Shown here piece by piece: positions 1 to 64,000 of a stretch of 64,000 bases of DNA. The notes beneath the pieces are model-generated. The model was given only the letters and a program-made list of their open reading frames with translations. It ran no database searches and was not told the origin of the DNA. Location of the stretch: the NCBI GenBank assembly GCA_040755995.1, contig JBFMAF010000044.1, forward strand, positions 1 to 64,000, written 5' to 3'. Each line of letters begins with the position of its first letter. Position 1 is the first letter of the stretch. The translations under genes and the position numbers were made by a program. The DNA is from Acidobacteriota bacterium. Its GTDB lineage: Bacteria > Acidobacteriota > CAIWXX01.

Positions 1-116
1 CTACTACCGAGGTCCAGGAGATCGCGCAGAAGGCCCCGCCTGCGGGCACGTACGCGCCCCCTGCCGGTTACGCGAAAAAACCATCGCTAAGCATGCAGGA
101 CCTGCAAGAACGGTAG

Positions 117-194
117 GTAGGGGCGGGTGGCGAACCGCCCTGCGAGCATAGGACGGGTCGCCAACCGCGCGGGTCGTGCGCGACCGACCCCTAC
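117..194. repeat. Inverted pair of GTAG-type REP-like hairpins
   Basis: GTAGGGGCGGGTGGCGAACCGCCC at 117-140, and the reverse complement of 171-194 reads GTAGGGGTCGGTCGCGCACGACCC; overlaps the decarboxylase stop. Confidence 0.45.
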
Positions 195-1651
195 GAGGCG
201 GCCGCTGCCTGGCGGATGTCGCGGATCGCCGCGCGCATCCGGTCGATGTGTGTCCTGAACGACAGCACACAGATGCGGATGGCGTAACGATCGCCCAGCA
301 TCGTGGCGGTGAGATGCACGTGCTGCCGTGAGTTGATCCGGGCGAGGAGGTCTCGATTCAGTCGATTGAGCGAGACCGTGTCGAGGGCGGGCTTGACGAG
401 GCGAAACGCAAGGACCGAGAGCTGCGGCTCGGCGATGATTTCTATCCCGGGGATCTTGCGAAGCCGGCGGGCGGCCCACTGCGCCAGGTCGAGCTTCTCC
501 TGGAGATTTCGGCGGAACGGTTCGATCCCGTGCATCTTGATCGGCAGCCACGCGCGCAGCCCGCGGAAGTCGCGAGAGAGCTCGGGGGAGTACTGGCAGA
601 AATCGACGAAGTCCGGATCCTCCTGCATGTGCGGCATGTAGTCCGCAGTTGTAGCGTGCGCCCTCTTGAGTGCCTCACCGTCACGCACCAGGAGGCAGCC
701 AGTGCCGTAGGGAAGGAACAAGCCCTTGTGCGGATCCAGAATGAGCGAGTCCGCCCGCTCGATTCCCTTCATCGCTTCCCGGCCGCGATCCGTCAGCATG
801 AAGAAGCCGCCGTAGGCGGCGTCGACGTGGAGCCAAAGACGCTCTCTCTGCGCCAGATCGGCCAGTGCACCGAGGTCATCGATGGCACCGGTGTTGGTTG
901 TCCCCGCATTGCCCACAACCAGAAACGGCGTGAGGCCGGCGGCCCTGTCGGCTGCGATTCGCCGCTCCAGCTCGTCCAACCGAATTCGAAACTGCGCATC
1001 TGTCCCGATCACATGAACGTTTGCCGCAGGAAAGCCCACAAGAGTCGCCGCCTTCTGAATGGAGTGATGTGTCTGATCGGACGCGTAGATGATGCCCGAG
1101 AGGAAGTCATCTTGGAGGCGCTCGCGACGTGCGGTGAAGATTGCGGAGAAACTGGCGAGCGAACCGCCGCTCGTGAGAATGCCGCGTGCCGTCTGCGGAT
1201 AACCCACGATTTCGGAGAACCAGCGGATGACGTTGGCTTCGAGCTGGGCGAGAGCGGGAGCGGCTGCCCATACGCCGACGTAGCGATTCACTCCGTCCGC
1301 GATGAAGTCGGCGACGGCGGAGTGGAACAGGCCGCCACCGGGGATGTAGGCGAGGTAGCCGGGGCCCGGGGTGTTGTAGCTCTTCGGCACGAGCTTCTCA
1401 AAGAGCAGCGCCATGAGCTCCTCGTAAGGCTGTCCCTGCCGTGGCAGCGGCTCGATGAGGGAACGAGCCAGCTCGGCGGCTCCCTCGGTATCCGCTGCGG
1501 GCTGGACCGGCAGCGTGCGGATGTGTGAGAAGACGCGCCTGGCCGCCTCTGACAGCAGCCGCCGCATGTCTTTCTGCGATAGCTCAAGCGACTTGTCAGG
1601 CCTGCTCACCTCGAGATCCTCCAACTTCGCCAGATCACCATCGAGTGCCAA
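191..1651 (-). CDS. Group II PLP-dependent amino-acid decarboxylase
   Basis: TSGGS, GTTNTGAID, WLHVDAAYGG and DPHK (PLP lysine) motifs. Confidence 0.9.
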   Translation of the reverse strand: MALDGDLAKLEDLEVSRPDKSLELSQKDMRRLLSEAARRVFSHIRTLPVQPAADTEGAAELARSLIEPLPRQGQPYEELMALLFEKLVPKSYNTPGPGYLAYIPGGGLFHSAVADFIADGVNRYVGVWAAAPALAQLEANVIRWFSEIVGYPQTARGILTSGGSLASFSAIFTARRERLQDDFLSGIIYASDQTHHSIQKAATLVGFPAANVHVIGTDAQFRIRLDELERRIAADRAAGLTPFLVVGNAGTTNTGAIDDLGALADLAQRERLWLHVDAAYGGFFMLTDRGREAMKGIERADSLILDPHKGLFLPYGTGCLLVRDGEALKRAHATTADYMPHMQEDPDFVDFCQYSPELSRDFRGLRAWLPIKMHGIEPFRRNLQEKLDLAQWAARRLRKIPGIEIIAEPQLSVLAFRLVKPALDTVSLNRLNRDLLARINSRQHVHLTATMLGDRYAIRICVLSFRTHIDRMRAAIRDIRQAAAAS

Positions 1652-1797
1652 GCATACCAGAATCGCGCGGAGTCCTCAGAATCGGCCCAGTCCCGCAGAG
1701 GGTGACCCGACCTTGCGACATTGTGGCTCGACGGGCTGCAGCATGGTGAGCCGTCGTGGTAGAATCTGGGTGAGCCAGAGAGGCTAGGAAGTTCGCC

Positions 1798-2067
1798 ATG
1801 CAAACCACAAGACCCGTTGAGATTCCGGTTGAGTGGCTCGAGGGTGTACCTGACGAAACCGCTGCCTTGCAGCAGATTTTCCGAATGGGCCTGCGGCAGT
1901 ACCGAATCGAGCGTGCCATCGCGCTGTACCGCGATGGTGTGGGATCCCTGGGGTACATCGCAGAGATCCTCCACCTTGACAAGCGGGATCTGGTTCGAGA
2001 GGCCAGGCTGCGCGGCATCGACCCTGAATTTAGCGAGGAATCGGTCCGAGAGGAACTCGCTGAATGA
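1798..2067 (+). CDS. UPF0175-family antitoxin-like protein
   Basis: 89 aa with AIALYRDGVGSLGYIAEI HTH-like segment; ATGA overlap with the downstream PIN gene. Confidence 0.7.
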   Translation: MQTTRPVEIPVEWLEGVPDETAALQQIFRMGLRQYRIERAIALYRDGVGSLGYIAEILHLDKRDLVREARLRGIDPEFSEESVREELAE

Positions 2068-2582
2068 CCCGGGCGGTCGTCGCGGACGCCGGGCCGCTCA
2101 TCGCCCTCTCCAAGTTGAATCTCCTTCCCGTCCTGCGGCTGCTGTACGAACGAGTGCACTTCACCGGCGGCGTGTACGACGAGGCGGTCACAGCTGGGCG
2201 CCGCTTGGGACATGAGGATGCGCAGGAGCTCGCCTCCTTTCTCAAACGAGCGGGATGGGAGGCCGTACATTCCGTCGGGATTCGGCACGAACTCGACGGG
2301 ATGCCATTGGATCGCGGAGAGAAGGAGAGTATTTCTCTGGCACTCGACATGAGCGCGCTGCTTCTGATGGACGAAGGGAGAGGGAGGGAGATGGCGCGCC
2401 GGCTGCACTTGCCGCTCAAGGGTACACTCGGCGTCTTGATCCAGGCGTACCGGCGTGGATTCCTGGCAGCGGATGAACTGCGCCACTACTTCGAGCAGAT
2501 AGAAACCAGAAAGGACATCTGGATCAGCCCCGGCCTGTGCCGGCGGCTTCTGCAAGAGGAGTTCGGACAGAGTTCCGGATAG
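2064..2582 (+). CDS. DUF3368/PIN-domain toxin-like protein
   Basis: VVADAGPLIAL, LDRGEKESI, LLMDE, KGTLGVL. Confidence 0.8.
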   Translation: MTRAVVADAGPLIALSKLNLLPVLRLLYERVHFTGGVYDEAVTAGRRLGHEDAQELASFLKRAGWEAVHSVGIRHELDGMPLDRGEKESISLALDMSALLLMDEGRGREMARRLHLPLKGTLGVLIQAYRRGFLAADELRHYFEQIETRKDIWISPGLCRRLLQEEFGQSSG

Positions 2583-2635
2583 CCGGCCTGGCACGCGAGG
2601 TGATCATCGCTTTGCGGTGGTCGTTTGCCGAAGGC

Positions 2636-3367
2636 TCACGCCGATCTGGCAACGTCGCTGGTGATGCGACCGTCGTGGAGCGTGATGATGCGGCTTGCGC
2701 GGTTGGAGAGGGCCATGTCGTGTGTGACCACGACCATTGTACGGCCGGCTTTCCAGAGCTCCGTGAAGAGGCTCATGATGTCGCCGCCGGAGGCGGAGTC
2801 GAGGTTGCCTGTGGGCTCGTCGGCCAAAATGATGTCCGGGTTCATCGCCATGGCGCGCGCGATGGCGACTCGCTGCATCTGGCCGCCCGAGAGCTCTGTG
2901 GGCTTGTGATCCATGCGATTGGCGAGCCCGACGCGATCGAGAAGCTCAGATGTCCGCTTCCGCCTCTCGCCGACCGGCACGGCTCCGAACAGCATCGGCA
3001 TCTCGACGTTTTCGTATGCGGTGATCTGCGGCAGCAGATTGAAATTCTGGAAGACGAACCCGACACGTCTGTTTCTCACGTCGGCGAGGCGGTCGCGGTC
3101 CAGTCCAGCTATCGGCTCTCCTCCGATGTGGTAGGTACCCCCGGTCGGAGTATCCAGGCAGCCGATGAGGTTCATGAGAGTGGACTTCCCGGAGCCTGAC
3201 GGGCCTACGATCGCCAAGAACTCCCCCTTCTTGACTGCCATGTCGATCCCGGCAAGAGCCTCCACCTGAACCTTGCCCGTGTCGTACACCTTTCGAATAC
3301 CCTCCATCAGGATGAGCGGACCGTTGTTGTGGTTGTTGCCGTTCTTCCTGCTCAAGGGCCAGTTCAT
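2636..3367 (-). CDS. ABC transporter ATP-binding protein (MacB/LolD type)
   Basis: GPSGSGKST, LSGGQ, ILADEPTGNLD, VTHD. Confidence 0.95.
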   Translation of the reverse strand: MNWPLSRKNGNNHNNGPLILMEGIRKVYDTGKVQVEALAGIDMAVKKGEFLAIVGPSGSGKSTLMNLIGCLDTPTGGTYHIGGEPIAGLDRDRLADVRNRRVGFVFQNFNLLPQITAYENVEMPMLFGAVPVGERRKRTSELLDRVGLANRMDHKPTELSGGQMQRVAIARAMAMNPDIILADEPTGNLDSASGGDIMSLFTELWKAGRTMVVVTHDMALSNRASRIITLHDGRITSDVARSA

Positions 3368-3380
3368 GACATCTCCCTCA

Positions 3381-4634
3381 TCATTCGTACCTCAGTGTTT
3401 CGGCCGGATCGATGCCGGCGGCGCGGCGCGCCGGGAAGTAGCCTGCCAGGGTGCCGATTACGCCGAGAATCGAGGCCGTCGCGAGCCCGATCTGCCACGA
3501 GAGAGTCGGCTTGCCGAGGAGCTGGAGCGCCATGTTGTCTCCGGTGGGAAGGAATCCCAGCAGTATGATCACGACGATGGCGATCACCATTCCCCAGGCA
3601 CCTCCCAGCACGGTGTAGATGAGCCCCTGCAGGACGAACGGCCCGGTGATCCACGCCCGGCGGGCTCCAAGCGCCATCTGAACGCCGATCTCGCGCGTCT
3701 TCTCCTTCACCACCGCATACATGATGTTGGCAACCCCGATGCCTCCTATGAGCAGCGTCAGGCCGCCTATGAGGCCCAGGAATATCTGGATTCCGATCGT
3801 CACGTTGGCCATGACCTTCGACGTCTTTACCGTGTCCCAGACCTGCACGACCTTCGGGTCCTCGGGGTCGAACATGTACTTGGCCCCGAGGACCTCGTTG
3901 AAGCGCTTCAACGCGCGCTGCATGTCGTCGGGCTGTCTCACGTGAAGCAACACATTGGTGAGCGTCTGCCTCCCGAACTGAGCGACGAAGGTCGAGATTG
4001 GGACGACGACGTTGCTGTCATCCGGACCCTTGTACGCGCCCATCTGAAGCTTGTGCCGCATCACACCGACAACAAGGTACGGGGAATCGTTGATCGTGAG
4101 TGTCTTGCCGACGGGGTCTTCGTCGCCGAAGATGTCCTTGGCGATCTTGTCGCCCAGGAAGACCACACGCCGCTTCTCGGCATCGTCAATGGGATTCAAG
4201 AAGCGTCCTCCCATGACAGGCATGTGGTTGCGAAGGGCGCCGTAGTCGCAGCTCGTGCCGTTGACTCGCCCGGAGATGCTCTTCCGCCCATACGACAACG
4301 TCACCCCCCACTCGGTGATCTCGCCGATGAGCCCGTCGGCCTCGGGCAGCCTCGCTCGGAGGTAGGCCACATCGTCCACCATCGGGCGGATTGCGCGGCC
4401 GGCGGGCAGTCCTTTCCATGGTTTCGACGTCTCGCCGGGCCATATGACCGCGATGTTCTCGCCCATGCCCCGGCGTCCGGTGATCAGCTGGTTCTTCAGC
4501 CCCTCGCCGAACGCCAGCAGCAGCACGATCGCCACAGTGCCCCACGCAATCGCAGCGATCGTCAGCGCGGCGCGCTTCTTCTGAAGCATGGATGCGCGCA
4601 TGAAGAGGTAGAAGATCAGGCCGAAGCGAGTCAT
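3381..4634 (-). CDS. ABC transporter permease (MacB-PCD/FtsX)
   Basis: GGIGVANIM, TREIGVQMALGA, PARRAAGIDPAETLRYE. Confidence 0.9.
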   Translation of the reverse strand: MTRFGLIFYLFMRASMLQKKRAALTIAAIAWGTVAIVLLLAFGEGLKNQLITGRRGMGENIAVIWPGETSKPWKGLPAGRAIRPMVDDVAYLRARLPEADGLIGEITEWGVTLSYGRKSISGRVNGTSCDYGALRNHMPVMGGRFLNPIDDAEKRRVVFLGDKIAKDIFGDEDPVGKTLTINDSPYLVVGVMRHKLQMGAYKGPDDSNVVVPISTFVAQFGRQTLTNVLLHVRQPDDMQRALKRFNEVLGAKYMFDPEDPKVVQVWDTVKTSKVMANVTIGIQIFLGLIGGLTLLIGGIGVANIMYAVVKEKTREIGVQMALGARRAWITGPFVLQGLIYTVLGGAWGMVIAIVVIILLGFLPTGDNMALQLLGKPTLSWQIGLATASILGVIGTLAGYFPARRAAGIDPAETLRYE

Positions 4635-4697
4635 ATCAGTTAACAGTTGTCAGTTGACAGTTGATGGTTGCCGGACCGGTCTGGGACGCGAAGTTCG

Positions 4698-5930
4698 TCA
4701 TAGTTTCATCGCCGTGACTGGGTCGAGGTCCGCGGCTGTCTTCGCGGGAAAGTAGCCGGCCAGGGCGCCGATCGCGCCGAGTATCGCGGTAGTGAGCAGT
4801 GCCACCCTGAGCGAGACTTGCGGATCGCCCACGTACTCGGTCAGTTTCAGCGCGGGAAAGGCCGAGCAGATGGCCGCGGAGATGAGCAGCCCCAGCGAGC
4901 CCCCCACCGACGTGAACAGGAGTGTCTCGAGAAGGAACTGCCGCATGATGTACCCGCGCCGGGCGCCCAGCGCCATCTTGATCCCGATCTCGCGGGTGCG
5001 CTCCTCGACGATCACGTTCATGATGTTCGAGACGCCGATGCCGCCCACCACCAGCGTCAGCGATCCGACGATGCCGAGGAACAGCTGGAAGGCGATCATG
5101 AACGTGTCCATGAACTCGAACATCTCGGTCGTATCCCAGATCATCAGGGCCTCGGTATCGGCCGGGTTGAAGTGCAGGCGTCGGCCGAGAATCGCGGTGA
5201 CCTCCCTGGTCAGCTCCTTGTTCCCAGCCGGCGTCTCAGCGCGATAGATCATGTTGTCGATGTACTTGGCGCCCGTGATCGCCTTGTACGTAGACGACGG
5301 GATGAAGGCCAGGTCGGAATCACGGCTGTTGTAGCTCGAATCCTGTTCCTTCGGAGCCAGGACGCCGACCACCTGGAACGGCGAATCTCCAAGCATCAGG
5401 ACCCGCCCTACCGGGTTCTCCTCGTTGAAGACGTCCTGAGCGATCTGGTTGCCGAGGAAGACGACACGCCGGCGGTCCCGCATGTCCGTGGGATTGATGA
5501 AACGCCCTCCTTCTCTCGGAACCAGGTTTCGCATCGTGCCGAACTCAGGGGTGACCCCCGACACGAATACCATCATCGTCCGCTCGCCGTGATGTATCTT
5601 GAAGTTCTGTGAATACTCGCCGGAGATCGCCACGAGCCCGCGCGCCTCCTTCGCAACCGCCTCGATGTCTTCGTCCGCCACTAGAATCTTCCGACCCTTT
5701 CCCAATCCCTCGTACGGCATGCTCGTCCGCGCCGGCCACGCGATGACGATGCGATCTCCCAGCCCTGCAACGCTCTTCACGAGCTGTTTATGCAGCCCCT
5801 GTCCGAACGCCAGCAGGAGGCTCACGGCGACCGTCCCCCACAGGATTCCAAACGTCGTCAGCAGCGTGCGGAGCTTCTGCGTGCGCAGGTCGCGCCAGAG
5901 CTGCCTCAGTACGTCAGCCGCCCCGTGCAT
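4698..5930 (-). CDS. ABC transporter permease (MacB-PCD/FtsX), paralogue
   Basis: GGIGVSNIM, ERTREIGIKMALGA, C-terminal TM helices. Confidence 0.9.
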   Translation of the reverse strand: MHGAADVLRQLWRDLRTQKLRTLLTTFGILWGTVAVSLLLAFGQGLHKQLVKSVAGLGDRIVIAWPARTSMPYEGLGKGRKILVADEDIEAVAKEARGLVAISGEYSQNFKIHHGERTMMVFVSGVTPEFGTMRNLVPREGGRFINPTDMRDRRRVVFLGNQIAQDVFNEENPVGRVLMLGDSPFQVVGVLAPKEQDSSYNSRDSDLAFIPSSTYKAITGAKYIDNMIYRAETPAGNKELTREVTAILGRRLHFNPADTEALMIWDTTEMFEFMDTFMIAFQLFLGIVGSLTLVVGGIGVSNIMNVIVEERTREIGIKMALGARRGYIMRQFLLETLLFTSVGGSLGLLISAAICSAFPALKLTEYVGDPQVSLRVALLTTAILGAIGALAGYFPAKTAADLDPVTAMKL

Positions 5931-6024
5931 CTTGGCCTCCGTTCCTTGTCTCCGCGTCTCCGTCTCTCCGCGTCCCCGGGTCTGATGCGCACCGCCACCA
6001 TGTCAAATGGCCTCATAGCGTGGC

Positions 6025-7131
6025 CTATATGATCTCGCGCGGCGGTCTCTCGACCACCCTGTCTCCAGCCTTGAGGCCGGACAAGATCTCTACGTTCAGG
6101 CCATCTGACAATCCGATCGTCACCGGAATCTTCTTCGGCTCGTCCTTCTCCGACTTGCCGGGGACCTCGACGAACGTCTTTCGGCCCTCATCCTCGAAGA
6201 TCACCAGCCGCTCGGGGATCACCAGAACGTCCTTCTTCTCGCGGATGATGACGTCCGCATTGGCCGAGTAGCCGGCGCGCAGGGTCACATCTGTGGTCGG
6301 ATCGAGCTCGATTTCGACGTCAAAGAGCGTGCTGCCCTCCTTCTTCTGCGCCTGCGGCGCGATTCTGGATACTCGGCCCGTGACCAGATCCTTCGGCAGC
6401 GCTCCGACCTTGATTCTCACTGGCATCCCGACCTTCATCTTGCCGACGTCGATCTCGTCAACGGTGCCCTTGAAGATGAGGTCGTTCATCTCCGCGACGG
6501 TGGCCATCTCCGTGCCGGGCTGGTATGAGGTGAGGGGGACCACCGGATCGCCCGGATCGACCTCGCGAGTCAGAATGGTGCCGGCCGCCGGCGATCGCAC
6601 GATTGTTTCCATGGCGGCACCGCCGCCGGTCACCCGCCCGCTGGTTGTGAGCTCGCGGCTCTGGCGGGCTTTGTTGAGGGCGACCGTGGCCAGGTCGAAG
6701 GCCTCCTTGCGTGCGTCCAGATCGCCCTTGGACACGACACCCTGGGCGTGGAGCTCCTGGTAGCGCAGGTAGTCCGCCTTGGCGCGCTCGTAGGAGGCCT
6801 GGGTAGACTGCAGTCCCCGGTCCACCTCGATGAGCTCCTGCGGCGTCGGGTCAGGGGCGATCTCGAAGAGCGGGTCACCGGGCTTCACGTGGTCGCCCAC
6901 TTCGACATAGCACTTCCTGACGATCCCCGAGACCTTGCTCTTGACCGAGAACTTCAGGCGCGGCTCGATCTGGCCTACCGCAACCGCCTTCTCGGTGATC
7001 GAGTCGATCTTGGCCTCGACGAGCTTCGTGCCGTTCTCGCCCTTCCCGCGGTTGCGAATCCAGGCGTAGATTCCCGTGGCGACGGCCCCGACCACGAGCA
7101 GCAGGACAAGGACCTTCAGCAGCTTCCGCAT
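6025..7131 (-). CDS. Efflux periplasmic adaptor (HlyD/MacA family)
   Basis: N-terminal TM after MRKLLK, VEVGDHVKPGDPLF lipoyl half, coiled hairpin, VDEIDVGKMKVG; first gene of the ABC operon. Confidence 0.9.
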   Translation of the reverse strand: MRKLLKVLVLLLVVGAVATGIYAWIRNRGKGENGTKLVEAKIDSITEKAVAVGQIEPRLKFSVKSKVSGIVRKCYVEVGDHVKPGDPLFEIAPDPTPQELIEVDRGLQSTQASYERAKADYLRYQELHAQGVVSKGDLDARKEAFDLATVALNKARQSRELTTSGRVTGGGAAMETIVRSPAAGTILTREVDPGDPVVPLTSYQPGTEMATVAEMNDLIFKGTVDEIDVGKMKVGMPVRIKVGALPKDLVTGRVSRIAPQAQKKEGSTLFDVEIELDPTTDVTLRAGYSANADVIIREKKDVLVIPERLVIFEDEGRKTFVEVPGKSEKDEPKKIPVTIGLSDGLNVEILSGLKAGDRVVERPPREII

Positions 7132-7316
7132 GTCTTTCTCCTCGGTGCCGTCGGACTCTCGCGGCTCCCTCTCCCCCTCCAATACGCAGACTCCGGCCCT
7201 GAAGTTCAGACTCATCAGAGTCGCCCGATTCGGTCACATCGACCCAGCTGCGTGCAACTTGCCGCTTCACAAACGCGTATGTGAGAGTGGAGCGCGTTGC
7301 GCAGCAAGGAGTATGC

Positions 7317-8471
7317 ATGAGACTGAGAATGGAAGCTGATCCCAGGAGCACCACCCGATTCCTGCCGTTCGCACTTGCCATGTCGTTGGCGATCGCCACG
7401 GCAGCTACGGCCGCCAATCCTTACCCGGTAATGGTGGGCGACCCGGCGCCCAGGCTGTCCGTGGGCAAATGGATCAAAGGGGATCCGGTCGAATCGGTGG
7501 CGCCTGGCAACGTCTACGTGGTGGAGTTCTGGGCGACGTGGTGCGCTCCATGCAGAGAGACGATCCCGCATCTGACAGAGCTCCAGAAGAAGTTCGCCGG
7601 AAAGGCGACATTTGTTGGAGTGAGCGTCTGGGAGGCGGATCAGGCCGACGTGGCTCCGTTCGTACAGGAGATGGGCGACAAGATGGTGTACCGGGTGGCG
7701 TCTGATTCTTTCGACGGACCGCTTCCGGCCGAAGCGGACGGGCGATGGGCGCACGATCACGGTGTGATGTCGCGCAGCTGGATGACCGCGTCAGGCTGGG
7801 ATCAGATCGGTATCCCCACCGCGTTCGTTGTGGACCGGCAGGGGAAGGTAGCGTGGATCGGCGATCCGAGAGACCTGGAAGCCCCCCTTGCAAAGATCGT
7901 CGATGGCACCTGGGACCTGGTGCAACAGGCGAAGGAGTATCTCGTCGAGCAGGAGAAGCTGAAGATCGATCGCGAGTTGGTGGGCGCGATGGAAGAGACC
8001 CGTGATAAGGGGGACCCACTCCGTGCGGTCGAGCTCGCCGAGCAGTTTCTGGCGCGAGACCCGCGGAAGAACGTTCATATCATGGGATTCGAGTTCGAAT
8101 GCCTGTACGTGGACCTGAAGGATGCCGCCAAGGCGAATGCATGCGCTCGCCGCGCGCTCGATCTGCCGCAGGATGGTGAGACCACACCGTTGCCGCAGAT
8201 CGCCTATGTCATGGCCTTTCAGGCTCCGGAAGGCGTTCGACCGGACGCGCAATTGGGCCTGGCGGTCGCGCAGAAGGCGAACGACCTGGCCGAGGGCAAG
8301 AGGGTGGGGGTGCGGCAAGCGCTCGCGAGGTTCCTCTATCTGAGCGGGGACTGCAAGCAGGCGGCGGCAGAGCAGGCAAAGGCGATCGAGGTTTCCCGCG
8401 CGCGCGACAAGACAGCCATGCAGAAGCGTCTGGACGAGTACAAGCACGCGGCGGAGGCCGGTGGCTGCTGA
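7317..8471 (+). CDS. Exported TlpA/redoxin-family thiol-disulfide oxidoreductase with helical (TPR-like) C-terminus
   Basis: Signal peptide; EFWATWCAPC; GIPTAFVVD. Confidence 0.85.
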   Translation: MRLRMEADPRSTTRFLPFALAMSLAIATAATAANPYPVMVGDPAPRLSVGKWIKGDPVESVAPGNVYVVEFWATWCAPCRETIPHLTELQKKFAGKATFVGVSVWEADQADVAPFVQEMGDKMVYRVASDSFDGPLPAEADGRWAHDHGVMSRSWMTASGWDQIGIPTAFVVDRQGKVAWIGDPRDLEAPLAKIVDGTWDLVQQAKEYLVEQEKLKIDRELVGAMEETRDKGDPLRAVELAEQFLARDPRKNVHIMGFEFECLYVDLKDAAKANACARRALDLPQDGETTPLPQIAYVMAFQAPEGVRPDAQLGLAVAQKANDLAEGKRVGVRQALARFLYLSGDCKQAAAEQAKAIEVSRARDKTAMQKRLDEYKHAAEAGGC

Positions 8472-8509
8472 GGGGCCTGCGAGAGATCAGGCCGAGAGTC
8501 CCCGGGCCG

Positions 8510-9289
8510 CTACGCGCCCTTGAACACAGGCTTCCGCTTCTCTTTGAATGCGCGCACGCCTTCCTTGTAGTCCTCGCTGTCGTAGACGAGCCGCCTCAGG
8601 CCCTGAATACGCTCGAACGTTTCCGGGCTGATCGGGTGCGAGCCGGTCAGGATTCTGAGCTGTTCTTTGATCACGCGGATCGCGAGGGGCGAATTCCGCG
8701 TGATCGAGTTTGCCAGCGCGCGTGTGAATGACTCGATCTCCTGAGGCGGCACCAGGTGGTTGAGTATGCCCACGCTGGCGGCTCTTTGCGCACTGAGGGG
8801 CTCGGCGGTGAAGAACATCTCCTTGACGTAGTGGGCGCCGAGAACGTTGAGAAAGTGCAGTATGCCCGATGAGTTGTATGGGACGCCGATCTTGGCCGGG
8901 GTTATGGCGAAGGTGGCAGAGGGAGTTCCCACTAGGATGTCGCAGACGAAGGCCAGATCGCAGGCTCCGCCCCACACTCCGCCTTCGACCATCGCGATGA
9001 CCGGTGCGGGGAATTTCTGCACGATGCGGAGGACCTGCTCGAGCGGATCGTTGTAGCTGAGAGGATCTCTTCCGGGCTCCGGCAGCTCGCACACGTCGAG
9101 ACCCGCGGACCACACCTTGGCTCCCGAAGCAGCTCGCACGATGACGGCCTGCGCGCGGGTCTTCTCGATGCGCCCGAACGCCTCCATCAGCTCCTGGAGC
9201 ATCTGCTTGTTAAGGCTGTTTCTCTTCGCGTCGTTGTTGAACTGGATCGTGCCGATACCGTCCGACAGATCGCAGAGGATGAACTCCAT
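8510..9289 (-). CDS. scpB: Methylmalonyl-CoA decarboxylase (crotonase superfamily)
   Basis: KVWSAGLD, GRDPLSYNDPL, VEGGVWGGA, TPAKIGVPYN, FERIQGLRR, DSEDYKEG match my recollection of ScpB/YgfG; GGAGG RBS. Confidence 0.8.
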   Translation of the reverse strand: MEFILCDLSDGIGTIQFNNDAKRNSLNKQMLQELMEAFGRIEKTRAQAVIVRAASGAKVWSAGLDVCELPEPGRDPLSYNDPLEQVLRIVQKFPAPVIAMVEGGVWGGACDLAFVCDILVGTPSATFAITPAKIGVPYNSSGILHFLNVLGAHYVKEMFFTAEPLSAQRAASVGILNHLVPPQEIESFTRALANSITRNSPLAIRVIKEQLRILTGSHPISPETFERIQGLRRLVYDSEDYKEGVRAFKEKRKPVFKGA

Positions 9290-9344
9290 GGAAGTGGCCT
9301 CCATGCCAGGCGCCTCATACGGCGCGTCAGGTAGTTGTCGATGG

Positions 9345-11003
9345 CTAGTTCTGTTCGAGCTCCAAGTCGAAGTACGCCGACTCTTCATCGGCGTCCGGGC
9401 GTACGGTTACCATGACCCAGAGCGGCTGATAGCCCGGATGAGAAACGCGGCAGTAGTACTTTCCGGGCCCTGGGAACGTATAGATCAGATGATCCATCTC
9501 CTCCTCGAGGTCCGCCGGCATGGACACGGGCTTCCCGTTGATCTCGAGATGCGAGCTCATGGGGTAGACCCAGAGCTCCAGGCTGCGCGTGCACTCATAG
9601 GTGTCGTAAAGGTCATCTTCTCTTGGCGGCGTGAACGGAGGCGGCGCAACGGCCTGAGGTGCCTTCGCAGGGGTGGGAGCGGGGGGCCGCGAGGCACTCT
9701 CCGAAGGCGTCGTTGCAGGCGGCGGGGGTTCCGGAGCCGCCGGAGCGGGCGACGGCAGAAGAACCGGCGCCTGGGAGTTGGATGGAGCCGCGGGCGGCTT
9801 GCCAACTGCCGACGGCTGCCAGCTGGAAGGAGCGCCCTCAGTGCCCTGACCAATTATTGTATCGGAGGCCTCAACGTCTTCCCCGGGCTCCGATTGGTTC
9901 ATCATTGCTCCTGCGAGACCGCCGGCCGGCGCGTTCGGAGTGATCGCGGGGGATGGCGAGACGGCCGCTGGTGGGCTGGTCTCGGGCCTGGACTTGGGCT
10001 CGTAATTGATCACGAAGGTGACAAGTACGCCCAACGATACGCTCACACCCGCGATCGTCGCGATCACCCACTTCCGATGGATCGGCCTGCCGACAGTCTG
10101 CGGAGCTCTGGACGGTGCAAAAACAGTGTCCGCCTCACTCTGGTCGGCGACGGGGTCGGGCGCCGCCTCAACCCATGCCGCCAGCTCGCGAGCTCGCGCC
10201 GCGAAATTCGCAGCATCCGGCACCCTGTCCTCGCATTTCTTCTCGAGGCACCACCTTAGAAACCCGAGAACCTCCGGAGGCAGCGAGGATTTCAGCTCGA
10301 CCTCCTGTAGAGGATCGCTATTCAGGATCTGGAAAATCAAGGTCGTGATCGTATCGGCCGGGAACGGTCTCTTGTGAAGCAGCAGCTCGTAGAGGACTAC
10401 TCCTAGCGAGAACAGATCGGCTCGCCCGTCGACCTTGTCCCCACGAAGCTGCTCGGGTGACATGTATGCGGGGCTTCCGAGCACCGAGCCGGTTCGGGTC
10501 AGGTCGACACCCTCGCTCACGACCTTGGCCACTCCGAAGTCGGTGACCTTCACTCGACCGTCTCGCGTAATCAGGATGTTAGATGGCTTGATGTCCCGAT
10601 GGACAACGCCCATGCTGTGCGCGACATGCAGAGCATCGGCCACCTCCGCGACCAGGCGCAGCGCGTCGGCCGGCTTGCGATAGAGCCGCTGGGCGAGTTG
10701 CCTCTGCAGAGATTCCCCCACGACGTATTCCATCACGAGATAGAGGGTGTCGCCCTCCTGGCCGGTGTCGTGAACGGTGACGACACCAGGAGCGTTGACT
10801 CGAGCCGCGGCTTTCGCCTCCCTCAAAAAGCGCACGATGAGCTCGGCGCGATCCTTCTCCGCGGCGAGGTGCTGCGGGTGAATCACCTTCAATGCAACGG
10901 TCCGATCCAGGGCGGGGTCGACGGCCCTGTAGACAATGCCCATTCCGCCTCGGCCCAGTTCTTCCCTGATCTCGTAGCGGCCAAACTTGGACAAAGCGCT
11001 CAC
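9345..11003 (-). CDS. Membrane Ser/Thr protein kinase with Pro-rich linker
   Basis: LGRGGMG, VALK, HRDIKPSN, DFG, YMSPEQ; TM helix; Pro/Ala-rich region. Confidence 0.95.
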   Translation of the reverse strand: MSALSKFGRYEIREELGRGGMGIVYRAVDPALDRTVALKVIHPQHLAAEKDRAELIVRFLREAKAAARVNAPGVVTVHDTGQEGDTLYLVMEYVVGESLQRQLAQRLYRKPADALRLVAEVADALHVAHSMGVVHRDIKPSNILITRDGRVKVTDFGVAKVVSEGVDLTRTGSVLGSPAYMSPEQLRGDKVDGRADLFSLGVVLYELLLHKRPFPADTITTLIFQILNSDPLQEVELKSSLPPEVLGFLRWCLEKKCEDRVPDAANFAARARELAAWVEAAPDPVADQSEADTVFAPSRAPQTVGRPIHRKWVIATIAGVSVSLGVLVTFVINYEPKSRPETSPPAAVSPSPAITPNAPAGGLAGAMMNQSEPGEDVEASDTIIGQGTEGAPSSWQPSAVGKPPAAPSNSQAPVLLPSPAPAAPEPPPPATTPSESASRPPAPTPAKAPQAVAPPPFTPPREDDLYDTYECTRSLELWVYPMSSHLEINGKPVSMPADLEEEMDHLIYTFPGPGKYYCRVSHPGYQPLWVMVTVRPDADEESAYFDLELEQN

Positions 11004-11161
11004 GGCTGACTGGGTGTCTCCCCTGGCATTCGCTTTCTAAGATATTACACATACTCGATCGCTGCAACCGTGCGCGATTCCTGGGGTGGGTGCGACGAGT
11101 GTCCAGATTCCACGACTGTGCTAGAATCGAACTGGGGCAGCTTGAATTCAGGAGTTTGGCG

Positions 11162-11788
11162 ATGCCTCAGTACACGGTCAAGCAAGGCGATTGCATTTCC
11201 AGCATCGCCGATCGGTATGGGCTGTTTTGGGAACAGGTGTGGAATCATCCAAGCAATTCAGGCCTGAAGGCCAACCGGAGAGATCCAAACGTCCTCCGCC
11301 CCGGCGACCTCGTCTATGTCCCCGACAAGAGGGAGAAGACGGAAGCGGGCGCGACTGACCAGCTGCATCGCTTCCGAAAGAAGGGAGTCCCTGCAAAGCT
11401 CCGGCTCAGGTTGCTCGACGAGGACGAGCCTCTGGCTAATCAGCCGTACAGTTTCGAGATCGACGGGCGGACCTACTCGGGCACAACCGACTCCGATGGC
11501 CGGATCGAGCAGTCAATTCCGCCGGGCGCCAGGCAGGGCAAGCTGATCGTGGGTGAGTCACGGGACGAATACATGCTGGACTTGGGCCATATCGATCCGA
11601 TCAGCGAGATCAGCGGAGTTCAGGCGCGATTGAACAACTTGGGATACGACTGCGGTGCTGCTGACGGTGTGGTGGGGCCACGCACGCGAACGGCGATCAG
11701 GGAGTTCCAGAGGGCCCTGGGATTGCGTGAGACGGGCGAGGCCGACGATCAGACGCGACGTCGGTTGGAGCAGGAGTATGGAGTTTGA
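11162..11788 (+). CDS. LysM-like plus peptidoglycan-binding domain protein
   Basis: YTVKQGDCISSIA N-terminus; VQARLNNLGY..DGVVGPRTRTAIREFQ PG_binding_1 pattern; AGGAG RBS. Confidence 0.8.
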   Translation: MPQYTVKQGDCISSIADRYGLFWEQVWNHPSNSGLKANRRDPNVLRPGDLVYVPDKREKTEAGATDQLHRFRKKGVPAKLRLRLLDEDEPLANQPYSFEIDGRTYSGTTDSDGRIEQSIPPGARQGKLIVGESRDEYMLDLGHIDPISEISGVQARLNNLGYDCGAADGVVGPRTRTAIREFQRALGLRETGEADDQTRRRLEQEYGV

Positions 11789-11814
11789 TTTGGCCATGAT
11801 AGGGGGGTGAGAGC

Positions 11815-12360
11815 ATGGGTGCAGGCTCAAGACATCGTTCGGTTGCGCGGCAGCACCGCTCGAGTTCCAGCTTCAATACGCTGAGCAGATCGACATTCGC
11901 CTTGCGCCTGCACGACAGGCGCCTGCAGCCCATACCGCAGGCCTACTACCTGGTTCGCGCCGGCGACGCGCGTTATCGTGGACGGGCGGACGGTGACGGA
12001 TGGCTGGAGGAGAGAATCCCGCTTTCGGCCGATGAGTGTACCGTGTACTGGTCTGTTCCGCGAGAGGGCGACGCCGCGCCGGCCACGGAAGAGGACTTCG
12101 AATTCACCACTCAGGTCTATCTCCGGATTGACGATTCGGACCGGGACGAGGCTCTACGCAGGCGTCTCCACAATGCCGGCTTCTCCTATGAGCCAGGTGA
12201 CGAGGATGCGAAGCGTGGAGCGGTCATGGCGTTCCAGATGGCCCGCTCCGATCAGGGCCTTGAACCGACTGGCGACGCGGATGACACCACGCACGATGTA
12301 CTCAAGCGCCTCCACGATGAAGCCGATCTTGGTCCCGAGGAAGCGGAGGAGGGAGGCTGA
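11815..12360 (+). CDS. Hypothetical protein with degenerate PG-binding C-terminus
   Basis: RRRLHNAGF...AVMAFQ...GLEPTG mirrors the upstream gene. Confidence 0.6.
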   Translation: MGAGSRHRSVARQHRSSSSFNTLSRSTFALRLHDRRLQPIPQAYYLVRAGDARYRGRADGDGWLEERIPLSADECTVYWSVPREGDAAPATEEDFEFTTQVYLRIDDSDRDEALRRRLHNAGFSYEPGDEDAKRGAVMAFQMARSDQGLEPTGDADDTTHDVLKRLHDEADLGPEEAEEGG

Positions 12361-12447
12361 TCGATGAGGCCCTCAAGTAAGCGAGCGCGTAGCTGGACGG
12401 ACTGCGTCAGACCACCTGAGCTGTCTTCCTGAGAGAGGGGGCCCTGC

Positions 12448-13392
12448 ATGAGCAACGGTAGAGGAAGGAGACGTGGAGGTAGAGGTGGGGGAGGTCGCGG
12501 AGGTGGTGGAGGTGGAGGCAGAAGGCGTGCCAGGGTGGAGGTCCCAGTTGCGCCGCCGACAGACATAATCTGGCTGGTAGCGTGCCACGGGCCGGGAGGC
12601 GGGGCGGGATCGGAGAGAACATGGTGCTCGTACGCGCACTTCTCGCGTCCGGGGGCCGTTGTCAGGATGAACGCTTCGCTTTACAACAACGCACGCCCCG
12701 CGGCCGGAGAGGGCACCCCGAATGCACGCCTCTCTACATTGGATGATGCGGTCACGCGGGCGCGTCAGATCCCGCATGTCCCGCAGAACGTCAAGCTCGT
12801 GCTATTCATGCACGGTGTCGCAGACATAACGACATCCTACGGCATTATCCATAGCACCGGCGCGACGCCCATGGTGGACTTGCAGGATATGGGCACTAAT
12901 GCCCAATGGGACAATCGAGTGCTGCCGATCGGATGGCGGACCCGCACTCAGAACGTGCACTATCAGGCTTTCGTCAGGGCCATCAGTGGCTGGGCGGCGG
13001 TCACTCAGGTCCACCTGTATGGATGCCAGCTCGGGAACACTCTGTTCAAGCGCGGCATGGCGGAGCTTGCACAGGACATGAACAAAGAGGTCTGGGGATA
13101 CACGGGGTACACCGTCACGTCGAGGCAGCAGGTCAAGATCTCGACGGTGCACGATACTGCCGGGGACCCGGCGATCGGGGCACGCGCACAGGGGGCTGGC
13201 TTTGCGCGCGTCACGCTGCAGGCGGGTGGAGGCCCACTTCCGGGCTGGCAGGTCCGCGGCCGCATGCAGGGCGGCAGCCCGCGCATAGACGTCTGCACGG
13301 TGAATGACCTCGGCCAACAGGTGGTCGAGGTGCACACGATACAAACCATCCAGAGCGCGCTCGGGGGCCCAGAACGCACAGTCGGCATCTAG
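12448..13392 (+). CDS. Hypothetical protein with caspase-like/DUF4347-like His-Gly and Gly-Cys motifs and a Gly/Arg-rich N-terminus
   Basis: LVLFMHG and VHLYGCQLG, each following a hydrophobic strand. Confidence 0.5.
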   Translation: MSNGRGRRRGGRGGGGRGGGGGGGRRRARVEVPVAPPTDIIWLVACHGPGGGAGSERTWCSYAHFSRPGAVVRMNASLYNNARPAAGEGTPNARLSTLDDAVTRARQIPHVPQNVKLVLFMHGVADITTSYGIIHSTGATPMVDLQDMGTNAQWDNRVLPIGWRTRTQNVHYQAFVRAISGWAAVTQVHLYGCQLGNTLFKRGMAELAQDMNKEVWGYTGYTVTSRQQVKISTVHDTAGDPAIGARAQGAGFARVTLQAGGGPLPGWQVRGRMQGGSPRIDVCTVNDLGQQVVEVHTIQTIQSALGGPERTVGI

Positions 13393-13420
13393 CCGTCGAC
13401 ATGCAAGGTTGCGAGCTCAG

Positions 13421-14290
13421 GTGACAACCCCTGCAGGCACCTCACCCGCCAATCGGTCGGACGTAGATTCACTGCTGGCTCCACTCCCACAATCCTCCGC
13501 GCATCGCTTCCTCGCCGGCTTTCTCTGCGCTCCGAGGGCACTGACCTTCCTGGTGACTCATCCGCGGCTGCTCGTGCACATCATCGCGCCGTCACTCATC
13601 ACGCTGGCAGTCCTGTGCGTGGCCCTGTGGACCTCGATCAAGCTGGCTCCTGTGGTCGTGGGTGCACTGTGGAGCAGGCCGCCTCATGGATGGCAAGTCT
13701 TCTTCTGGTACGTCGCTGCGGGGCTCGCCGGGATGCTCCTCGTCATGCTGGCCCTCGTCTTGACTTATGCCCTCGCCGGAATGATCTCGACACCATTCAA
13801 CGATGTGCTGGCGGAGAGGGTGGTCGAGATCGTCTGGCGACCGCCTCAAGAATCGGTTTCGTTCAGATTCATGTTGTCGTGCGCCCTGACATCACTGAGG
13901 CACTCCTTCCTCAACCTGTGCCTGTACCTGTTGATCATGATCCCGCTGCTCCTCCTCAACCTCATCCCCGTCGCCGGTTCGATCCTCTTCGCGGCAACCA
14001 GTGCCGTAACGACGGTGTTCTTCCTTGCTCGAGATCTCCTGGACGGGCCACTCTCGCTGAAGCGCCTGAGCTACCGCCAGAAGATTGGCCTTGTAAAGAA
14101 GGAGCGCGCGTTGTGCTCAGGACTGGGCGCTGCCGCGGCGCTTCTGATGTGGGTCCCGGTCCTCAACCTGTTGCTGCTTCCGGTGGCCGCTGTCGCAGCC
14201 AGCCTGCTCTACTGTCGCATGGAAGCGAACGGTCTCGTGCCGGAGCCTCGCCTGCCCATTGACAGACGAGGTGAAGCGGATACGATGTGA
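13421..14290 (+). CDS. EI24/CysZ-family membrane protein
   Basis: ISTPFNDVLAERV, LNLIPVAG, WVPVLNLLLLPVAAVAA. Confidence 0.75.
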   Translation: MTTPAGTSPANRSDVDSLLAPLPQSSAHRFLAGFLCAPRALTFLVTHPRLLVHIIAPSLITLAVLCVALWTSIKLAPVVVGALWSRPPHGWQVFFWYVAAGLAGMLLVMLALVLTYALAGMISTPFNDVLAERVVEIVWRPPQESVSFRFMLSCALTSLRHSFLNLCLYLLIMIPLLLLNLIPVAGSILFAATSAVTTVFFLARDLLDGPLSLKRLSYRQKIGLVKKERALCSGLGAAAALLMWVPVLNLLLLPVAAVAASLLYCRMEANGLVPEPRLPIDRRGEADTM

Positions 14291-14300
14291 TCGTGACGAC

Positions 14301-15905
14301 ATGGTTGAGATGTCGCGCAGCAGGTCGAGAGCCTGGCGCTGGCTGATCGCGGCCGCGATCAGTGCGATCGTCGTAATCGGCGTCGACCTCGGGCTGCGCC
14401 ATCTCGAGCACCGGCTCCGCGATGAGATCGTCCAGGCCATCGAAGGGACGTTCGACGGGCGGGCGGAGCTGGATTCGCTGCACATCTCGCTGTTTCCCAC
14501 GGCCAGCATCACCGGAGCGCGGCTCAAACTCCACCAGCACGGCGCCGATGCCTTGCCGCCTCTGGTGTCGCTTGATGCATTCAGCGTCGAGGCCAGTCTG
14601 GCTGGTCTCCTCAGATCGCCGCGGCGAATCCGTCAGCTCTCGCTGATCGGGCTGACAATCCAGATTCCGCCCAAGGCCAGCAGCAGCGGCAGCACGAGCC
14701 CAAGCCACTCAGCGGTGGGGGGCAACGCACGTAGTATCTCACTCAGAGGCGCCCAGGGGATTTCGGCCAAAGCCTCGCTTTTTCACATCGATCATATCCT
14801 GGCCGACGGCACTCGACTAGTGATCCTTCCGAAGTCGAGGGAAAAGGACCCGCTGGTGTTTGAGCTGTTCCGGTTGACGCTGAGGCCCGGCTCAGAAGGC
14901 CGGCCCATGGCCTACCAGGCGAAGCTGAAGAACGCGAAACCTCCCGGCCTGATCGACACGACGGGCGAGTTCGGTCCGTGGTGCACGGAAGATTCGGGCG
15001 CAACACCGGTGTCAGGCACCTATGTTTTCCGGAACGCGGACCTGTCGGTGTTCAGAGGCATCTCCGGCAAGCTGTCGTCAGCCGGTACATTTCGCGGCGT
15101 CCTGCGCCGCATCGAGGCATCCGGCACGACCGACGTGCCGGACTTCGCGCTCGAGACGGGCGGGCACCCCGTGCACCTGCAGACCGAGTTCGACGCGACT
15201 ATCGACGGCACCAACGGCGACACGCTCCTCCAACCGGTTATTGCGCGCTTCGGGGACTCGACCCTCGTCTGCAACGGCGGCGTGTACCGGCGCGAAGGAC
15301 AGAAAGGGAAGTCCGTCGTGCTCGACACCCAATTGCGGGAAGGCCGGATCGAAGACGTGCTTCGACTGGTGATCTCCGGCGAGCCTCCGCTCGCCGGCAC
15401 TCTCTCCTTCAAAGCGAAGATGGACCTTCCGCCGGGCGAGGAGGATGTGGTTGAAGCCCTGATTCTGCAAGGCTCCTTCGGCGTACGCGACGCCGAGTTC
15501 GCGATGCCGGAAGTCCAACAGAGAATCGAGAAACTGAGCTTGCGCGGCCGTGGCCGGCACGAGGATTCGACCGACGAGCGGATCGTGAGCGACCTCAGCG
15601 GGTCTTTCGTGCTGCGCGATGCAGTCGCGGTCTTCTCCGGGCTCTCCTTCAGCGTGCCAGGCGCGCGAGTCCAGCTGGAGGGTGAGTACGGTCTCGTCAC
15701 CGAGGTGATCGACTTCGAAGGGAAGCTCCTGATGGAGGTCAAGGTGTCGAAGACGCAGACCGGAATCAAGAGCCTCCTCCTCAAGGTAGTCGATCCGTTT
15801 CTCAAGGGCGAAGACGCCGGCACCGAGCTGCCGATCAGGATCAGCGGCACGCGGCAGGAGCCCAAGTTCGGGTTGAGACTCTGGGGCTCGAAGAGGAAGA
15901 AGTAG
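14301..15905 (+). CDS. AsmA-like protein
   Basis: N-terminal TM anchor, long beta-rich body, LPIRISGTRQEPKFGL C-terminus. Confidence 0.7.
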   Translation: MVEMSRSRSRAWRWLIAAAISAIVVIGVDLGLRHLEHRLRDEIVQAIEGTFDGRAELDSLHISLFPTASITGARLKLHQHGADALPPLVSLDAFSVEASLAGLLRSPRRIRQLSLIGLTIQIPPKASSSGSTSPSHSAVGGNARSISLRGAQGISAKASLFHIDHILADGTRLVILPKSREKDPLVFELFRLTLRPGSEGRPMAYQAKLKNAKPPGLIDTTGEFGPWCTEDSGATPVSGTYVFRNADLSVFRGISGKLSSAGTFRGVLRRIEASGTTDVPDFALETGGHPVHLQTEFDATIDGTNGDTLLQPVIARFGDSTLVCNGGVYRREGQKGKSVVLDTQLREGRIEDVLRLVISGEPPLAGTLSFKAKMDLPPGEEDVVEALILQGSFGVRDAEFAMPEVQQRIEKLSLRGRGRHEDSTDERIVSDLSGSFVLRDAVAVFSGLSFSVPGARVQLEGEYGLVTEVIDFEGKLLMEVKVSKTQTGIKSLLLKVVDPFLKGEDAGTELPIRISGTRQEPKFGLRLWGSKRKK

Positions 15906-16002
15906 CGAGGCTGCGCCTCGTATCCGCCAGACGGGAGACGGAAGACGGAAGACGGGAGAAGAGAGACGGAAGAAGAGAGACGGGAGACGCGAAGACGCGA
16001 GA

Positions 16003-16039
16003 TGCCACCTTGACGTGGCACCACCCCCACGCCTATAGT
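16003..16039 (+). promoter_or_regulatory. Sigma70-like promoter with inverted repeat over the -35 box
   Basis: TTGACG(16010-15)-N18-TATAGT(16034-39); TGCCAC/GTGGCA inverted repeat at 16003-16020. Confidence 0.4.
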
Positions 16040-16083
16040 TGGCGTCATACTCGGCGAATGGGCGCTCGAAGGGAGGACACGGT

Positions 16084-16614
16084 ATGAAGCTGACAGCAGC
16101 AGGCAAGGCCGACCGCGCCACTCTGGTGGGCCGTTTCATGACTCCGTTGGCATTGCTTCTGGGCGGCGCGGGCCTGGTCTGGGCCGAATTGCCCGTCGGC
16201 GTCTTGTCAGTGTGCGTCGGTCTGCTTCTGTTCGGTGCCGTGTTCAACCTGGGCTTCCCGAGGCTGCTGGGCGAGGATTCTTTGGATGCGGTGGGCCGTC
16301 ACGTGAATATCCGGCTGTACCTCAACCTCCTGGTGAACACGCTGCTGGTCTACTTCCTGATGCCCGCATTCGAGCCGGTGTGGTTGATCCTGGCTCTGAC
16401 GCCCATTGCGACAGCCGTCTATGGATCGCTGAAGCAGACGGCGGCCAATGCCGCCATTGTGTCCGTCATCGTGATGGGCCTGGCCGTGCTCGATCCGGAG
16501 AACGTTCTCAAGGATTGGTGTGAGGCAGCTGCTCGCGTGGCGTTCGTCCTCTTGATCAGCTTCATGATCCACGGCCTCGCTCAGCGTCCCCTGCCCAGGA
16601 CTGCCGGCGATTGA
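16084..16614 (+). CDS. Multi-pass membrane protein
   Basis: Several hydrophobic helices; GGAGGA RBS. Confidence 0.65.
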   Translation: MKLTAAGKADRATLVGRFMTPLALLLGGAGLVWAELPVGVLSVCVGLLLFGAVFNLGFPRLLGEDSLDAVGRHVNIRLYLNLLVNTLLVYFLMPAFEPVWLILALTPIATAVYGSLKQTAANAAIVSVIVMGLAVLDPENVLKDWCEAAARVAFVLLISFMIHGLAQRPLPRTAGD

Positions 16615-18614
16615 ACGCGGGTCCTAGCGGCGCGACTAGGCGCCCGCGCGCATTCCATCGCTGCCACTGGGTTTCCGCTCTCGTGGCCGGGGTATTCTAC
16701 GCCGTCGTTCTCTTCGTCCTCGCGCGCCCGCTCATCGTCTCGGGACGCGATTCCTTGATCGGCGAGGGCGGCGACGCCTTCCTGTACCTTTGGAGCAACT
16801 GGTGGTTCGGTGAATCGATGGCGCGCGGTGGACTGTCGATCTATCAATGTCCGCTCGTGCTGCACCCATTCGGCGCAGATCTTGTCCAGGCCGATTTCCC
16901 GCTCTGGCCGAATTTCCTGGCCTGGACGCTTGGCGAATCGGGCTTCTCGCTGGTCGAGGCTTACAACATCACCGCGCTGGCGGCCTTCTGGTTGAACGCG
17001 ATGTGCGCTTTTCTTCTGGCGTTTGCGCTCGTTGGTTCAGAAGACGAGGGTGAGACTCGAATCCTGGGGCGATTCATCGCAGCCTTGGCCGGCGGAGCGG
17101 CATTCGCATTCGCCCCGTACTTCTGGAGCCGTCTGCGAGGACACTTCACGCTGCTCCACGCGTATCCGCTTCCCCTGTTAGCGCTCTCCCTTTCTAAGGC
17201 CCGCGTCAAGAACAGTCGCTCGTGGTATCTGGGGGTGGGCTTCTCTCTCGTGTGGGCTGCTCTTTGCAACTACTCCTACTTCATCTACGCGAGCATTTAC
17301 CTGGGCCTTTTTCTTCTGTACGACTCCCTGTCTCTCGAATTCGCACTCGCACGTCGGCTCTCGTCCCCACGCGCCGTGTACAGGCTTCTTGCCGCGGCCG
17401 GAGCGCTCGCGCTGGCGATGGCCGTCTACATTGGAGTGTCGGGCGGAGGAGAGATCGAGATACTCGGAGCTCGGATTCGCATGCGGAGCACGGCCAATCC
17501 ACTGATAGCATGGTGGACGAGCTGGCTGATCGCGCTCGCACTGAAGTATCGGGTCAACATCAGATTCCGGTTGGCACCCGCATTCTCGACTCGGCGGCTG
17601 TTGCGGCTCGCGAAGTGGGCTTCGTTGCCCCTCTTGATTCTGCTACCGTTGATGATCCAGGCAGTTTCAGTTGTTTGGGCCGGGGATTTCGCCGGGCAAC
17701 AAGTCGGGTGGAAGACCGGACCAGATGGTGCATATCCCCTGGCCCTGTTCGTTCCCAATATCTACCATGCGTTGTGGGGTCCTTTCCTCTGCGAGAGCTT
17801 TGAATCGTGGGACTTGATGGAAGGCTTCTCAATCGGCCTCTGCCTTGCATCGCTCCTTCTGGTTGTTCTCACCAGGTCTTGGAAGGGCTCCGGATGGTGG
17901 GGATTCTCGCTGCTCTGGTCAACGATCCTGAGTCTGGGGCCGTTCCTGAGGCTTTTGCCGGGATTTGAACACGGTCCGGTTCTGCCCTTCTGGCTCCTCC
18001 GATACGTTCCGATTGTGTCCGGGGCACGCATACCGTGCCGATGGATCGTGATCGCGCTACTGGCGTGGGCCGTGCTGGTAGCGCGTGGTGTACTTGCGTT
18101 GAAGACCAACCGCGCGCGGGTAGCAGTCCTGCTGATTCTCCTCTTCGAGACGTGCTTCGTCACGATTCGGAGCAGGCCCGCCGTCACGCCGGATGACTAT
18201 CAGGTACCAGCCGATCATCGTTCCACAGGCGCCCTCCTCGAATTGCCTTTCGGCGTGGCCGATGGTCGCAGAGGCTGGGGACCGCAATTCCCGCCAGAGC
18301 TGCTGTATTACCAGACGGCGCATCACCGCCCGCTGGTAGGGGGCTACCTGAGCCGAATTCCCGACAGAGTCTTCGGCTCGTATCAAGAGCAGCCTGTAAT
18401 CGCGGCCTTTGTGGCCGCGCAGGAAGGGACAGCCAGGGGTATTCCAAGAGGCGAGTTTGCCGATCTATGCGAGAGATGGAACATAGAATGGGTGATAGTG
18501 GACAAGCACCGTGCCTCCGCGCGACTTGTCCTTCTGATTTCTGAGCTCGCAGGACCTGCCGAGCAGGAGTCTGATCGCAGGATCGTTTTCAAGATTGGGT
18601 CGGCAAGCGAGTAG
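16611..18614 (+). CDS. Polytopic membrane protein, GT-C/YfhO-like glycosyltransferase candidate
   Basis: GDAFLYLWSNWW, HPFGADL, FAFAPY, ARIPCRW, LYYQTAHHRPLVGGY; many TM helices. Confidence 0.6.
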   Translation: MNAGPSGATRRPRAFHRCHWVSALVAGVFYAVVLFVLARPLIVSGRDSLIGEGGDAFLYLWSNWWFGESMARGGLSIYQCPLVLHPFGADLVQADFPLWPNFLAWTLGESGFSLVEAYNITALAAFWLNAMCAFLLAFALVGSEDEGETRILGRFIAALAGGAAFAFAPYFWSRLRGHFTLLHAYPLPLLALSLSKARVKNSRSWYLGVGFSLVWAALCNYSYFIYASIYLGLFLLYDSLSLEFALARRLSSPRAVYRLLAAAGALALAMAVYIGVSGGGEIEILGARIRMRSTANPLIAWWTSWLIALALKYRVNIRFRLAPAFSTRRLLRLAKWASLPLLILLPLMIQAVSVVWAGDFAGQQVGWKTGPDGAYPLALFVPNIYHALWGPFLCESFESWDLMEGFSIGLCLASLLLVVLTRSWKGSGWWGFSLLWSTILSLGPFLRLLPGFEHGPVLPFWLLRYVPIVSGARIPCRWIVIALLAWAVLVARGVLALKTNRARVAVLLILLFETCFVTIRSRPAVTPDDYQVPADHRSTGALLELPFGVADGRRGWGPQFPPELLYYQTAHHRPLVGGYLSRIPDRVFGSYQEQPVIAAFVAAQEGTARGIPRGEFADLCERWNIEWVIVDKHRASARLVLLISELAGPAEQESDRRIVFKIGSASE

Positions 18615-18675
18615 CGCGTGAGCCACCCGGTGCAGGCGGGTGCCCAATGCAGCCCGTCCGATTGCGGAAGTGGTG

Positions 18676-20268
18676 CTACTCGGAACGGGCGAGCGCGCCG
18701 GGTCGATCGCGTGCTGGAGCAGTCCGGCTGGATGCGCCGATCCAGGTCGCGATACATCGGCGCACGGAGGCGATCCGGTGCCACAGCCACACCAACGGCA
18801 GAAACGGATACTGCCACCAGGGGTGGAAGCTGCACCCGTGTGTGCTCTGCCAGGTACCGGCAGGGGCGTGCAGGAAGTACCAGAGCGCGGCGATGCGTGC
18901 TCGCGCCATTCGCCAGAAGGACTGCGACCGGAGCTGGCGGATGTAATAGTTGTCGCCGCGAATGAAGGTGCGAACCAGGAAGCCGAGGTAGCCCCGCGTC
19001 CTTTCGTAACCGACGCGCCGCCGCGACATGTGGCGCGTTCGGACAAGCGTGTTCCACCCGTTATAGGCGGAGTAGTCGTCCTTGTTGACAATCAATCCTT
19101 CTCTGAGGAGATCTTCGCGAAGCTGAGTCCGCGGGTAGGGCGTACAGCCCCACACGATGGGTGCGGCAATGCTGTGATCCTTGATGAACCGAAAGATATC
19201 ACGGATGTCCTGCGCCGCGTCGTCCGGGAGCCCGGCGATGAAGCCGCCCATCACCTGAATCCCGTTCCCCAGCAGCAGCTCGACGGCGCGGACGGAATCG
19301 TGCTGAACCCTGCCCTTCTTCATGAACTGGAGCTGGGCGTCTCGAAGACCATCTATGCCGAGATAGACGAGCGTGAAGTTCGCCTCTCGCATCAGCGGCG
19401 CCAGCTCCGGATTGCGTGCTATGCCGATCGTGCTCGCCTGCACCGAGTATCGCAGGTCATTCACCTGGTTCTCCACAAGTGCAACGCACAGCGACTTGAA
19501 GCGCTCGACATCGAGGGTGATATTGTCATCGGTGAAGAAGACCCGCCTGGCACCCAGCCGCTTCACGCGCCGGATGTCTTCGATGATACGGTCGATGGAA
19601 TACACCCTGAAGTTCCGGCCGTACATCCCACGGATGCTGCAGAAGTTGCAGCTCATGGTGCATCCCCTGGAAGTCTCGACGCAGTCGATCATCCCGTTCC
19701 AGCCGTCCTTGTACCCGAGCAGCCTGGTCTCGCGGTCGGGGAGCGCGACGTCGCGAAGATCGAGAAGCGGGCGGGACGGATTGTGGACGAACATTCCCGC
19801 ATCCTTGAAGGAAACGCCCGGGATGCCGGAGAAGTTGCGGCCTTCCGAGTCGATCGTCTCCAGGAGCTCCCGCACGGTGGCCTCACCCTCTCCGCGGACC
19901 AGGAAGTCAACGAACCCGGCGTACCGGTCTGTCGAGATCACGTCCTCGGCGAGGGTCGCATGGTAGCCGCCGAGCACCGTGATGATCGAAGAATCGATCG
20001 ACTTCACCAGACGCGCGATCCTGCTGGCCATCCGGTATTGGAAGCTCATCGCGGTCAAGCCGACCACGTGCGGGCGGAGCTCCTCCACGGCCCGCTTCAC
20101 CGTGTTCCGGACTCCGTAGGGGCGGATGACGAGGTCAAGGAGCCTGACGGTGAACCGCTTCCGGTCCAGATTGCCTGCGATGGAGCTGATGCCGAGGTGC
20201 GGAACCCAGCCCTCGGCCCACTTGAACGGGAGGATCGTGTCGGGCATCGAGACCAGCAGAATCTTCAC
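18676..20268 (-). CDS. Cobalamin-binding radical SAM protein
   Basis: PHLGISSIAG, VLGGYHAT, VRGEGE, ETSRGCTMSCNFC, FTDDN, TPYPRT; GTG start with GAGGAG RBS. Confidence 0.9.
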   Translation of the reverse strand: MKILLVSMPDTILPFKWAEGWVPHLGISSIAGNLDRKRFTVRLLDLVIRPYGVRNTVKRAVEELRPHVVGLTAMSFQYRMASRIARLVKSIDSSIITVLGGYHATLAEDVISTDRYAGFVDFLVRGEGEATVRELLETIDSEGRNFSGIPGVSFKDAGMFVHNPSRPLLDLRDVALPDRETRLLGYKDGWNGMIDCVETSRGCTMSCNFCSIRGMYGRNFRVYSIDRIIEDIRRVKRLGARRVFFTDDNITLDVERFKSLCVALVENQVNDLRYSVQASTIGIARNPELAPLMREANFTLVYLGIDGLRDAQLQFMKKGRVQHDSVRAVELLLGNGIQVMGGFIAGLPDDAAQDIRDIFRFIKDHSIAAPIVWGCTPYPRTQLREDLLREGLIVNKDDYSAYNGWNTLVRTRHMSRRRVGYERTRGYLGFLVRTFIRGDNYYIRQLRSQSFWRMARARIAALWYFLHAPAGTWQSTHGCSFHPWWQYPFLPLVWLWHRIASVRRCIATWIGASSRTAPARDRPGALARSE

Positions 20269-20419
20269 GGGACTATTCTCCTCGTTGCCCCGGGGGTCCC
20301 AGGACCGCGGGTCGGATCCGCCAGGGCCGTCCGATGATACGAGCATAGGACCCAACGGTCAAACCGGTTGCCTGGCGGAGCAGGGCTGGGCGCCTTAGGC
20401 GCCTTAGGGCACATCCTGA

Positions 20420-20538
20420 GACAACATGTTGTCGGTGTGCGAGTGCAACATGCGTGGGCCCGGCTGGCCCATTTCACGCTCCGGCCTGCGGTGAACCGCG
20501 ACGTCTCACTTGACAGTAACGTCGTACGCCGGTACTCT
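20420..20538 (+). promoter_or_regulatory. Divergent promoter region: 14-bp palindrome and sigma70-like promoter
   Basis: GACAACATGTTGTC at 20420-20433; TTGACA(20510-15)-N17-TACTCT(20533-38). Confidence 0.5.
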
Positions 20539-20580
20539 GACTCGCAGGTAGTCAGATCGAATACTTCGCTGGAGGGGGAT

Positions 20581-22035
20581 ATGACATCCATTCTCAACCG
20601 ATTCATCCCGTTCAAGCGGCTGGGCGAAACCGTGCGCTCCCCGTGTGAACCGGCCGGTGAGAGACGCGGGCGCCGCGCCCGTCGCCTGAACCTGGCCGCT
20701 GTCGGCCTCTTACTCGGGATCATGACTCTAGCCGGCACCTTCAAGATCAGCCGAGATTCTGACTTCGTGCTCAAGTCCCTCGTGATTTCCGGGGACAAGG
20801 TTCTCAACATCCGGCTGCCTGAGGGGCACCTGGTGTCCGGAGTCGTGAAAGACTCCGCGGGATCTCCCATACTTGGAGCCAGAGTGGGCGCCGTGGACGA
20901 GGACGGGTATGGCGGCAGAGCAGGGCTGACTGACGAATCCGGCGCGTTCCAGATCGCTCTGCGGCCGGGGAGATACGAGATTGCTGCCTGGCCGCCCTAC
21001 AGCGGCCAGGCCGATCCAGCCACGTTCCCGCGACTGGTATCCGCGACAGTCGGACATGTCGATGTGGCGAGCGACGTGAATATCGGAGACATCGTTCTGC
21101 CGGACGGCTACGTGGTCAGCGGACAGGTGACGGCGAGTGGCCGGAAGATCGGAGCGCTGTCGGGTGTGGTCGTGGCCTCGAAGACCGACAGCAAGGGACG
21201 GCCGCACCTGGCGGGCTACGCGCTGCTCGGCGGTACGAGGGATGGCGGCACGCGATATGCTATGGCGCTGCCGAAGGGCAAGTACACTCGGGTCCTGACT
21301 GGGGCACAGGCCTTCTCGCTCCCGCCGCCACCAGGATGGGGGCCATGGAACTTGATATCCGCATCATCGTTTGTCACCAGCCCATTGACGGTCAGCAAGG
21401 ACCTCGTAAGGAACATTGTGCTTCCCGCCGCTTCGAAGCTTTCCGGGTCAGTGAAGGACAAGGCTGGCCGGCCACTGCACGGCGTCCTCGGCATAAGCGT
21501 GAAAGGGAGCAGTCCCGCCAAAGATGGCCTGGCGACTGCGTTCGTAGTGACAAACGGGAAGTTCGTCGGGTGTCTGGTACCCGGAACGTACGATGTTGTC
21601 TATGTGCCGACGATGGATACGTCTTATGCTGGAAAGGCGACGCAGACACACACGGAAGTGGCCCTAACGGAGGCCGCGCGTACGCTCAATATCACGGCAG
21701 AGGATGGGATCGTGCTCTCGGGGAAGGTCAAGGACGCTGCTGGGAAGCTGGCGAGATTCGGCTCGGTTGCGCTCTACCCAGTGGATGCTCCCGTGACCGG
21801 CGCGGATACTTTGCCACAGATCGCGAAGGTGGACAAGAAGGGCTCATATAGATTGTGCGTGCCGCCGGGGGAGTATGACGTTCAGGCCGGCGCCGATAGG
21901 GGTGCGGGCATGCTTGCATCGGTACTGCCGGGAATGCCGGGGATGCCGGAGTATCCCGGCGAATCACGGCCTCTGTTAGAGACGCTGACATCGTTGATTG
22001 CGCGCCTGCGGCTCGCGTTCTCCAGATTGTGGTGA
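20581..22035 (+). CDS. Membrane-anchored protein with repeated carboxypeptidase-regulatory-like (beta-sandwich) domains
   Basis: Repeated SGxVKDxAG...PGxY pattern; TM near N-terminus. Confidence 0.7.
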   Translation: MTSILNRFIPFKRLGETVRSPCEPAGERRGRRARRLNLAAVGLLLGIMTLAGTFKISRDSDFVLKSLVISGDKVLNIRLPEGHLVSGVVKDSAGSPILGARVGAVDEDGYGGRAGLTDESGAFQIALRPGRYEIAAWPPYSGQADPATFPRLVSATVGHVDVASDVNIGDIVLPDGYVVSGQVTASGRKIGALSGVVVASKTDSKGRPHLAGYALLGGTRDGGTRYAMALPKGKYTRVLTGAQAFSLPPPPGWGPWNLISASSFVTSPLTVSKDLVRNIVLPAASKLSGSVKDKAGRPLHGVLGISVKGSSPAKDGLATAFVVTNGKFVGCLVPGTYDVVYVPTMDTSYAGKATQTHTEVALTEAARTLNITAEDGIVLSGKVKDAAGKLARFGSVALYPVDAPVTGADTLPQIAKVDKKGSYRLCVPPGEYDVQAGADRGAGMLASVLPGMPGMPEYPGESRPLLETLTSLIARLRLAFSRLW

Positions 22036-22043
22036 GGGCAAGC

Positions 22044-22646
22044 ATGATACGCAACAGTACACATTCACCCGTGCGCGTTCTGCGGATGGGCATCATCGTG
22101 ATGGTCGGTGCTTCATTGCTGCCGCTGTGGTATCAGCATTCAGCCGCGTGGAGGCACTGGAAGGTGCAGGCCTCGGACCAGTCAGACGGTACCTGGTACG
22201 ACCCTATCACTGGCTACCACGTGAAGGAAATGGGCGGCGGCTACACTATCTCGTTGAAGCATGAGTTTCTGGGGGATTTCGTGGCACACTCCGCGTTGAT
22301 CACGGGGAAAGTCACGAAAGGCGGAAAACCGGCCGCTGGCGTCGAAGTCTACTTCGGAATCGACTGGGGTCCACATTATGGCCAATTGGCAATTGAAACC
22401 AAGACAGGCCAAGATGGGACTGCTCAGGTGACCCTTCCTAACGACGGGCAACTGGGCACAGATCTGATTTGGCTGGGGGTCTCAAGCCTGGATGATGCTG
22501 GGGCCGATGGCCCAGGTGACTATCGGCTGACGAGGAGGAGGTCGACGGCGGAGGAAATCAAATGGGGGGAGGGGCCTTTCGGATCGGTTGCGGACCCCAA
22601 GACTGGGAAGTGGTGTTGTTTCTCGAGCTGCTTTGATGAGGACTGA
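22044..22646 (+). CDS. Exported hypothetical protein with Ig-like segment
   Basis: Hydrophobic N-terminus; GKPAAGVEV...KTGQDGTA; Cys-rich end. Confidence 0.55.
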   Translation: MIRNSTHSPVRVLRMGIIVMVGASLLPLWYQHSAAWRHWKVQASDQSDGTWYDPITGYHVKEMGGGYTISLKHEFLGDFVAHSALITGKVTKGGKPAAGVEVYFGIDWGPHYGQLAIETKTGQDGTAQVTLPNDGQLGTDLIWLGVSSLDDAGADGPGDYRLTRRRSTAEEIKWGEGPFGSVADPKTGKWCCFSSCFDED

Positions 22647-22730
22647 TCCTCCAGCACTAGCCTTTCCGGGCACGCTTGGGCTACGATATGCGTGCGATGG
22701 CGCATCGAGGCGGCCCCAGGCGAAGATAGC

Positions 22731-23654
22731 ATGCACCCCGTCATTCACATCAGCTCTCTCTCGATCAGCTCGTACGCAGTCATGATGTCTCTTGCGGTCA
22801 TCGCCTTCATCGCACTCGTTCTTCACCGGGCCGAACGAGAAGGTCTGGATGCCAACCGGCTGGCCAAGTTGGCGCCGTGGGGACTTCTGTCAATGCTCAT
22901 CGGGGCGCGGTTGTTCTACGTTGTGGTGAACCTCCGCGACTATGCCTCGCGGCCCGCGGACATACTCAGGTTCTGGAGGGGCGGGATCGTCAGTTACGGT
23001 GGTTTCCTCGCTTTTTTCATCTTCTGCACGTTGAGCATCAAGTACTGGCTCCGCATGCCCGTGTGGCATTGCACCGACATCGCGACGCCGGCACTGGCGG
23101 CCGCCGTTTGCTTCTGGCGCATCGGGTGTTTTCTCGGTGGCTGCTGCTACGGAGCGCCGACCGACTTGCCTTGGGCAGTTCTGTTCCCACGGTTTGCGCC
23201 GCCCGACGCTCGGTATCGCGGGTTCCTTTGGTGTGCGCCCCCAGACACGCCAGGCGTATTCCGCCATCCGACGGAGCTCTACGAGGCGCTGATCGGCCTG
23301 ACCGGCTTCTTTCTGTTCTCCTGGGCGCTGAAGAAGGTTAGTCGTCGGGACGGCGTGCTCTTCTGGGCATGCGTCGGTGCCTACGCCTGGCTGCGGGTCG
23401 CCGTCGAGGTGGTGCGGGACGATCCGCGCGGTCAGCTCGTCCTGCTGTTCGGGCCTGGTGTGCAGGACCATGTGCGCTGGATCGAGGTGCCCGTGTCGCG
23501 GTATCTGCCCAGTCACACCGCGGAGCTCAGCCTCTGGTTGTCGACCGCGCAGATCGTCAGCATCGCGCTTCTTCTGGTCTCCGCCGGCTTCATCATCAAC
23601 CGGCTGGGCAGCGAGCCGGTCCATTCAACGCCCGGCCGTACCATCGCACAATAG
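22731..23654 (+). CDS. lgt: Prolipoprotein diacylglyceryl transferase family
   Basis: IGARLFYV, GGIVSYGG, RIGCFLGGCCYG, HPTELYE, EVVRDD. Confidence 0.85.
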   Translation: MHPVIHISSLSISSYAVMMSLAVIAFIALVLHRAEREGLDANRLAKLAPWGLLSMLIGARLFYVVVNLRDYASRPADILRFWRGGIVSYGGFLAFFIFCTLSIKYWLRMPVWHCTDIATPALAAAVCFWRIGCFLGGCCYGAPTDLPWAVLFPRFAPPDARYRGFLWCAPPDTPGVFRHPTELYEALIGLTGFFLFSWALKKVSRRDGVLFWACVGAYAWLRVAVEVVRDDPRGQLVLLFGPGVQDHVRWIEVPVSRYLPSHTAELSLWLSTAQIVSIALLLVSAGFIINRLGSEPVHSTPGRTIAQ

Positions 23655-23809
23655 CCGCGACCAGATCGAATCGTTCGGATGACTGGCTATTCGTATCTTC
23701 GACTTAGCGATCGTGATGTGGAGGATGGCGGGTTCTGCCGGCGGAATCCGTTTGCTAAGTGAGTATGAGAAACGACGGATTGAACGGAGTGGAAAGAGGA
23801 GGAAACATC

Positions 23810-24286
23810 ATGTCAGAGATCACGAACCTCGGCCAGGCAATGGTCACAATCAACAACTCCCACCGGCCAACCGATCCGGTTGCGGTGAACATCAACAACA
23901 ATCACGCGCCGGAGACCGTGGCCGGTGACCTGAGGCCCAATGCGCGTCTTTGGGGTGCAGGCGAAGGCGTCGCCCAGCAGGTGGATAGATTCGAAACGAT
24001 CCCGCCAGACTCCTTCGGCCCGTTTCAGTCGCCGGGCGGCGCTTCCCTTCCTTGGGTCGGTCGCACAACTGATCAGACGCCTCAGGTGACCGAAGGCACC
24101 TCTTTGCCATGGGTTGGCAAGACTGCCGGGCCCGATGGAGAGGCATTGCCATGGGTCGGCAAGACCGCATAGCCTGGTGGCCAGGCCCTGCCTTGGGTAG
24201 GACAGACCGCCGGACCAGAAATCAAGATCGACCAAGCTGCGGGAACGGGGAACGGGTCGCTGCCCTGGGTTGGCCGGACCGTGTAG
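23810..24286 (+). CDS. Small repeat protein with five LPWVG[R/K/Q]T units; in-frame TAG at 24170-24172
   Basis: AGGAGG RBS before ATG 23810; three repeats before the TAG and two more in frame after it, up to TAG 24284-24286. Confidence 0.65.
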
Positions 24287-24310
24287 TTCGAAAGAACGAA
24301 TCGCAGTCTG

Positions 24311-24338
24311 CTAGGGGCGCACGCCGTGCGCTCCTACA
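24311..24338. terminator. GC-rich hairpin (GTAG REP-like) between convergent genes
   Basis: TAGGGGCGCAC-GCC-GTGCGCTCCTA. Confidence 0.45.
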
Positions 24339-24362
24339 GGCATTCCCTTCGCTCACGCGAGC

Positions 24363-27300
24363 CTAGCGCCGCCCCGCTCCTTCCGCCAGGAGCTTGCGGC
24401 ACTCGGCGAGCAGCGGGGTGTACTCGTGACCCAGGAATCGGTTGATCTGGATAGCGCCTCCGATCCGGGCCTCGGCTTGACGCAGAAGATCGGCCCGGCG
24501 GCTGGCATCGGATGCTGATCGCGCGTCGGCCAGGAGGAGCGCTCCCGCAAGCGCATCCGTTGCTGGATCCCGAGGACTGAGCGATTGCAGGCTTTGGACC
24601 GCGGCGAGACCATCCCTGATGCAGCTCTGCAGGGCCTCGGCGTGCTTGCTCGCCGACTTCACGATCGACTTGCCATATGAGGTCATGAGCCATTCTGCTT
24701 CACGTCGGTACGTTTCAGCCATCCTGAAATGCGCATCCACACCTTTCTCGTTCAGGTCGATGGATTTCCTCAGCCACGCACGGCTGCTCTCGAGCTCGCG
24801 CCGGGGATCTCGACCTCTGGCCATGCTCCAGCGTGCTGCAATCAACTCGAGCTTGCCGAGATTCTCACAGGCCACCGCGTTTCGCGGGTCGAGTCTCCTC
24901 GCAGTGTCCAGACTCATTCGCGCCTTCCTGAGCAATGACTCGGGGTCGCGCCCGTTCAGCAGCGAATACTCTGCCGCCGCGACGTACAGTCCTCCAAGGT
25001 TGCTGTGGTTGCCCGCGTTGTCGGCGTCGATTCCCAGTGTGGCCTCATGGTTGGCAATGGCCTTCTGCAGTGTGTCCGCCGGATCGACGCCTTGGCTGAT
25101 CTGAAACACGGCCCGATTGGTGTATACGACCCCGAGGTTGGCGAGGGCCGCCCAATCGTCTTTGTGCACGCGTAACGCCGCCTCGTAGCTCTCGATCGCC
25201 TTCTGCCACGGACCGAACGGGTCGTCTCCGTGGGTGGAAGCGTACAGGGCCAGGTAGTCATGGACTATCCCGAGACTGTTCCACGCGGCCGGGAAGTTCC
25301 GATTGATTCGAAGGGCCGCCTCCAGACTCTCTCGCGCTTTGTCCAACTCCGCCCTTGGGTCCTCGCCGCGGCTCATCTGGCGAGCCGCTATATATCGATG
25401 GACGATTCCGAGCCCGTTGTATGCGCTCGTGTACTTCGGGTCTATGCTGAGGGCTCCTTCGAAACTCTCGATCGCCTTGCGCCAGGAGGTCGATGGGTCT
25501 TGTCCGTGCTTGAGCTGGTAACTGGCCATGACGCCGTAGACGACTCCGACCCCGTTGCGAGTATCCACCGACCCGGGGCTCAACTCGATCGCCTTCTGAT
25601 AGCTTCCGATGGCCCTCTGCCACGAGGCCACTGGATCCATCCCGTGCTCCATCTCGTACATGGCAAGGTTGTTGAGAGCAAGGCCCATGATGCGCGGGGG
25701 TGACTCGTCGCTCGGCTCGATCGACTCCGCTCGAGCGGCCGCCTCGACTGCCACACGGAGCGTATCGCGGGCGTCCTCGCCGTGTCTCGACTGATACGTT
25801 CCCCACCAGGCGAGGCAACGCGCCTTTTCGACCCAAGCCTGCTCTCGCCTCGGGTCGGCCCGCAGAGCGCTTTCAAACGCGCCGACTGCCCGCTGATACG
25901 GCTCGGCCGGAGACTCACCTGTGAAATCGACGCGCATTCCCATGAGGTCCACCTGAAGGCTGCAGATTCGTGTGTAGACGCTGGCGTCGCTACGTGCCTT
26001 CTCAACGGCCCGGTCGTAAGCGCTCTGCGCTGCCGCGTACATCGCAGCAGCCCGCTGATGGTCGCCGCTCTGTGTTGCATTCTTTCCCATCGCGGCGTAT
26101 GCGTCGCCCGCCAGTATGTCGGCCTCGTAGAGAGCGGGCACATCAGTCGCGACCTTTGCCAGCATCCGCACGGAGGCCTCATAGTCCCGCTCGAGGTACT
26201 TGAGCAGTCCTGTGAGGTATCCCGCTTCTCTTTCCTTGAACCCTCGTCGGACCTGCGCCACGTACTGCAGAGCCGGCTTGCGGTACTGTTCGTCGAGCTG
26301 CTTCAACCTCGCTTCCCTCGCGTCCTTCTGGCGGATTTGCGTGGCCTCGGCCGCCTTCTGTCTGTAAATCTCAGCTGTAGCCAGACCGAGGGAATATGCG
26401 GCCTCGGACTCCCGATATTGGTACCTGCCCCATGCCGCGGAGAGATGCTCCAGAGCCCGCGAGTAGTCGCCGAGGACGAGGTAGCCGCGGCCGAGGGCGC
26501 ATTCACCTGCGCCCTGGGCCACTCCACCGAGCCGCGACATATTCTGCCGAATCCACCCCATATCCTGCTCGGCCTGCTTGCGGGCGTAGCTGACGTCGTG
26601 CAGAGGCAGCATGTAGGCGCGCTTGACCGACGACTCCACTCGCTCGATCGCCTGGCCGAACTCCTTGGCCAGGCGTACACGTTCCGCCGTCTGCCATCGA
26701 GTCCAGAGCAAGGCCGCAACGAGGGCCGCAACGATGAGCGCTGCCGTCGCACTGGCACCAACGGCCCACTTGTGCCTCCGCACGCGCTTCGAAAGGAGAT
26801 AGAGGCCGCTGACGCGGCGCGCCCGCACGGGCTCGCCTGACAGGTAGCGACCGATGTCCTCGGCAAGCGCTTTCGCAGAGTCATAGCGATGCGCGGGGTC
26901 CTTCTCCAGGCACCTCATCACGACGGCCTCCAGGTCTGCGGGAATGCTGGGGATTCGTTTCCTCAGGCGTTCCGGCTCTTCCTCGACGATCTTGAGGAGA
27001 AGAGACGGAGTCGTGTCTGCCTCGTGCGGCGGCTGGCCCGAGAACAGCTCATACATGGTCGCGCCCAGTGCGTACACATCGGTGCGCCGGTCGAGCCTCG
27101 ATGTCTCTCCGCGCACCTGCTCGGGGGCCATATACAAGGGCGTGCCGATCAAGCTGCCTGCCACGGTGGTTGTCTCGCGCCCGACTTCTCTGGCGAGACC
27201 GAAATCCATGACGTAAGGCCTCCATTGGCCGTCCGGACTCCGCTCCACCATGATGTTCTCCGGCTTCACGTCGCGGTGAACGAGCCCCAATTTGTGCGCT

Positions 27301-27788
27301 TCATGCAGGGCTTCTGCGGCCATCTGGACGGTGCGCGCCTTCTGTTCGAGCGTCATCTCGCGGCCCGCCGCCAACAGTGTCTCGCCGTCGACGTACTGCA
27401 TCGCGATGTAAGGCTTCCCGATATGCTCGCCGACCTCGTGTATCTGGCAGACGTGCTCGTGCTGGACCTTGGCCTGGCTGCGCGCCTCTCGCAAAAAACG
27501 CTCGATCAGCGTCGGGTCATCGGCGCGCAGTTGCTTCAGCGCGACATGACGTTGGAGTTGCGTATCGTATGCCTTGTAGACGATGCCGATCCCACCTGCA
27601 CCCAGAACTCGTTCGATCACATACTTGCCCCAATGCTCACCGTCGCGAACCGGGGCGGCTCCACTCGTGGAGGATTCGCCGGGGCCAGCAGGAGTCCCAG
27701 TCGTGGCTGCTGCGTTATCCGAGACCAGCCGCGCATCGATGGTCTCTGGTGCTCTGGGCTTCTCTTTCTGATCGTTCGGAAGCGCCAT
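24363..27788 (-). CDS. Ser/Thr protein kinase with TM helix and long TPR array
   Basis: LGAGGIG, HRDVKPEN, DFGLA, YMAPEQ; repeated AIxSYxxAL...NxLG TPR units; AGGAGG before ATG 27788. Confidence 0.92.
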   Translation of the reverse strand: MALPNDQKEKPRAPETIDARLVSDNAAATTGTPAGPGESSTSGAAPVRDGEHWGKYVIERVLGAGGIGIVYKAYDTQLQRHVALKQLRADDPTLIERFLREARSQAKVQHEHVCQIHEVGEHIGKPYIAMQYVDGETLLAAGREMTLEQKARTVQMAAEALHEAHKLGLVHRDVKPENIMVERSPDGQWRPYVMDFGLAREVGRETTTVAGSLIGTPLYMAPEQVRGETSRLDRRTDVYALGATMYELFSGQPPHEADTTPSLLLKIVEEEPERLRKRIPSIPADLEAVVMRCLEKDPAHRYDSAKALAEDIGRYLSGEPVRARRVSGLYLLSKRVRRHKWAVGASATAALIVAALVAALLWTRWQTAERVRLAKEFGQAIERVESSVKRAYMLPLHDVSYARKQAEQDMGWIRQNMSRLGGVAQGAGECALGRGYLVLGDYSRALEHLSAAWGRYQYRESEAAYSLGLATAEIYRQKAAEATQIRQKDAREARLKQLDEQYRKPALQYVAQVRRGFKEREAGYLTGLLKYLERDYEASVRMLAKVATDVPALYEADILAGDAYAAMGKNATQSGDHQRAAAMYAAAQSAYDRAVEKARSDASVYTRICSLQVDLMGMRVDFTGESPAEPYQRAVGAFESALRADPRREQAWVEKARCLAWWGTYQSRHGEDARDTLRVAVEAAARAESIEPSDESPPRIMGLALNNLAMYEMEHGMDPVASWQRAIGSYQKAIELSPGSVDTRNGVGVVYGVMASYQLKHGQDPSTSWRKAIESFEGALSIDPKYTSAYNGLGIVHRYIAARQMSRGEDPRAELDKARESLEAALRINRNFPAAWNSLGIVHDYLALYASTHGDDPFGPWQKAIESYEAALRVHKDDWAALANLGVVYTNRAVFQISQGVDPADTLQKAIANHEATLGIDADNAGNHSNLGGLYVAAAEYSLLNGRDPESLLRKARMSLDTARRLDPRNAVACENLGKLELIAARWSMARGRDPRRELESSRAWLRKSIDLNEKGVDAHFRMAETYRREAEWLMTSYGKSIVKSASKHAEALQSCIRDGLAAVQSLQSLSPRDPATDALAGALLLADARSASDASRRADLLRQAEARIGGAIQINRFLGHEYTPLLAECRKLLAEGAGRR

Positions 27789-28558
27789 CGCTAGCCCCTC
27801 CTGTGATACGCGTTCATGGCCAGATCGAGCGCACTCGTCGAATTTGCGGGGGTCTGGCGGGCTGAGCCCAGATCCCCGCTTGCGCCCGTTGCTGCATTTC
27901 ACTCTACACGCAGACCCGCCATGCGTCAACGCGAGTCCCACGCTTCGGCTGGGAACAGCTGTACTCAAGCGACCGTGAACGGCCGTACACGCCCGCGAGT
28001 GCTTGATCCACATCAGATTCGCGATCGTCTTTCGCAGAACACTCACGACGCAGCGAGTACCTGCCTCCACTGTCCCCTGGGATGATCGTCGGCAACTCAA
28101 GAGGCTTCCTGAGGTTAGCATCCTCGCATGCGATGGCACGCATCACGCATTGAAGGTGGAGGGTGTCAAGAGCAACACTGTTGCTTTTCGGGTGTAATGA
28201 TCATAAGACGACCGCTTGGACCGAGACAGAGGAGGAAGTTATGAGGCACATCGCGATTTGCCTGTTTGCCGTTGTCGGCATGAAAGGCAAGAAGTCGAAG
28301 CTTCCGGTGTCGGACCCCTGCGCCGCGCAACGCGAGCCTTGAGGTGCTGCGACAGCACCATCGGCTACTGCGCGTCCTCGTAAATTGCACACCCACACCC
28401 CTGCGGAATCACACGCACGACGCCTGGATCGTGTAGAATAGGAGGTGTTGTACATGGGAATAGGCGAGTTGTGGTCTCCGAGCAGTCGAGTTCCACCTTG
28501 TGCGTTCGTGCGGAGACTGACAACTGACAACCGACAACTATCAACTTCCTGAGGTACT

Positions 28559-29470
28559 ATGTCTGGAAACGGCTTGCGAATCGTTACCCGAGGCGACATG
28601 GATGGCCTCACCAGCGCGGTGATCATCTCCGTGAACGAGCGCGTGGAACGTGTCGCTCTGATCCATCCACAAGACATCACGAGTGGGAAGGTCGAGATTC
28701 TCCCCGGCGACGTCCTCGTCAATGTTCCGTTTCATCCGAACTGCTCGCTGTGGTTCGATCATCACCAGCACACGGCAACTTATCGAAAGCCTCCGGATCA
28801 GTTCAAGGGGGCCTACGGGATCGCTCCTTCTGCAGCTCACCTCGTGTACGAGTACTACGGCGGGAAACAGAAGATGCCGCAGTTCGAAGAACTGGTTCGA
28901 GAGACCGACCGGATGGATTCGGCCGATCTCACGCCGGAGGATGTCGTGGCTCCGAAGGGATACATCGAGCTGGGGTTCACGATCGACAGCCGGACCGGTA
29001 TAGGAGCGTTCGAGGACTACTTCCTGTCGCTGGTCGAGCTCCTTGCCAAAGCACCCCCGATCGCCGAGGTGCTGGCCAACCCTGCCGTGAAGAGGCGCTG
29101 CCAGATGATGAAGGAGAACGACGCCGAATATCGGAAGGCCGTCCAGGAGAACAGCCGAGTCGAAGGAAACGTCGTCATCACCGATTTCCGGCGGCTCGAA
29201 AGGAATCCAATCGGCAACCGCTTCCTGGTCTATGCCCTGTATCCCCACGTGAACGTATCCCTGCGGCTGCACTGGGGCCCGAAGAAGGAGTTCGTCGTCG
29301 CCGCGATCGGGCACAGCATCTTCAAGCGCGGATGCAAGTCTGACGTCGGCGAGATGGCGGCGCGGCACGGCGGCGGCGGCCACTTCGGGGCCGGCAGCGT
29401 CCCACTGCCCGTCGCCACTGCGGACGAAAAGATCTCGCAGATCATCGAGGAGCTCACGCGGACCGGATAG
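28559..29470 (+). CDS. DHH/DHHA1-family phosphoesterase
   Basis: TRGDMDG, WFDHH, GGGGH. Confidence 0.8.
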   Translation: MSGNGLRIVTRGDMDGLTSAVIISVNERVERVALIHPQDITSGKVEILPGDVLVNVPFHPNCSLWFDHHQHTATYRKPPDQFKGAYGIAPSAAHLVYEYYGGKQKMPQFEELVRETDRMDSADLTPEDVVAPKGYIELGFTIDSRTGIGAFEDYFLSLVELLAKAPPIAEVLANPAVKRRCQMMKENDAEYRKAVQENSRVEGNVVITDFRRLERNPIGNRFLVYALYPHVNVSLRLHWGPKKEFVVAAIGHSIFKRGCKSDVGEMAARHGGGGHFGAGSVPLPVATADEKISQIIEELTRTG

Positions 29471-29651
29471 CGTCCGGGTTGCGAACTCATCCGCATCTTC
29501 ACGCAGCGATCTGCCGCATCGCGATAGTGCACGGACAGTTGGCACACGCGCGCAGCGCTCTTCAGGCCTCTTGAGGCTGCCTTGATCCGGCGGGAGGCAT
29601 CTGCAATAATGCGTGAAGGTTTAGGGCGTCAAGTCAGAAGGGAGGACAACC

Positions 29652-30962
29652 ATGCATCACGGAGCAACCTGGCTGGTGGGCATCTCTGCGGCGGTCCTGT
29701 GGCTCGGGTTCCCTGCGACAACCCTCGGCGAGAGTTGGGCCAGGGTCATCGGCACTGGGAACATAGACGACGCGTACGGTCTGACGACGGCGGGCAACGG
29801 CGACATCATGCTGGCTGGGTACACCACAATGAACGGCGACAACCAGGACGACGTGTTCCTGATCAGGCTCAAACAGGATGGCGGTCCGAGGTGGATGAAG
29901 GCATACGGCGCGAGCGGCTCACAAACCGCCCATTCAATCATGCGATCCGCATCGGGCGGTTTCTACGTAGCTGGAAACATCGCACGAGGCAACGACCATG
30001 ACATCCTCTGTCTCAGTCTAACCGCGAGGGGGCGCATTCGCTGGCAGATGCGCTACGGAGGCGACGGGCAGGACGGGCTGAATGCGGCCGCGGCCACACT
30101 GGATGGCGGCTGCATCCTCGTGGGCTACACCAAATCGTTTGGAGCAGGTGGCTTGGATGCATGGTGTTTGAAACTGAGCTCCAGCGGGGCAGTGCAGTGG
30201 CAGAATGCGATCGGAACCACCGGCGACGACGTTGCCTGCTCGGTGTCTCAGATATCGGATGGTGGCTACTCGGTTGCGGGGCGGCAAGGCTCGTCGCTGT
30301 GGGTCGCCAGCCTTGATTCGACCGGCGAAGTCCGGTGGGAGAAGACCTACGCGGGAGATGTACGGAGCTTGAGCGCGACAGTCCGGCAGACTGGTGGTGG
30401 CGATTACTTCGTCCTTACTGAGGGGGTGTACTCGGTTGGGCAGAGCCCGGCGTGTGCTCTCCTGCGACTCTCCCCGGCGGGAGACGTCGTCTGGGCTAGG
30501 CTGTTCACAGATCAGACTTCCCGCGCGGTTTGGTCAGGCACAATGGAGCAGACGCGGACCGGAGCAATAGCGGTCTGCGGCCAGAAGCGGCAGGCATTGC
30601 ACGGCCCCGGCGATGGCTGGTACATGAAGCTGGATGGCACCGGTACAATCCAGACTCAATCCGCGTTTGGTGAGTTCTTGCGGAGCGCGGGAGTTACGGC
30701 AGACGGTGGCGGCGTCTTCGCGGGAGGCATCTACACCGCAGTGGGCGGCTACGACATGACTGTAGCCCGGGTGCCGGCGAGCGGGCAGTTCGAGGGCGGC
30801 TGCGATCGGTTTCGGGCAAGCGGGTTCACGGCATACGATGGCACGATCAGCGTGACCTCCGTCGCCTCGGCGGAGACACCCACAACGATCCGGGGTGTTG
30901 CGACTCAGTTGAGAAGTTACACACCAGAGGCGCGGGTCAAGGATACTTGCGCCAGGCGTTGA
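29652..30962 (+). CDS. Secreted beta-propeller-like repeat protein
   Basis: Signal peptide; repeated DxxLxKLxxxGxxxWxxxYGG units. Confidence 0.7.
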   Translation: MHHGATWLVGISAAVLWLGFPATTLGESWARVIGTGNIDDAYGLTTAGNGDIMLAGYTTMNGDNQDDVFLIRLKQDGGPRWMKAYGASGSQTAHSIMRSASGGFYVAGNIARGNDHDILCLSLTARGRIRWQMRYGGDGQDGLNAAAATLDGGCILVGYTKSFGAGGLDAWCLKLSSSGAVQWQNAIGTTGDDVACSVSQISDGGYSVAGRQGSSLWVASLDSTGEVRWEKTYAGDVRSLSATVRQTGGGDYFVLTEGVYSVGQSPACALLRLSPAGDVVWARLFTDQTSRAVWSGTMEQTRTGAIAVCGQKRQALHGPGDGWYMKLDGTGTIQTQSAFGEFLRSAGVTADGGGVFAGGIYTAVGGYDMTVARVPASGQFEGGCDRFRASGFTAYDGTISVTSVASAETPTTIRGVATQLRSYTPEARVKDTCARR

Positions 30963-31137
30963 GAGCGTCGCTGTCCACGGCACTCCAGGTGCACGAGAGT
31001 TGAGTTGCCTCCTCGCACGCTGTGACACCCCACGGTCGGAATGGCGAGCACCGCGCCCGCTTTCCTCTGAGTGACTGTCGCACGAACGCGGGGCACGTTA
31101 CGAGTGCATGAGGCGGACACGATCGATGAAGAATCCA

Positions 31138-32125
31138 CTACCGGACGGCCTCCTTCCACGCGCTCGATAGGTCGCGGGTCAGCTCCAGGCACGTGCGGCC
31201 GCACTTCCTGCTCGGCTCGATGTACGTGTGTTCCCACCACTCGTTCCACGACGTGATGAAAAGCCAGTCGGGGCCGCTGTCGGTTGCGACATCGAACGTG
31301 GCCCGATAGAACTCACCGTTCGCCCGGCCGAGGATCGGTGTGCTACGCCCCGGGATGAGATGATCGTGGTAGCTGGGCTGTACCGTGGCAGCCCAGATGC
31401 GCCGCTCCGGCGCCTGCATCAGCAACGGGAAGTTGTGGACCGTCCGGCGCGTTCTAGAGTAGACCCCGGCGAGATCGGTGGGCACCTTCACCTCGATCGA
31501 CTGCCGGTGAATGCGCGTGACCATGGCCTTAAGCTCGTCGAAGTACGTGTGGTTCTCTTCGATCTCCCGCCGGTCGAAGGGCCCGCCGTGAAGCCGAACG
31601 CCCTTGCCCGGGCGCAGAATCCCAGGGCTCGTGAAGCGCAGGTCCGGTCCCGGGCGAACCACTCTCACGGTGGACGTGCGGCTGTCCCGATAGGTCATGC
31701 CGCTCCAGACCCGCACCCAGTAGCGCTGAGTGTGATTCAAAGCTGGCGTGACGTACTCGGGCTGCGTGGCACCGTAGATGGGCCGGGATGTGTCCCCTGA
31801 TCGGCCCTTGTACCAACGATATCTGAGCGGTTCCTCGGACCAGCCGCTGATCTTCAATCGAGCCGAACCATCCTTCACAATTCGTTGGTCCGAGTGATCG
31901 CGCAGAATGTGTGGGCGCGGGGCGGCCGCAGCGGCCTGGGCGGCTCCGCTCGATCGGATGTCCACGTAGTATTGACTGACTACGAGGATGGGGGGACGAC
32001 AATCCGAAGATAGATCTCCGGTGCGTCGGATCTTGTTTCCGCCGTAATCGAGCTCGTAGTCAAAGGTCCACGCTCCTGAGTAGCAGAGGCTGGCATAGTC
32101 GGGCGTGGTTCCCCTGAGAACCTTG
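31138..32125 (-). pseudogene. Chimeric Ig/IPT-domain ORF fused to a copy of the GH99-like C-terminus; probably the frameshifted tail of the upstream phosphatase
   Basis: YRWYKG...YWVRV Ig-like domain and IPT-like segment; 31152-31489 is homologous to 35276-35613; frame stays open upstream to about 32125. Confidence 0.55.
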
Positions 32126-33392
32126 CATCGTCGCGGACCTGAAACTTGGCAAAGTGAAAGAAGCAGCCTCGGCAGGTCGTGTCGGTGGTGCAGGCCGGGT
32201 CCAACTTCGCCCCGCCTCCGCCCAGCACTAGATGCACAATCCCGTTCTCCACATTTGTAATCTGCTTGTAGTAGTGGTCGTGTCCGGCGATGATGAGGTC
32301 CACACCGTACTCCTTGGCGAGGGCTTCCAGGGGACGCCGCCTGTCGTCGATCTGGCAGTCACAGCTTAGGGGCGCGACATGGATAAGCACCAGCTTCCAC
32401 GGCTTGTTCGTGCCGGCAAGGTCTCTCTCAAGCCAGTCATACTGTTTGTGCCCGGGTGAAAGGCCGCTCCCCATGTGGCAGCCGCCAAGATCGTCGAGCT
32501 CGGAACTGTGGTATGCGTTGAGAACGGAGACGTGGATGGGGCCGTAGTCGAAGGAGTGGTAGGCGTCGCTCATGGCATCATCCCAGGGAGCCTGGAAATC
32601 TCCGTCATCATCGATATACGGGACCTGTCCAATGCTATCGTCGTACTCGGGATAGGGGAAATCTGTGTAGTAGTATTTCGGATAGTCTCCGTGATCCTCC
32701 CAGCTGAAATCGTGATTCCCCATGGCCACGGCGACCGGAACCTTCCCCAGGAGGTCCTCTGCATTCGAGTACTGCTTGAAGTAGTCCATCCAGGCGTTAT
32801 CGCTGTACCAGTAGTGAGTCTGGCCCCCATTGTAGACAACGTCACCGGAGTGAAGCACCAGGGTCTGAGTTGCCGACGAGTCATCCTCCAGGTCGCTCAA
32901 CAAGGCCTTGGTGACATTCTCAAAATCAGATCCGCAGTCGCGGGTGTCCCCATATCCGAAAAAGGTGAGGTGCTTTGCTGCGGGAATGAGTGGCATCACG
33001 AAGGTGTTCTCGATAGCATAAACGGCTTTGTCGTCGTCGTGGTCCAGTTCCTCTGAGAGATAGACCTTGTAACGGATACTCTGCCCGGGCTGAGCACAGA
33101 TAGTCCCACTCCACCGGATGAAGTCCTCGGACTGCGTACCACTATCCTCTTCGTTCTTGATGTTCTGGTGATCCTCAGACATGTCTGCAAGGTACAGCTC
33201 ACTTCCGCACGTGTACCCCCAGCGTATCCAGCCTCCGTGCAGGTGCGTGTCGGTTTGAACGTGGATCCTCATGCAGCTGGGGTTGTCGGTCATGACCAGG
33301 TAAGGACGGGTAAAGAGGTCGTGGGCCAGGGCGGGCGGCGCGGGGAGAAATGCAACAGCGACCAACAGCGAGGCGACCGCAACCCGTCGCAT
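31980..33392 (-). CDS. Secreted metallophosphoesterase (purple acid phosphatase-like)
   Basis: Signal peptide; YGD, SGDVVY, GNHD, AGHDH. Confidence 0.85.
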   Translation of the reverse strand: MRRVAVASLLVAVAFLPAPPALAHDLFTRPYLVMTDNPSCMRIHVQTDTHLHGGWIRWGYTCGSELYLADMSEDHQNIKNEEDSGTQSEDFIRWSGTICAQPGQSIRYKVYLSEELDHDDDKAVYAIENTFVMPLIPAAKHLTFFGYGDTRDCGSDFENVTKALLSDLEDDSSATQTLVLHSGDVVYNGGQTHYWYSDNAWMDYFKQYSNAEDLLGKVPVAVAMGNHDFSWEDHGDYPKYYYTDFPYPEYDDSIGQVPYIDDDGDFQAPWDDAMSDAYHSFDYGPIHVSVLNAYHSSELDDLGGCHMGSGLSPGHKQYDWLERDLAGTNKPWKLVLIHVAPLSCDCQIDDRRRPLEALAKEYGVDLIIAGHDHYYKQITNVENGIVHLVLGGGGAKLDPACTTDTTCRGCFFHFAKFQVRDDARFSGEPRPTMPASATQERGPLTTSSITAETRSDAPEIYLRIVVPPSS

Positions 33393-33949
33393 CTTCTCAG
33401 GTCGCCTCACCGCGGGCTTCCGGCTCGGGCGAGCCCAAGGGGGAGGTCCGCGGGTGTGGGGGGACATAGGAAGTTGATTCTCGTACCGGATAGCGGAAGT
33501 ACTACTGGAGTAGTAACACGAGCCTCCAGACGGAGGCAAACACACCCGTCCTCCGTCCCGAGGGACGGAGTATGGGCGCACTTGACTATGGAATTGCAGC
33601 GGTAGGCGGTTGAACACGGCCGGAGGATAGTGCCGGGATGCCTTGATGCCAAGTGTTTGTGAATGTCGTGAAAGTCGGAGAAAGTCGGAAAGTCGGAGCC
33701 TTTTGCGATGTAGGGCGCCAACTCGGGTTGGAGCAGGCGTGACCGGGCACGGGGCGACTGCTGAGGTGCCAAGGGGGGATGGATCGAGGCGTTCCTCTTC
33801 TACGACCGGGCGCTTTCGCTGAATTCCGACGACACGCAGAGTCTGGACAATGCCCGGGCGCTGTGGACAAGGCTGGGCGGCGCGCCCGAGGGATGGCGAA
33901 CGGAGCTCTTCGCGGCAAGGACCCGAAGCGGGGAGACCGCGGGAGTCCC

Positions 33950-34324
33950 CGCTGCCAGATGATGAAGGAGAACGACGCCGAGTATCGCAGCGCGCTCCAG
34001 GAGAACAGCCGTATCGAACGTAACCTCGTGGTTACGGATTTCCGGCGACTTGATAAGAACCCAATCGGCAACCGGTTCCTGGTCTATGCCCTGTACCCCG
34101 ACCTGAACGTATCCTTGCGCCTGCACTGGGGCCCGATGAAAGAGTTCGTCGTCGCGGCAGTCGGGCACTGCATCTTCAAACGCGGCTGCAAGTCGGACGT
34201 GGGCGAGATGGCGGCGCGGTACGGGGGTGGAGGCCACTTCGGCGCCGGCAGCGTCCCTCTGCCCGTCGCCACTGCGGACGAGAGAATCTCGCAGATCATC
34301 GAGGAGCTCAAGCGGAACGGGTGA
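33950..34324 (+). pseudogene. Duplicated 3' fragment (DHHA1 part) of the DHH phosphoesterase
   Basis: 375-bp colinear homologue of 29096-29470; lacks the N-terminal DxD and DHH motifs. Confidence 0.8.
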
Positions 34325-34464
34325 GAGGCGAGCGCGCGTGAATTGGATCGATGCGGAGTTTCACCGGCCGTGGCACTCGGCAGCCGTGCCACCTTCAAAC
34401 CCAAACCCTACTTTCTCTGGTGAGCACATGGGCGAAGTGGTAAGATTGAATTCGGAGACCAGAG

Positions 34465-34656
34465 ATGAACACCCAGCAGACCAGCCACGAGAAAGATGTC
34501 GAGGTGCACTGGACCGAGAGAGAACTCACAATAGAGGAACTGGCGAGGTTCCAGGGGGTCGTTGCGACTTCCAACGTTGAGGACCTGAAGGGGGACTGGC
34601 CAGATGACGAGCCGCTCGACGCGTTTCTGGCCACGATAGGCGAGATCCGGCTCTGA
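34465..34656 (+). CDS. Putative antitoxin
   Basis: Small acidic ORF with TGATG coupling to the PIN gene. Confidence 0.55.
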   Translation: MNTQQTSHEKDVEVHWTERELTIEELARFQGVVATSNVEDLKGDWPDDEPLDAFLATIGEIRL

Positions 34657-35057
34657 TGGAGGCCGTTCTTGTCGACACCGACGTGTTCTCCTTCTTCTTC
34701 AAGGGTGACACGCGCCGCAGGGCGTATGAGCCGGCGATAGCCAACAGACGCCTCTGTCTGGCCCTTCAGACGTATGGAGAGCTCAGGCTATGGGGCATCC
34801 AGAGGAGGTGGAACAACGCAAGGATCGACAGGTTGCTCCAAGTCCTTCGGCACTATGTCATCATCCCGTATGACACCGACCTTGCCGATTGTTGGGCTCG
34901 CATCACTGCTCACCGAAGGGACCTTGGGCGGCCTATCTCGTGCGGCGATGCCTGGATCGCGGCAGCCGCGCTTCGTTTTTGCATCCCTTTGATCACGCAC
35001 AACGGTGACCACTATTCGGATATTCCGGACCTCCGAGTCGTCTGTCACGCACGCTGA
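34656..35057 (+). CDS. vapC: VapC/PIN-domain toxin
   Basis: VDTDVFS, GEL, DAWIAAAA, LITHN. Confidence 0.85.
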   Translation: MEAVLVDTDVFSFFFKGDTRRRAYEPAIANRRLCLALQTYGELRLWGIQRRWNNARIDRLLQVLRHYVIIPYDTDLADCWARITAHRRDLGRPISCGDAWIAAAALRFCIPLITHNGDHYSDIPDLRVVCHAR

Positions 35058-35258
35058 CTGTGCGTGAGTCGCGTCTCGGTCACCGCACCCATCGGTTCCA
35101 CAGTACCCTCACAAACCTTGCCGGTCTGCGTGCGCACGGCACTGCGGACCGGTGACATCGCGAGCAGCTTCGGCCAGTCTGCCATGGACTCTGCCCATGG
35201 TCGCCCGGCTTGACCTTCCCGCATCCGGATCCCTCGGCCTCAACACCAGGCCGCAGCG

Positions 35259-36800
35259 TCAGTGTCCGTCATCCGCCTTCCACGCGCTCGACAGCTCCTG
35301 GGTCAGCTCCAGGTACGTGCGGCCGCACTTCCTGCTCGGTTCGATGTACGTGTGTTCCCACCACTCGTTCCACGACGTGATGAAAAGCCAGTCGGGGCCG
35401 CTGTCGATGGCGGCGTCGAACGTGGCCCGATAGAACTCACCGTTCGCCCGGTCGAGGGTCGGTGTGGTACGCCCCGGGATGAGATGATCGTCGTAGCCGG
35501 GCTGCACCGTGGCAGCCCAGATGCGCGGCTCCGGCGCCTGCATCAGCAACGGGAAGTTGTGGACCGCCCGGCGCGTTCTCGAGTAGACACCGGCGAGGTC
35601 GGTGGGCACCTTCTCGATTGAGTCCACGAAGTTCACCACGTTGTACGTGTGCAGACCCGCGAAAACGTCGAGTACATCAAGCTTGGGCCAGGCGGAAGTG
35701 AACTCGGCGATGAGAGCCGCCTCGCGCCCCGTCGAGTGCAGGATCTCAAGAATGTCTCTCCAGGTGGATGCCGGCACCGTGTGAGACGCCCACATGACGA
35801 AAACGGGCTTGCCGTCCAGCCTCATGTAGGCAGGGTGATTGCCGTATTTCGTGATCGCATACTTGAGCCAGGCGATGATCTCGGTCTTCTCTCTCGGTAC
35901 CGTATTCCCATCCGCATCTGTCGTGAGGAGCTCGAAGTTGATCATCACCTTGAAGTCACTCTTCGTTGCTTCCTCCAGGAGTTTCCCCAGATTCGCATCC
36001 GTGTAAGTTCCGGGCCCCCACCAGGACGACAGGAATCCGTCGATACCCGCCAGCTTCGCCTGATTGACGTGCCTGGCGATAATCGCGGGATCGTCAGAGT
36101 CGTAGTAGCCGCCGGCAGGTCGATCGGAGAGGATCGTGGTGTCCCAGGGGATGTCATACCAAGGGTAGTAGAAAGCCCATATCATCTTCTGCGGCTCGAT
36201 TCTCGGCGGCGTGCCGCTGAGGGGAGTCGAAGCCGCGAGGGAGCTCAGGTCCATCTCAAACTGCTGTGATTCGACCGAGTTGAATTGATACGTTCGGATG
36301 AGATCGGTCCCGCCCGCCCGCACCTTGTAGACCTGGAGGGTCGCAGGACCCTCGCCAAGCCCACGGTAGATGCATGGGAGCGGTGACGCGATTCCGGCGG
36401 CCTTCACGGCGCAATCAGCTGTGATCGCCACCTCAGTGCCGGCCGTCTTCGGCCCCACCCAGATTCCCCCGAGTGTCACGCCGTGCTTGTGGGTCTCTCC
36501 GTAGACAGCCATCTGGCGGACCGTGAGGAGCCTGCCAGTGTCACGCACCTCGACACTGGCCACCCCTTCGGTCGCCTTCAGTTTCAAACGCACTCTGTAG
36601 TACTCGACGGCCTCGGACGCGCGCGGGGAGTCCTGCGCTATCGCGGGCCGCGCGTGAGCGATCATCACACCCAGCGCACACAGGGCAAACGCCCTCAGGC
36701 CTCGCGTTGCTGGTCTCATCAGAGTCCTCCTTCGGCGGCTTCTCAACCGCCCCAAGCAGTCATGTGCGGCGCCGGACAGTGCGACCGGCGTTCCGTTCAT
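35259..36800 (-). CDS. Secreted GH99/GH71-like glycoside hydrolase
   Basis: AFYYPWY, AGIDGFLSSWWG, QPGYDD, ITSWNEWWEHTYIEPS. Confidence 0.8.
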   Translation of the reverse strand: MNGTPVALSGAAHDCLGRLRSRRRRTLMRPATRGLRAFALCALGVMIAHARPAIAQDSPRASEAVEYYRVRLKLKATEGVASVEVRDTGRLLTVRQMAVYGETHKHGVTLGGIWVGPKTAGTEVAITADCAVKAAGIASPLPCIYRGLGEGPATLQVYKVRAGGTDLIRTYQFNSVESQQFEMDLSSLAASTPLSGTPPRIEPQKMIWAFYYPWYDIPWDTTILSDRPAGGYYDSDDPAIIARHVNQAKLAGIDGFLSSWWGPGTYTDANLGKLLEEATKSDFKVMINFELLTTDADGNTVPREKTEIIAWLKYAITKYGNHPAYMRLDGKPVFVMWASHTVPASTWRDILEILHSTGREAALIAEFTSAWPKLDVLDVFAGLHTYNVVNFVDSIEKVPTDLAGVYSRTRRAVHNFPLLMQAPEPRIWAATVQPGYDDHLIPGRTTPTLDRANGEFYRATFDAAIDSGPDWLFITSWNEWWEHTYIEPSRKCGRTYLELTQELSSAWKADDGH

Positions 36801-36997
36801 TCGACCCTCCGCCTGATCATCTCCGTTCTCTACCCAGCAACAACGACGCACGGCAGGGAGATATTATGGGAGCAGCTCCAACATGTGACCCGGATCACCC
36901 GACGCGATCAGCCGGCGTCGTTCGACCCGCGCAGGCGCCGGCAAGCAATTTTGCGATAATAGAGCACCTGCCTCTGACGTTATAATAGACTGAAAGC

Positions 36998-37540
36998 ATG
37001 CAGCCGGATGAGCAACTGGTTCAGTTGTACCGGGAGGGGGACGAGGGGGCCTTCGAGGAGCTCTTCTCGAGGTACCGCCGGCCTGTTTTCGGCTTCATCC
37101 TAAAGATGCTCGGCAACAGGCCGGCGGCCGAGGACGTCTTTCAGGAGGTGTTCGCCAGGGTCCACGCGCGAATACGCGAGTACGAGTCCAACGAGAAGTT
37201 CTCGGGGTGGCTCTACACGATCGCATACCACCTCTGCGTGGATGCGCAGCGAAGGCAGAGAAGGCAGTGGTGGCTGCGCTTCGGCGCGGAGGCTCCCGAG
37301 CCGCGTTCCACGATGAATCCGGAAGATGAGGCAGCGAGTCGCGAGATGAAGGAGCTTGTCGCGGCACAGGTGGAGCACCTGGATCGGAGGCTGAAAGAGG
37401 TCTTCCTCCTGCGGACCCACGGGAACCTCCTGTTTCGTGAAATCGCAATGTTGCTCGATGTGCCGCTGAACACAGTGCTGGTCCGGTATCACCAGGCCGT
37501 ATTGGCATTGCGGGAAGCGCTCAAGGAAGGTGTCAGGTGA
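36998..37540 (+). CDS. ECF sigma factor
   Basis: AEDVFQEVF, FSGWLYTIA, EIAMLLDVPLNTV. Confidence 0.92.
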   Translation: MQPDEQLVQLYREGDEGAFEELFSRYRRPVFGFILKMLGNRPAAEDVFQEVFARVHARIREYESNEKFSGWLYTIAYHLCVDAQRRQRRQWWLRFGAEAPEPRSTMNPEDEAASREMKELVAAQVEHLDRRLKEVFLLRTHGNLLFREIAMLLDVPLNTVLVRYHQAVLALREALKEGVR

Positions 37541-37992
37541 CCTGCGAAGAATTGCAGACGAAGGCGATCTACTTGGCCGAGGACGATGCTTCTATGAGGG
37601 AGCAGGTGGAGGCGCACATCGCCGGATGCGCCGGCTGCTCCGCGTGGCGTGAGGAGTACCAGCGGGTCCTGCAGGCCTACTCGAGGACGATCCACGAGGA
37701 GGCACCGGCGCTAGTCCGGCGGCGCGCGCGACTTCCCCTTTCGCTGCTGCTCGCCGCTGCCGCAACGCTCCTGGTGGCGATCGGGATCGTGTTCTTGGTG
37801 GATTGGCGGCCGGCCACGCAGGAGGCCCCCATCTCATCCCCAGCCAGCGGTGCTCTCACACCCGCTCCTCCATCGCCGGCGCGGGCCGAGGACGTTCTCG
37901 CTGCACCAGACAGCGATTTCGATGCGCGCCTCGACGCCGTTCATCAGAGGGTCGCCTCGTTGAAACGCGAGCTCTCAGCCACGGAGTTCTAA
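37537..37992 (+). CDS. Zinc-finger (HxxxCxxC) membrane anti-sigma factor
   Basis: HIAGCAGC plus TM helix; coupled to the ECF gene. Confidence 0.8.
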   Translation: MTCEELQTKAIYLAEDDASMREQVEAHIAGCAGCSAWREEYQRVLQAYSRTIHEEAPALVRRRARLPLSLLLAAAATLLVAIGIVFLVDWRPATQEAPISSPASGALTPAPPSPARAEDVLAAPDSDFDARLDAVHQRVASLKRELSATEF

Positions 37993-37996
37993 GAAG

Positions 37997-38650
37997 ATGA
38001 TCAGCAACGCGAGACACACACGGTTCACCGCATCGGCAATTCGCAGGCCGGTGCCTGCGAGATCCGAGCATACGGCGATGCCGGGTCCGGGCGGAGCACG
38101 GATGGCCATGATGATCGCGATACTCGGAATTCTCGTACCGGCCGTTTGCGGCGGGACTCCACAGTCCGCCGCTAACCAGGTGACGGCACAGGAGGAGCGC
38201 GAGGTCATGGACTTCCTGCTCCCACTCGCGCCGAACATCACGGCCGAGCTGACGACTCTGAAGGCCAGCGACCCCGCGGCTTACACACAGAGGATCAGGA
38301 ACCTGCTGGACAAGAAGCACAGGCTCGACGAGTTGAAGAGAAACGACCCTGCGGGCTACGAATCACGCATTGAGGAGATCAGGCTGGAACAGAGGAGCCT
38401 GTATCTGTCGCAGCAGTACAGGGCAACGAAGGACCCGGCGGCACAGGCCCGTGTCAAGCAGGAGCTCACGACCGTTCTCGATCACCTCTTCGACATTCGC
38501 GGCCGGAACCGCGAAGCGGAGATACGGGCGCTCGAGGCCGAGATCGGGCGGTTGAAGGAGGCTCTGGCGGCACGCCAGCACAACAGAGAGGCGATACTGA
38601 AGGGCAAGCTGGAGGAGATGCTCGGCGAGAGCCCCGTTCGCGAGTGGTGA
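37997..38650 (+). CDS. Exported helical accessory protein of the ECF locus
   Basis: Hydrophobic signal-like segment; charged coiled-coil body. Confidence 0.55.
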   Translation: MISNARHTRFTASAIRRPVPARSEHTAMPGPGGARMAMMIAILGILVPAVCGGTPQSAANQVTAQEEREVMDFLLPLAPNITAELTTLKASDPAAYTQRIRNLLDKKHRLDELKRNDPAGYESRIEEIRLEQRSLYLSQQYRATKDPAAQARVKQELTTVLDHLFDIRGRNREAEIRALEAEIGRLKEALAARQHNREAILKGKLEEMLGESPVREW

Positions 38651-38877
38651 CCGTTCCAGTCGAAATGACGGATCGACTACGGAGTGCGCGTGCTCCTGCG
38701 ACCTGCTGCGGGACAGCCATTATTGATCCAGCACACAGCCCGACCTGATCAGAAGAGCTGGCCGCCTTGTGCGCGTAATAAAAGACGGAGATCGGTCGTT
38801 GTATCTGGGCAGAGCGCGGTTGAGTATCCGGGGCCCGCGGTGGGACACGGGGATTCGACCCGGCACAAGGAGGAGAA

Positions 38878-40227
38878 ATGATCGCCCAGAACAGCAGGAA
38901 ATCCCGCATGACGCAGTGCAGCAGCAGTCGCAAGGCACTTCTACTTGGCATGGCGGTGCCGCTTCTCATGGTGATCAGCCAGGTTTGCATCTGTGCTGAG
39001 CCGCTCGGCGACACGAACGACTTGACGTTCGCAGCCGATGCCGCCGCACCCAAGGTCATCTTCGTCGACATCAACTGCCCCACATGTAGCAACGGCAACC
39101 CCGGCACCGAGAGCGCGCCCCTGTGTAGCATCCAGGCGGCAGCGAACCGCGCTGCTCCGGGCACGACGATCTTCGTGAAGGAGGGCACCTACAATGAGAT
39201 GGTGACTGTGCGGAAGTCCGGCCAGCGCGGCAGGATGATCAAGTTCCTGGCATGCGACGGTGACCACGTGGTGATCGACTCACCAAGCTACGCTTGCTTC
39301 GACCTGGCCGGAGTACAGTACATCAAGATACATGGGTTCGAGCTTACGGGGGCGTACGGTGGAGCAGGAACCCCCGTGGCGCATGGCGCCGGAATCAAGG
39401 CGTTTCCGCTGACAAGGACGGGGTACGGAGCCCAGAACTGCATGTTCGCGAACAACGTGATCCACCACAACGATGCCGGGCTTCACCTCGTTGCAAGTCA
39501 CCGCAACTTCATCCAGAACAATGTCGTCTCGTACAGCGACGAGGCGCCGATACGCATCAAGCGCGGCGACATGAACCGGATCGTGAACAATCTGACGTTC
39601 AACAACGGCGTCAAAGAGGCATGGGGGATCACCTTCTATGGGGGGCTCGGCACCAAGGTCATCCACAATACGATAGTGGAGCCTGCGGGCGGAGCGGTGT
39701 ACATATACGAGGGGACGAGCAACCTGGACGGCGCGAAGCCGGGGTCCGAGGGCTTCTGCATCCCCAGCGCACACTCGCGCGTCCGTGACAACATCTGTGT
39801 GGTGGGCGGAACCGCCGACACTGACAGCGTGCCGCTCGTGATCGGTAGCAGCACCACGACCGATCGTGACCCGGTGATCGAGGAGCTCTACGGGCCGATC
39901 GACAACGAGTACCGGTACAACCTGTTCTTCAATGCCAACGAGCCGGATGCGATCGTGAGCTGGGGAGACCTGAGTGAGAAGCAGACGTTTCCGTACTACG
40001 ACCTGCTGAGCTTGAGCGAATTCCAGGCCAAGCATCCGCATTACGGCGCGAACTGTGTCGCAGCTGATCCATTGTTCACGGACGCAGCTAACGACGACTT
40101 CACGTTGAGCCCGAGCAGCCCTGCGAAGAACAGTGCATCCGATGGGAAGGACATCGGCGTGGATTTCTCCTCTTTGCCGGCCGCTGTCCAATTCACCCGC
40201 CAGACGTGGGCAGCGGTGAACCACTGA
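38878..40227 (+). CDS. Secreted right-handed beta-helix (pectin-lyase-like) protein
   Basis: GTESAPLCSIQAAA, PGTTIFVKEGTYNE, Asn-ladder repeats, DPLF...DFTL...DIG. Confidence 0.8.
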   Translation: MIAQNSRKSRMTQCSSSRKALLLGMAVPLLMVISQVCICAEPLGDTNDLTFAADAAAPKVIFVDINCPTCSNGNPGTESAPLCSIQAAANRAAPGTTIFVKEGTYNEMVTVRKSGQRGRMIKFLACDGDHVVIDSPSYACFDLAGVQYIKIHGFELTGAYGGAGTPVAHGAGIKAFPLTRTGYGAQNCMFANNVIHHNDAGLHLVASHRNFIQNNVVSYSDEAPIRIKRGDMNRIVNNLTFNNGVKEAWGITFYGGLGTKVIHNTIVEPAGGAVYIYEGTSNLDGAKPGSEGFCIPSAHSRVRDNICVVGGTADTDSVPLVIGSSTTTDRDPVIEELYGPIDNEYRYNLFFNANEPDAIVSWGDLSEKQTFPYYDLLSLSEFQAKHPHYGANCVAADPLFTDAANDDFTLSPSSPAKNSASDGKDIGVDFSSLPAAVQFTRQTWAAVNH

Positions 40228-40319
40228 GCCTCTTGATTGCGGCCCGTCTGCATTAGGGAAACGCAACTCACTCGTCGCGAGGGGTCGCGTCGCGTTCACC
40301 CGCCACCGACCAATCGCCC

Positions 40320-41039
40320 CTATCGGATCTGCCGGACGATTCTCATCGCCGATTCGTCCAGCCCCTTGCTCAACTCGCCCGTCATCTGCACCATCCGGCT
40401 GACCTTGAACAGGTTCTGCTGGATCTGTCTCAACTGACGCATGCCATCCGGATTGCCCGCGTCCACGTTCACCATGTTCTTCTCGAGTCGGGCCGTGTGG
40501 TCCAGAGCCTTGCGGCCCTGGCCCCTGCCGTGGGGCATGGCGGCAGAGACCTCGCCGGCCGTCTCACCGAGTGGTGGAGCACTTACTCCGATCCTGTCGA
40601 GCTGGCCCAACGTTCGTTGGATCGAGCCCAAGGAGTCGCCGAGTTTCTGCAGAGCCTCGCTGCCGGGCCGCAGCAGGTTCGCCACGTTGTTCATGACGTT
40701 GGCGCCGAGACCGGCGAGGCTGATATTCCTGTGGCCGGGACCGAACGACCTCGTGGTCAACGCGGTCCTGCCGGTTCGGGGAATCGTCGGAAACTGGCCA
40801 CGAGGCGCCACGATCTTTCCTGCGCCGCCTCCGAGCGCTCCCGCCTCGCCCAACTTCCTCCCGATGCCTGCGGCGATCTTCGAGAAGGTGTCGCCCACTC
40901 GCTTCATCTTGCCGAGCTCGCGGCTCGACACGCCCTTCGCGAGGCCACCGGCGATATTCCGCGCCATAGGTGCTATGTGCCCGGCCGCGCCGGCTCCAAG
41001 CGCGATCTTCATGCCCGCCCTCCTCGCGTGCCGTGACAC
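40320..41039 (-). CDS. Gly/Ala-rich hypothetical protein with amphipathic C-terminal helix
   Basis: Long ORF divergent from the FHA-bEBP; ends QMTGELSKGLDESAMRIVRQIR. Confidence 0.5.
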   Translation of the reverse strand: MSRHARRAGMKIALGAGAAGHIAPMARNIAGGLAKGVSSRELGKMKRVGDTFSKIAAGIGRKLGEAGALGGGAGKIVAPRGQFPTIPRTGRTALTTRSFGPGHRNISLAGLGANVMNNVANLLRPGSEALQKLGDSLGSIQRTLGQLDRIGVSAPPLGETAGEVSAAMPHGRGQGRKALDHTARLEKNMVNVDAGNPDGMRQLRQIQQNLFKVSRMVQMTGELSKGLDESAMRIVRQIR

Positions 41040-41288
41040 CCAACGGCCGGAATAGCAGACACCACGCCTGCCTTCCTGTCAGTGATTATCGCACGAACGG
41101 GTGGCGTGTTACGAGTGTGCGTGGCCGACACGGCCTGTGCGGTAGCTCGTGCAAACAGACCTCAATGGCCGAGGATGGATCGGACTGGTCGTCTGCGCGA
41201 TGGCGCCTTCGCGCCTCGTTGCTCGCAATGGGAACGATAGGTTAAAATACGCGCGTATCATCGTCCACGGTTAGCCGGGAGGTTCGCA

Positions 41289-43043
41289 GTGGAGGCCACA
41301 GGTCGAGGCAGTCTCTCTCTGACGCGCGACGGCATCATTGGGAGAGACGATGACGTGGAGTACTCGCTGGAACACGTGTCGATATCCAGGCGTCATTGCG
41401 AGGTGAAGATCGAGAAGAACCGTGTCGAAGTGCGTGATCTGGGGAGCCGTAATGGGACCTGGCTGAATGGACGGCGGATCGAGCAGGCCGTTCTGGCCCC
41501 CGGCGACACCGTTCAGCTCGGGACTCTCAAGTTCACCGTCACCCAGTGCCAGAACGGAGTCCTGTTGCAGCCGTCTGCGGAACAAAGCGGTGCCCCGGCG
41601 CCGCCTGTCCCGGCTGGCGATCGGCAAGTGAAGGATTCCGCCACCTTGGTCGCCACGCAGGGACTCTTCAATCAAGCGTTGGATTCGTGGCGCGTGCGCA
41701 TAGGATGCCAGGCGCTTCTGTTGTTCGAGTTCGGCAGGGGAGGCTCCGTGCTGATCGCAGAGAGTGCCGGCGGCGAGTACGTGGTGAGCGCGACGGTCCT
41801 CGCCGTGGTCTCTCGCAAGGCCGGCCCCGTGTGGGCGCCCCGGGACGTTCCCGCGAAGGCGGCCAGCCTTCAGGGATGCATGGCCACCTCCATCTACTGC
41901 CGTCCGATTTACCAGCGCGAGGACGGCGTCATTGCGGCCTACGCATACTGGCCATTCGGCTGCCCGCAGATCGAGACGGCCGAGCAGCAGGTAGTGCAGA
42001 CGGGTGAGGTGATCGGGACGTGGGCCTGGGAACGATCTCACCCTCCGGCCCCACAGGAGGGCTTGGCTGAGCCGGCGCTTCGAACGGCGCCGTCCATGAT
42101 CGGCAAGTCACCGGCATTCGTGCAGATGATGGAACACATCCAGAAAGTCGCGCGCACAGACCACCCTGTCATTCTCATCGGTCCGCCGGGAAGCGGAAAG
42201 ACCACCGTCGCGCATCTGATACACGAAGGGAGCCGGCGCAGCGTCAAAGCTTTCAGGCGGCTGCATTGCGCGAAAATCCCCGCGACGCTGGCCGAGTCGG
42301 AGCTGCTTGGGACCAGGCGCGGAGCCTTCAGCGGCGCGCAGGATCGTGAAGGACTGCTGCTCGCCACCGACGGCGGCACTCTGTTTCTGGACTCGGTCGA
42401 GTCCTGCCCGATCGAGGTGCAGGCGAAGCTGCTGGACGTGCTCGAGGGACGCTCGTTTCGCGCGCTCGGGAGCACGCGCGAACGAAGCGTCGATCTGCGA
42501 TGGATCGCTGCGACCAACGAAGACCCGCAGACCCTGATGAAAGAGGGGAAGCTGAGGCGCGATCTGTGGGATCGCCTTGCCACGCAGGTGATTCTGATAC
42601 CTCCGCTCTCCGACCGCGTGCCCGACATTCCGTCGCTCGCCATGCACTTCCTCGAACAGGAGCTGGCCGAAGCATCCGCCTTCCCCGGCATTCGCGGCTT
42701 CTCGCCCGAAGCTATCCGCGCCTTGCAGTCGTATGCCTGGCCGGGCAACGTTCGCGAGCTTGCCAACGTCGTCAAACGTCTCGTGACACTCGCCACCGAT
42801 GAGATAGTCTCCGAAGCCGATGTGCGGCGCGCGCTGCAGAGCGCGCAGTCCGGAGAGCCGGGCGCCGCAGGATACCAGGACCTCTTTGACTTGCCCTACC
42901 AGGAAGCCTGCAAGGCTTTTCAAAAGATCTACGTGGAACGGAAGCTAGAGGAGTCAGGACAGAACAGGAGCGAGGTCGCCAGCAAGATCAAGATCTCGCG
43001 CAAGGGGCTCTACAAGATCTTGAAGCGCGTCGGCGCAGAGTGA
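41289..43043 (+). CDS. FHA-domain sigma54 enhancer-binding-like AAA+ regulator with Fis-type HTH
   Basis: GR...SRRH...DLGSRNGT (FHA); GAFSGA, IAATN, WPGNVREL; C-terminal HTH. Confidence 0.88.
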   Translation: MEATGRGSLSLTRDGIIGRDDDVEYSLEHVSISRRHCEVKIEKNRVEVRDLGSRNGTWLNGRRIEQAVLAPGDTVQLGTLKFTVTQCQNGVLLQPSAEQSGAPAPPVPAGDRQVKDSATLVATQGLFNQALDSWRVRIGCQALLLFEFGRGGSVLIAESAGGEYVVSATVLAVVSRKAGPVWAPRDVPAKAASLQGCMATSIYCRPIYQREDGVIAAYAYWPFGCPQIETAEQQVVQTGEVIGTWAWERSHPPAPQEGLAEPALRTAPSMIGKSPAFVQMMEHIQKVARTDHPVILIGPPGSGKTTVAHLIHEGSRRSVKAFRRLHCAKIPATLAESELLGTRRGAFSGAQDREGLLLATDGGTLFLDSVESCPIEVQAKLLDVLEGRSFRALGSTRERSVDLRWIAATNEDPQTLMKEGKLRRDLWDRLATQVILIPPLSDRVPDIPSLAMHFLEQELAEASAFPGIRGFSPEAIRALQSYAWPGNVRELANVVKRLVTLATDEIVSEADVRRALQSAQSGEPGAAGYQDLFDLPYQEACKAFQKIYVERKLEESGQNRSEVASKIKISRKGLYKILKRVGAE

Positions 43044-43095
43044 AGCGATTTCAGGTTTCGCGTCTCAGGGGGGTCCGGCAGCGGAGCAACAGCAG

Positions 43096-43878
43096 GTGAG
43101 CATTCTTGTCCAAATCTACGAGATACAGGATCCGGTCGAGGCAGAAACCGTCGTCCGCCTCGGCGTCAATCGCGTGGGCAGCGTCTTGTTCTCGGCGGCT
43201 GAATGGAAGCAGCCCGCGCTCAGGGACGTCAACCGGGTGGCGAGGTCCCTTGGTGCGACACACAGCATCATCCCGTTGTTCAACGAGTCGGATCTCTTGT
43301 GCCGGGCAGTAGACTACTACGAGCCCCATCTGCTCCACTTCTGTGAAGATCTGGCCGGCGCCACAGCGCTCGAACTGGACCAACTCGTTGCGGTCCAGCT
43401 AGCGCTCAAAGCTCGATACCCGGCACTGAAGATCATGCGCACAATCCCCGTAGGCAGGCCGGGAGCAGGCCGTTCCATACCGACAGCAGATCTCGCTGCC
43501 CACGCAGCGCCCGGCACCGACGTCTACCTGCTCGACACGCGGATAGATGCGCAGCCGGTCGGCGGCTATGTAGGAATCACGGGACAGACATGCGACTGGG
43601 ATGTGGCGCGTGAGCTTGCGCGCGACTGCGCCGCACCGGTGATACTGGCCGGAGGCCTGGGACCGGAGAACGTCTGCGATGCCATCCTGAAGGTCATCCC
43701 GACCGGCGTCGACAGTTGCTCCAGGACCAACGTCGCCGACGCCGCGGGGAATCCCCTCCGTCTAAGGAAGGACTTCGAGAAGGTCAGGAAATTCGTCGAA
43801 GAGGTCCGGAGGGCCGAATCGATCCCGAGAAGGCCGTCTTCTCCACCGGTCTCCGATTCGAGCCACCGGAACGGATAG
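43096..43878 (+). CDS. Phosphoribosylanthranilate isomerase-like TIM barrel
   Basis: YLLDT, GITGQTCDW, ILAGGLGPENV, GVDSCS. Confidence 0.7.
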   Translation: MSILVQIYEIQDPVEAETVVRLGVNRVGSVLFSAAEWKQPALRDVNRVARSLGATHSIIPLFNESDLLCRAVDYYEPHLLHFCEDLAGATALELDQLVAVQLALKARYPALKIMRTIPVGRPGAGRSIPTADLAAHAAPGTDVYLLDTRIDAQPVGGYVGITGQTCDWDVARELARDCAAPVILAGGLGPENVCDAILKVIPTGVDSCSRTNVADAAGNPLRLRKDFEKVRKFVEEVRRAESIPRRPSSPPVSDSSHRNG

Positions 43879-43885
43879 AAGTTAC

Positions 43886-44275
43886 ATGCCCGACTCCGTG
43901 AGGCTCGACATCTGGCTCGATGTCGCCTGCCTCGCCAAGACGCGCTCGCAGGCCAAGCTGCTGTGCGAGGGAGGGAAGGTGGACGTCGACGGCGACCGAG
44001 CCAAACCCCACAGGGCGTTGAAAGCCGGTGATCGCATTCGGATCACGCTCGGTCCGGGCCATCGCCGAGAGGTCGTAGTTCGGGAGCTCGCGGAGACGCA
44101 CGTGCCCAAAGCCAAGGCACGCGAGCTCTACGAAGATGTCACACCGCCGCCGACGGCGGAGGAGCTGGAGATGCGGCGGCTCCTGAGCCGCGCGCCGCAG
44201 GCTCGACGGCCGAGGGGCACCGGCAGGCCGGAGAAGCGCCAGAGGCGCGAGATCGAACGGCTGCGAGGCAGGTAG
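43886..44275 (+). CDS. S4-domain RNA-binding protein (Hsp15/HslR-like)
   Basis: RLDIWL...KTRSQAKLLCEGGKV; GRPEKRQRR tail. Confidence 0.85.
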   Translation: MPDSVRLDIWLDVACLAKTRSQAKLLCEGGKVDVDGDRAKPHRALKAGDRIRITLGPGHRREVVVRELAETHVPKAKARELYEDVTPPPTAEELEMRRLLSRAPQARRPRGTGRPEKRQRREIERLRGR

Positions 44276-44414
44276 CCCGGCCTGATGCTCCCCGCATCAG
44301 GCTCTCGGCGTTGCCCGAGCGAATTCGGGAGGGCTCAGGCGGTGCACCCTTACCAATCAAAATCAAAGAGACCCTCGATTGAACAAATGCCCATGATGTG
44401 ATATTTTTGTCAAT

Positions 44415-44648
44415 ATGAAAACCATTGCAGTGTCTATTGACGAGGCATCGCTTGAGCGTCTGGACCATCTCGCGGCAGCCGGCCGGCGCCGACGGCGCTC
44501 AGCACTCGTCCGGATCGCCGTTCGCGAATACCTGGATCGAGCGATGAAGCAGGATGCCGAATCGCGTGAGAGCGAGATACTCCACAGGCACCGCCACCGG
44601 CTCGCCCGCCAGGCGGCGGCTTTGATCAAGCAACAGGCGGGCCGATGA
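44415..44648 (+). CDS. Ribbon-helix-helix antitoxin
   Basis: MKTIAVSID...RSALVRIAVREYL; ATGA coupling. Confidence 0.8.
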   Translation: MKTIAVSIDEASLERLDHLAAAGRRRRRSALVRIAVREYLDRAMKQDAESRESEILHRHRHRLARQAAALIKQQAGR

Positions 44649-45019
44649 ACCGCGGTGAGATCTACCGCACGCACGTGCGCGTTCCAGAACGGGGAGACAA
44701 GCCCGGGTTCTATGTAATCGTCTCCCGTACCTTCATCGCCCGCCATCCCGATGTGTCGACTGTCGTTTGTGCGCCGGTGTACAGCGAAGTCCTGGGGCTG
44801 GCCACGGAGGTTGTCATAGGGCCCGACGAAGGCGTGCCGCGTACTTCAGCGATCCGTTGCGATTTCCTGACGCTCATGTTCAAGAACGAGCTCACGCGGT
44901 TCGTGGCGACCCTCTCCATCCGTAGGATCGACGAACTGAATCGGGCCCTCGCTCACGCGCTCGATCTCCCGCGTGGCGTCACCGGGCCGTCCGGTGCTAC
45001 CGGAGGTCACGATCTGTAG
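44645..45019 (+). CDS. PemK/MazF-family toxin
   Basis: MNRGEIY, VVCAPV, SAIRCD, ELNRAL. Confidence 0.8.
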   Translation: MNRGEIYRTHVRVPERGDKPGFYVIVSRTFIARHPDVSTVVCAPVYSEVLGLATEVVIGPDEGVPRTSAIRCDFLTLMFKNELTRFVATLSIRRIDELNRALAHALDLPRGVTGPSGATGGHDL

Positions 45020-45028
45020 CGCCCACGA

Positions 45029-45898
45029 TCAGCGCAGAAGCATGCCTTCCACCGCCCTGACGGAGGTGGCGTCCGGGCGGAAGTAGAGCGTGCCGCACGG
45101 AATCTCGCGCGCAGCGCGCGAGCAGGTCGCGAGCACTGTGTCGACCACCGCGGGCTCCCACATAGGCGGGAACGCGCGAGTGAACAGCTGCGCTGCGGCA
45201 GCCGCCTCCGGCATGGGTTCGACTCGGCTGAAATCGCCCCGAGCGAGGAAGAGGATCGCGGCCAATCGGCCGCCAAGCGGAGATGCGAACTTGCCTGCGC
45301 CGTGCCATGGCGTCCCGAAGGCCCACAGGCGGCCGCGGTATGGGCGCACCAGCATCCGGTCATCGCTCAGGACAGTTGCGGCGCGATGATATCTCCTCCA
45401 TAGCCGTGCGGTGGTCGTCTTCCCGGCCCCGGACTCTCCGCAGAACAGAAACACCTTGCTCTCGACTGCAACTCCACACGCGTGCACGACCATGAACCCG
45501 CGGGCTGCCGCCGCGTGCTGGAAGAGCACCTCGTCGAGCGGGTAGGACATGGCGAAGCCCCGCAGGCGGCTGTACCGCGACGGCGCGACATGGAGCGTCC
45601 CACGCGTCCGTGCGCGGTCGATCACGAGCACCCGGGCGCGCTGATCGCCGGCGTCGGGTGAGCGAAAGGCGTAGACGAGATCCTCCCCATGCTGGTAGAC
45701 CCGCCACAGGCTTCCGGAGTCGAATACAAGTGCAGCAGGGGAGACTGCGGGAGCAGCCGCTTCAACCAGCTCTAGCCGGATGTCAGCCCCGTGCCCCGGC
45801 ATGAACGGGAGGAGCCGATCTGCGAGCTCGATGGCGCGCGACTCGCGGCGATAGCGAATCGCGAGTGTGATGCCCCCGACGCGGATGCGCTCGATCAT
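45029..45898 (-). CDS. HPr-kinase/PEPCK-like P-loop ATPase
   Basis: VHACGV, GESGAGKTT, LSDD, GTPWHG. Confidence 0.8.
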   Translation of the reverse strand: MIERIRVGGITLAIRYRRESRAIELADRLLPFMPGHGADIRLELVEAAAPAVSPAALVFDSGSLWRVYQHGEDLVYAFRSPDAGDQRARVLVIDRARTRGTLHVAPSRYSRLRGFAMSYPLDEVLFQHAAAARGFMVVHACGVAVESKVFLFCGESGAGKTTTARLWRRYHRAATVLSDDRMLVRPYRGRLWAFGTPWHGAGKFASPLGGRLAAILFLARGDFSRVEPMPEAAAAAQLFTRAFPPMWEPAVVDTVLATCSRAAREIPCGTLYFRPDATSVRAVEGMLLR

Positions 45899-45947
45899 CG
45901 CGCACCGTCAGCAGTGCGTGACACGGCGGCGTGGCATGCACCGCCCC

Positions 45948-47096
45948 TCAGCCTGCCGGCGGACCCGCAGACTTCAGACAGCAGCTCGCATCCGGCGCAT
46001 GCCCGCATGCGTCTCCGAGAATCCCAAAGGTCCGGCGATGAGTCACCTCACAGCACAAGGCCACCTGAGATTCGGGGTCTCCGTGCTCCATCTCCGCAAC
46101 ACCCGGGCAGCTGCCGCAGAGCGGGAGCAACGAGCAGTTCTCACAGATGGATCCGGATTGCCACTTGCGACTCCTGACTCTCGGCAGTAGTTCTTCCCAG
46201 CCGCGCATGAACGTGTCGTCGCGAAGGTCGAATCGGGAGCGCCTGGAGAGGAGGCAGAGCAGGAGATTCCCGTAAGGGTCGACCGTGAACGACGAGTGCC
46301 CCCCGCCGCATGAGTACACGAACTGGCTCCTCTGTCGATCAGACCCGGAACACAAGACGGTCTCGGCTGACCTGCGGAATCGCTTCTCAGTCGCGGGGTC
46401 GGAAAGGTCGACGGCCGCGAGCCGGTCGGCCGGGAGTTGAAGCTCGGGATTGCGGTTCGCTCCGCAGTCCACGCGCGGGTTGAGCAGCCCGTCGTGGCGG
46501 AACGCGACGCCCAGCCGATGTGCGAACGATCGCATCGCCTCGATTTCGCGCTCGTTCCAGGTCATCACCATCGTCTTGAGCTTGACGTTGATGCCTCGCG
46601 CGAGCATCCCCTCGATGCCGGCGATGCAGCGATCGAACGAGCCGGCGACGCGCGTGATTCGCTCGTAAGTCTCGCGCGTCGCGCCGTACAGGGTCACCTC
46701 GACGCCGATCGGCGGAAGCCTCTGGAACAGGTCCAGCACGCGGTCGGAGACCAGCGTCGCGTTGGTGAAGACGGACAAGCGCAGCCCCCGCCTGACGGCA
46801 TACTCGTAGAGCTCCGCGAAGTCCGGGCGGACGAGAACCTCTCCACCCGTGAGCAACAGACTCACGCATCCGGCGTTTGTGATCTCGTCGATGAGCCTCA
46901 GATGTCGATCGAGCGGGAGCTCGCGATCCCGTTCCACGCCCGCATCCGCCGGCTGATTCACGTAGCAGTGGACGCACCGCAGATTGCACCGGAACGTCGT
47001 CTCGATCGTTCCGCCGAAGGGGATGCGTCGAGTCCGGATTCCGAGCTCGTCGAGGAAGTCGGAGACGTGCACTTCGCGAACGGGCATCGCGAACAT
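45948..47096 (-). CDS. Radical SAM/SPASM peptide maturase
   Basis: CNLRCVHC, TGGE; SPASM CGGG...VDPYGNLLLC and CENC..LCGSCP. Confidence 0.9.
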   Translation of the reverse strand: MFAMPVREVHVSDFLDELGIRTRRIPFGGTIETTFRCNLRCVHCYVNQPADAGVERDRELPLDRHLRLIDEITNAGCVSLLLTGGEVLVRPDFAELYEYAVRRGLRLSVFTNATLVSDRVLDLFQRLPPIGVEVTLYGATRETYERITRVAGSFDRCIAGIEGMLARGINVKLKTMVMTWNEREIEAMRSFAHRLGVAFRHDGLLNPRVDCGANRNPELQLPADRLAAVDLSDPATEKRFRRSAETVLCSGSDRQRSQFVYSCGGGHSSFTVDPYGNLLLCLLSRRSRFDLRDDTFMRGWEELLPRVRSRKWQSGSICENCSLLPLCGSCPGVAEMEHGDPESQVALCCEVTHRRTFGILGDACGHAPDASCCLKSAGPPAG

Positions 47097-47098
47097 GG

Positions 47099-47284
47099 TC
47101 AACTGCCCAACGCTATGTTGATGAGCAAGCCGTCGCGCCGGCAGACGCCGGGCGCTACGAGCACGGCCTTGCAGCCGGCTGAAGCCATCTCGTCGGCAGC
47201 GAGTCTGATTCGGCGGATCTCCGGCGGCTCGTACGCTTCCTTCGTCGTCCCTGTCGCGTCCTTGTTCTCTATTTCCTCAGGCAT
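47099..47284 (-). CDS. Putative RiPP precursor peptide
   Basis: 61 aa; YEPPEI RRE-type leader motif; core AGCK...VC...GS; AAGGAG RBS; abuts the rSAM gene. Confidence 0.75.
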   Translation of the reverse strand: MPEEIENKDATGTTKEAYEPPEIRRIRLAADEMASAGCKAVLVAPGVCRRDGLLINIALGS

Positions 47285-47328
47285 GCGTGCTCCTTGCGTC
47301 GGAGCCCTCCTATTTCACCCCACTGCCT

Positions 47329-50300
47329 TCACCAGCTCAATTCGAGAGACGGATCTCCCAGCAGACTCCACCCGTCGACAACCGGCTTCAGCTTCGCGTC
47401 TGACCGCAGCGCTTTCTCCTTCGCTTCTCGCAGAGCTTCGCCCAGAGTCATCCCCTTGCCGAGATTGTCGTACAGCTGGACGTAAAGGGTTCGCTGGAGC
47501 GTCGGATCAGTGATACCAGTCGGCCCCACCGAGGCGATGGCGCCGCCTTTGGGCAGCAGCAGCAGTGCCTCGTTTATCGTCGGCCCTGTGGCGAGCTGGT
47601 ACCACTGCACCTCGCATGTCCAGGTGAACAAGACGGTATTCCCTCTCGATCCAGCCAGGGTCGCCGCATCGTCCACTGCCAATAGTCCGTCGTCGGACCA
47701 GATCTCGAAGCTCCCGTGCCCGAAGAAGTGCGTGGCCTGGGCGCCCGACTTGAGGCTGTAGAGCAGGTTCGATCGCGCCTGGTCCGCACCCGATTCGATG
47801 TTCGCCCAGACGAGGCGGGCCCGCGACGGCAGGTGATTCGCCGCTTCCGCCGCTGCCTGGTAGAACGACGGGTCGGTCGGACCCTGGTTGTCGACTGCGA
47901 TGATGTGCCGGCGGCGCGCGTTCTCATCTACAGGCGCGCTCGCGCGGCTCGTAATCTTGTCAGCCATCGCCTGGGCCTCGTCAACCGTCGATACGGGGAG
48001 CCGACCGATCGCCAACTCCGGCGACCCATCACCGTCGGTGTCCGCGTACTTGTTCTCGGACGGGACTCGCCCGAACACGTCGTCCCAGCCGTTGAGCGAC
48101 GGGATGAACGACACGTGCCCTCTTCCCATGAAGTCGCGCGGATCGTAGGTGTCGTCGCCCACGAGAAGCACGTATTTCATGTTCCGGCGATTCGCCTGCC
48201 GTATCTCGGCGATCATGGACTTGATCGCATTGGGTTCCACGACACCGCTGCTGAACCGGTCATATGCGCGTTCTGCATTCACGACCGAAACGCGGTACTT
48301 ACCTCGCTTCGCTGCTCCGATCTGCTCGGCCTGACTCCCAAAGGCGCCGTGAGTCGCTATGAGGTACTCGGTGCCGTGCGGGTTCAGAGAGAGGTCGGTG
48401 TTGTACGGAGCGATCCGGTCGGCGTGAACCTCGTCAGTTGGAGCCGCCAAGGGGAAGCCCATGTCCACGACGTCGATGAACGCGAGCGCCCCGTCGGTGG
48501 GCCCGGAAACATCGGCGGAGTAGACGAAGGCGATCTTGTTGCCTGTCTTGTTCAGAGCACCGCCGGGTATCTCGCCCCAAATCTCGCCCGTGGTCTTGCC
48601 GCGGAACGAGACCTGCCCCACGCGGTTTCCATTGATCCAGGCCTCGATCGTGTGCGTGTGATCCGTGCCTCCCACTACACCGATTCGAACCGGGATCGAG
48701 CCGGCAGGCGGAGCCGCGAGCGACGGCAAATCGAATGACAGCTCATCCGGCGGGAACCAGGTCGACAGGAAGTTCCAGACCCACGGGTCGCCTCCCTGCG
48801 CAATGAAAGGCGCGTAGAACAGGTTCTGCTCGACGCGGGTGCCGCCCGGGAACTCGGCGAACCCGGACTTCGTGAAATGCACGGACGGTGCCGGAGCCGT
48901 CGCCGCGCCCCAGGTTACGACATAGACGTTGCGCGAGCTGTAGTCGGTCGCGAATGCTGTCGACACAAACTCGATTGTGGCCGCGCCGCCCGCGTCTTTG
49001 AGCACGTTGAATCCCACCACCTGGCCCAAGTTAGTCAGGCGGAGCTGCTCCGGTGTTGCTGCGTATTCGGCGGGAAGGCCAGCCGCGACCAGATCGGCAA
49101 CGGGCACACGCACGATGCCGACGCGAGAGACCTCCAGCTTCAGGGCCGTCACAGCGCCGCCGCGCTCGATGAGCGTTCCGGCCTGCGGCACGGGTGTCCG
49201 TGCGGGCAGTGACTTCTCGGCAAGCCGTTGCTCGACGAGCTCCAGCTGCCGGGCGAGCACCGAGCTCTCCACGGGGAACGGTCCCAACATGCGAGTCGTG
49301 CCGCCGCACTCGATCTCTTCGATCAAGATGAATGGCTCGTTGATCGGCCGCGTGTTCACCCGGTAGACTTCCGGCTCGAGTATGGCCAGCGGGTTGGCTG
49401 GGACCGGCTCGTTCGAGATCAGCTCGACATCAGCCTGGCCGAACGGATCTGATGTCTGGTAGATGTTGAAAGCCGCTGATGCAAACTGCGACGCCGTCGC
49501 GAACTCGACGAAACCTCCCCTGTTCACTCGAACACCCATAATCCGTGCCCACGTCGGCGCATTCGGGTCGTCGCACAGCCGAACACCCGGGATGTCGCTG
49601 AGCGTCACAGCCGTCTGGCTCACGCCGGTGGAGCCCGGAGTGGCGCCGAAGGCATCGAGCGCGGTCGTGGTAGTGCCGTTGACGCCACCCGATACGTCAA
49701 TACCAGCGGAGCCGCTGGACAGCAGGACAACGCCGCCACCACCCCCGCCGCCGGGGCCGTGGCGAGCGCCTGGGTAACTGCCTGGAGCCTGCAGCGGCCA
49801 TGCATCCGCGCCGCCGCCGCCGCGAGCCTGCACGGTGAGGCCAGTCCAGGTCCCGGTCGGGGCCACCACGACCACCGTTCCGCCCGCGCCTCCACCACCC
49901 CCGCCGTCGTTTTCCGGAGTGATCCCGGAGATATCACGTCCCCTACCGTTGGCCGTGATCGTGCCTGTCCCAGTCACCTCGTACGCACGTATCAGGACGG
50001 TCCCTCCTCCTGGTCCCCCGCTCGATGCATTGGCGATAGTAGGCGAATTGTTCCGGGTCCCGGCCCCGCCGCCTCCGCCCATCGCTATGCGAGCGTTTGC
50101 GCCGGTTGCATACGGGAAGGTGGCTCCCTGGTGGCCGCCCCTGTCAAGATCGCTGTTCCAGGTGCGTCCCCCGCGCCCGCCGAGGCCTCCGTTTCCACCA
50201 CCGGCACCGCCGCTGTTCTCGTCGTTGGCAGCCGGATTCCCATCGGTTCCGCCGCCACCGGCGTTGCCGGGTGCGCCTCTGGCATTCGATCCATTCGTGT

Positions 50301-51105
50301 ACCCCTCGACACCCATGTCCGAGATGATCGTCCCGTCGAATACGTACCTTGGCGTACCGGCAATGCTCTCGCCCTTTGCGCCGTTGTTGTCGTTGGTCGC
50401 GACCGTGCGGTAGTCGGTGCTCGCACCTGTATCGCCCGTCAGTTGTCGGCCGCCGCCACCCGCAAAACCGAGCCCGTCCACACTGACGGTGCCGCCCAGA
50501 GTGAGCGTCCCGCTCACGTCTATGGCAAGCACGCCGCCGACAGCTCCGTCCCAGAGCAGCGCAGTGAGCGTCGAGCTGAGCGTGGCACTTCTGTATCGAG
50601 GCACGCGCATGAGTTGCCAGGTCCTGCGAGGTGTCGCTGTCAGGAGGCTCTGCCTGTAGGAATGGAGTAGCCCGTTGCCGGCGCCCGCACCGGTGATGTC
50701 GACCCAGCCGGCTCCGCTCACTGCGCTCTGTGCGACAAGGTACTCAAAGTAGCCCACCCTGTTCAGGTTGGTCTGGCCGTTCGCCGGATCGCTGGCCACG
50801 CCGTCGCCGTATAGATTGCTTTGCGACGCGTTGATGTCGGCGTCCTGCATCTGCATGATGAGCAGCATGTCGCCGGCCGCAATTGCCGGGTTTCCGGACG
50901 GGTAGATGGATCCGTAGACACGGACAGACGTGGCACCGGCTGCAGGACTGTTCCGTCCCTGATAGTAGCTGTTGACGATCCCGCTGAGGGTCCCGCCAGC
51001 CGGCAGCGTGTCGCACGGGCCGGCCTGGAGCCCCGCGGGCACTAACATGACCACCGAAGTAAGTATCCCGAAGATACTTCCAAGTGGCGTATGATGTCGT
51101 CTCAT
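47329..51105 (-). CDS. Large secreted protein: Gly-rich domain plus gingipain-like (C25) cysteine peptidase
   Basis: Signal peptide; GGGGGAG runs; YVLLVGD, IGRLPV, FGHGS, WTC, WSLLGDP. Confidence 0.85.
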   Translation of the reverse strand: MRRHHTPLGSIFGILTSVVMLVPAGLQAGPCDTLPAGGTLSGIVNSYYQGRNSPAAGATSVRVYGSIYPSGNPAIAAGDMLLIMQMQDADINASQSNLYGDGVASDPANGQTNLNRVGYFEYLVAQSAVSGAGWVDITGAGAGNGLLHSYRQSLLTATPRRTWQLMRVPRYRSATLSSTLTALLWDGAVGGVLAIDVSGTLTLGGTVSVDGLGFAGGGGRQLTGDTGASTDYRTVATNDNNGAKGESIAGTPRYVFDGTIISDMGVEGYTNGSNARGAPGNAGGGGTDGNPAANDENSGGAGGGNGGLGGRGGRTWNSDLDRGGHQGATFPYATGANARIAMGGGGGAGTRNNSPTIANASSGGPGGGTVLIRAYEVTGTGTITANGRGRDISGITPENDGGGGGGAGGTVVVVAPTGTWTGLTVQARGGGGADAWPLQAPGSYPGARHGPGGGGGGGVVLLSSGSAGIDVSGGVNGTTTTALDAFGATPGSTGVSQTAVTLSDIPGVRLCDDPNAPTWARIMGVRVNRGGFVEFATASQFASAAFNIYQTSDPFGQADVELISNEPVPANPLAILEPEVYRVNTRPINEPFILIEEIECGGTTRMLGPFPVESSVLARQLELVEQRLAEKSLPARTPVPQAGTLIERGGAVTALKLEVSRVGIVRVPVADLVAAGLPAEYAATPEQLRLTNLGQVVGFNVLKDAGGAATIEFVSTAFATDYSSRNVYVVTWGAATAPAPSVHFTKSGFAEFPGGTRVEQNLFYAPFIAQGGDPWVWNFLSTWFPPDELSFDLPSLAAPPAGSIPVRIGVVGGTDHTHTIEAWINGNRVGQVSFRGKTTGEIWGEIPGGALNKTGNKIAFVYSADVSGPTDGALAFIDVVDMGFPLAAPTDEVHADRIAPYNTDLSLNPHGTEYLIATHGAFGSQAEQIGAAKRGKYRVSVVNAERAYDRFSSGVVEPNAIKSMIAEIRQANRRNMKYVLLVGDDTYDPRDFMGRGHVSFIPSLNGWDDVFGRVPSENKYADTDGDGSPELAIGRLPVSTVDEAQAMADKITSRASAPVDENARRRHIIAVDNQGPTDPSFYQAAAEAANHLPSRARLVWANIESGADQARSNLLYSLKSGAQATHFFGHGSFEIWSDDGLLAVDDAATLAGSRGNTVLFTWTCEVQWYQLATGPTINEALLLLPKGGAIASVGPTGITDPTLQRTLYVQLYDNLGKGMTLGEALREAKEKALRSDAKLKPVVDGWSLLGDPSLELSW

Positions 51106-51546
51106 CCTACCCCCCTATCCTTGGGCAGCAGGTGCCCTCGCTGATTGCGATGTTGCCCTCTGTTTGACTGCTCAAGATTAAACTGCAACAAATAGAAGCA
51201 TAGCATATTACTCGAATTCTGGAAAGAGCCCGCGCTCGCTCGCCCGCTCGCCCGCTCGGCATGTCGGCTGGGAAGCAGGAGTTGCGGAAGAGGCTCAGGC
51301 AGGCCGAGTGACGTGGGCGTCGCCCGCAGCTCATCGGACTACTGGGGACCGTGCCGGCAAATCGGACATCCCCGCCACGCATGTGTGCCCCGCGGGCGCC
51401 GCGTTAGATATCAGAGACTTGCGCTCAGCCTCGGTCCTTCACGCAGGCTGTATGTCCGAGAGCCGGACATTCAGAGTCAAGCCCACAGGACGAGCGAACA
51501 GTGCTAACTCATAGAGAATCCAGTACTTGCGCGGCATCCGGCACGC

Positions 51547-51562
51547 TGGCACGGGCCTTGCT
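51547..51562 (+). promoter_or_regulatory. Sigma54 -24/-12 promoter
   Basis: TGGCACG-GGCC-TTGCT, exact consensus spacing. Confidence 0.7.
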
Positions 51563-51701
51563 CTACACCGGGCAGGAGGTAGCAGAGATGGACAAGCGGA
51601 TGAGAGAGGAAGCGAGGACATCAACGGGCGCCGCAGTCGTTGGCCGCGGCGAACAGGCTACCTCGAGATTGGTCGTAACGGAGCGCAGGGAGGAGATGAC
51701 A

Positions 51702-52952
51702 ATGAACAGAATCGCTGGACTGATGGTGCTATGCCTGGTTCTCTTCGGTTGGAGTGCGCAGGCAGCCGAGACAACTGAGAAGAACGGTCTGCCCGAGCAG
51801 GTCCGCTACCACGAGACGGTGATCGCATTCTCGGGGGCGGAGAGCAACGCCTCCGGTCAGACTTCTTTTTACGCCTTTGGCCAGGAGTTCGTGCTGAATC
51901 TCGAGGCCATGAATGATCTCGCGTCCGATGAGGCGGATAGGCGAAGCATTCGTCGACCTGAGGAGGCCCTCTACAGAGGTACAGTCCAGGGCGATGACGG
52001 TTCGTGGCTGCGCGGCAGCATGACCGGATCGGTGTTCGAGGGCGTGATTCACACGAGCAACGACGACTACTTCGTCGAGCGCGCTTCGAGACACTTCGCC
52101 GACAGGCCCGATGACGAGATGATCATCTATCGCCGTTCCGATTGCGACTCAGGGTGGGAAGCCTTGGCCGGCGGCCCGATCCCCGTGATCGCCAACATCA
52201 CCAGCACGCAGCCGGGCATGGCTACGATCTACGGCTCGGGCTTCTCCGCCAATGCTCCTGAAGTCCGCGTCTTCTTCGGTGGCTACTTCGCGCCCCTGAA
52301 GAGCACCAGCCGTTCCGCCATCGTCGTCAAGATCCCCTCCGGCGCGCTCCGGGCCGGCACAGTGGCCGTCCACGTGGTCGTGAAGGGCGTGTGGAGCGAC
52401 GGCTACTACTTCCGCTTCGGGCAGAGCGTTCCGTCAGGGCCGGCTCCCGTCATCACAAACGTCACCAGCACGCAGCCGGGCATGGCTACGATCTCAGGCT
52501 CGGGCTTCTCCGCCAACGCTCCTGAAGTACGCGTGTTCTTCGGCGGCTACTTCGCACCCCTGAAGAGCACCAGCCGCACCGCCATCCTCGTCAAGATCCC
52601 CTCCGGCGCACTCCGGGCCGGCACAGTGGCTGTGCACGTGGTCGTCAAGGGCGTATGGAGCGACGGCTACTACTTCCGCTTCGGGCAGAGCGTTCCGTCA
52701 GGGCCGGCTCCCGTCATCACAAACGTCACCAGCACGCAGCCGGGCATGGCTACGATCTCAGGCTCGGGCTTCTCCACCAACGCTGCTGAAGTACGCGTGT
52801 TCTTCGGCGGTTACTTCGCACCCCTGAAGAGCACCAGCCGTTCCGCCATCCTCGTCAAGATCCCCTCTGGCGCGCTCCGCGCCGGCACGGTCGCCGTGCA
52901 CGCGGTCGTGAAGGGCGTGTGGAGCGACGGCTACTACTACAGCGTGCGCTAG
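51702..52952 (+). CDS. Secreted protein: M12-type metalloprotease prodomain-like region plus three IPT/TIG repeats
   Basis: AFGQEFVLNLE...LYRGTVQGDDGSW...FEGVI...YFVE; three 88-aa repeats; no HExxH. Confidence 0.65.
   Translation: MNRIAGLMVLCLVLFGWSAQAAETTEKNGLPEQVRYHETVIAFSGAESNASGQTSFYAFGQEFVLNLEAMNDLASDEADRRSIRRPEEALYRGTVQGDDGSWLRGSMTGSVFEGVIHTSNDDYFVERASRHFADRPDDEMIIYRRSDCDSGWEALAGGPIPVIANITSTQPGMATIYGSGFSANAPEVRVFFGGYFAPLKSTSRSAIVVKIPSGALRAGTVAVHVVVKGVWSDGYYFRFGQSVPSGPAPVITNVTSTQPGMATISGSGFSANAPEVRVFFGGYFAPLKSTSRTAILVKIPSGALRAGTVAVHVVVKGVWSDGYYFRFGQSVPSGPAPVITNVTSTQPGMATISGSGFSTNAAEVRVFFGGYFAPLKSTSRSAILVKIPSGALRAGTVAVHAVVKGVWSDGYYYSVR
52182..52941 (+). repeat. Intragenic tandem repeat, about 3 x 264 bp
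   Basis: Units start at 52182, 52446 and 52710 and are near identical. Confidence 0.9.
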
Positions 52953-53129
52953 CGCATCGATAGACTCCTCCTCCAAAATCAGGCCTCGGGCGTCGAGAGA
53001 TCGAAACCCGGGGCCTGAAGCGTTTTTGAAGAGCGATAGGAGCAGGTTGGCAGCCGGCATTCGTGAGTGGACGTGGAGACGCGTGGACACAGAGACGCGG
53101 TGAAGGGATCGCCCACCCGGTCGCCGGAT

Positions 53130-53450
53130 CTAGCCGGCCGTCCGATCGGTGCGCTTGACGACCTTCACTGACTCGAGCTGCGCCAGGAAGCGGCGGTAGT
53201 CATCGGCGGCCTGGTCGACACCCACATCGAAGCGGCCGGTCATCTCCTTTACGATCTGCTCACCGGTAGTCTCCCCATCCAGTCGTTCCCAGATGAACGA
53301 TCCAACGCGGTTCAGGTGGAAGATCGAATCGAGGTCGGCTCCTTTGGCCACGATCGGAACCAGGACGAACTCGCCGGCGATGTTCCGCGCAACGACGTTC
53401 GGATCGCGGGCGAAGGCGGTCTCCAGCGTCGCCGGGGCGTCCTCGGTCAC
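53130..53450 (-). CDS. PqqD-family RiPP recognition element (RRE)
   Basis: VVARNIAGEFVLVP, FHLNRVGSFIWERLDG, FLAQL; GTGA coupling to the upstream gene. Confidence 0.88.
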   Translation of the reverse strand: MTEDAPATLETAFARDPNVVARNIAGEFVLVPIVAKGADLDSIFHLNRVGSFIWERLDGETTGEQIVKEMTGRFDVGVDQAADDYRRFLAQLESVKVVKRTDRTAG

Positions 53451-53902
53451 AGGCCACGGTTCCGCAGGGCTAGCCGCAGCCGCGTCCGGAGTCCGCGGCA
53501 CAGTGAGCGCACAGCGACAGCCGGGCGTGATCGAACGGTGTCGGGCTGCGGTCCCTCGACCGCCACCACGGTCCCCAGCACATCTCGGGGCGACACCCGC
53601 ACATCCCAGACCTGGGCCCTGTCCGCCATGGTCCTCCACGAAGAAGTCGCGCGCGCGATGGGCGGGCCCCAGATCAGGCGGTGAACGCGAAGCCCCGCTG
53701 GCTGCCGCACCAGAACCAGGTCGCCTATCCGCGGGCGCCGGAGCGTCGTGCCGGCCACGCAGACAGTGTCTCCCGGTGAAAGCGCTGGCTCCATGCAGCC
53801 ACCCGTGGTCCTCAGACGGACATGCCGGAAGGCCGACAGGCATTGGCGGATCACGCCGTCAGACAACTCGCGCGAGGCATCCAGCGTTAGAACATCCGGC
53901 AT
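53447..53902 (-). CDS. S24/S26 signal-peptidase-like protein
   Basis: TGGCMEPALSPGD, GDLVL, VHRLI, TMAD, VLGTV. Confidence 0.75.
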   Translation of the reverse strand: MPDVLTLDASRELSDGVIRQCLSAFRHVRLRTTGGCMEPALSPGDTVCVAGTTLRRPRIGDLVLVRQPAGLRVHRLIWGPPIARATSSWRTMADRAQVWDVRVSPRDVLGTVVAVEGPQPDTVRSRPAVAVRSLCRGLRTRLRLALRNRGL

Positions 53903-54074
53903 CTGTCAACCCAGGGTACCTATTATAGCAGAGCGCAGGCGGTGGCTGGCTCCAATCCTACTTTCCGATCACGATCGGAGATTTGGCCCGATAATTTCGA
54001 TCATGATCGAGAACTCCGACCGCCAGGCGGAACAGGTAGTCCACTCGATGGGCCGTAATCCAGCGCTAACGGCA

Positions 54075-54103
54075 TTGACGGCGCTGCCCGCGTCGGCTAT
54101 ACA
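54075..54103 (+). promoter_or_regulatory. Sigma70-like promoter for the glycyl radical operon
   Basis: TTGACG-N17-TATACA. Confidence 0.4.
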
Positions 54104-54281
54104 GTGGGAGTCAGGGATCCGAGGCGAGCATTTTGCGAAACCAGCATCGTCGAGTCCACTCGCTCCGTGGATGCCTCCGTCCCGGCGGTAATCGCGCGGC
54201 GGGCGGGAGTATTACTACCATTGTAGATACAACTGGTGTCCGCGAAGAACGTCCTTCACGACGATTCAGGGAGACCCCGTC

Positions 54282-57281
54282 ATGATTCAACTCTTGGTCT
54301 CGGACCGAACGGCGCGCGTCAAGTCCGTGACGAACCTCTTCATCAGGACGCTGCTGCGGCTGATGGCGGCGAATTTCAACCACCGCCGCTCTCTGCGAGA
54401 GTACCTGCGGAGCGATCAGGGGTGGATCAACTTCTCGATCGGCTTCCGCACCGACGGCGGCTCGGTCGAGACGGGCATGATCTTCCGTGACGGCCGCGTG
54501 CAAGTCATCGGAGGCATTCCCGAGAACGCGAATGTCATCCTGAGCTTCGACTCGGACCGGTCGCTCAGGAGACTGCTCTCGGCTACGCCGACCGAGCAGG
54601 TGTTCATGATTCTCAAGAGCCGCCTGAAGTACGAGGGCAGCTCCGCCTATCTCAACCTTTTCTTCTTTCTCCTTTCTCTGCTCATCATCAAGAAGCAGAA
54701 GAAGCTGATGGAGAGGGAGCGTCGCGAATCGAAGCGAAATCTGCTGAAGCAATCGCCCGCGGCCAGGACGGAGCTCAGCACGGAGCTTCAGGCGAGGCGG
54801 GCATATCGCATGAAGGCCGAGTCGATCGATCCGGGTGTGAAGTACTTGAAGGAGCCGTATCTTTCGGAATACTCACTCGACGATTTCCCGCGGGTCAAGC
54901 AGTTCTTGGATGACCACTTTGCGGTGAAGGCCGAGGTCTGCCCGGAGCTTCCGAAGCTGCTCACCGACTGGCACAAGAGATACGGCTTCGAGATCGACCA
55001 GGCGGGCAAGCCATGGGTTCCCGTCTCAAGGAAGGCCCATGCACACAAGTACATGATGGAGAACCGGAAGCCCATCATCCACAAGAACGACCTCATCGCC
55101 GGCACGACGACCTCGAAGGATGTCGGTGTGGTCGTCTACCCCGAGGGGCACGGGACGATGATCTGGTCGGAGCTACTCACGGTGCCTCACCGGTCGCTCA
55201 ATCCGTACGACGTGAGCGCAGAGACCGTACAGATACTGCACCACGAGGTGTTCCCTTACTGGGCCGGGCGCAACTTCAAGGAATGGGTGCGCGAGAAGTA
55301 CCAGCGACCGCTCTGCCAGAAGATCGACGAGCGCTTCGCGGTCTACTTCGACTGGAAGTCGGTGACGATCTCGCACACTGTCCCGGATTTCCCCAAGGTC
55401 ATGCGCCTGGGTGCTCGCGGCATGATCGAGGAGATACGGGCGGAGCTCGGGTCAGGCGACTGTGACGCCGAGAAACGGGCCACGCTCGATGCGATGGTCC
55501 TGGTTCTCGAGGGCCTCACGACATACTCCAAGAACCTGGCGCGACAGGCTGGTCGCGAGGCGGATGCCGAGTCCGATGCGAGGCGAAAGGCGGAGCTCTA
55601 TCGGCTGTCGGAGATCTGCGCGCAGGTGGTGGAGAACCCGGCGCGCACCCTGGATGAGGCGGTCAACGCCATGTGGATCACATGGGTGGGGCTGCACCTG
55701 GAGAGCACCAACGCGGGTCTCTCGCTCGGCAGGCTCGACCAGTGGCTCCAACCGTACTTCGCGGCAGACATCGCGAAGCTCCAATCGGACGAGGAACGCG
55801 AGGAATACGTCCGGCGCGCAATCGAGCTTGTCGGCTGCTTCTACATGCGCTCGACCGACCATCTGCCGCTCACCCCCGACGTCGCCAACTTCTACTTCGG
55901 CGGCAGCTCCTCGGACCAGGCGATCACGCTTGGCGGCGTCACCCCCGACGGTGAAGACGCCGTCTGCGACATGACATACATCTTCCTCAAGGTCACCGAG
56001 ATGCTCTCCATCCGCGACCCGAACGTCAACGCCCGGTTCCATCCCGGCAAGAACAGCGACACGTATCTGAAGCGGCTCTGCGAGGTGAATCTCATCACCT
56101 CTGCCACACCGTCGATGCACAATGACGAGGTAGTCATGACCTCGCTGCGGCAGTTCCCTTACGACGAGCGCGATCGCCGCAACTGGGCCGCAACCGGCTG
56201 CGTCGAGCCCACGTTGTGCTCGAAGCACATCGGCCATACCAACATGCAGATGATGAACATGGTAGCTGCGCTCGAAATGGCCTTGAACAACGGCAGGCAT
56301 CCGGTGATGAATTGGAAGCTCGGTCCGGAGACCGGTGAGATCGAGAACGGAACCTTCGAGACCTTCGACGGCTTTTTCGATGCCTTCACGACTCAATTCA
56401 AATTCCTGATCGACCAGTCGATCCAGTACAACAACATGCTGGCCGAGGCCCATCAGTACCTGCGGCCTACCCCCCTGCTCTCCTCGCTCATCGGCGGGTG
56501 CATCGAGAAAGGCCGCGACGTCACCAAGGGAGGCGCCGTATACAACAGCTCGGGTGCGGCCATCATCGGGCTCGCCGACGTCACCGACTCCCTCATGGTC
56601 ATCAAGAAGCTGGTCTACGATGAGAAGAAGGTCACCTTCGCCCAGCTCAAGCGGGCGGTCGACTCGAACTTCGAGAATGCGCCTGCGCTCTACGCCATGG
56701 TCACCAACAAGGTCCCGCTCTTCGGATCGGGCAGTACCGAGGCTGTGGCCATGGCCAACCGCGTCACGAAGTGGGCGCACGACTACTACTCGAGCCTGCC
56801 GCACTACCGCGGCGGCAAGTACACCGTAGGGTTCTGGTCGATGTCCAACCATGTCATCTACGGCACCCTCACCGGCGCTCTGCCGTCGGGCCGGCGCGCC
56901 GGGAAGCCCTTCACCCCGGGCCTCACACCCCAGCCGTGCGCGTCCCGCAACCTCCTCGACAACATCAAAGACGTGGCCATGCTCGACCCGGCCAACATCA
57001 CCAACAACATGGCGTTCAACGTCAAGGTAGTCCCGCACAGCGGCGACCCGCGTGAAAAGACCGTCAGCCACATGTTCTCGTACGTCAAGTCGTACTTCCA
57101 ACTGGGCGGCATGCAGATGCAGATGAATGTCGTGACCTCCGATACGCTCCGGGATGCCATGGCCCACCCCGAGAATTACCGCAACCTGCTGGTGCGCATC
57201 TCCGGCTACAACGCCTACTTCGTTACCCTCAACCGGGACATGCAGATCGAGCTCATAGAGCGCGCGGAGTACGGGTTGTGA
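54282..57281 (+). CDS. Glycyl radical enzyme with N-terminal SCP2-like domain
   Basis: SLGRLDQ, TGCVEP Cys loop, LLVRISGYNAYF glycyl motif; extra ~150 N-terminal residues. Confidence 0.9.
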   Translation: MIQLLVSDRTARVKSVTNLFIRTLLRLMAANFNHRRSLREYLRSDQGWINFSIGFRTDGGSVETGMIFRDGRVQVIGGIPENANVILSFDSDRSLRRLLSATPTEQVFMILKSRLKYEGSSAYLNLFFFLLSLLIIKKQKKLMERERRESKRNLLKQSPAARTELSTELQARRAYRMKAESIDPGVKYLKEPYLSEYSLDDFPRVKQFLDDHFAVKAEVCPELPKLLTDWHKRYGFEIDQAGKPWVPVSRKAHAHKYMMENRKPIIHKNDLIAGTTTSKDVGVVVYPEGHGTMIWSELLTVPHRSLNPYDVSAETVQILHHEVFPYWAGRNFKEWVREKYQRPLCQKIDERFAVYFDWKSVTISHTVPDFPKVMRLGARGMIEEIRAELGSGDCDAEKRATLDAMVLVLEGLTTYSKNLARQAGREADAESDARRKAELYRLSEICAQVVENPARTLDEAVNAMWITWVGLHLESTNAGLSLGRLDQWLQPYFAADIAKLQSDEEREEYVRRAIELVGCFYMRSTDHLPLTPDVANFYFGGSSSDQAITLGGVTPDGEDAVCDMTYIFLKVTEMLSIRDPNVNARFHPGKNSDTYLKRLCEVNLITSATPSMHNDEVVMTSLRQFPYDERDRRNWAATGCVEPTLCSKHIGHTNMQMMNMVAALEMALNNGRHPVMNWKLGPETGEIENGTFETFDGFFDAFTTQFKFLIDQSIQYNNMLAEAHQYLRPTPLLSSLIGGCIEKGRDVTKGGAVYNSSGAAIIGLADVTDSLMVIKKLVYDEKKVTFAQLKRAVDSNFENAPALYAMVTNKVPLFGSGSTEAVAMANRVTKWAHDYYSSLPHYRGGKYTVGFWSMSNHVIYGTLTGALPSGRRAGKPFTPGLTPQPCASRNLLDNIKDVAMLDPANITNNMAFNVKVVPHSGDPREKTVSHMFSYVKSYFQLGGMQMQMNVVTSDTLRDAMAHPENYRNLLVRISGYNAYFVTLNRDMQIELIERAEYGL

Positions 57282-57423
57282 CTCAGGGCTATGCGGGTGG
57301 GCCGGGCGCGTACTGACGACGAAGTCGGGCCAGGAGGGATGCGACGCGGAGACGCGGAGCCACGGAGACGCGGGGAAAGAGAAGAACGCCGAAATGCGGG
57401 GACACGGAGACGCGGTGACGCTC

Positions 57424-58371
57424 ATGAACAGCCAGCCGGACCTCGGCGCCAGGCCCGGGACGGAGCGACCGCCGCTGCTGTTCGAGATCAAGGGCAACTC
57501 GCTCGATGACGGCCCGGGCATCCGAACGGTCGTCTTCTTCAAGGGCTGCCCGCTCAGGTGCCGGTGGTGCCATAACCCCGAGGGTATGCGCGCAGGTCCC
57601 GAGATTTCGTACGATGCCGGCAAGTGCGCCTCTTGCGATCAGTGTATCGCGCTATGCCCGAAAAAGGCGCTCGCGCGCGACAACCCGCATTTCGTGGACC
57701 GTGAGCGTTGCGATCTCTGCGGCGAGTGCTTCGATCAATGCCCTTCCGGCGCTCTGAGAAAGGTCGGCCTCCCGCTCCCTGTCGAGACCGTCGTTGAATG
57801 GGTGCTAAGCGATAGGCCGTTTTTCGACAACTCCGGTGGAGGCGTGACACTCTCCGGCGGCGAGCCGTGTCTCTACATGCACTACGTCTCGCTCTTGGCT
57901 GCGCAACTCCACGAACACGGTATCCACGTGCTGCTCGAAACCTGCGGCTGGTTCGACTACGAGCGGTTCCGGGAGACTGTCCTGCCCCACCTGGACATGA
58001 TCTACTACGACATCAAGCTCTTTGATAGCGCGCCGCATCGCGAGTACTGCGGCGTTCCCAATTCCCTTGTTCTAGACAACTTCACGCGCTTGCTCAGGGA
58101 CGCGAAGAACGGTCGTCCGTCGATCCTGCCCCGCACGCCACTGGTGCCGGGGATCACGGACACCGAGGCAAACCTGCGCGCAATCGCAGGTTTCCTGAGG
58201 GACCAGGGTGTGAGATTCGCGGCCCTCCTAGCCTACAATCCACTCTGGCCGGAGAAGAGCCGCAGCCTCGGCACCGAGCCCGGCCGGAGTCTGGCCGCGG
58301 CGAAGTTCATGAGTCGCGACGAGATCGAACGCTGCAGGCGCATCTTCGCCGCCGCCGGCGTCGAGACGTGA
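57424..58371 (+). CDS. Glycyl radical enzyme activating enzyme
   Basis: DGPGIRTVVFFKGCPLRCRWCHNPE; two CxxCxxCxxxCP ferredoxin motifs; GGGVTLSGGEP. Confidence 0.95.
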   Translation: MNSQPDLGARPGTERPPLLFEIKGNSLDDGPGIRTVVFFKGCPLRCRWCHNPEGMRAGPEISYDAGKCASCDQCIALCPKKALARDNPHFVDRERCDLCGECFDQCPSGALRKVGLPLPVETVVEWVLSDRPFFDNSGGGVTLSGGEPCLYMHYVSLLAAQLHEHGIHVLLETCGWFDYERFRETVLPHLDMIYYDIKLFDSAPHREYCGVPNSLVLDNFTRLLRDAKNGRPSILPRTPLVPGITDTEANLRAIAGFLRDQGVRFAALLAYNPLWPEKSRSLGTEPGRSLAAAKFMSRDEIERCRRIFAAAGVET

Positions 58372-58430
58372 GCGAGCCGCGGGACGGGCGCGGGTCCGGC
58401 GGTAGTAGCGGTTCTCCTCCGCGCTTCGGG

Positions 58431-58964
58431 CTACTCGTCCATCTTGTACACGTCGGCTCCGCCGACCGACCGCGCTTCGGTGCGCGTCTTCACCTGGCCG
58501 CCGCAGCTCGGGCAAGTCGTGGTGGCGTCGGTGATTCGGAACTCGGCGCCGCAGTACTCGCAGGTTCGGACGGCGAGCCGAGGCTGGAGGTCGCGGAAGA
58601 CGTAGTACCAGCTGCCCGCCCTCGGCAGGCGCTCGCACAGCCCCTCGGCGCTCATGGTGTCGAGGACGCTCGTCGCGTGGCGTGCGCGGGCTCCGAGTGC
58701 GGCTTCGACATCCGCCCAGGAGATCTCTCCGTTGCGCCGCCGTGCGACTTCCATGATCTCTCCTCGCAGCCGCTCCGGAGACACCGCCTCGGCCTGCTTG
58801 TAAAGCCTCAAACCCACCCCGATGAGAATCGCTCCGGCGGCAAGAAGAAGCAGAGCCACGGTGTAGCGCGCCGCCTGCCCGGCCGCCCCCACCACGAACA
58901 ACAGCCCGAGCGCCACGCTCACGATTCCGACTGGAACCAAGAGAATGCATGCAATCCTCTTCAT
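58431..58964 (-). CDS. Two-TM membrane protein with C-terminal zinc ribbon
   Basis: Two hydrophobic helices; CEYC...CPSC. Confidence 0.7.
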   Translation of the reverse strand: MKRIACILLVPVGIVSVALGLLFVVGAAGQAARYTVALLLLAAGAILIGVGLRLYKQAEAVSPERLRGEIMEVARRRNGEISWADVEAALGARARHATSVLDTMSAEGLCERLPRAGSWYYVFRDLQPRLAVRTCEYCGAEFRITDATTTCPSCGGQVKTRTEARSVGGADVYKMDE

Positions 58965-58998
58965 GATCGCATCAAAGCCCCCAACTCTGCGGCCCCTG

Positions 58999-59367
58999 CT
59001 AGGCTCCCAGCGGCAGCGGACGGACGCGATGGCGGGATTCCTCGACCACAACGATCGCCCCCCGTTCGATCGCCAACGACGAGTCGACCAGCACTTTCCT
59101 AAGTCGGTCGATGACATGATGTGTGCTTGTGTTGTGAAGTCGAAAGATGATTACACTTCGGACCACCCCCGCTGACATGGCGAGGATCTCGCCGAAATCA
59201 AGATCGAACGTAAGCAGGATGCGGGACTCGTCGTATGTCTTCTGGAAGATGGCCACATCGGGAAGTCTCCCTAATTCCTCCTCTCGAAGATGGAGAGCAT
59301 CGTGTCCGTTGGCACGCAGCCAGTCCACCACCCTCTGTGCGACCCCCATGTCGGCGAGGAACCTCAT
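58999..59367 (-). CDS. DUF5615/PIN-like toxin
   Basis: MRFLADMGV, ILLTFDLDFGE. Confidence 0.8.
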   Translation of the reverse strand: MRFLADMGVAQRVVDWLRANGHDALHLREEELGRLPDVAIFQKTYDESRILLTFDLDFGEILAMSAGVVRSVIIFRLHNTSTHHVIDRLRKVLVDSSLAIERGAIVVVEESRHRVRPLPLGA

Positions 59368-59376
59368 TGGGCGCGC

Positions 59377-59592
59377 TCAGGCCGAGTGGACTTCCTCTTG
59401 CGCGAGCCAGGCTGCGTACTCGAGAGCCTGTCGAATATCGTCGGATTCAAGGTCTGGATAGTCAGCGAGCACCTCATCCACGCTCGCGCCATGTGCAACC
59501 TGTCCGACGATCACCGAGACGGGAATCCGCATCCCACGGATGCAGGCACGACCTCCGAGGATCTGGGGATCAAACGTTATTCGGTCGAACAT
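59377..59592 (-). CDS. DUF433 antitoxin
   Basis: DPQILGGRACIRGMRIPV...DYPDL. Confidence 0.88.
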   Translation of the reverse strand: MFDRITFDPQILGGRACIRGMRIPVSVIVGQVAHGASVDEVLADYPDLESDDIRQALEYAAWLAQEEVHSA

Positions 59593-59712
59593 GCGCTCCT
59601 CTCCTGAGAGAAACGACCTCACATCTTCATACTCCGGCATGGATCGAAAGGCAAGACCCCGTCCCTCCCTCCCTCGTCCTGTCCCTTTCGCCTTTCCCCT
59701 TTTCCCTCTCGC

Positions 59713-60960
59713 TCATCCCCACTGCGCCTTGGCTTGCAGCGACAGCTCTTGGCCCATCGTCTCGAAGTACAACTTGATGTTGTCCGCGGTGAAGACATTC
59801 TGGGTGAGGGCCGCCACCTGTGAGGCGAAATCCTGAGGGTGGAGTGACAGATCTTTAGAAACCGCGTCCCTTAGCTGGTCGAAGTGCCGTCCGTACTGCA
59901 TGCTCCGGTCGGGCACCTCGATCTGCAGTTTGGCCAGCGGGTACCGCTTCTCGTTCTCGATCATCTTGGTGACGCTCTCCATGAAGGCATCCATGCCGGT
60001 CTTGAGCCCGCGCACCAGGCCGATGATCTCCTGGCACGCCTTCATGCCGTCGGCGAAACGGCGGTGATGCAGATTCAGTTGAGCCATCTCGTCGATGCTA
60101 CCCTCGAGATCCGGCCGATCCGGTGTCAGGCGCATGGCGCAGATGTGGCAGAAATGGTTGGATGCCGGGTTGGGAGACGCGCAGCGCGGGCAGGCCGGGT
60201 CGCCGGGTTTCGGCGGTGGAGGCATCGTCGCCTTCTCGAACAGCACCCGCTCCAGCGAGCTGCGCGCTATCACCTGCGATCGGGATTGCTCAAGGTAGTC
60301 TATCTTCGCCTGCACGGCCGCCGCATCGCTCTCGAGCTTCACCCATTCGCCTCGCAGCTCCCGCTCCCGCTCGACACCTTCCGCCTCCGTTTCCTTCCAG
60401 CGCGTTCGCAACGCGTCGATTCGCGCAGCCACGTCGCCCTGTTCCCTGTCCAGCCTCTTCCGCTCGGCTGCCAGCGCCCGCATCCGGAACAGGTTCGAGA
60501 AGAAACCGAATCCGCGGCCCATCTGGCGGATCCGATCGTTGTACCCGCGGATCTGCTCCAGGAGCTTCACGCTGCGAATCTTCAGAGCCTCCTCCTCGGC
60601 ATCCAGCGACGTATTCTTCCGGCGCACCAGCTTCTCCAGCTCCAGCGATCGCCTCCGCCGCTCCTCGGCCTCCTTCGCCAGAGACGCGTGACGTTCCTGA
60701 ATCCGGGCCAACTCCTGATCGAACTCCTTCGTCGCCGCCGCCTCGGCAGAGGTCAGGGCTGCGTCAAGCCATCCGGGCAATGCAGCCCGGCCGGCCCGCA
60801 CATGCCCGTCCAGTTGCCCCAACTCCGCCTCCCTCACCCGCGCGACTTCGCTGAAGAACGACTCGTACTTCGTCTGCAGCGCGCAGAGCTTCTCCTCAGC
60901 CCCCTTGAGCGCATCCCGGCGGCCTGCGAGGTATTTCTCGAAATCACTGAGACGCCCCAT
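59713..60960 (-). CDS. Coiled-coil protein with internal zinc ribbon
   Basis: Long charged heptad-rich region; CPRC...FCHIC. Confidence 0.7.
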   Translation of the reverse strand: MGRLSDFEKYLAGRRDALKGAEEKLCALQTKYESFFSEVARVREAELGQLDGHVRAGRAALPGWLDAALTSAEAAATKEFDQELARIQERHASLAKEAEERRRRSLELEKLVRRKNTSLDAEEEALKIRSVKLLEQIRGYNDRIRQMGRGFGFFSNLFRMRALAAERKRLDREQGDVAARIDALRTRWKETEAEGVERERELRGEWVKLESDAAAVQAKIDYLEQSRSQVIARSSLERVLFEKATMPPPPKPGDPACPRCASPNPASNHFCHICAMRLTPDRPDLEGSIDEMAQLNLHHRRFADGMKACQEIIGLVRGLKTGMDAFMESVTKMIENEKRYPLAKLQIEVPDRSMQYGRHFDQLRDAVSKDLSLHPQDFASQVAALTQNVFTADNIKLYFETMGQELSLQAKAQWG

Positions 60961-60968
60961 TTCTGCGT

Positions 60969-62642
60969 TCACCTGCTCATGTGGGTTACGGTTGGCTGTT
61001 CGTCTTGCATGGGTAAGGCACGGGCATCCGACGCGGAGACACGGGGACGCGGGGATACGGTGAAACCGACCCCGTAGCTCCTCCCGCGCTTGCGCAGCCG
61101 CTCCCAGCTCGCGCGCGCGCGTGTATCCCCGGCGCCGGCCCGCGGGATCTCGCCAAAACCCCCGGCCACGTCCCAGTATAGCGGGCATGCACCCGCGCAC
61201 ACATCCACGTCAGCGCACTCCGTGCATGCCGGCGGCACGTACAGTCTCTTCTTCCAGTACTCCGCGGCCCGGCCGCGCCGGATACTTTCGTACGAGTGCG
61301 TCAGCAGAGACCCGATCCCCTGCGCGAAAGACGAGCACGGCAGCACCTCACCGTCGGGCGCCACCGAAAGTATTCCGCTGACGCATGCGCAGGACTTCGC
61401 ACCGAGCCCGTGCAGGACGGGATTGAAGATGCAGTAGGGGATCGGCGAGTACCACACAAGGCGCACCGATTCGCTGCGAGCCGTGTCCAGCAGTGCCGGC
61501 AGTCTCCTGCCCACCTCCGTGTAGCTCACTTCCATGTCGTCCCTGCTCAACGCAGTGCCGGTGCGGATCACCATGTTCATGGAGATGGTGCCCAAGCCGA
61601 GGTCGCGGCCGGCGAACCGGATGAGATCGTGCGCGGCATCGAGGTTCGCGGCGCAGAGCGTGCTGTTCGTGTGCACATGAATCCCGAGTCGCTGGAAGTG
61701 GCGAATGCCCGCTACGGTCTGTTCGAAGGCCCCCTCGCGCCCCACGATTCGATCGTGGACTTGGGCGCAGCCGGCTTCCAACGAGACTTGGGCCGATGCC
61801 AGTCCGGAATCTGAGAGTAGCCGGGTGTAGGAAAGATCCGCGGCGCGCACACCGTTGGTGATGAGGTTCACCCTGAAGCCGAGCGAAGCGCCGTAGGCGA
61901 TCAGCTCCGGCAGCTCCGGCCGCAACGTGGCCTCCCCACCCGTGAAGCTCAGCGACGGCACATGAGCCTCGTGGAAAATGCGATCCATCACACGCTCCAC
62001 CTCGTCCACCGACATCATCCGATGCTCGCGCGCCCTCAGAGGGCTGGCAGCGTAGCAGAAGGCGCATCGGTTCTGGCAGCCGTAGGTGAGCGCGATCTCG
62101 GCGAGCGTTGGATACCGCACCATGGCGGGCGTGAACGAGCCGAGCCGCAGGTTTGGCGACGGCGAGAAATCCTCGTGAAGTATCCGCCGCAGGGTCTGGA
62201 CGAGCCCATCCGCGTCGGTCACAAGCTGCTCCGCCGGCACACCCACCTCTGATGAGAGCGCGCACAGGACCTCCGCTGCCGGCCGCCCCTCGCGATTGTA
62301 CAGCGCAGCCAGGATCTTGACCGCCGAGTCGTTCAGACCGAGGGTCTTGTCGGGGCGTATCATCAGCAAGCGGTCGACCTGCCGCACGAAGATCGCAGCC
62401 CGAGTCGACTCTACGAACCGATCGATCTCTGAAAGGAGAGGGTGGGTCGATTCGGTCTCGATTGTGGCGTCTTCGGGTCTGCGGCGATTCGAATCCGACG
62501 CGGTGGCGCGGTGACGCGGTGACGCGGAGAGGTCCTCGCACAAATCACCGTGTCTTGGTGTCTCCGCCTCCCCGATTCCCCGATTCCCCGATTCTCCGTT
62601 TCGGATGCGAATCCCCACGCGGCTGCCGATCCCATTCAGCAT
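60969..62642 (-). CDS. Radical SAM/SPASM enzyme with N-terminal RRE-like domain (start uncertain)
   Basis: LGLNDSAVKIL RRE-like motif; CQNRCAFC; TGGE; SCAC...VAPDGEVLPC and CTEC..VCAGACP. Confidence 0.88.
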   Translation of the reverse strand: MLNGIGSRVGIRIRNGESGNRGIGEAETPRHGDLCEDLSASPRHRATASDSNRRRPEDATIETESTHPLLSEIDRFVESTRAAIFVRQVDRLLMIRPDKTLGLNDSAVKILAALYNREGRPAAEVLCALSSEVGVPAEQLVTDADGLVQTLRRILHEDFSPSPNLRLGSFTPAMVRYPTLAEIALTYGCQNRCAFCYAASPLRAREHRMMSVDEVERVMDRIFHEAHVPSLSFTGGEATLRPELPELIAYGASLGFRVNLITNGVRAADLSYTRLLSDSGLASAQVSLEAGCAQVHDRIVGREGAFEQTVAGIRHFQRLGIHVHTNSTLCAANLDAAHDLIRFAGRDLGLGTISMNMVIRTGTALSRDDMEVSYTEVGRRLPALLDTARSESVRLVWYSPIPYCIFNPVLHGLGAKSCACVSGILSVAPDGEVLPCSSFAQGIGSLLTHSYESIRRGRAAEYWKKRLYVPPACTECADVDVCAGACPLYWDVAGGFGEIPRAGAGDTRARASWERLRKRGRSYGVGFTVSPRPRVSASDARALPMQDEQPTVTHMSR

Positions 62643-62664
62643 TCCTGACAGCACCGCGCGACCT

Positions 62665-64000
62665 CTAGAAGCTGCCGGCGCACGAAGAGTGGCACGCCGA
62701 GTGGCACGCGGAATGACAGGCACAGGCCGAATGGCATGCCGAGTGGCACGCAGAGTGACAGGCCGAGTGGCATGCGGAGTGACATGCTGAATGGCACGCG
62801 TCGTAACCCGCCGCGATCGACCCTGCTATGGCGGGTGCCAGCGGGCCGCCAGCGGCGGCCAGCTTGCGGGAGTCCCCATCGAAGTTGAACAGGCCCTCCA
62901 GCCGGTCGACTGTCGCGCGCGCTCCGCTCTCCACCGACTCCACCACCCCCTGCGCGAACTCCTGCACGCGCTCGACCGCACCCGTGAGCGTTCGGACTTC
63001 GCGCGACGCGCCGAGTACCGAGAGAGGGGAGTCGAGCGCCGCGTTCGTCCCGATGGGCTCGAAGCTCCGGTTCAGATTGGAGAAGAAGCTGTCGTGGAGG
63101 TAGAGGGTCGTGTAGTGCGTATCGAAGTAGGATCGCTGGTCACGCGATGAGAGCCGCCGGAGCTCATCCCAGGCCGAGTCGGCGGATCGGCGCTGCGCAT
63201 CGGCCGTGGCCTTCATGTCGGCTCTCCAGATCTTCGGCTGCATGCTCTTGGCAATCGCAGCGAGTATGGCCTGCACGCCTTCGCGCAGCAGTGTGCCTTC
63301 TTTGGTGACGTGCGTGAGCAGCGCCTTCTCCGGGTCGCTCTGGAACCTGCCCGAATCTAGCACCTCGACCTGCAGCGGATTCCTGCTCAGGATGCGCAGT
63401 GCGCCTCTCGCCTGAAGGCCCATGACCAACAGGTTGATCGCCTTGATCGGGCGATCGATGAGCATCGCGGCCTCGACAGGTTCCAGTTCCGGTATGAAGC
63501 CCTCCTTCTGGAAAGTAGCGACGGTGATCTCCGGCGAGACGTACGCCGGCGCCTTCTTCTTCATGTAGGTAGCCAGGTAGGGGTGGAGGCGCAAGATCCA
63601 GACCAGCACTGCAAGCACTCCGCTGATCAGCAGCCAGGCTGCGCGGAACGGCACGAGCACGGCGGTCCATCCGAAGAGAGTGCCCTTGGTGGGATGCAGC
63701 CATCGGAACTTGCCGGCGGGCAGGAGCATGTCTCTGCACAGACGTGTGCCGGCGATCTTGTCGACGATGGCGAGCGGCCACCCGATCGTGATCAGCCAGA
63801 GAAGCAGCAACATCCAGTTCAGGAAGAAGGTCACGATCACCCAGGCGAGCAAGACTCCCGCGAACTCCGCCGCCTCCTCGTTGTCTCGCTGCGTCAGCTC
63901 GCCGTGGACCAGTCGCGCCAGAAAGAGGCGCACGCTCATAAAGAACGGCACGGGCAGGTTCATCGGCTCGGCAGGCAGCCAGGCAGAGAGTCGCAGAGGC
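62665..64000 (-). CDS. Membrane protein (5' end probably beyond window) with C-terminal (ACHS)n Cys/His repeat
   Basis: TM helices; frame open to the window edge; tail D(ACHS)6AC(ACHS)3SCAGSF. Confidence 0.85.
   Translation of the reverse strand, partial: PLRLSAWLPAEPMNLPVPFFMSVRLFLARLVHGELTQRDNEEAAEFAGVLLAWVIVTFFLNWMLLLLWLITIGWPLAIVDKIAGTRLCRDMLLPAGKFRWLHPTKGTLFGWTAVLVPFRAAWLLISGVLAVLVWILRLHPYLATYMKKKAPAYVSPEITVATFQKEGFIPELEPVEAAMLIDRPIKAINLLVMGLQARGALRILSRNPLQVEVLDSGRFQSDPEKALLTHVTKEGTLLREGVQAILAAIAKSMQPKIWRADMKATADAQRRSADSAWDELRRLSSRDQRSYFDTHYTTLYLHDSFFSNLNRSFEPIGTNAALDSPLSVLGASREVRTLTGAVERVQEFAQGVVESVESGARATVDRLEGLFNFDGDSRKLAAAGGPLAPAIAGSIAAGYDACHSACHSACHSACHSACHSACHSACACHSACHSACHSSCAGSF

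Follow-up and report, generated by a model that had tools for sequence, protein, structure and literature searches.

Related phosphopeptide, lasso peptide and C25 systems

Judged from sequence, and going by the main text of the paper that describes it, the closest characterised pathway to the locus studied here is that of the LPP phosphopeptides (LppA/B/K/S/D/N) of Paenibacillus alginolyticus (PMC13381572). That text gives the precursor consensus as YxxPxVLxHQxIxFETxxS with a phosphorylated core Ser3, reports that LppS requires the RRE and cleaves after E-2/T-1, states that the roles of phosphorylated RiPPs are unknown, and makes no mention of radical SAM (rSAM), SPASM or C25. Paeninodin-type kinases phosphorylate a terminal Ser, onto which PsmN puts hexoses (PMC10368454, PMC6993621). 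PorU moves cargo onto an amino-acyl linker on A-LPS, and PorU-type transpeptidation takes peptides and amino-acyl sugars as acceptors (PMC4560394, PMC7468200).

Gene content and conservation of the locus

We studied positions 45,029–53,902 of a 64,000-nt window, the whole analysed stretch of Acidobacteriota bacterium contig JBFMAF010000044.1 (GCA_040755995.1). The minus-strand order proposed in the initial annotation (S26-like, PqqD, an opposite-strand gene, C25, peptide, rSAM/SPASM, HprK-like) was borne out, all seven genes being real, as was the translational coupling of PqqD to the S26-like gene, whose stop is overlapped by the PqqD GTG start as GTGA. The features are:

45029..45898, minus strand: HprK-like kinase, with weak HprK_rel/ScmC matches only
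45948..47096 or 47102, minus strand: radical SAM/SPASM enzyme (PF04055, E 3.7e-25)
47099..47284, minus strand: 61-aa precursor of the two-Cys subtype (YEPP; GGAG element before the ATG)
47329..51105, minus strand: 1258-aa secreted C25 protein (PF01364, E 2.8e-59, 201.7 bits)
47338..48366, minus strand: catalytic region of the peptidase C25 module, including His1130 and Cys1164 (PF01364)
49246..49566, minus strand: PT domain, ~105 aa, fibronectin/Ig-like, starting at conserved Thr518
49705..50982, minus strand: Gly-rich passenger, residues 42–467, AgmC N-terminal-like (NF047640, 116.6 bits, cut-off 275)
51501..52952, probable start 51702, plus strand: inserted gene for a secreted IPT/TIG protein (three PF01833 matches)
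53130..53450, minus strand: stand-alone PqqD/RRE, 106 aa (PF05402, 58.1 bits, cut-off 23.4, E 1.1e-15)
53447..53902, minus strand: S26/SpI-like protein, 151 aa, predicted leader peptidase (TIGR02228, 18.6 bits, cut-off 51.85)

Six of the seven genes form a conserved cassette and the IPT-repeat gene is an insertion. The opposite-strand gene is present where it had been listed but does not belong to the unit: it had no match in 58 other cassette loci, which rules it out as a member. It carries three 264-nt IPT/TIG repeats (52173–52964) and has paralogues elsewhere in this genome, and the closest relative locus (L043) has the same gene order without it. A promoter/terminator scan gave signal at chance level.

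A homologous peptide is encoded in each of the 27 loci that contain a close relative of the rSAM (L001–L027, 50–58% identity), accompanied by the kinase in 24, PqqD in 18 and the S26-like protein in 17, a pattern beyond chance. The S26-like and HprK-like proteins score under all family cut-offs, yet their place is conserved in related loci. A failure of C25 and S26 genes to co-occur with rSAM relatives, which the initial annotation had named as grounds against its reading, was not what we found: among 32 peptide-anchored loci, S26 was present in 24 and C25 lay inside the fetched region in 17. C25 was likewise inside the region in 7 of the 27 rSAM-anchored loci, and both C25 proportions count against our preferred explanation, as does the distribution of NTP_transf_5 genes, found in 9/32 and 15/27 loci and missing from this cassette. 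Two PF14907 genes lie elsewhere in this genome, outside the cassette. Pfam and NCBIfam profile searches agreed with the earlier statement that the cassette holds no lasso cyclase or exporter; the missing exporter, too, counts against our explanation.

Comparison with described pathways

As described in its main text, the LPP pathway (PMC13381572) shares with the cassette a YxxP leader, a Glu placed 14 residues beyond the Tyr, and an RRE that is discrete, a kinase resembling HprK and a soluble SpI-like peptidase with a His general base in one cluster, with an NTP transferase often present and a lasso cyclase absent. LPP clusters in that account are without rSAM and C25, whereas the cassette has an rSAM/SPASM enzyme, invariant core Cys and C25 coupling; they phosphorylate core position 3 where the cassette has a C-terminal Ser/Thr, use a Ser-His-Asp SpI catalytic set where this branch has Cys36-His74, contain an NTP transferase together with an exporter resembling MsbA, neither of which is in this cassette, and occur in Bacillota rather than in Acidobacteriota and Myxococcota. 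The precursor shares only YxxP and the Glu with the published consensus, and strict LPP membership is ruled out by the unmatched consensus, the catalytic set and the NTP transferase/exporter content. Paeninodin, pseudomycoidin and Bsf (PMC6993621, PMC10368454) have in common with the cassette a terminal Ser, the same kinase motif and an RRE, and with many of its relatives an NTP_transf_5-type gene. These phosphorylated lasso clusters differ in having a macrolactam cyclase and a B2 protease where the cassette has rSAM and S26, and the lasso ring Asp/Glu is not conserved in cassette precursors. Profile searches found no match to the cyclase or B2 protease among the cassette genes, which rules out lasso membership; Asn_synthase and Transglut_core3 genes occur in another locus (L056).

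SynChlorMet cassettes, which are uncharacterised, combine HprK-like, PqqD and rSAM/SPASM genes, with two rSAMs where the cassette here has one. The resemblance to SynChlorMet and HPr-rel cassettes that had been noted earlier holds as a likeness, but not as membership, which is ruled out by scores far under the cut-offs of ScmC (18.9 against 125), ScmD (37 against 100), ScmE (79.8 against 400), ScmF (79.6 against 400), HprK_rel_A (15.8 against 200) and HprK_rel_B (22 against 200; TIGR04352, TIGR04355). The pairing looked for in sacti- and ranthipeptides, a seven-Cys SPASM rSAM with a Cys-containing precursor, is present here. Thioether RiPPs (CteB, AlbA, SkfB; PMC6231123) share the seven SPASM Cys and an RRE-dependent Cys-containing precursor; the cassette differs from them in its separate RRE, its own Cys spacing, and its kinase and S26 partners. 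The initial reading, of a pathway for a cross-linked, possibly phosphorylated peptide linked to a secreted C25 protein, is supported overall; it had overlooked the LPP class, the terminal Ser/Thr, the NTP_transf_5 genes of relatives and the use of Cys as nucleophile in the S26-like protein.

The precursor and its predicted maturation enzymes

The precursor has a Tyr18-x-x-Pro leader, Glu32, Cys38-Lys39, Cys48, Asn56 and a terminal Gly60-Ser61, and belongs to a large family (146 matches) with a YxxP leader, an invariant Glu and Cys-Lys, and a variable core. The Glu stands at Tyr+14 in all 146 peptides, in register with LppA E-2. The last residue is Ser or Thr in 145 of the 146, compared with 11% of 1412 called genes, and in all ten Myxococcota peptides read, making this invariant terminus a candidate target for the HprK-like kinase. 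The position equivalent to LPP core Ser3, which is Ala36 here, was dropped as a phospho-site because it is not conserved (Thr/Ser in 57/146). The residues ahead of Cys38 resemble a lipobox; a lipoprotein reading was not adopted, because acidic residues precede this stretch and a hydrophobic stretch is lacking. In a sister peptide family, two core Cys were present in 4/4 copies adjoining an rSAM and none in the three read from loci without one. A word-index search with the peptide returned one relative only, and an Atlas search returned unnamed clusters.

The S26-like protein has no membrane segment and is predicted to be soluble. Its dyad is Cys36-His74 where LppS has Ser29-His68; among readable peptide-bearing loci, 18 have Cys at the nucleophile position and 20 have Ser, with Ser found in more distant relatives, and a Ser-to-Cys swap of the nucleophile appears to have taken place in this branch of a signal-peptidase-fold enzyme. 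The locus sits in a derived branch of the family, marked by the two-Cys precursor and the Cys-His leader peptidase. The rSAM enzyme, whose ATG lies two bases past the peptide stop if it starts at 47096, has no fused RRE and carries Cys39/43/46 and seven SPASM Cys (265, 283, 320, 323, 329, 332 and 351; C-x17-C-x36-C-x2-C-x5-C-x2-C-x18-C). A conserved extra Cys (Cys213) precedes the SPASM motif by ~50 residues and, in some members, could fill the open site, which we count against our explanation. The best family models for the rSAM enzyme (NirJ2/MftC/AhbD) and the AlbA/StsB models all score far under cut-off, and the best PDB sequence match of the enzyme is SkfB (E 5.6e-9). In a quick tree of the rSAMs, the two-Cys/Asn peptides follow one clade (9 rows, SH-aLRT 95). 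The kinase motif is intact (His139, Gly154-x-x-Gly157-x-Gly159-Lys160-Thr161, Asp179-Asp180).

The C25 protein and its PT domain

The C25 protein consists of a signal peptide, a passenger, a boundary domain and a PorU-like module, and has no T9SS tail, its C-terminus following directly on the catalytic region. It is a peptidase C25 member by its PF01364 score over cut-off, His-Cys dyad and gingipain fold, and equivalents of His1130 and Cys1164 occur in 21/21 aligned modules. PorU is its sole PDB sequence match and top fold match (6za2, Foldseek E 7.6e-18), the best folds being PorU and RgpB; the PorU model NF033707 gives 140.6 bits, under its cut-off of 420. The C25 fold and dyad are common to PorU and the gingipains (PDB 6za2, 4ief; PMC4560394, PMC7468200), from which the protein differs in that its C25 module is fused behind a passenger and the boundary domain. 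The passenger region varies among relatives (DUF11, SdrD_B and others).

The boundary domain has no family name, and we label it the PT domain. Its boundary Thr is present in 19/21 aligned modules, and in most C25 fusions that are intact ~640–750 aa separate the domain from the C-terminus. It also ends separate secreted proteins adjoining C25 and kinase cassettes, and in the phylum sample was found in 91/130 C25-positive versus 5/171 C25-negative genomes. The genome studied here encodes stand-alone PT proteins at C35:131785–133554 and C33:35748–38624. From these sequence patterns we consider it a candidate sorting and cleavage signal; the conserved Thr could instead have a structural role, which counts against our explanation. 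The matches to the structural model of the PT domain (pLDDT 91) were all generic beta-sandwiches, the best with Z 8.0, rmsd 3.5 and 87 aligned, and there was no PDB sequence match and no Foldseek match at E ≤ 0.001, blanks that do not show a new fold. An Atlas lead to a Por_Secre_tail cluster reached 0.79 only, with no named family among 30 Atlas matches.

A search for PorV, with its control working, found none in this genome, which leaves the route of the C25 proteins to the surface unexplained and counts against our explanation. Searches for SprA and Por_Secre_tail had no match in the genome, and none in the control either.

Co-occurrence of the peptide and C25 proteins

Three samples were compared: one from this phylum (301 genomes), one from a single class (151) and one from Myxococcota (201). 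At least 29, 40 and 11 of these genomes, respectively, carry the peptide. C25 was present somewhere in 27/29 peptide-positive versus 103/272 other genomes of the phylum sample, 40/40 versus 15/111 of the class and 11/11 versus 37/190 of the Myxococcota, counts that uphold the earlier proposal of a C25 tie to the pathway and that overstate independence because peptide-positive genomes are larger and related. Of 21 genomes without C25 at the locus, 20 carry it elsewhere; in 28/40 genomes, one or two peptide genes stand against at least two copies of C25, and copies reach 12 or more per genome. The link runs one way, and the C25 genomes without a peptide counted above speak against our explanation, as do the 9 of 15 C25-positive, peptide-negative genomes without a match to this kinase, a result from a single query.

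Proposed role and alternatives

We propose, with a probability of about 40%, that the cassette is a RiPP pathway whose product would be a partner dedicated to secreted PorU-like C25 proteins; by its gene set, the product is probably a small cross-linked, phosphorylated and trimmed peptide. Genes, motifs, folds and co-occurrence are the observed basis of this scheme, from which we infer the chemistry, export and binding steps. PqqD would very probably bind the YxxP leader and present the precursor. The S26-like Cys-His peptidase is likely to take off the leader, the cut falling after Glu32-Met33, as in the LPP register, or else before Cys38, and the HprK-like kinase should quite probably phosphorylate terminal Ser61. 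Before modification, the core would have a calculated monoisotopic mass of 2723.49 for residues 34–61 or 2437.37 for residues 38–61. We lean towards one or more Cys thioether cross-links made in the core by the rSAM/SPASM enzyme, and only tentatively suggest that the NTP_transf_5 enzyme of many relatives caps the phosphoserine with a sugar, here in trans. The exported peptide would probably then work with C25 proteins.

The near-universal presence of C25 in peptide carriers suggests that the peptide may be a hook that fastens C25 proteins to the cell surface. In the form of this partnership that we favour most, by analogy with PorU cargo transfer to the A-LPS linker, the C25 module would cut at the Thr before the PT domain and join the passenger to the freed N-terminal amine of the peptide, with the phosphoserine end tying the peptide to an envelope glycan, though as a whole this scheme is somewhat doubtful. 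The full form of T9SS-independent anchoring, in which leader removal turns a modified ribosomal peptide into a sortase acceptor, the NTase-capped phosphoserine joins glycan, rSAM cross-links stabilise the linker, and both self-sorting C25 fusions and stand-alone PT proteins are cargo, is on present evidence unlikely. The predicted peptide N-terminus (Ala-Ser or Cys-Lys here) fits the reported PorU (GS)(VLI) acceptor preference inconsistently, which counts against our explanation; an Ala-Val-Thr match between peptide N-terminus and PT-boundary residues occurs in several Vicinamibacteria-type loci but is missing from this window and from most other loci. Were anchoring true, the scheme would be supplied by at least three precursor families, there would be a hint of why LPP and paeninodin clusters occupy capsule loci, and a RiPP would have the structural role of a linker, not that of weapon or signal, giving a new ligase-tag pair. 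C25 enzymes are common in bacteria without an evident T9SS, and the peptide-implies-C25 pattern, PT domain and candidate cut site bear both on these and on the role of phosphorylated RiPPs, in a widespread family that pairs predicted radical cross-linking with predicted terminal phosphorylation.

The same one-way dependence, with one peptide to many C25 proteins, would arise if the modified peptide regulated C25 enzymes without being ligated, as a latency inhibitor during export or as an activator or cofactor. A constrained Cys-rich core fits a binder, and the C25 fusions in this window have no Propeptide_C25 match; this reading leaves the invariant terminal Ser, the NTase and the stand-alone PT proteins unexplained, however, as well as the many C25 genomes that lack the peptide, and we think it improbable. 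C25 could conversely be a late maturation enzyme that trims, cyclises or releases the peptide outside the cell as a diffusible signal or weapon, given that its gene often lies co-oriented in the operon, in this locus immediately preceding that of the peptide, and that its catalytic dyad is invariant. Yet the cassette already has a leader peptidase, immunity or exporter genes are not conserved, and large, variable adhesin-like passengers and a dozen or more C25 copies would be needless for one 28-residue substrate, which makes this option unlikely.

A partnership between peptide and C25 proteins would be illusory if a phosphopeptide pathway, an rSAM-bearing LPP analogue serving envelope polysaccharide, merely shared surface-biogenesis islands and large genomes with an independent C25/PT system. 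LPP and paeninodin clusters, as far as the main text describes them, lie in capsule loci without C25, C25 is missing from the published core LPP set, which shares the kinase, peptidase and NTase (PMC13381572), a point that weighs against our explanation, some cassette loci are close to Wzz/Wzc, Wzy or polysaccharide export genes, and 15/32 loci have no C25 in the fetched region. Such independence is nevertheless quite unlikely: no peptide-positive genome lacks C25 in the class (0/40) or Myxococcota (0/11) samples, a C25 domain lies within ~5 kb of 10 of 13 Myxococcota peptide matches, and three different precursor families each adjoin C25. It is very unlikely, in our view, that the final product is something other than the short ORF, with the rSAM and kinase acting on another target or the peptide being a largely unmodified Fe-S/metal-binding helper. 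The peptide's two or three invariant Cys speak for this reading, as does the ranking of NirJ2/MftC/AhbD, all far under cut-off, as best rSAM models, but LPP anatomy is recognisable in the RRE-binding YxxP leader, the stand-alone PqqD, the soluble SpI-like peptidase and the variable core, and peptide type tracks the rSAM tree.

Organization and conservation of the cassette

Open reading frames were found at every gene position proposed for the cassette in the initial annotation. The PqqD gene starts with GTG and overlaps the S26 stop codon, the radical SAM (rSAM) ATG lies two bases after the peptide stop, and the rSAM–kinase gap is 49 bases. In a family-model search of the cassette genes, PqqD, C25 and radical SAM passed Pfam cut-offs, while S26 and the kinase gave weak matches only. 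The opposite-strand gene (window 51501–52952), with three IPT repeats of 264 nt each, has paralogues elsewhere in the window's genome (G000) and no match among 58 other cassette loci. The closest relative of the cassette (locus L043; 55–67% identity across five enzymes) shares the gene order but lacks this gene, which is an insertion. It belongs to a multi-copy secreted IPT/TIG-repeat family in G000, in which the copies on contigs C37 and C41 have a nameless N-terminal domain in common with it. The flanking window DNA contains:

44645–45019, convergent with the kinase gene: PemK/MazF-like gene
54282–58371, divergent from the cassette: 999-aa PFL-like glycyl-radical enzyme, extended by an additional N-terminal region, then its likely activating enzyme
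59713–60960: 415-aa coiled protein without a Pfam match, next after the following gene
60969–62723: another rSAM/SPASM protein, within which PqqD matches weakly

Using the rSAM as query against one genome per species, we obtained 28 loci (Acidobacteriota 25, Archangium 2, Anaerolineaceae 1), of which the Anaerolineaceae locus (32% identity, different peptide) was excluded. Co-occurrence of C25 and S26 genes with rSAM homologues, as expected from the initial annotation, was borne out: the fetched DNA of the remaining 27 loci contained the peptide in 27, kinase in 24, PqqD in 18, S26 in 17, NTP_transf_5 (NTase) in 15 and C25 in 7. A profile built from 36 peptides gave at least 32 matches among 301 genomes from the window's phylum, spread over at least 29 of them, lower bounds set by scoring 23 candidates per genome. 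Around 32 such peptides, several of them on short contigs, we found rSAM in 32, kinase in 30, PqqD in 28, S26 in 24, C25 in 17 and NTase in 9. A C25 gene adjoins just beyond the counted region in genome G166 and, if the contig wraps, probably also in G152. Insertion sequences occur within two related cassettes (L002:8765-9553 and L023:12085-13107), in one case separating peptide from rSAM.

Precursor peptide and predicted maturation

The peptide profile retrieved 1503 cluster representatives at E ≤ 0.001 (45 at 1e-10), and of the best 150 we retained 146 after removing four longer than 100 aa. Counted from the conserved leader Tyr, every one of the 146 carries Glu at +14 and Cys-Lys at +20/21, and the core contains three Cys in 135 and two in 10. 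The last residue is Ser in 142, Thr in 3 and Gly in 1, an apparently frameshifted copy, compared with 11% Ser/Thr in a comparison set of 1412 called genes; the profile favours conserved residues including Ser, but not a stop directly after Ser. The peptide encoded in the window belongs to the two-Cys type, in which Asn usually replaces the third Cys. In a quick rSAM tree, the nine two-Cys loci group together (SH-aLRT 95) within a larger branch of 27 rows (SH-aLRT 100), to which all of the Cys-type and none of the Ser-type S26 proteins belong; branches elsewhere are long and the deep part is unsure.

The motif reported in kinases of lasso precursors (PMC10368454), made up of His, Walker A and Asp-Asp, is intact in the kinase of the cassette; several of the lasso-precursor kinases are reported to phosphorylate the terminal Ser. 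PsmN is described as adding hexoses after the kinase step (PMC6993621). In the rSAM, the SPASM region has seven cysteines and a CxxC variant. For CteB, this number of cysteines has been connected with an open site (PMC6231123), a reading weakened by an upstream Cys that some members of the family have. The soluble S26-like protein carries Cys36 and His74. In the pathway for linear polyphosphorylated peptides (LPP), an SpI-like enzyme is reported as an RRE-dependent leader peptidase cleaving after E-2/T-1 (PMC13381572). The cleavage-site Glu, counted from Tyr, corresponds to the invariant Glu of the cassette peptides. By analogy with this register, a 28-residue core starting at Ala34 is predicted. 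A second candidate site lies before Cys38, with small residues at −1 and −3. Small residues at these positions of the cut are the signal-peptidase rule. In one cassette (L044:11178-12224) a GNAT acetyltransferase is joined to the S26-like domain; it may cap the N-terminus, which would argue against a free amine at L044.

C25 protein and PT domain

The C25 protein consists of a signal peptide, a variable passenger and a constant block (model pLDDT 87.7) that matches PorU and gingipains and comprises a ~105-aa domain followed by ~640–750 further residues, with the catalytic region last. His1130 and Cys1164 are kept in all 21 aligned C25 modules. The ~105-aa domain, here called the PT domain, is predicted to be a fibronectin/Ig-like sandwich, and was without a named family in the comparisons made. 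Its first residue is a Thr conserved in 19 of 21 modules and bordering a poorly ordered linker. Of 301 genomes, 96 contain the domain; C25 is also present in 91 of these, and much of this co-occurrence is due to fusion in one protein. It also forms the C-terminal end of separate secreted proteins adjoining C25 + kinase cassettes, and ends two proteins of G000, one of them a subtilase beside a passenger-less C25 on contig C33. PorU, as described in PMC4560394 and PMC7468200, cuts its cargo ahead of a C-terminal domain, with Thr/Ser and Pro-Thr/Ala among the sites, and then attaches the cargo to an amine, that of the amino-acyl sugar of A-LPS or, if this is missing, of peptides from the medium.

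At the genome level, PF01364 (C25) occurred in 27 of 29 peptide-positive versus 103 of 272 other genomes of the window's phylum (C25- and PT-positive genomes there include the unpublished G145), in 40 of 40 versus 15 of 111 in the class of a Vicinamibacteria genome, and in 11 of 11 versus 37 of 190 in the phylum of Archangium; these are raw counts, uncorrected for kin and genome size, and the first two samples overlap in a few genomes. Removing 11 seed-peptide genomes from the class sample left 29 of 29. In that sample, 28 of the 40 peptide-positive genomes have at least two C25 copies, several of them 12 or more, versus one or two peptide genes. Among 21 genomes with a C25-free peptide locus, 20 have C25 elsewhere. 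The reverse dependence, of C25 on the peptide pathway, is not strict: a kinase match was found in 6 of 15 C25-positive, peptide-negative genomes and none in 9, and in 0 of 15 genomes negative for both. We also hand-picked 20 C25 loci in genomes that scored negative for the peptide, selecting roughly half of them because a PT domain lay close by; a kinase, PqqD or rSAM gene was present in 12, an NTase alone in one and none of these genes in seven. A short YxxP-leader peptide was readable in 11 of those 12, mostly of two other types that both also occur in G000 (C33 and C50).

Possible role of the peptide

The cassette appears to work like the tailoring module of LPP and paeninodin, with an rSAM added. 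Membership in a characterised class, a possibility left open earlier, did not hold up: by the tests run, the cassette is not an LPP, lasso, SynChlorMet, HPr-rel or PorU member, and our literature search, with subscription journals largely outside its coverage, found no publication on it. The pathway would make a cross-linked, terminally phosphorylated, leader-free peptide, a biosynthetic reading that we consider fairly probable. C25/PT proteins would then use the modified peptide, which would serve as their acceptor and anchor. For this full reading we estimate a probability of about 0.4; if true, it would make the cassette categorically new.

A single small product shared by many passenger–C25 fusions favours the acceptor-and-anchor role. 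The N-terminus would be freed and the C-terminus could be modified, as expected of such a molecule. Against it, this cassette has neither an exporter nor an NTase, no secretion route was found in a genome search in which PorV gave no match, many genomes have C25 without the peptide, and the peptide N-terminus does not consistently fit the PorU acceptor preference. The modified peptide may instead regulate C25 enzymes, C25 may be a maturation enzyme of the peptide, or the pathway and C25 may simply be co-located.

Other cassettes and peptide families

Two further cassettes occur in G000:

C33:35745-45100 (L029:3746-13097), second cassette: peptide, rSAM, HprK-like, C25, S26, PqqD, subtilase
C50:1-2700 (L030), third cassette: rSAM, peptide, PqqD, HprK-like, S26 at the contig end

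The C33 cassette has a 71-aa YxxP peptide of another family, a passenger-less C25 with a propeptide, a Ser-type S26 and the PT-ending subtilase. The C50 peptide (61 aa, WxxP) has two Cys and Ser at its end, and the rSAM start looks broken or frameshifted. G000 also carries a lasso-like set (C12:5759-15900, L056) of PqqD-like, Asn synthase, HprK, NTP_transf_5, B2 transglutaminase-like and 51-aa YxxP peptide genes, intermixed with glycosyltransferases and a GT2–rSAM fusion, and an NTP_transf_5 gene flanked by a NusG-like gene, an ABC transporter and Wzc-type polysaccharide genes (C23:227000-235300, L057). A sister peptide family (YxxP...GPA; L088–L094) has two core Cys at loci with a neighbouring rSAM, and at three loci without rSAM the core is Cys-free and Tyr-Gly-rich; in L090/L091 S26 is fused to NTase. 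A third, Ser-terminated family (YxxP...EARA...C...GPxxS or similar) was found at L096, L099 and L103, and at all three an ECF sigma factor gene comes next after the C25 gene.

Follow-up and report, generated by a model that had tools for sequence, protein, structure and literature searches.

The window analysed here, a 64,000-nucleotide stretch from an Acidobacteriota bacterium, ends within a gene for a membrane protein with a C-terminal Cys/His repeat, and the next gene on the same strand codes for an RRE-radical SAM-SPASM enzyme. This locus raises the question whether the enzyme modifies the tail of its large neighbour in the manner of RiPPs and, if so, how the tail would be recognised and which chemistry would be carried out.

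The tail and the protein that carries it

The tail gene comprises the following features:

62665..64000, minus strand: 3' part of a DUF2207-like membrane protein gene (whole gene 65481-62665 of contig C44, 938 aa)
63571..63876, minus strand: hydrophobic segments (aa 536-577 and 605-637) followed by KKK, from hydropathy
63004..63489, minus strand: GOLPH3/GPP34-like domain, predicted cytoplasmic (aa 665-826), from the structure match 3kn1
62665..62802, minus strand: Cys/His repeat tail D(ACHS)6AC(ACHS)3SCAGSF plus stop, putative core, from the sequence

Retrieval of the gene beyond position 64000, up to about C44:65481, completed the protein and bore out the tail reading of the preliminary description. 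The tail counts 46 residues, among them 11 Cys and 9 His, and its stop codon lies at 62665-62667 on the minus strand. The synonymous codon scrambling reported earlier was likewise found, eight of the nine ACHS units differing at the DNA level. Third-position identity among repeat units was 54/144 (0.375), below the figure of about 0.54 that codon usage in three genes of this contig would predict. Scrambled codons and the occurrence of the same tail in many loci ruled out a slippage artefact as its origin. When the genome was scanned in six frames for regular Cys repeats, four matches emerged, of which this one was the only ACHS repeat ending a long ORF. The tail is preceded by a variable linker. 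Radical SAM targets of profile TIGR04117 likewise display Cys at every fourth residue, but they are small proteins (98-position model), and the score obtained (9.7 against a cut-off of 50) ruled out membership.

From its N-terminus, the protein is composed of a signal peptide, a beta-sandwich of the ribophorin-I/M1-aminopeptidase type (aa 41-250), a low-confidence insert of about 250 aa, membrane helices, a GPP34-fold domain, an amphipathic helix and the Cys/His tail. The insert (256-512) and the tail had pLDDT below 50 and thus fall outside the usable structure model. The GPP34-like domain matched 3kn1 with Z 8.1 (rmsd 4.2, 157 aligned); its WxxDxxxT motif occurred in 42 of 44 proteins with ACHS-type tails and in none of the 65 with CAC-type tails. 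By positive-inside reasoning the tail side would be cytoplasmic, and in single-TM homologues basic residues also follow the helix; so placed, the tail would be within reach of the enzyme.

The layout resembles that of DUF2207 proteins (signal peptide, outer beta-sandwich, membrane helix, YxPP, helical cytoplasmic domain, low-complexity end). Ordinary DUF2207 members, however, have Gly/Ser ends without Cys and no inserted strand, and their host genomes lack this enzyme clade. The N-terminal profile PF09972 (DUF2207) reached 25.5 against a cut-off of 24.4 in homologue L014 and 19.3 in L012, and did not match the 938-aa protein or three other homologues. Membership of TIGR04222 was ruled out by scores of 18.6-20.1, below the cut-off of 43.

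The radical SAM enzyme

The enzyme gene and its motifs are located as follows:

60969..62642, minus strand: RRE-radical SAM-SPASM gene (start uncertain; conserved body about 62453-61077)
62178..62393, minus strand: RRE domain, three strands then three helices (model residues 21-92), from secondary structure and SkfB/SuiB alignments
62055..62078, minus strand: CxxxCxxC (C126/C130/C133 of the 459-aa body), invariant
61185..61433, minus strand: SPASM cysteines C341, C355, C373, C410, C413, C419 and C423, conserved

A start about 20 bp downstream of the tail gene had been noted as possible. The ATG at 62642 does sit 22 bp past the stop, but it is uncertain as the true start: it adds about 70 residues, derived in part from a DNA repeat of 8-bp period found elsewhere in the genome, whereas in 80 of the 92 homologues scored, the corresponding point is preceded by fewer than 30 residues. 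The motifs attributed to the enzyme (CxxxCxxC, SPASM cysteines and a PqqD-like N-terminus) were all present, although Pfam PqqD remained below threshold (20.1, cut-off 23.4). Radical SAM profile PF04055 scored 80.4 bits against 29.5 (2e-22) and SPASM profile PF13186 22.8 bits against a cut-off of 21.5. The AlphaFold model (pLDDT 92.7) supported an N-terminal RRE fold. Its best structural matches were the sactipeptide enzyme SkfB (Z 27.2, rmsd 5.2, 346 aligned) and the streptide enzyme SuiB (Z 25.6, rmsd 4.5, 378 aligned), and both alignments take in the RRE. Yet these two enzymes are only 15-20% identical to ours and act on short secreted precursors, and SkfB has a twitch domain.

Two other assignments were considered. 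The His-Xaa-Ser system was ruled out, since TIGR03977 (HxsC) scored 74.5 against 267.9 and the repeat reads H-S-A, without an H-x-S repeat. As AhbD was the top NCBIfam match of the enzyme (98.8 against 500), heme attachment to CxxxCH by an AhbD-like enzyme was also weighed; it was set aside because CAC tails are devoid of His and the tail is predicted to be cytoplasmic.

Joint inheritance of enzyme and tail protein

The expected co-occurrence of enzyme and tail was found: a Cys-tail protein accompanied the enzyme at 125 of the 131 informative loci of its clade, and the tail gene lay directly upstream at 102 loci (counting L092). At three more loci, the exceptions with a searchable genome, such a protein was encoded elsewhere in the genome; at metagenome loci L027, L030 and L068, no tail gene was seen at the locus. 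When enzymes were clustered at 70% identity, 58 of 61 clusters had the Cys-tail protein. Among 401 genomes of the phylum, the enzyme occurred in 59, the membrane protein in 62 and both in 57. The direction from tail to enzyme rests on this phylum search, because the alignment of membrane proteins varied too much to be used in scanning for loci; a scan of the genome collection with a single enzyme query gave only three loci.

A clear relationship was also observed between the two phylogenies. Each of the three tail classes corresponds to one split of the enzyme tree, and enzyme and membrane-protein distances were correlated (0.89, 109 pairs), an agreement that stems in part from shared ancestry.

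Cys/His-rich tails can bind metal, and the tail might thus hold a metal or an Fe-S cluster unmodified, the membrane protein serving to tether or supply an enzyme that acts elsewhere. The fact that accessory genes differ between clades would suit such a role. However, the kind of tail follows the enzyme phylogeny, neighbours of at least 110 aa included no other recurrent short precursor, and RREs bind substrates (PMC12710340), so that we regard a tail that is not a substrate as unlikely.

A predicted internal docking motif

The predicted contact of the RRE is the following:

63502..63543, minus strand: predicted internal RRE recognition strand YVSPEITVATFQKE (aa 647-660), from the interface model, conservation and controls

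The preliminary description had suggested the pre-tail region as the partner of the RRE. The predicted site is instead a juxtamembrane strand about 250 residues upstream of the tail, directly after the last membrane helix, with motif [Y/W]xxPx[I/L/V] (here YVSPEI). The pre-tail helix was rejected as RRE leader, being outside the confident contacts and missing from the GGxH class. In the model, the strand is clamped in the cleft between beta3 and alpha3 of the RRE. The complex scored 0.84, against 0.01 for the best of three controls; in calibration, 116 of 157 solved and 2 of 215 mismatched pairs passed the same mark, figures that apply only roughly because alignments were our own. Runs agreed in at least 30% of contacts, and partner pLDDT was 65. 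Such a complex may also score well because the predictor has learnt from RRE-YxxPxL complexes that are already solved. A second predicted contact with the enzyme involves segment KIWRAD (aa 750-755) of the GPP34-like domain. Tail residues were absent from the confident interface, which is evidence neither for nor against their modification.

Conservation is consistent with the predicted gripping of this internal strand by the RRE of the neighbouring gene's product. The strict motif was present in 20/20, 24/24 and 47/65 members of the three protein classes (44/44 ACHS-type), compared with 143 of 4178 background windows; Pro was missing at the fourth place in 18 of the 65 CAC-type proteins, and the first place switches between Tyr and Trp from clade to clade. 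The distance from motif to tail ranged from 163 to 283 residues in 109 proteins. Of 26 ordinary DUF2207 proteins, none had the strict motif and none had Cys in the last 40 residues, but a shorter YxPP-like core was kept in 22, so that part of the motif conservation needs no enzyme.

The same motif, written [Y/W]xxPx[L/V/I/F/A], is published for RRE recognition of lasso/LPP leaders, with the same predicted beta3-alpha3 cleft and a recurring Tyr/Trp clade switch (PMC13381572, PMC12710340). Those leaders are, however, short, N-terminal and cut off, whereas here the motif follows a membrane helix in mid-chain of proteins of 500-940 residues.

Candidate chemistries

Should the tail be modified, thioether crosslinks from Cys sulphur to carbon would be the likeliest single chemistry and are our leading guess, at somewhat less than an even chance. 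The seven SPASM cysteines form a pattern of four plus three, candidates for auxiliary clusters I and II. Sacti- and ranthipeptide synthases display an open site on auxiliary cluster I; the sequence pattern here gives four candidate cysteines. C341 could be the fourth ligand of that cluster, as in SuiB and anSME, neither of which makes thioethers; its position is not decisive, because SkfB has a similar cysteine away from the cluster. A thioether of the CteB type is further disfavoured, since the His-Gln that follows the auxiliary-cluster cysteine in that type is absent: proximity positions 5-6, after the PC cysteine, are Ser-Ser in 20/20 enzymes of this class and Gln-Ser in 65/65 of the CAC type.

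With the same docking, each cysteine might instead be backbone-oxidised to a thiooxazole (-4 Da, thiol kept) as by SbtM, giving a copper-type chelating tail as for MNIO/bufferins. The small-residue-Cys unit, common to ACHS and CAC tails, recalls the Gly-Cys on which SbtM acts (PMC9204691), and a four-Cys auxiliary cluster I would be shared with the Cys-oxidising anSME. Moreover, related TIGR04222 membrane proteins with low-complexity Cys tails, proposed as RiPP-like substrates, pair with MNIO enzymes (PMC12452194). Nevertheless, MNIOs belong to another enzyme class, those tails are predicted to be periplasmic and Gly/Ser-rich, and the TIGR04222 similarity is weak. SbtM (TIGR04082) was not among the 25 best models of the enzyme and scored 59.7 against 350 in a CAC-type relative; the closest structures are those of crosslinking enzymes. 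Thiooxazole formation is improbable overall and a little less so if modification is granted.

The ACHS units could also suggest three-residue rings between His-C2 and Ala-C-beta (H-x-A), which would leave cysteines free for metal: HaaB, a triceptide synthase crosslinking aromatic-x-x units, makes His-Ala links (PMC11002830), and SuiB is a close structural match. Position +1 was His in 361 of 377 four-residue units (substitutes mostly Tyr or Phe, 12/16), +3 was Ala in 367/377, and +2 was variable. Yet CAC tails have neither aromatic residues nor H-x-A, although their enzymes are 31-40% identical to this one and share most motif-adjacent residues. One would have to assume a different chemistry from clade to clade, and we consider such rings quite unlikely.

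Strict two- and four-residue periodicity and the extra invariant cysteine would fit epimerisation of alternate residues, without mass change, C341 donating hydrogen and the tail adopting a D/L-alternating fold. Cysteine is the hydrogen donor in epimerases such as EpeE. However, EpeE matched the model with Z 17.6, well under SkfB, and Cys invariance would be left unexplained, making this the least probable of the chemistries.

Neighbouring genes and fate of the tail

Two accessory genes are conserved in the subclade:

59713..60960, minus strand: 415-aa coiled-coil protein with a zinc-ribbon motif, directly after the enzyme (27 loci)
58431..58964, minus strand: 177-aa protein with two membrane helices, a probable winged helix and a zinc ribbon, the subclade's conserved fourth gene (20 loci)

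Atlas searches on both proteins returned unnamed clusters only. Between the small zinc-ribbon protein of the ACHS clade and that of the CAC clade, similarity was weak and confined to the ribbon.

The membrane protein might be a giant precursor: a protease encoded at another locus would release the modified tail, which would then function as a free peptide. The variable linker would agree with this, and RiPP cores are usually released (PMC13692751). Still, no recurring protease or exporter was recognised among neighbour clusters present in at least five loci, as judged from sequences read by eye and library scans of some representatives, and the outer and GPP34 domains are conserved folds, costly for a mere carrier. 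Release of the tail is therefore rated a slim chance. If retained, the tail could be a rigid, metal- or redox-responsive module on the cytoplasmic side of the membrane-spanning protein, acting together with the zinc-ribbon accessory proteins, a role that we put forward as doubtful.

Comparison with known systems

The earlier statement that no characterised example was known still holds for membrane proteins, but no longer for soluble ones. In Methanococcus voltae, CrpC (TIGR04463) modifies the whole soluble protein CrpA (PMC13692751). Both systems combine an RRE-radical SAM-SPASM enzyme with C-terminal Cys repeats of a protein and involve RRE-leader and domain-domain contacts, which in the present case are predicted. 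CrpA, however, is a soluble 29-kDa protein with an N-terminal recognition sequence and 17-residue repeats, unlike the integral membrane protein and predicted internal site described here; auxiliary clusters I and II of CrpC carry three and four cysteines, respectively, against a pattern of four and three in this enzyme. QhpD, another RRE-using radical SAM enzyme, acts on cysteines of QhpC of quinohemoprotein amine dehydrogenase, a product kept as protein (PMC13692751); but QhpC, a small subunit, carries its leader at the N-terminus and uses Asp/Glu as acceptors, whereas the present tail lacks both beyond its initial residue. A canonical RiPP precursor is short with an N-terminal leader, a definition that a 938-aa membrane protein does not fit.

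Titles and abstract beginnings in the literature gave nothing on the gene pair or its docking motif, nor any paper joining DUF2207 with radical SAM; supplements of PMC10288494 and PMC12710340 might list the enzymes. In three supplementary files of PMC13692751, a word search for ACHS, DUF2207 and "membrane" gave no hit.

Proposed mechanism and its meaning

A dedicated RRE-radical SAM-SPASM enzyme probably modifies the cytoplasmic Cys-repeat tail in place. The RiPP-style modification proposed earlier is partly supported by the RRE fold, co-occurrence, tree agreement and the predicted location of the tail, while the RRE site had to be moved away from the pre-tail region. Computation showed that both genes are inherited together. 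The internal "leader" apparently arose by insertion of 10-14 residues after the YxPP of ordinary DUF2207 proteins. With the leader held by the RRE, the GPP34-fold domain would touch the linker/SPASM region of the enzyme and the flexible tail would enter the active site one unit after another, the presumed target being the Ala-Cys unit common to all tail types.

Taken as a whole, the picture would be one of RiPP logic inside a single membrane protein: an unremoved lasso-type "leader" of DUF2207 origin, an enzyme directed by it across the folded GPP34 domain, 7-13 tail modifications of possibly new Ala-Cys chemistry, and a permanent metal or redox module on a membrane-spanning receptor in many uncultured bacteria and archaea. 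We give this full combination just under an even chance. The data point to an undescribed chemical modification whose substrate would be an entire membrane protein rather than a small peptide.

If true, RRE-guided radical SAM chemistry would no longer be confined to short peptides and small soluble proteins but would also reach integral membrane proteins, recognised at a site within the chain and distant from the residues that are modified. The assumption of precursor searches (a short ORF with an N-terminal leader) would then break. The 14-residue docking strand and the 46-residue tail make a directly testable system, and a portable internal docking motif might serve to steer modification onto chosen proteins. 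For one branch of the DUF2207-like proteins, this would be a first functional handle.

Cysteine-rich tail of the membrane protein

The ORF of the DUF2207-like membrane protein (minus strand) ended at 62665 with the C-terminus D(ACHS)6AC(ACHS)3SCAGSF, i.e. 11 Cys and 9 His, just as read in the preliminary description. Contig C44 of genome G000 supplies the window as its positions 1-64000. Followed past 64000, as proposed there, the full gene started near C44:65481 and encoded 938 aa. The synonymous codon scrambling also reported there was confirmed: 8/9 ACHS units were distinct at the DNA level and third-position identity among repeats (54/144) fell short of the 0.54 that local codon use would predict, which argues that the repeat is kept at the protein level. 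A sigma-70-like site about 30 bases upstream of the gene was a weak signal (1 of 3 found, 1.4 expected).

The AlphaFold model of this tail protein (mean pLDDT 64.6) exceeded 90 at aa 41-250 and 660-800, and fell below 50 for aa 256-512 and the tail. Its outer beta-sandwich resembled both ribophorin I and the N-domain of M1 aminopeptidases (Z 15.4, rmsd 2.7, 177 aligned); the cytoplasmic domain gave a middling match to GOLPH3 (Z 8.1, rmsd 4.2, 157 aligned). Hydrophobic segments (aa 19-46, 536-577 and 605-637) were followed by KKK; simpler homologues displayed a single helix, then basic residues. Judged from sequence, the tail would be cytoplasmic. The DUF2207 cut-off was passed by 1/5 homologues scanned. 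A search with the tail-less C-terminal part recovered 98 relatives, many fragmentary, and 34 of all 104 collected proteins were scored as Cys-tailed by script.

An insert of about 250 aa in the membrane protein (L001:7946-8716, i.e. C44 63946-64716) was shared with protein P0007 and the copy in genome G401, where part of it scored against the N-domain profile; the insert may derive from a second, now decayed beta-sandwich. In genome G001, a stop-interrupted fragment of a second copy of the cytoplasmic domain lay upstream of the intact gene (L014:2451-2693). In database proteins P0018 and P0019, parts of the tail protein ran straight into the C-terminus of the coiled-coil protein, with tail and enzyme missing in between; these are probably deletions or assembly chimeras.

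Radical SAM enzyme

The next minus-strand gene (60969..62642, start uncertain) had been described as an RRE-radical SAM/SPASM enzyme. Matches to Radical_SAM and SPASM upheld the latter part, whereas the PqqD profile stayed below cut-off. The RRE emerged from the model (pLDDT 92.7): ahead of the barrel come one helix, three strands and then three more helices, and since this order defines an RRE (excerpt of PMC12710340), the N-terminus has an RRE fold. The closest structures were SkfB and SuiB, the aligned part including the RRE. None of the best 25 of 74 NCBIfam models matching the enzyme reached its cut-off.

Conserved auxiliary cysteines (459-aa body) were C341, C355, C373, C410, C413, C419 and C423. 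An additional downstream cysteine occurred in 47/55 complete CAC-type enzymes, and in 7/20 and 2/17 of the two ACHS classes. By analogy with anSME (cluster cysteines C255, C261, C276 and C330, part of PMC6231123), auxiliary cluster I may be bound by four protein ligands, in contrast to CteB and CrpC; in SkfB, a comparable cysteine can lie apart from the cluster. The two residues that follow the PC cysteine are Ser-Ser, instead of the His-Gln of CteB (PMC10288494, in part).

Joint occurrence of enzyme and tail protein

Loci anchored on the enzyme were gathered from three sources: the best 80 of 620 in a metagenome scan, 3 in a genome scan and 59/401 genomes in a phylum search (E <1e-60). The enzyme profile combined 120 sequences picked by similarity alone with four from tail-linked loci. 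Out of 143 loci, 12 were left out because they showed no tail and had <1 kb of DNA upstream. The homologue search suggested in the preliminary description found the tail protein in 125 of the 131 loci kept (50 ACHS, 74 CAC and L092). At 70% identity, 58/61 clusters had a tail within the locus. The tail gene was directly upstream of the enzyme in 101 loci plus L092. The tail protein lay elsewhere in the genome for L018, L104 and L105, and none was seen in loci L027, L030 and L068.

In the reverse direction, 62/401 phylum genomes carried the membrane protein, 57 of them shared with the enzyme set. The five others comprised two ordinary Gly-tailed DUF2207 proteins, one case with the enzyme cut by a contig end, one protein at a contig end and one truncated. 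Two enzyme-only genomes had shorter CAC-tail proteins inside the locus. Named carriers included Myxococcales, Polyangiaceae, Thermoanaerobaculia, Ozemobacteraceae, Thermoplasmata and Theionarchaea.

Among 109 pairs placed on trees (20 tails ending in F, 24 ending GGxH, 65 CAC), each tail class formed a single split of the enzyme tree, two of these splits being poorly supported (0.58, 0.23). Enzyme and tail-protein distances correlated at 0.89 overall and 0.56-0.83 inside classes. Because kin share labels, this agreement reads as joint inheritance more than co-adaptation.

Variants were also encountered. Shorter CAC-tail proteins of about 320-350 aa lay downstream of the enzyme in L149, L152 and L151 (genome G045), the last with three in tandem. 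In L092:4863-6911, about 90 further residues replaced the stop after the CAC motif.

Predicted docking site

Co-folding of the enzyme body with tail-protein aa 633-938 scored 0.83, 0.84 and 0.85, against at most 0.01 for the 3 controls; the runs shared at least 30% of their contacts and partner pLDDT was 65. The score mark used was reached by 116/157 solved pairs and 2/215 mismatched ones. As like complexes are solved, the score may reflect memorisation by the predictor. The RRE had been expected on the pre-tail region; the best predicted contacts instead joined enzyme residues 38-44 (beta3) and 80-91 (alpha3) to P650-V654, with I652 in a pocket, the motif lying 163-283 residues ahead of the tail. 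A second patch involved enzyme 344-352 and 414-418 with partner 748-753. The RRE is thus modelled as binding the juxtamembrane strand YVSPEI, which fits [Y/W]xxPx[L/V/I/F/A], the pattern to which the RREs of lasso and LPP systems bind (excerpt of PMC13381572).

Motif conservation is sequence evidence, independent of the complex model. The strict motif occupied the docking place in 20/20 F-ending, 24/24 GGxH and 47/65 CAC proteins, against a chance level of 143/4178 windows; the 18 CAC-type misses mostly read YLPAxV, and Trp held the aromatic position in 23/24 GGxH proteins. From 30 loci, 26 ordinary DUF2207 proteins could be retrieved, with neither the strict motif (0/26) nor a Cys tail (0/26). 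Yet 22/26 displayed a YxPP-like core about 6 residues ahead of the first helix, versus 16-20 in most tail proteins. The core is therefore ancestral and the added strand specific.

Neighbouring genes

A 415-aa coiled-coil/zinc-ribbon gene began 8 bases past the enzyme and recurred in 27 loci; a 177-aa membrane/zinc-ribbon gene recurred in 20, and the two adjoin each other in some relatives, L023 and L042 among them. Partners differed between clades: a 326-aa membrane protein (25 loci) in one; in another, 57 loci held a small membrane protein with a zinc ribbon, 40 a protein judged by eye to be methyltransferase-like, and 15 a pseudo-SAM-like paralogue. Other features of the window were:

58999-59640, minus strand: DUF433 + DUF5615 (PIN-like) pair between the 415-aa and 177-aa genes, probably a toxin-antitoxin module
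54282-58371, plus strand: glycyl radical enzyme (999 aa, about 200 N-terminal residues unassigned, no named family reaching its cut-off) and its activase
53130-53902, minus strand: stand-alone PqqD/RRE domain (1e-15) next to a gene with a weak S24/S26 peptidase likeness, some 9 kb away from the tail-protein/enzyme pair, possibly a separate RiPP-like cassette

An 8-bp-period GACGCGGA-type repeat (57328-57428, 61015-61067 and 62490-62570) formed part of the radical SAM ORF at either end and also stood ahead of the glycyl-radical activase; one of its 11-mers occurred 123 times in the genome.

Comparison with known systems and proposed modification

The pair would work like CrpC/CrpA (PMC13692751, in part) and QhpD/QhpC, and TIGR04222/MNIO pairs offer a parallel (excerpt of PMC12452194). 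It failed the membership tests for named families such as TIGR04117, TIGR04222 and the His-Xaa-Ser system, and the literature searched, most subscription journals being outside its scope, yielded no description of the pair. Haft's Cxxx-repeat systems were compared through the NCBIfam listing. A separate Cxxx-repeat pairing is found in genome G013, where a phage-like protein with a long C-terminal CE(T/V)(A/S)C repeat (L016:8118-11566) directly adjoins another radical SAM gene.

Enzyme and tail protein are jointly inherited, the enzyme has an RRE fold and the motif is conserved. The RRE would bind the tail protein and the tail would then be modified in place, which we consider probable. Ala-Cys is the sole element common to all tails. 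Should modification occur, thioether formation is our tentative choice; an SbtM-like thiooxazole (parts of PMC9204691 and PMC11002830) is rather unlikely and some other chemistry a little more so, while a His-Ala ring appears improbable and epimerisation more improbable still. The modified product might, tentatively, function as a metal or redox module.
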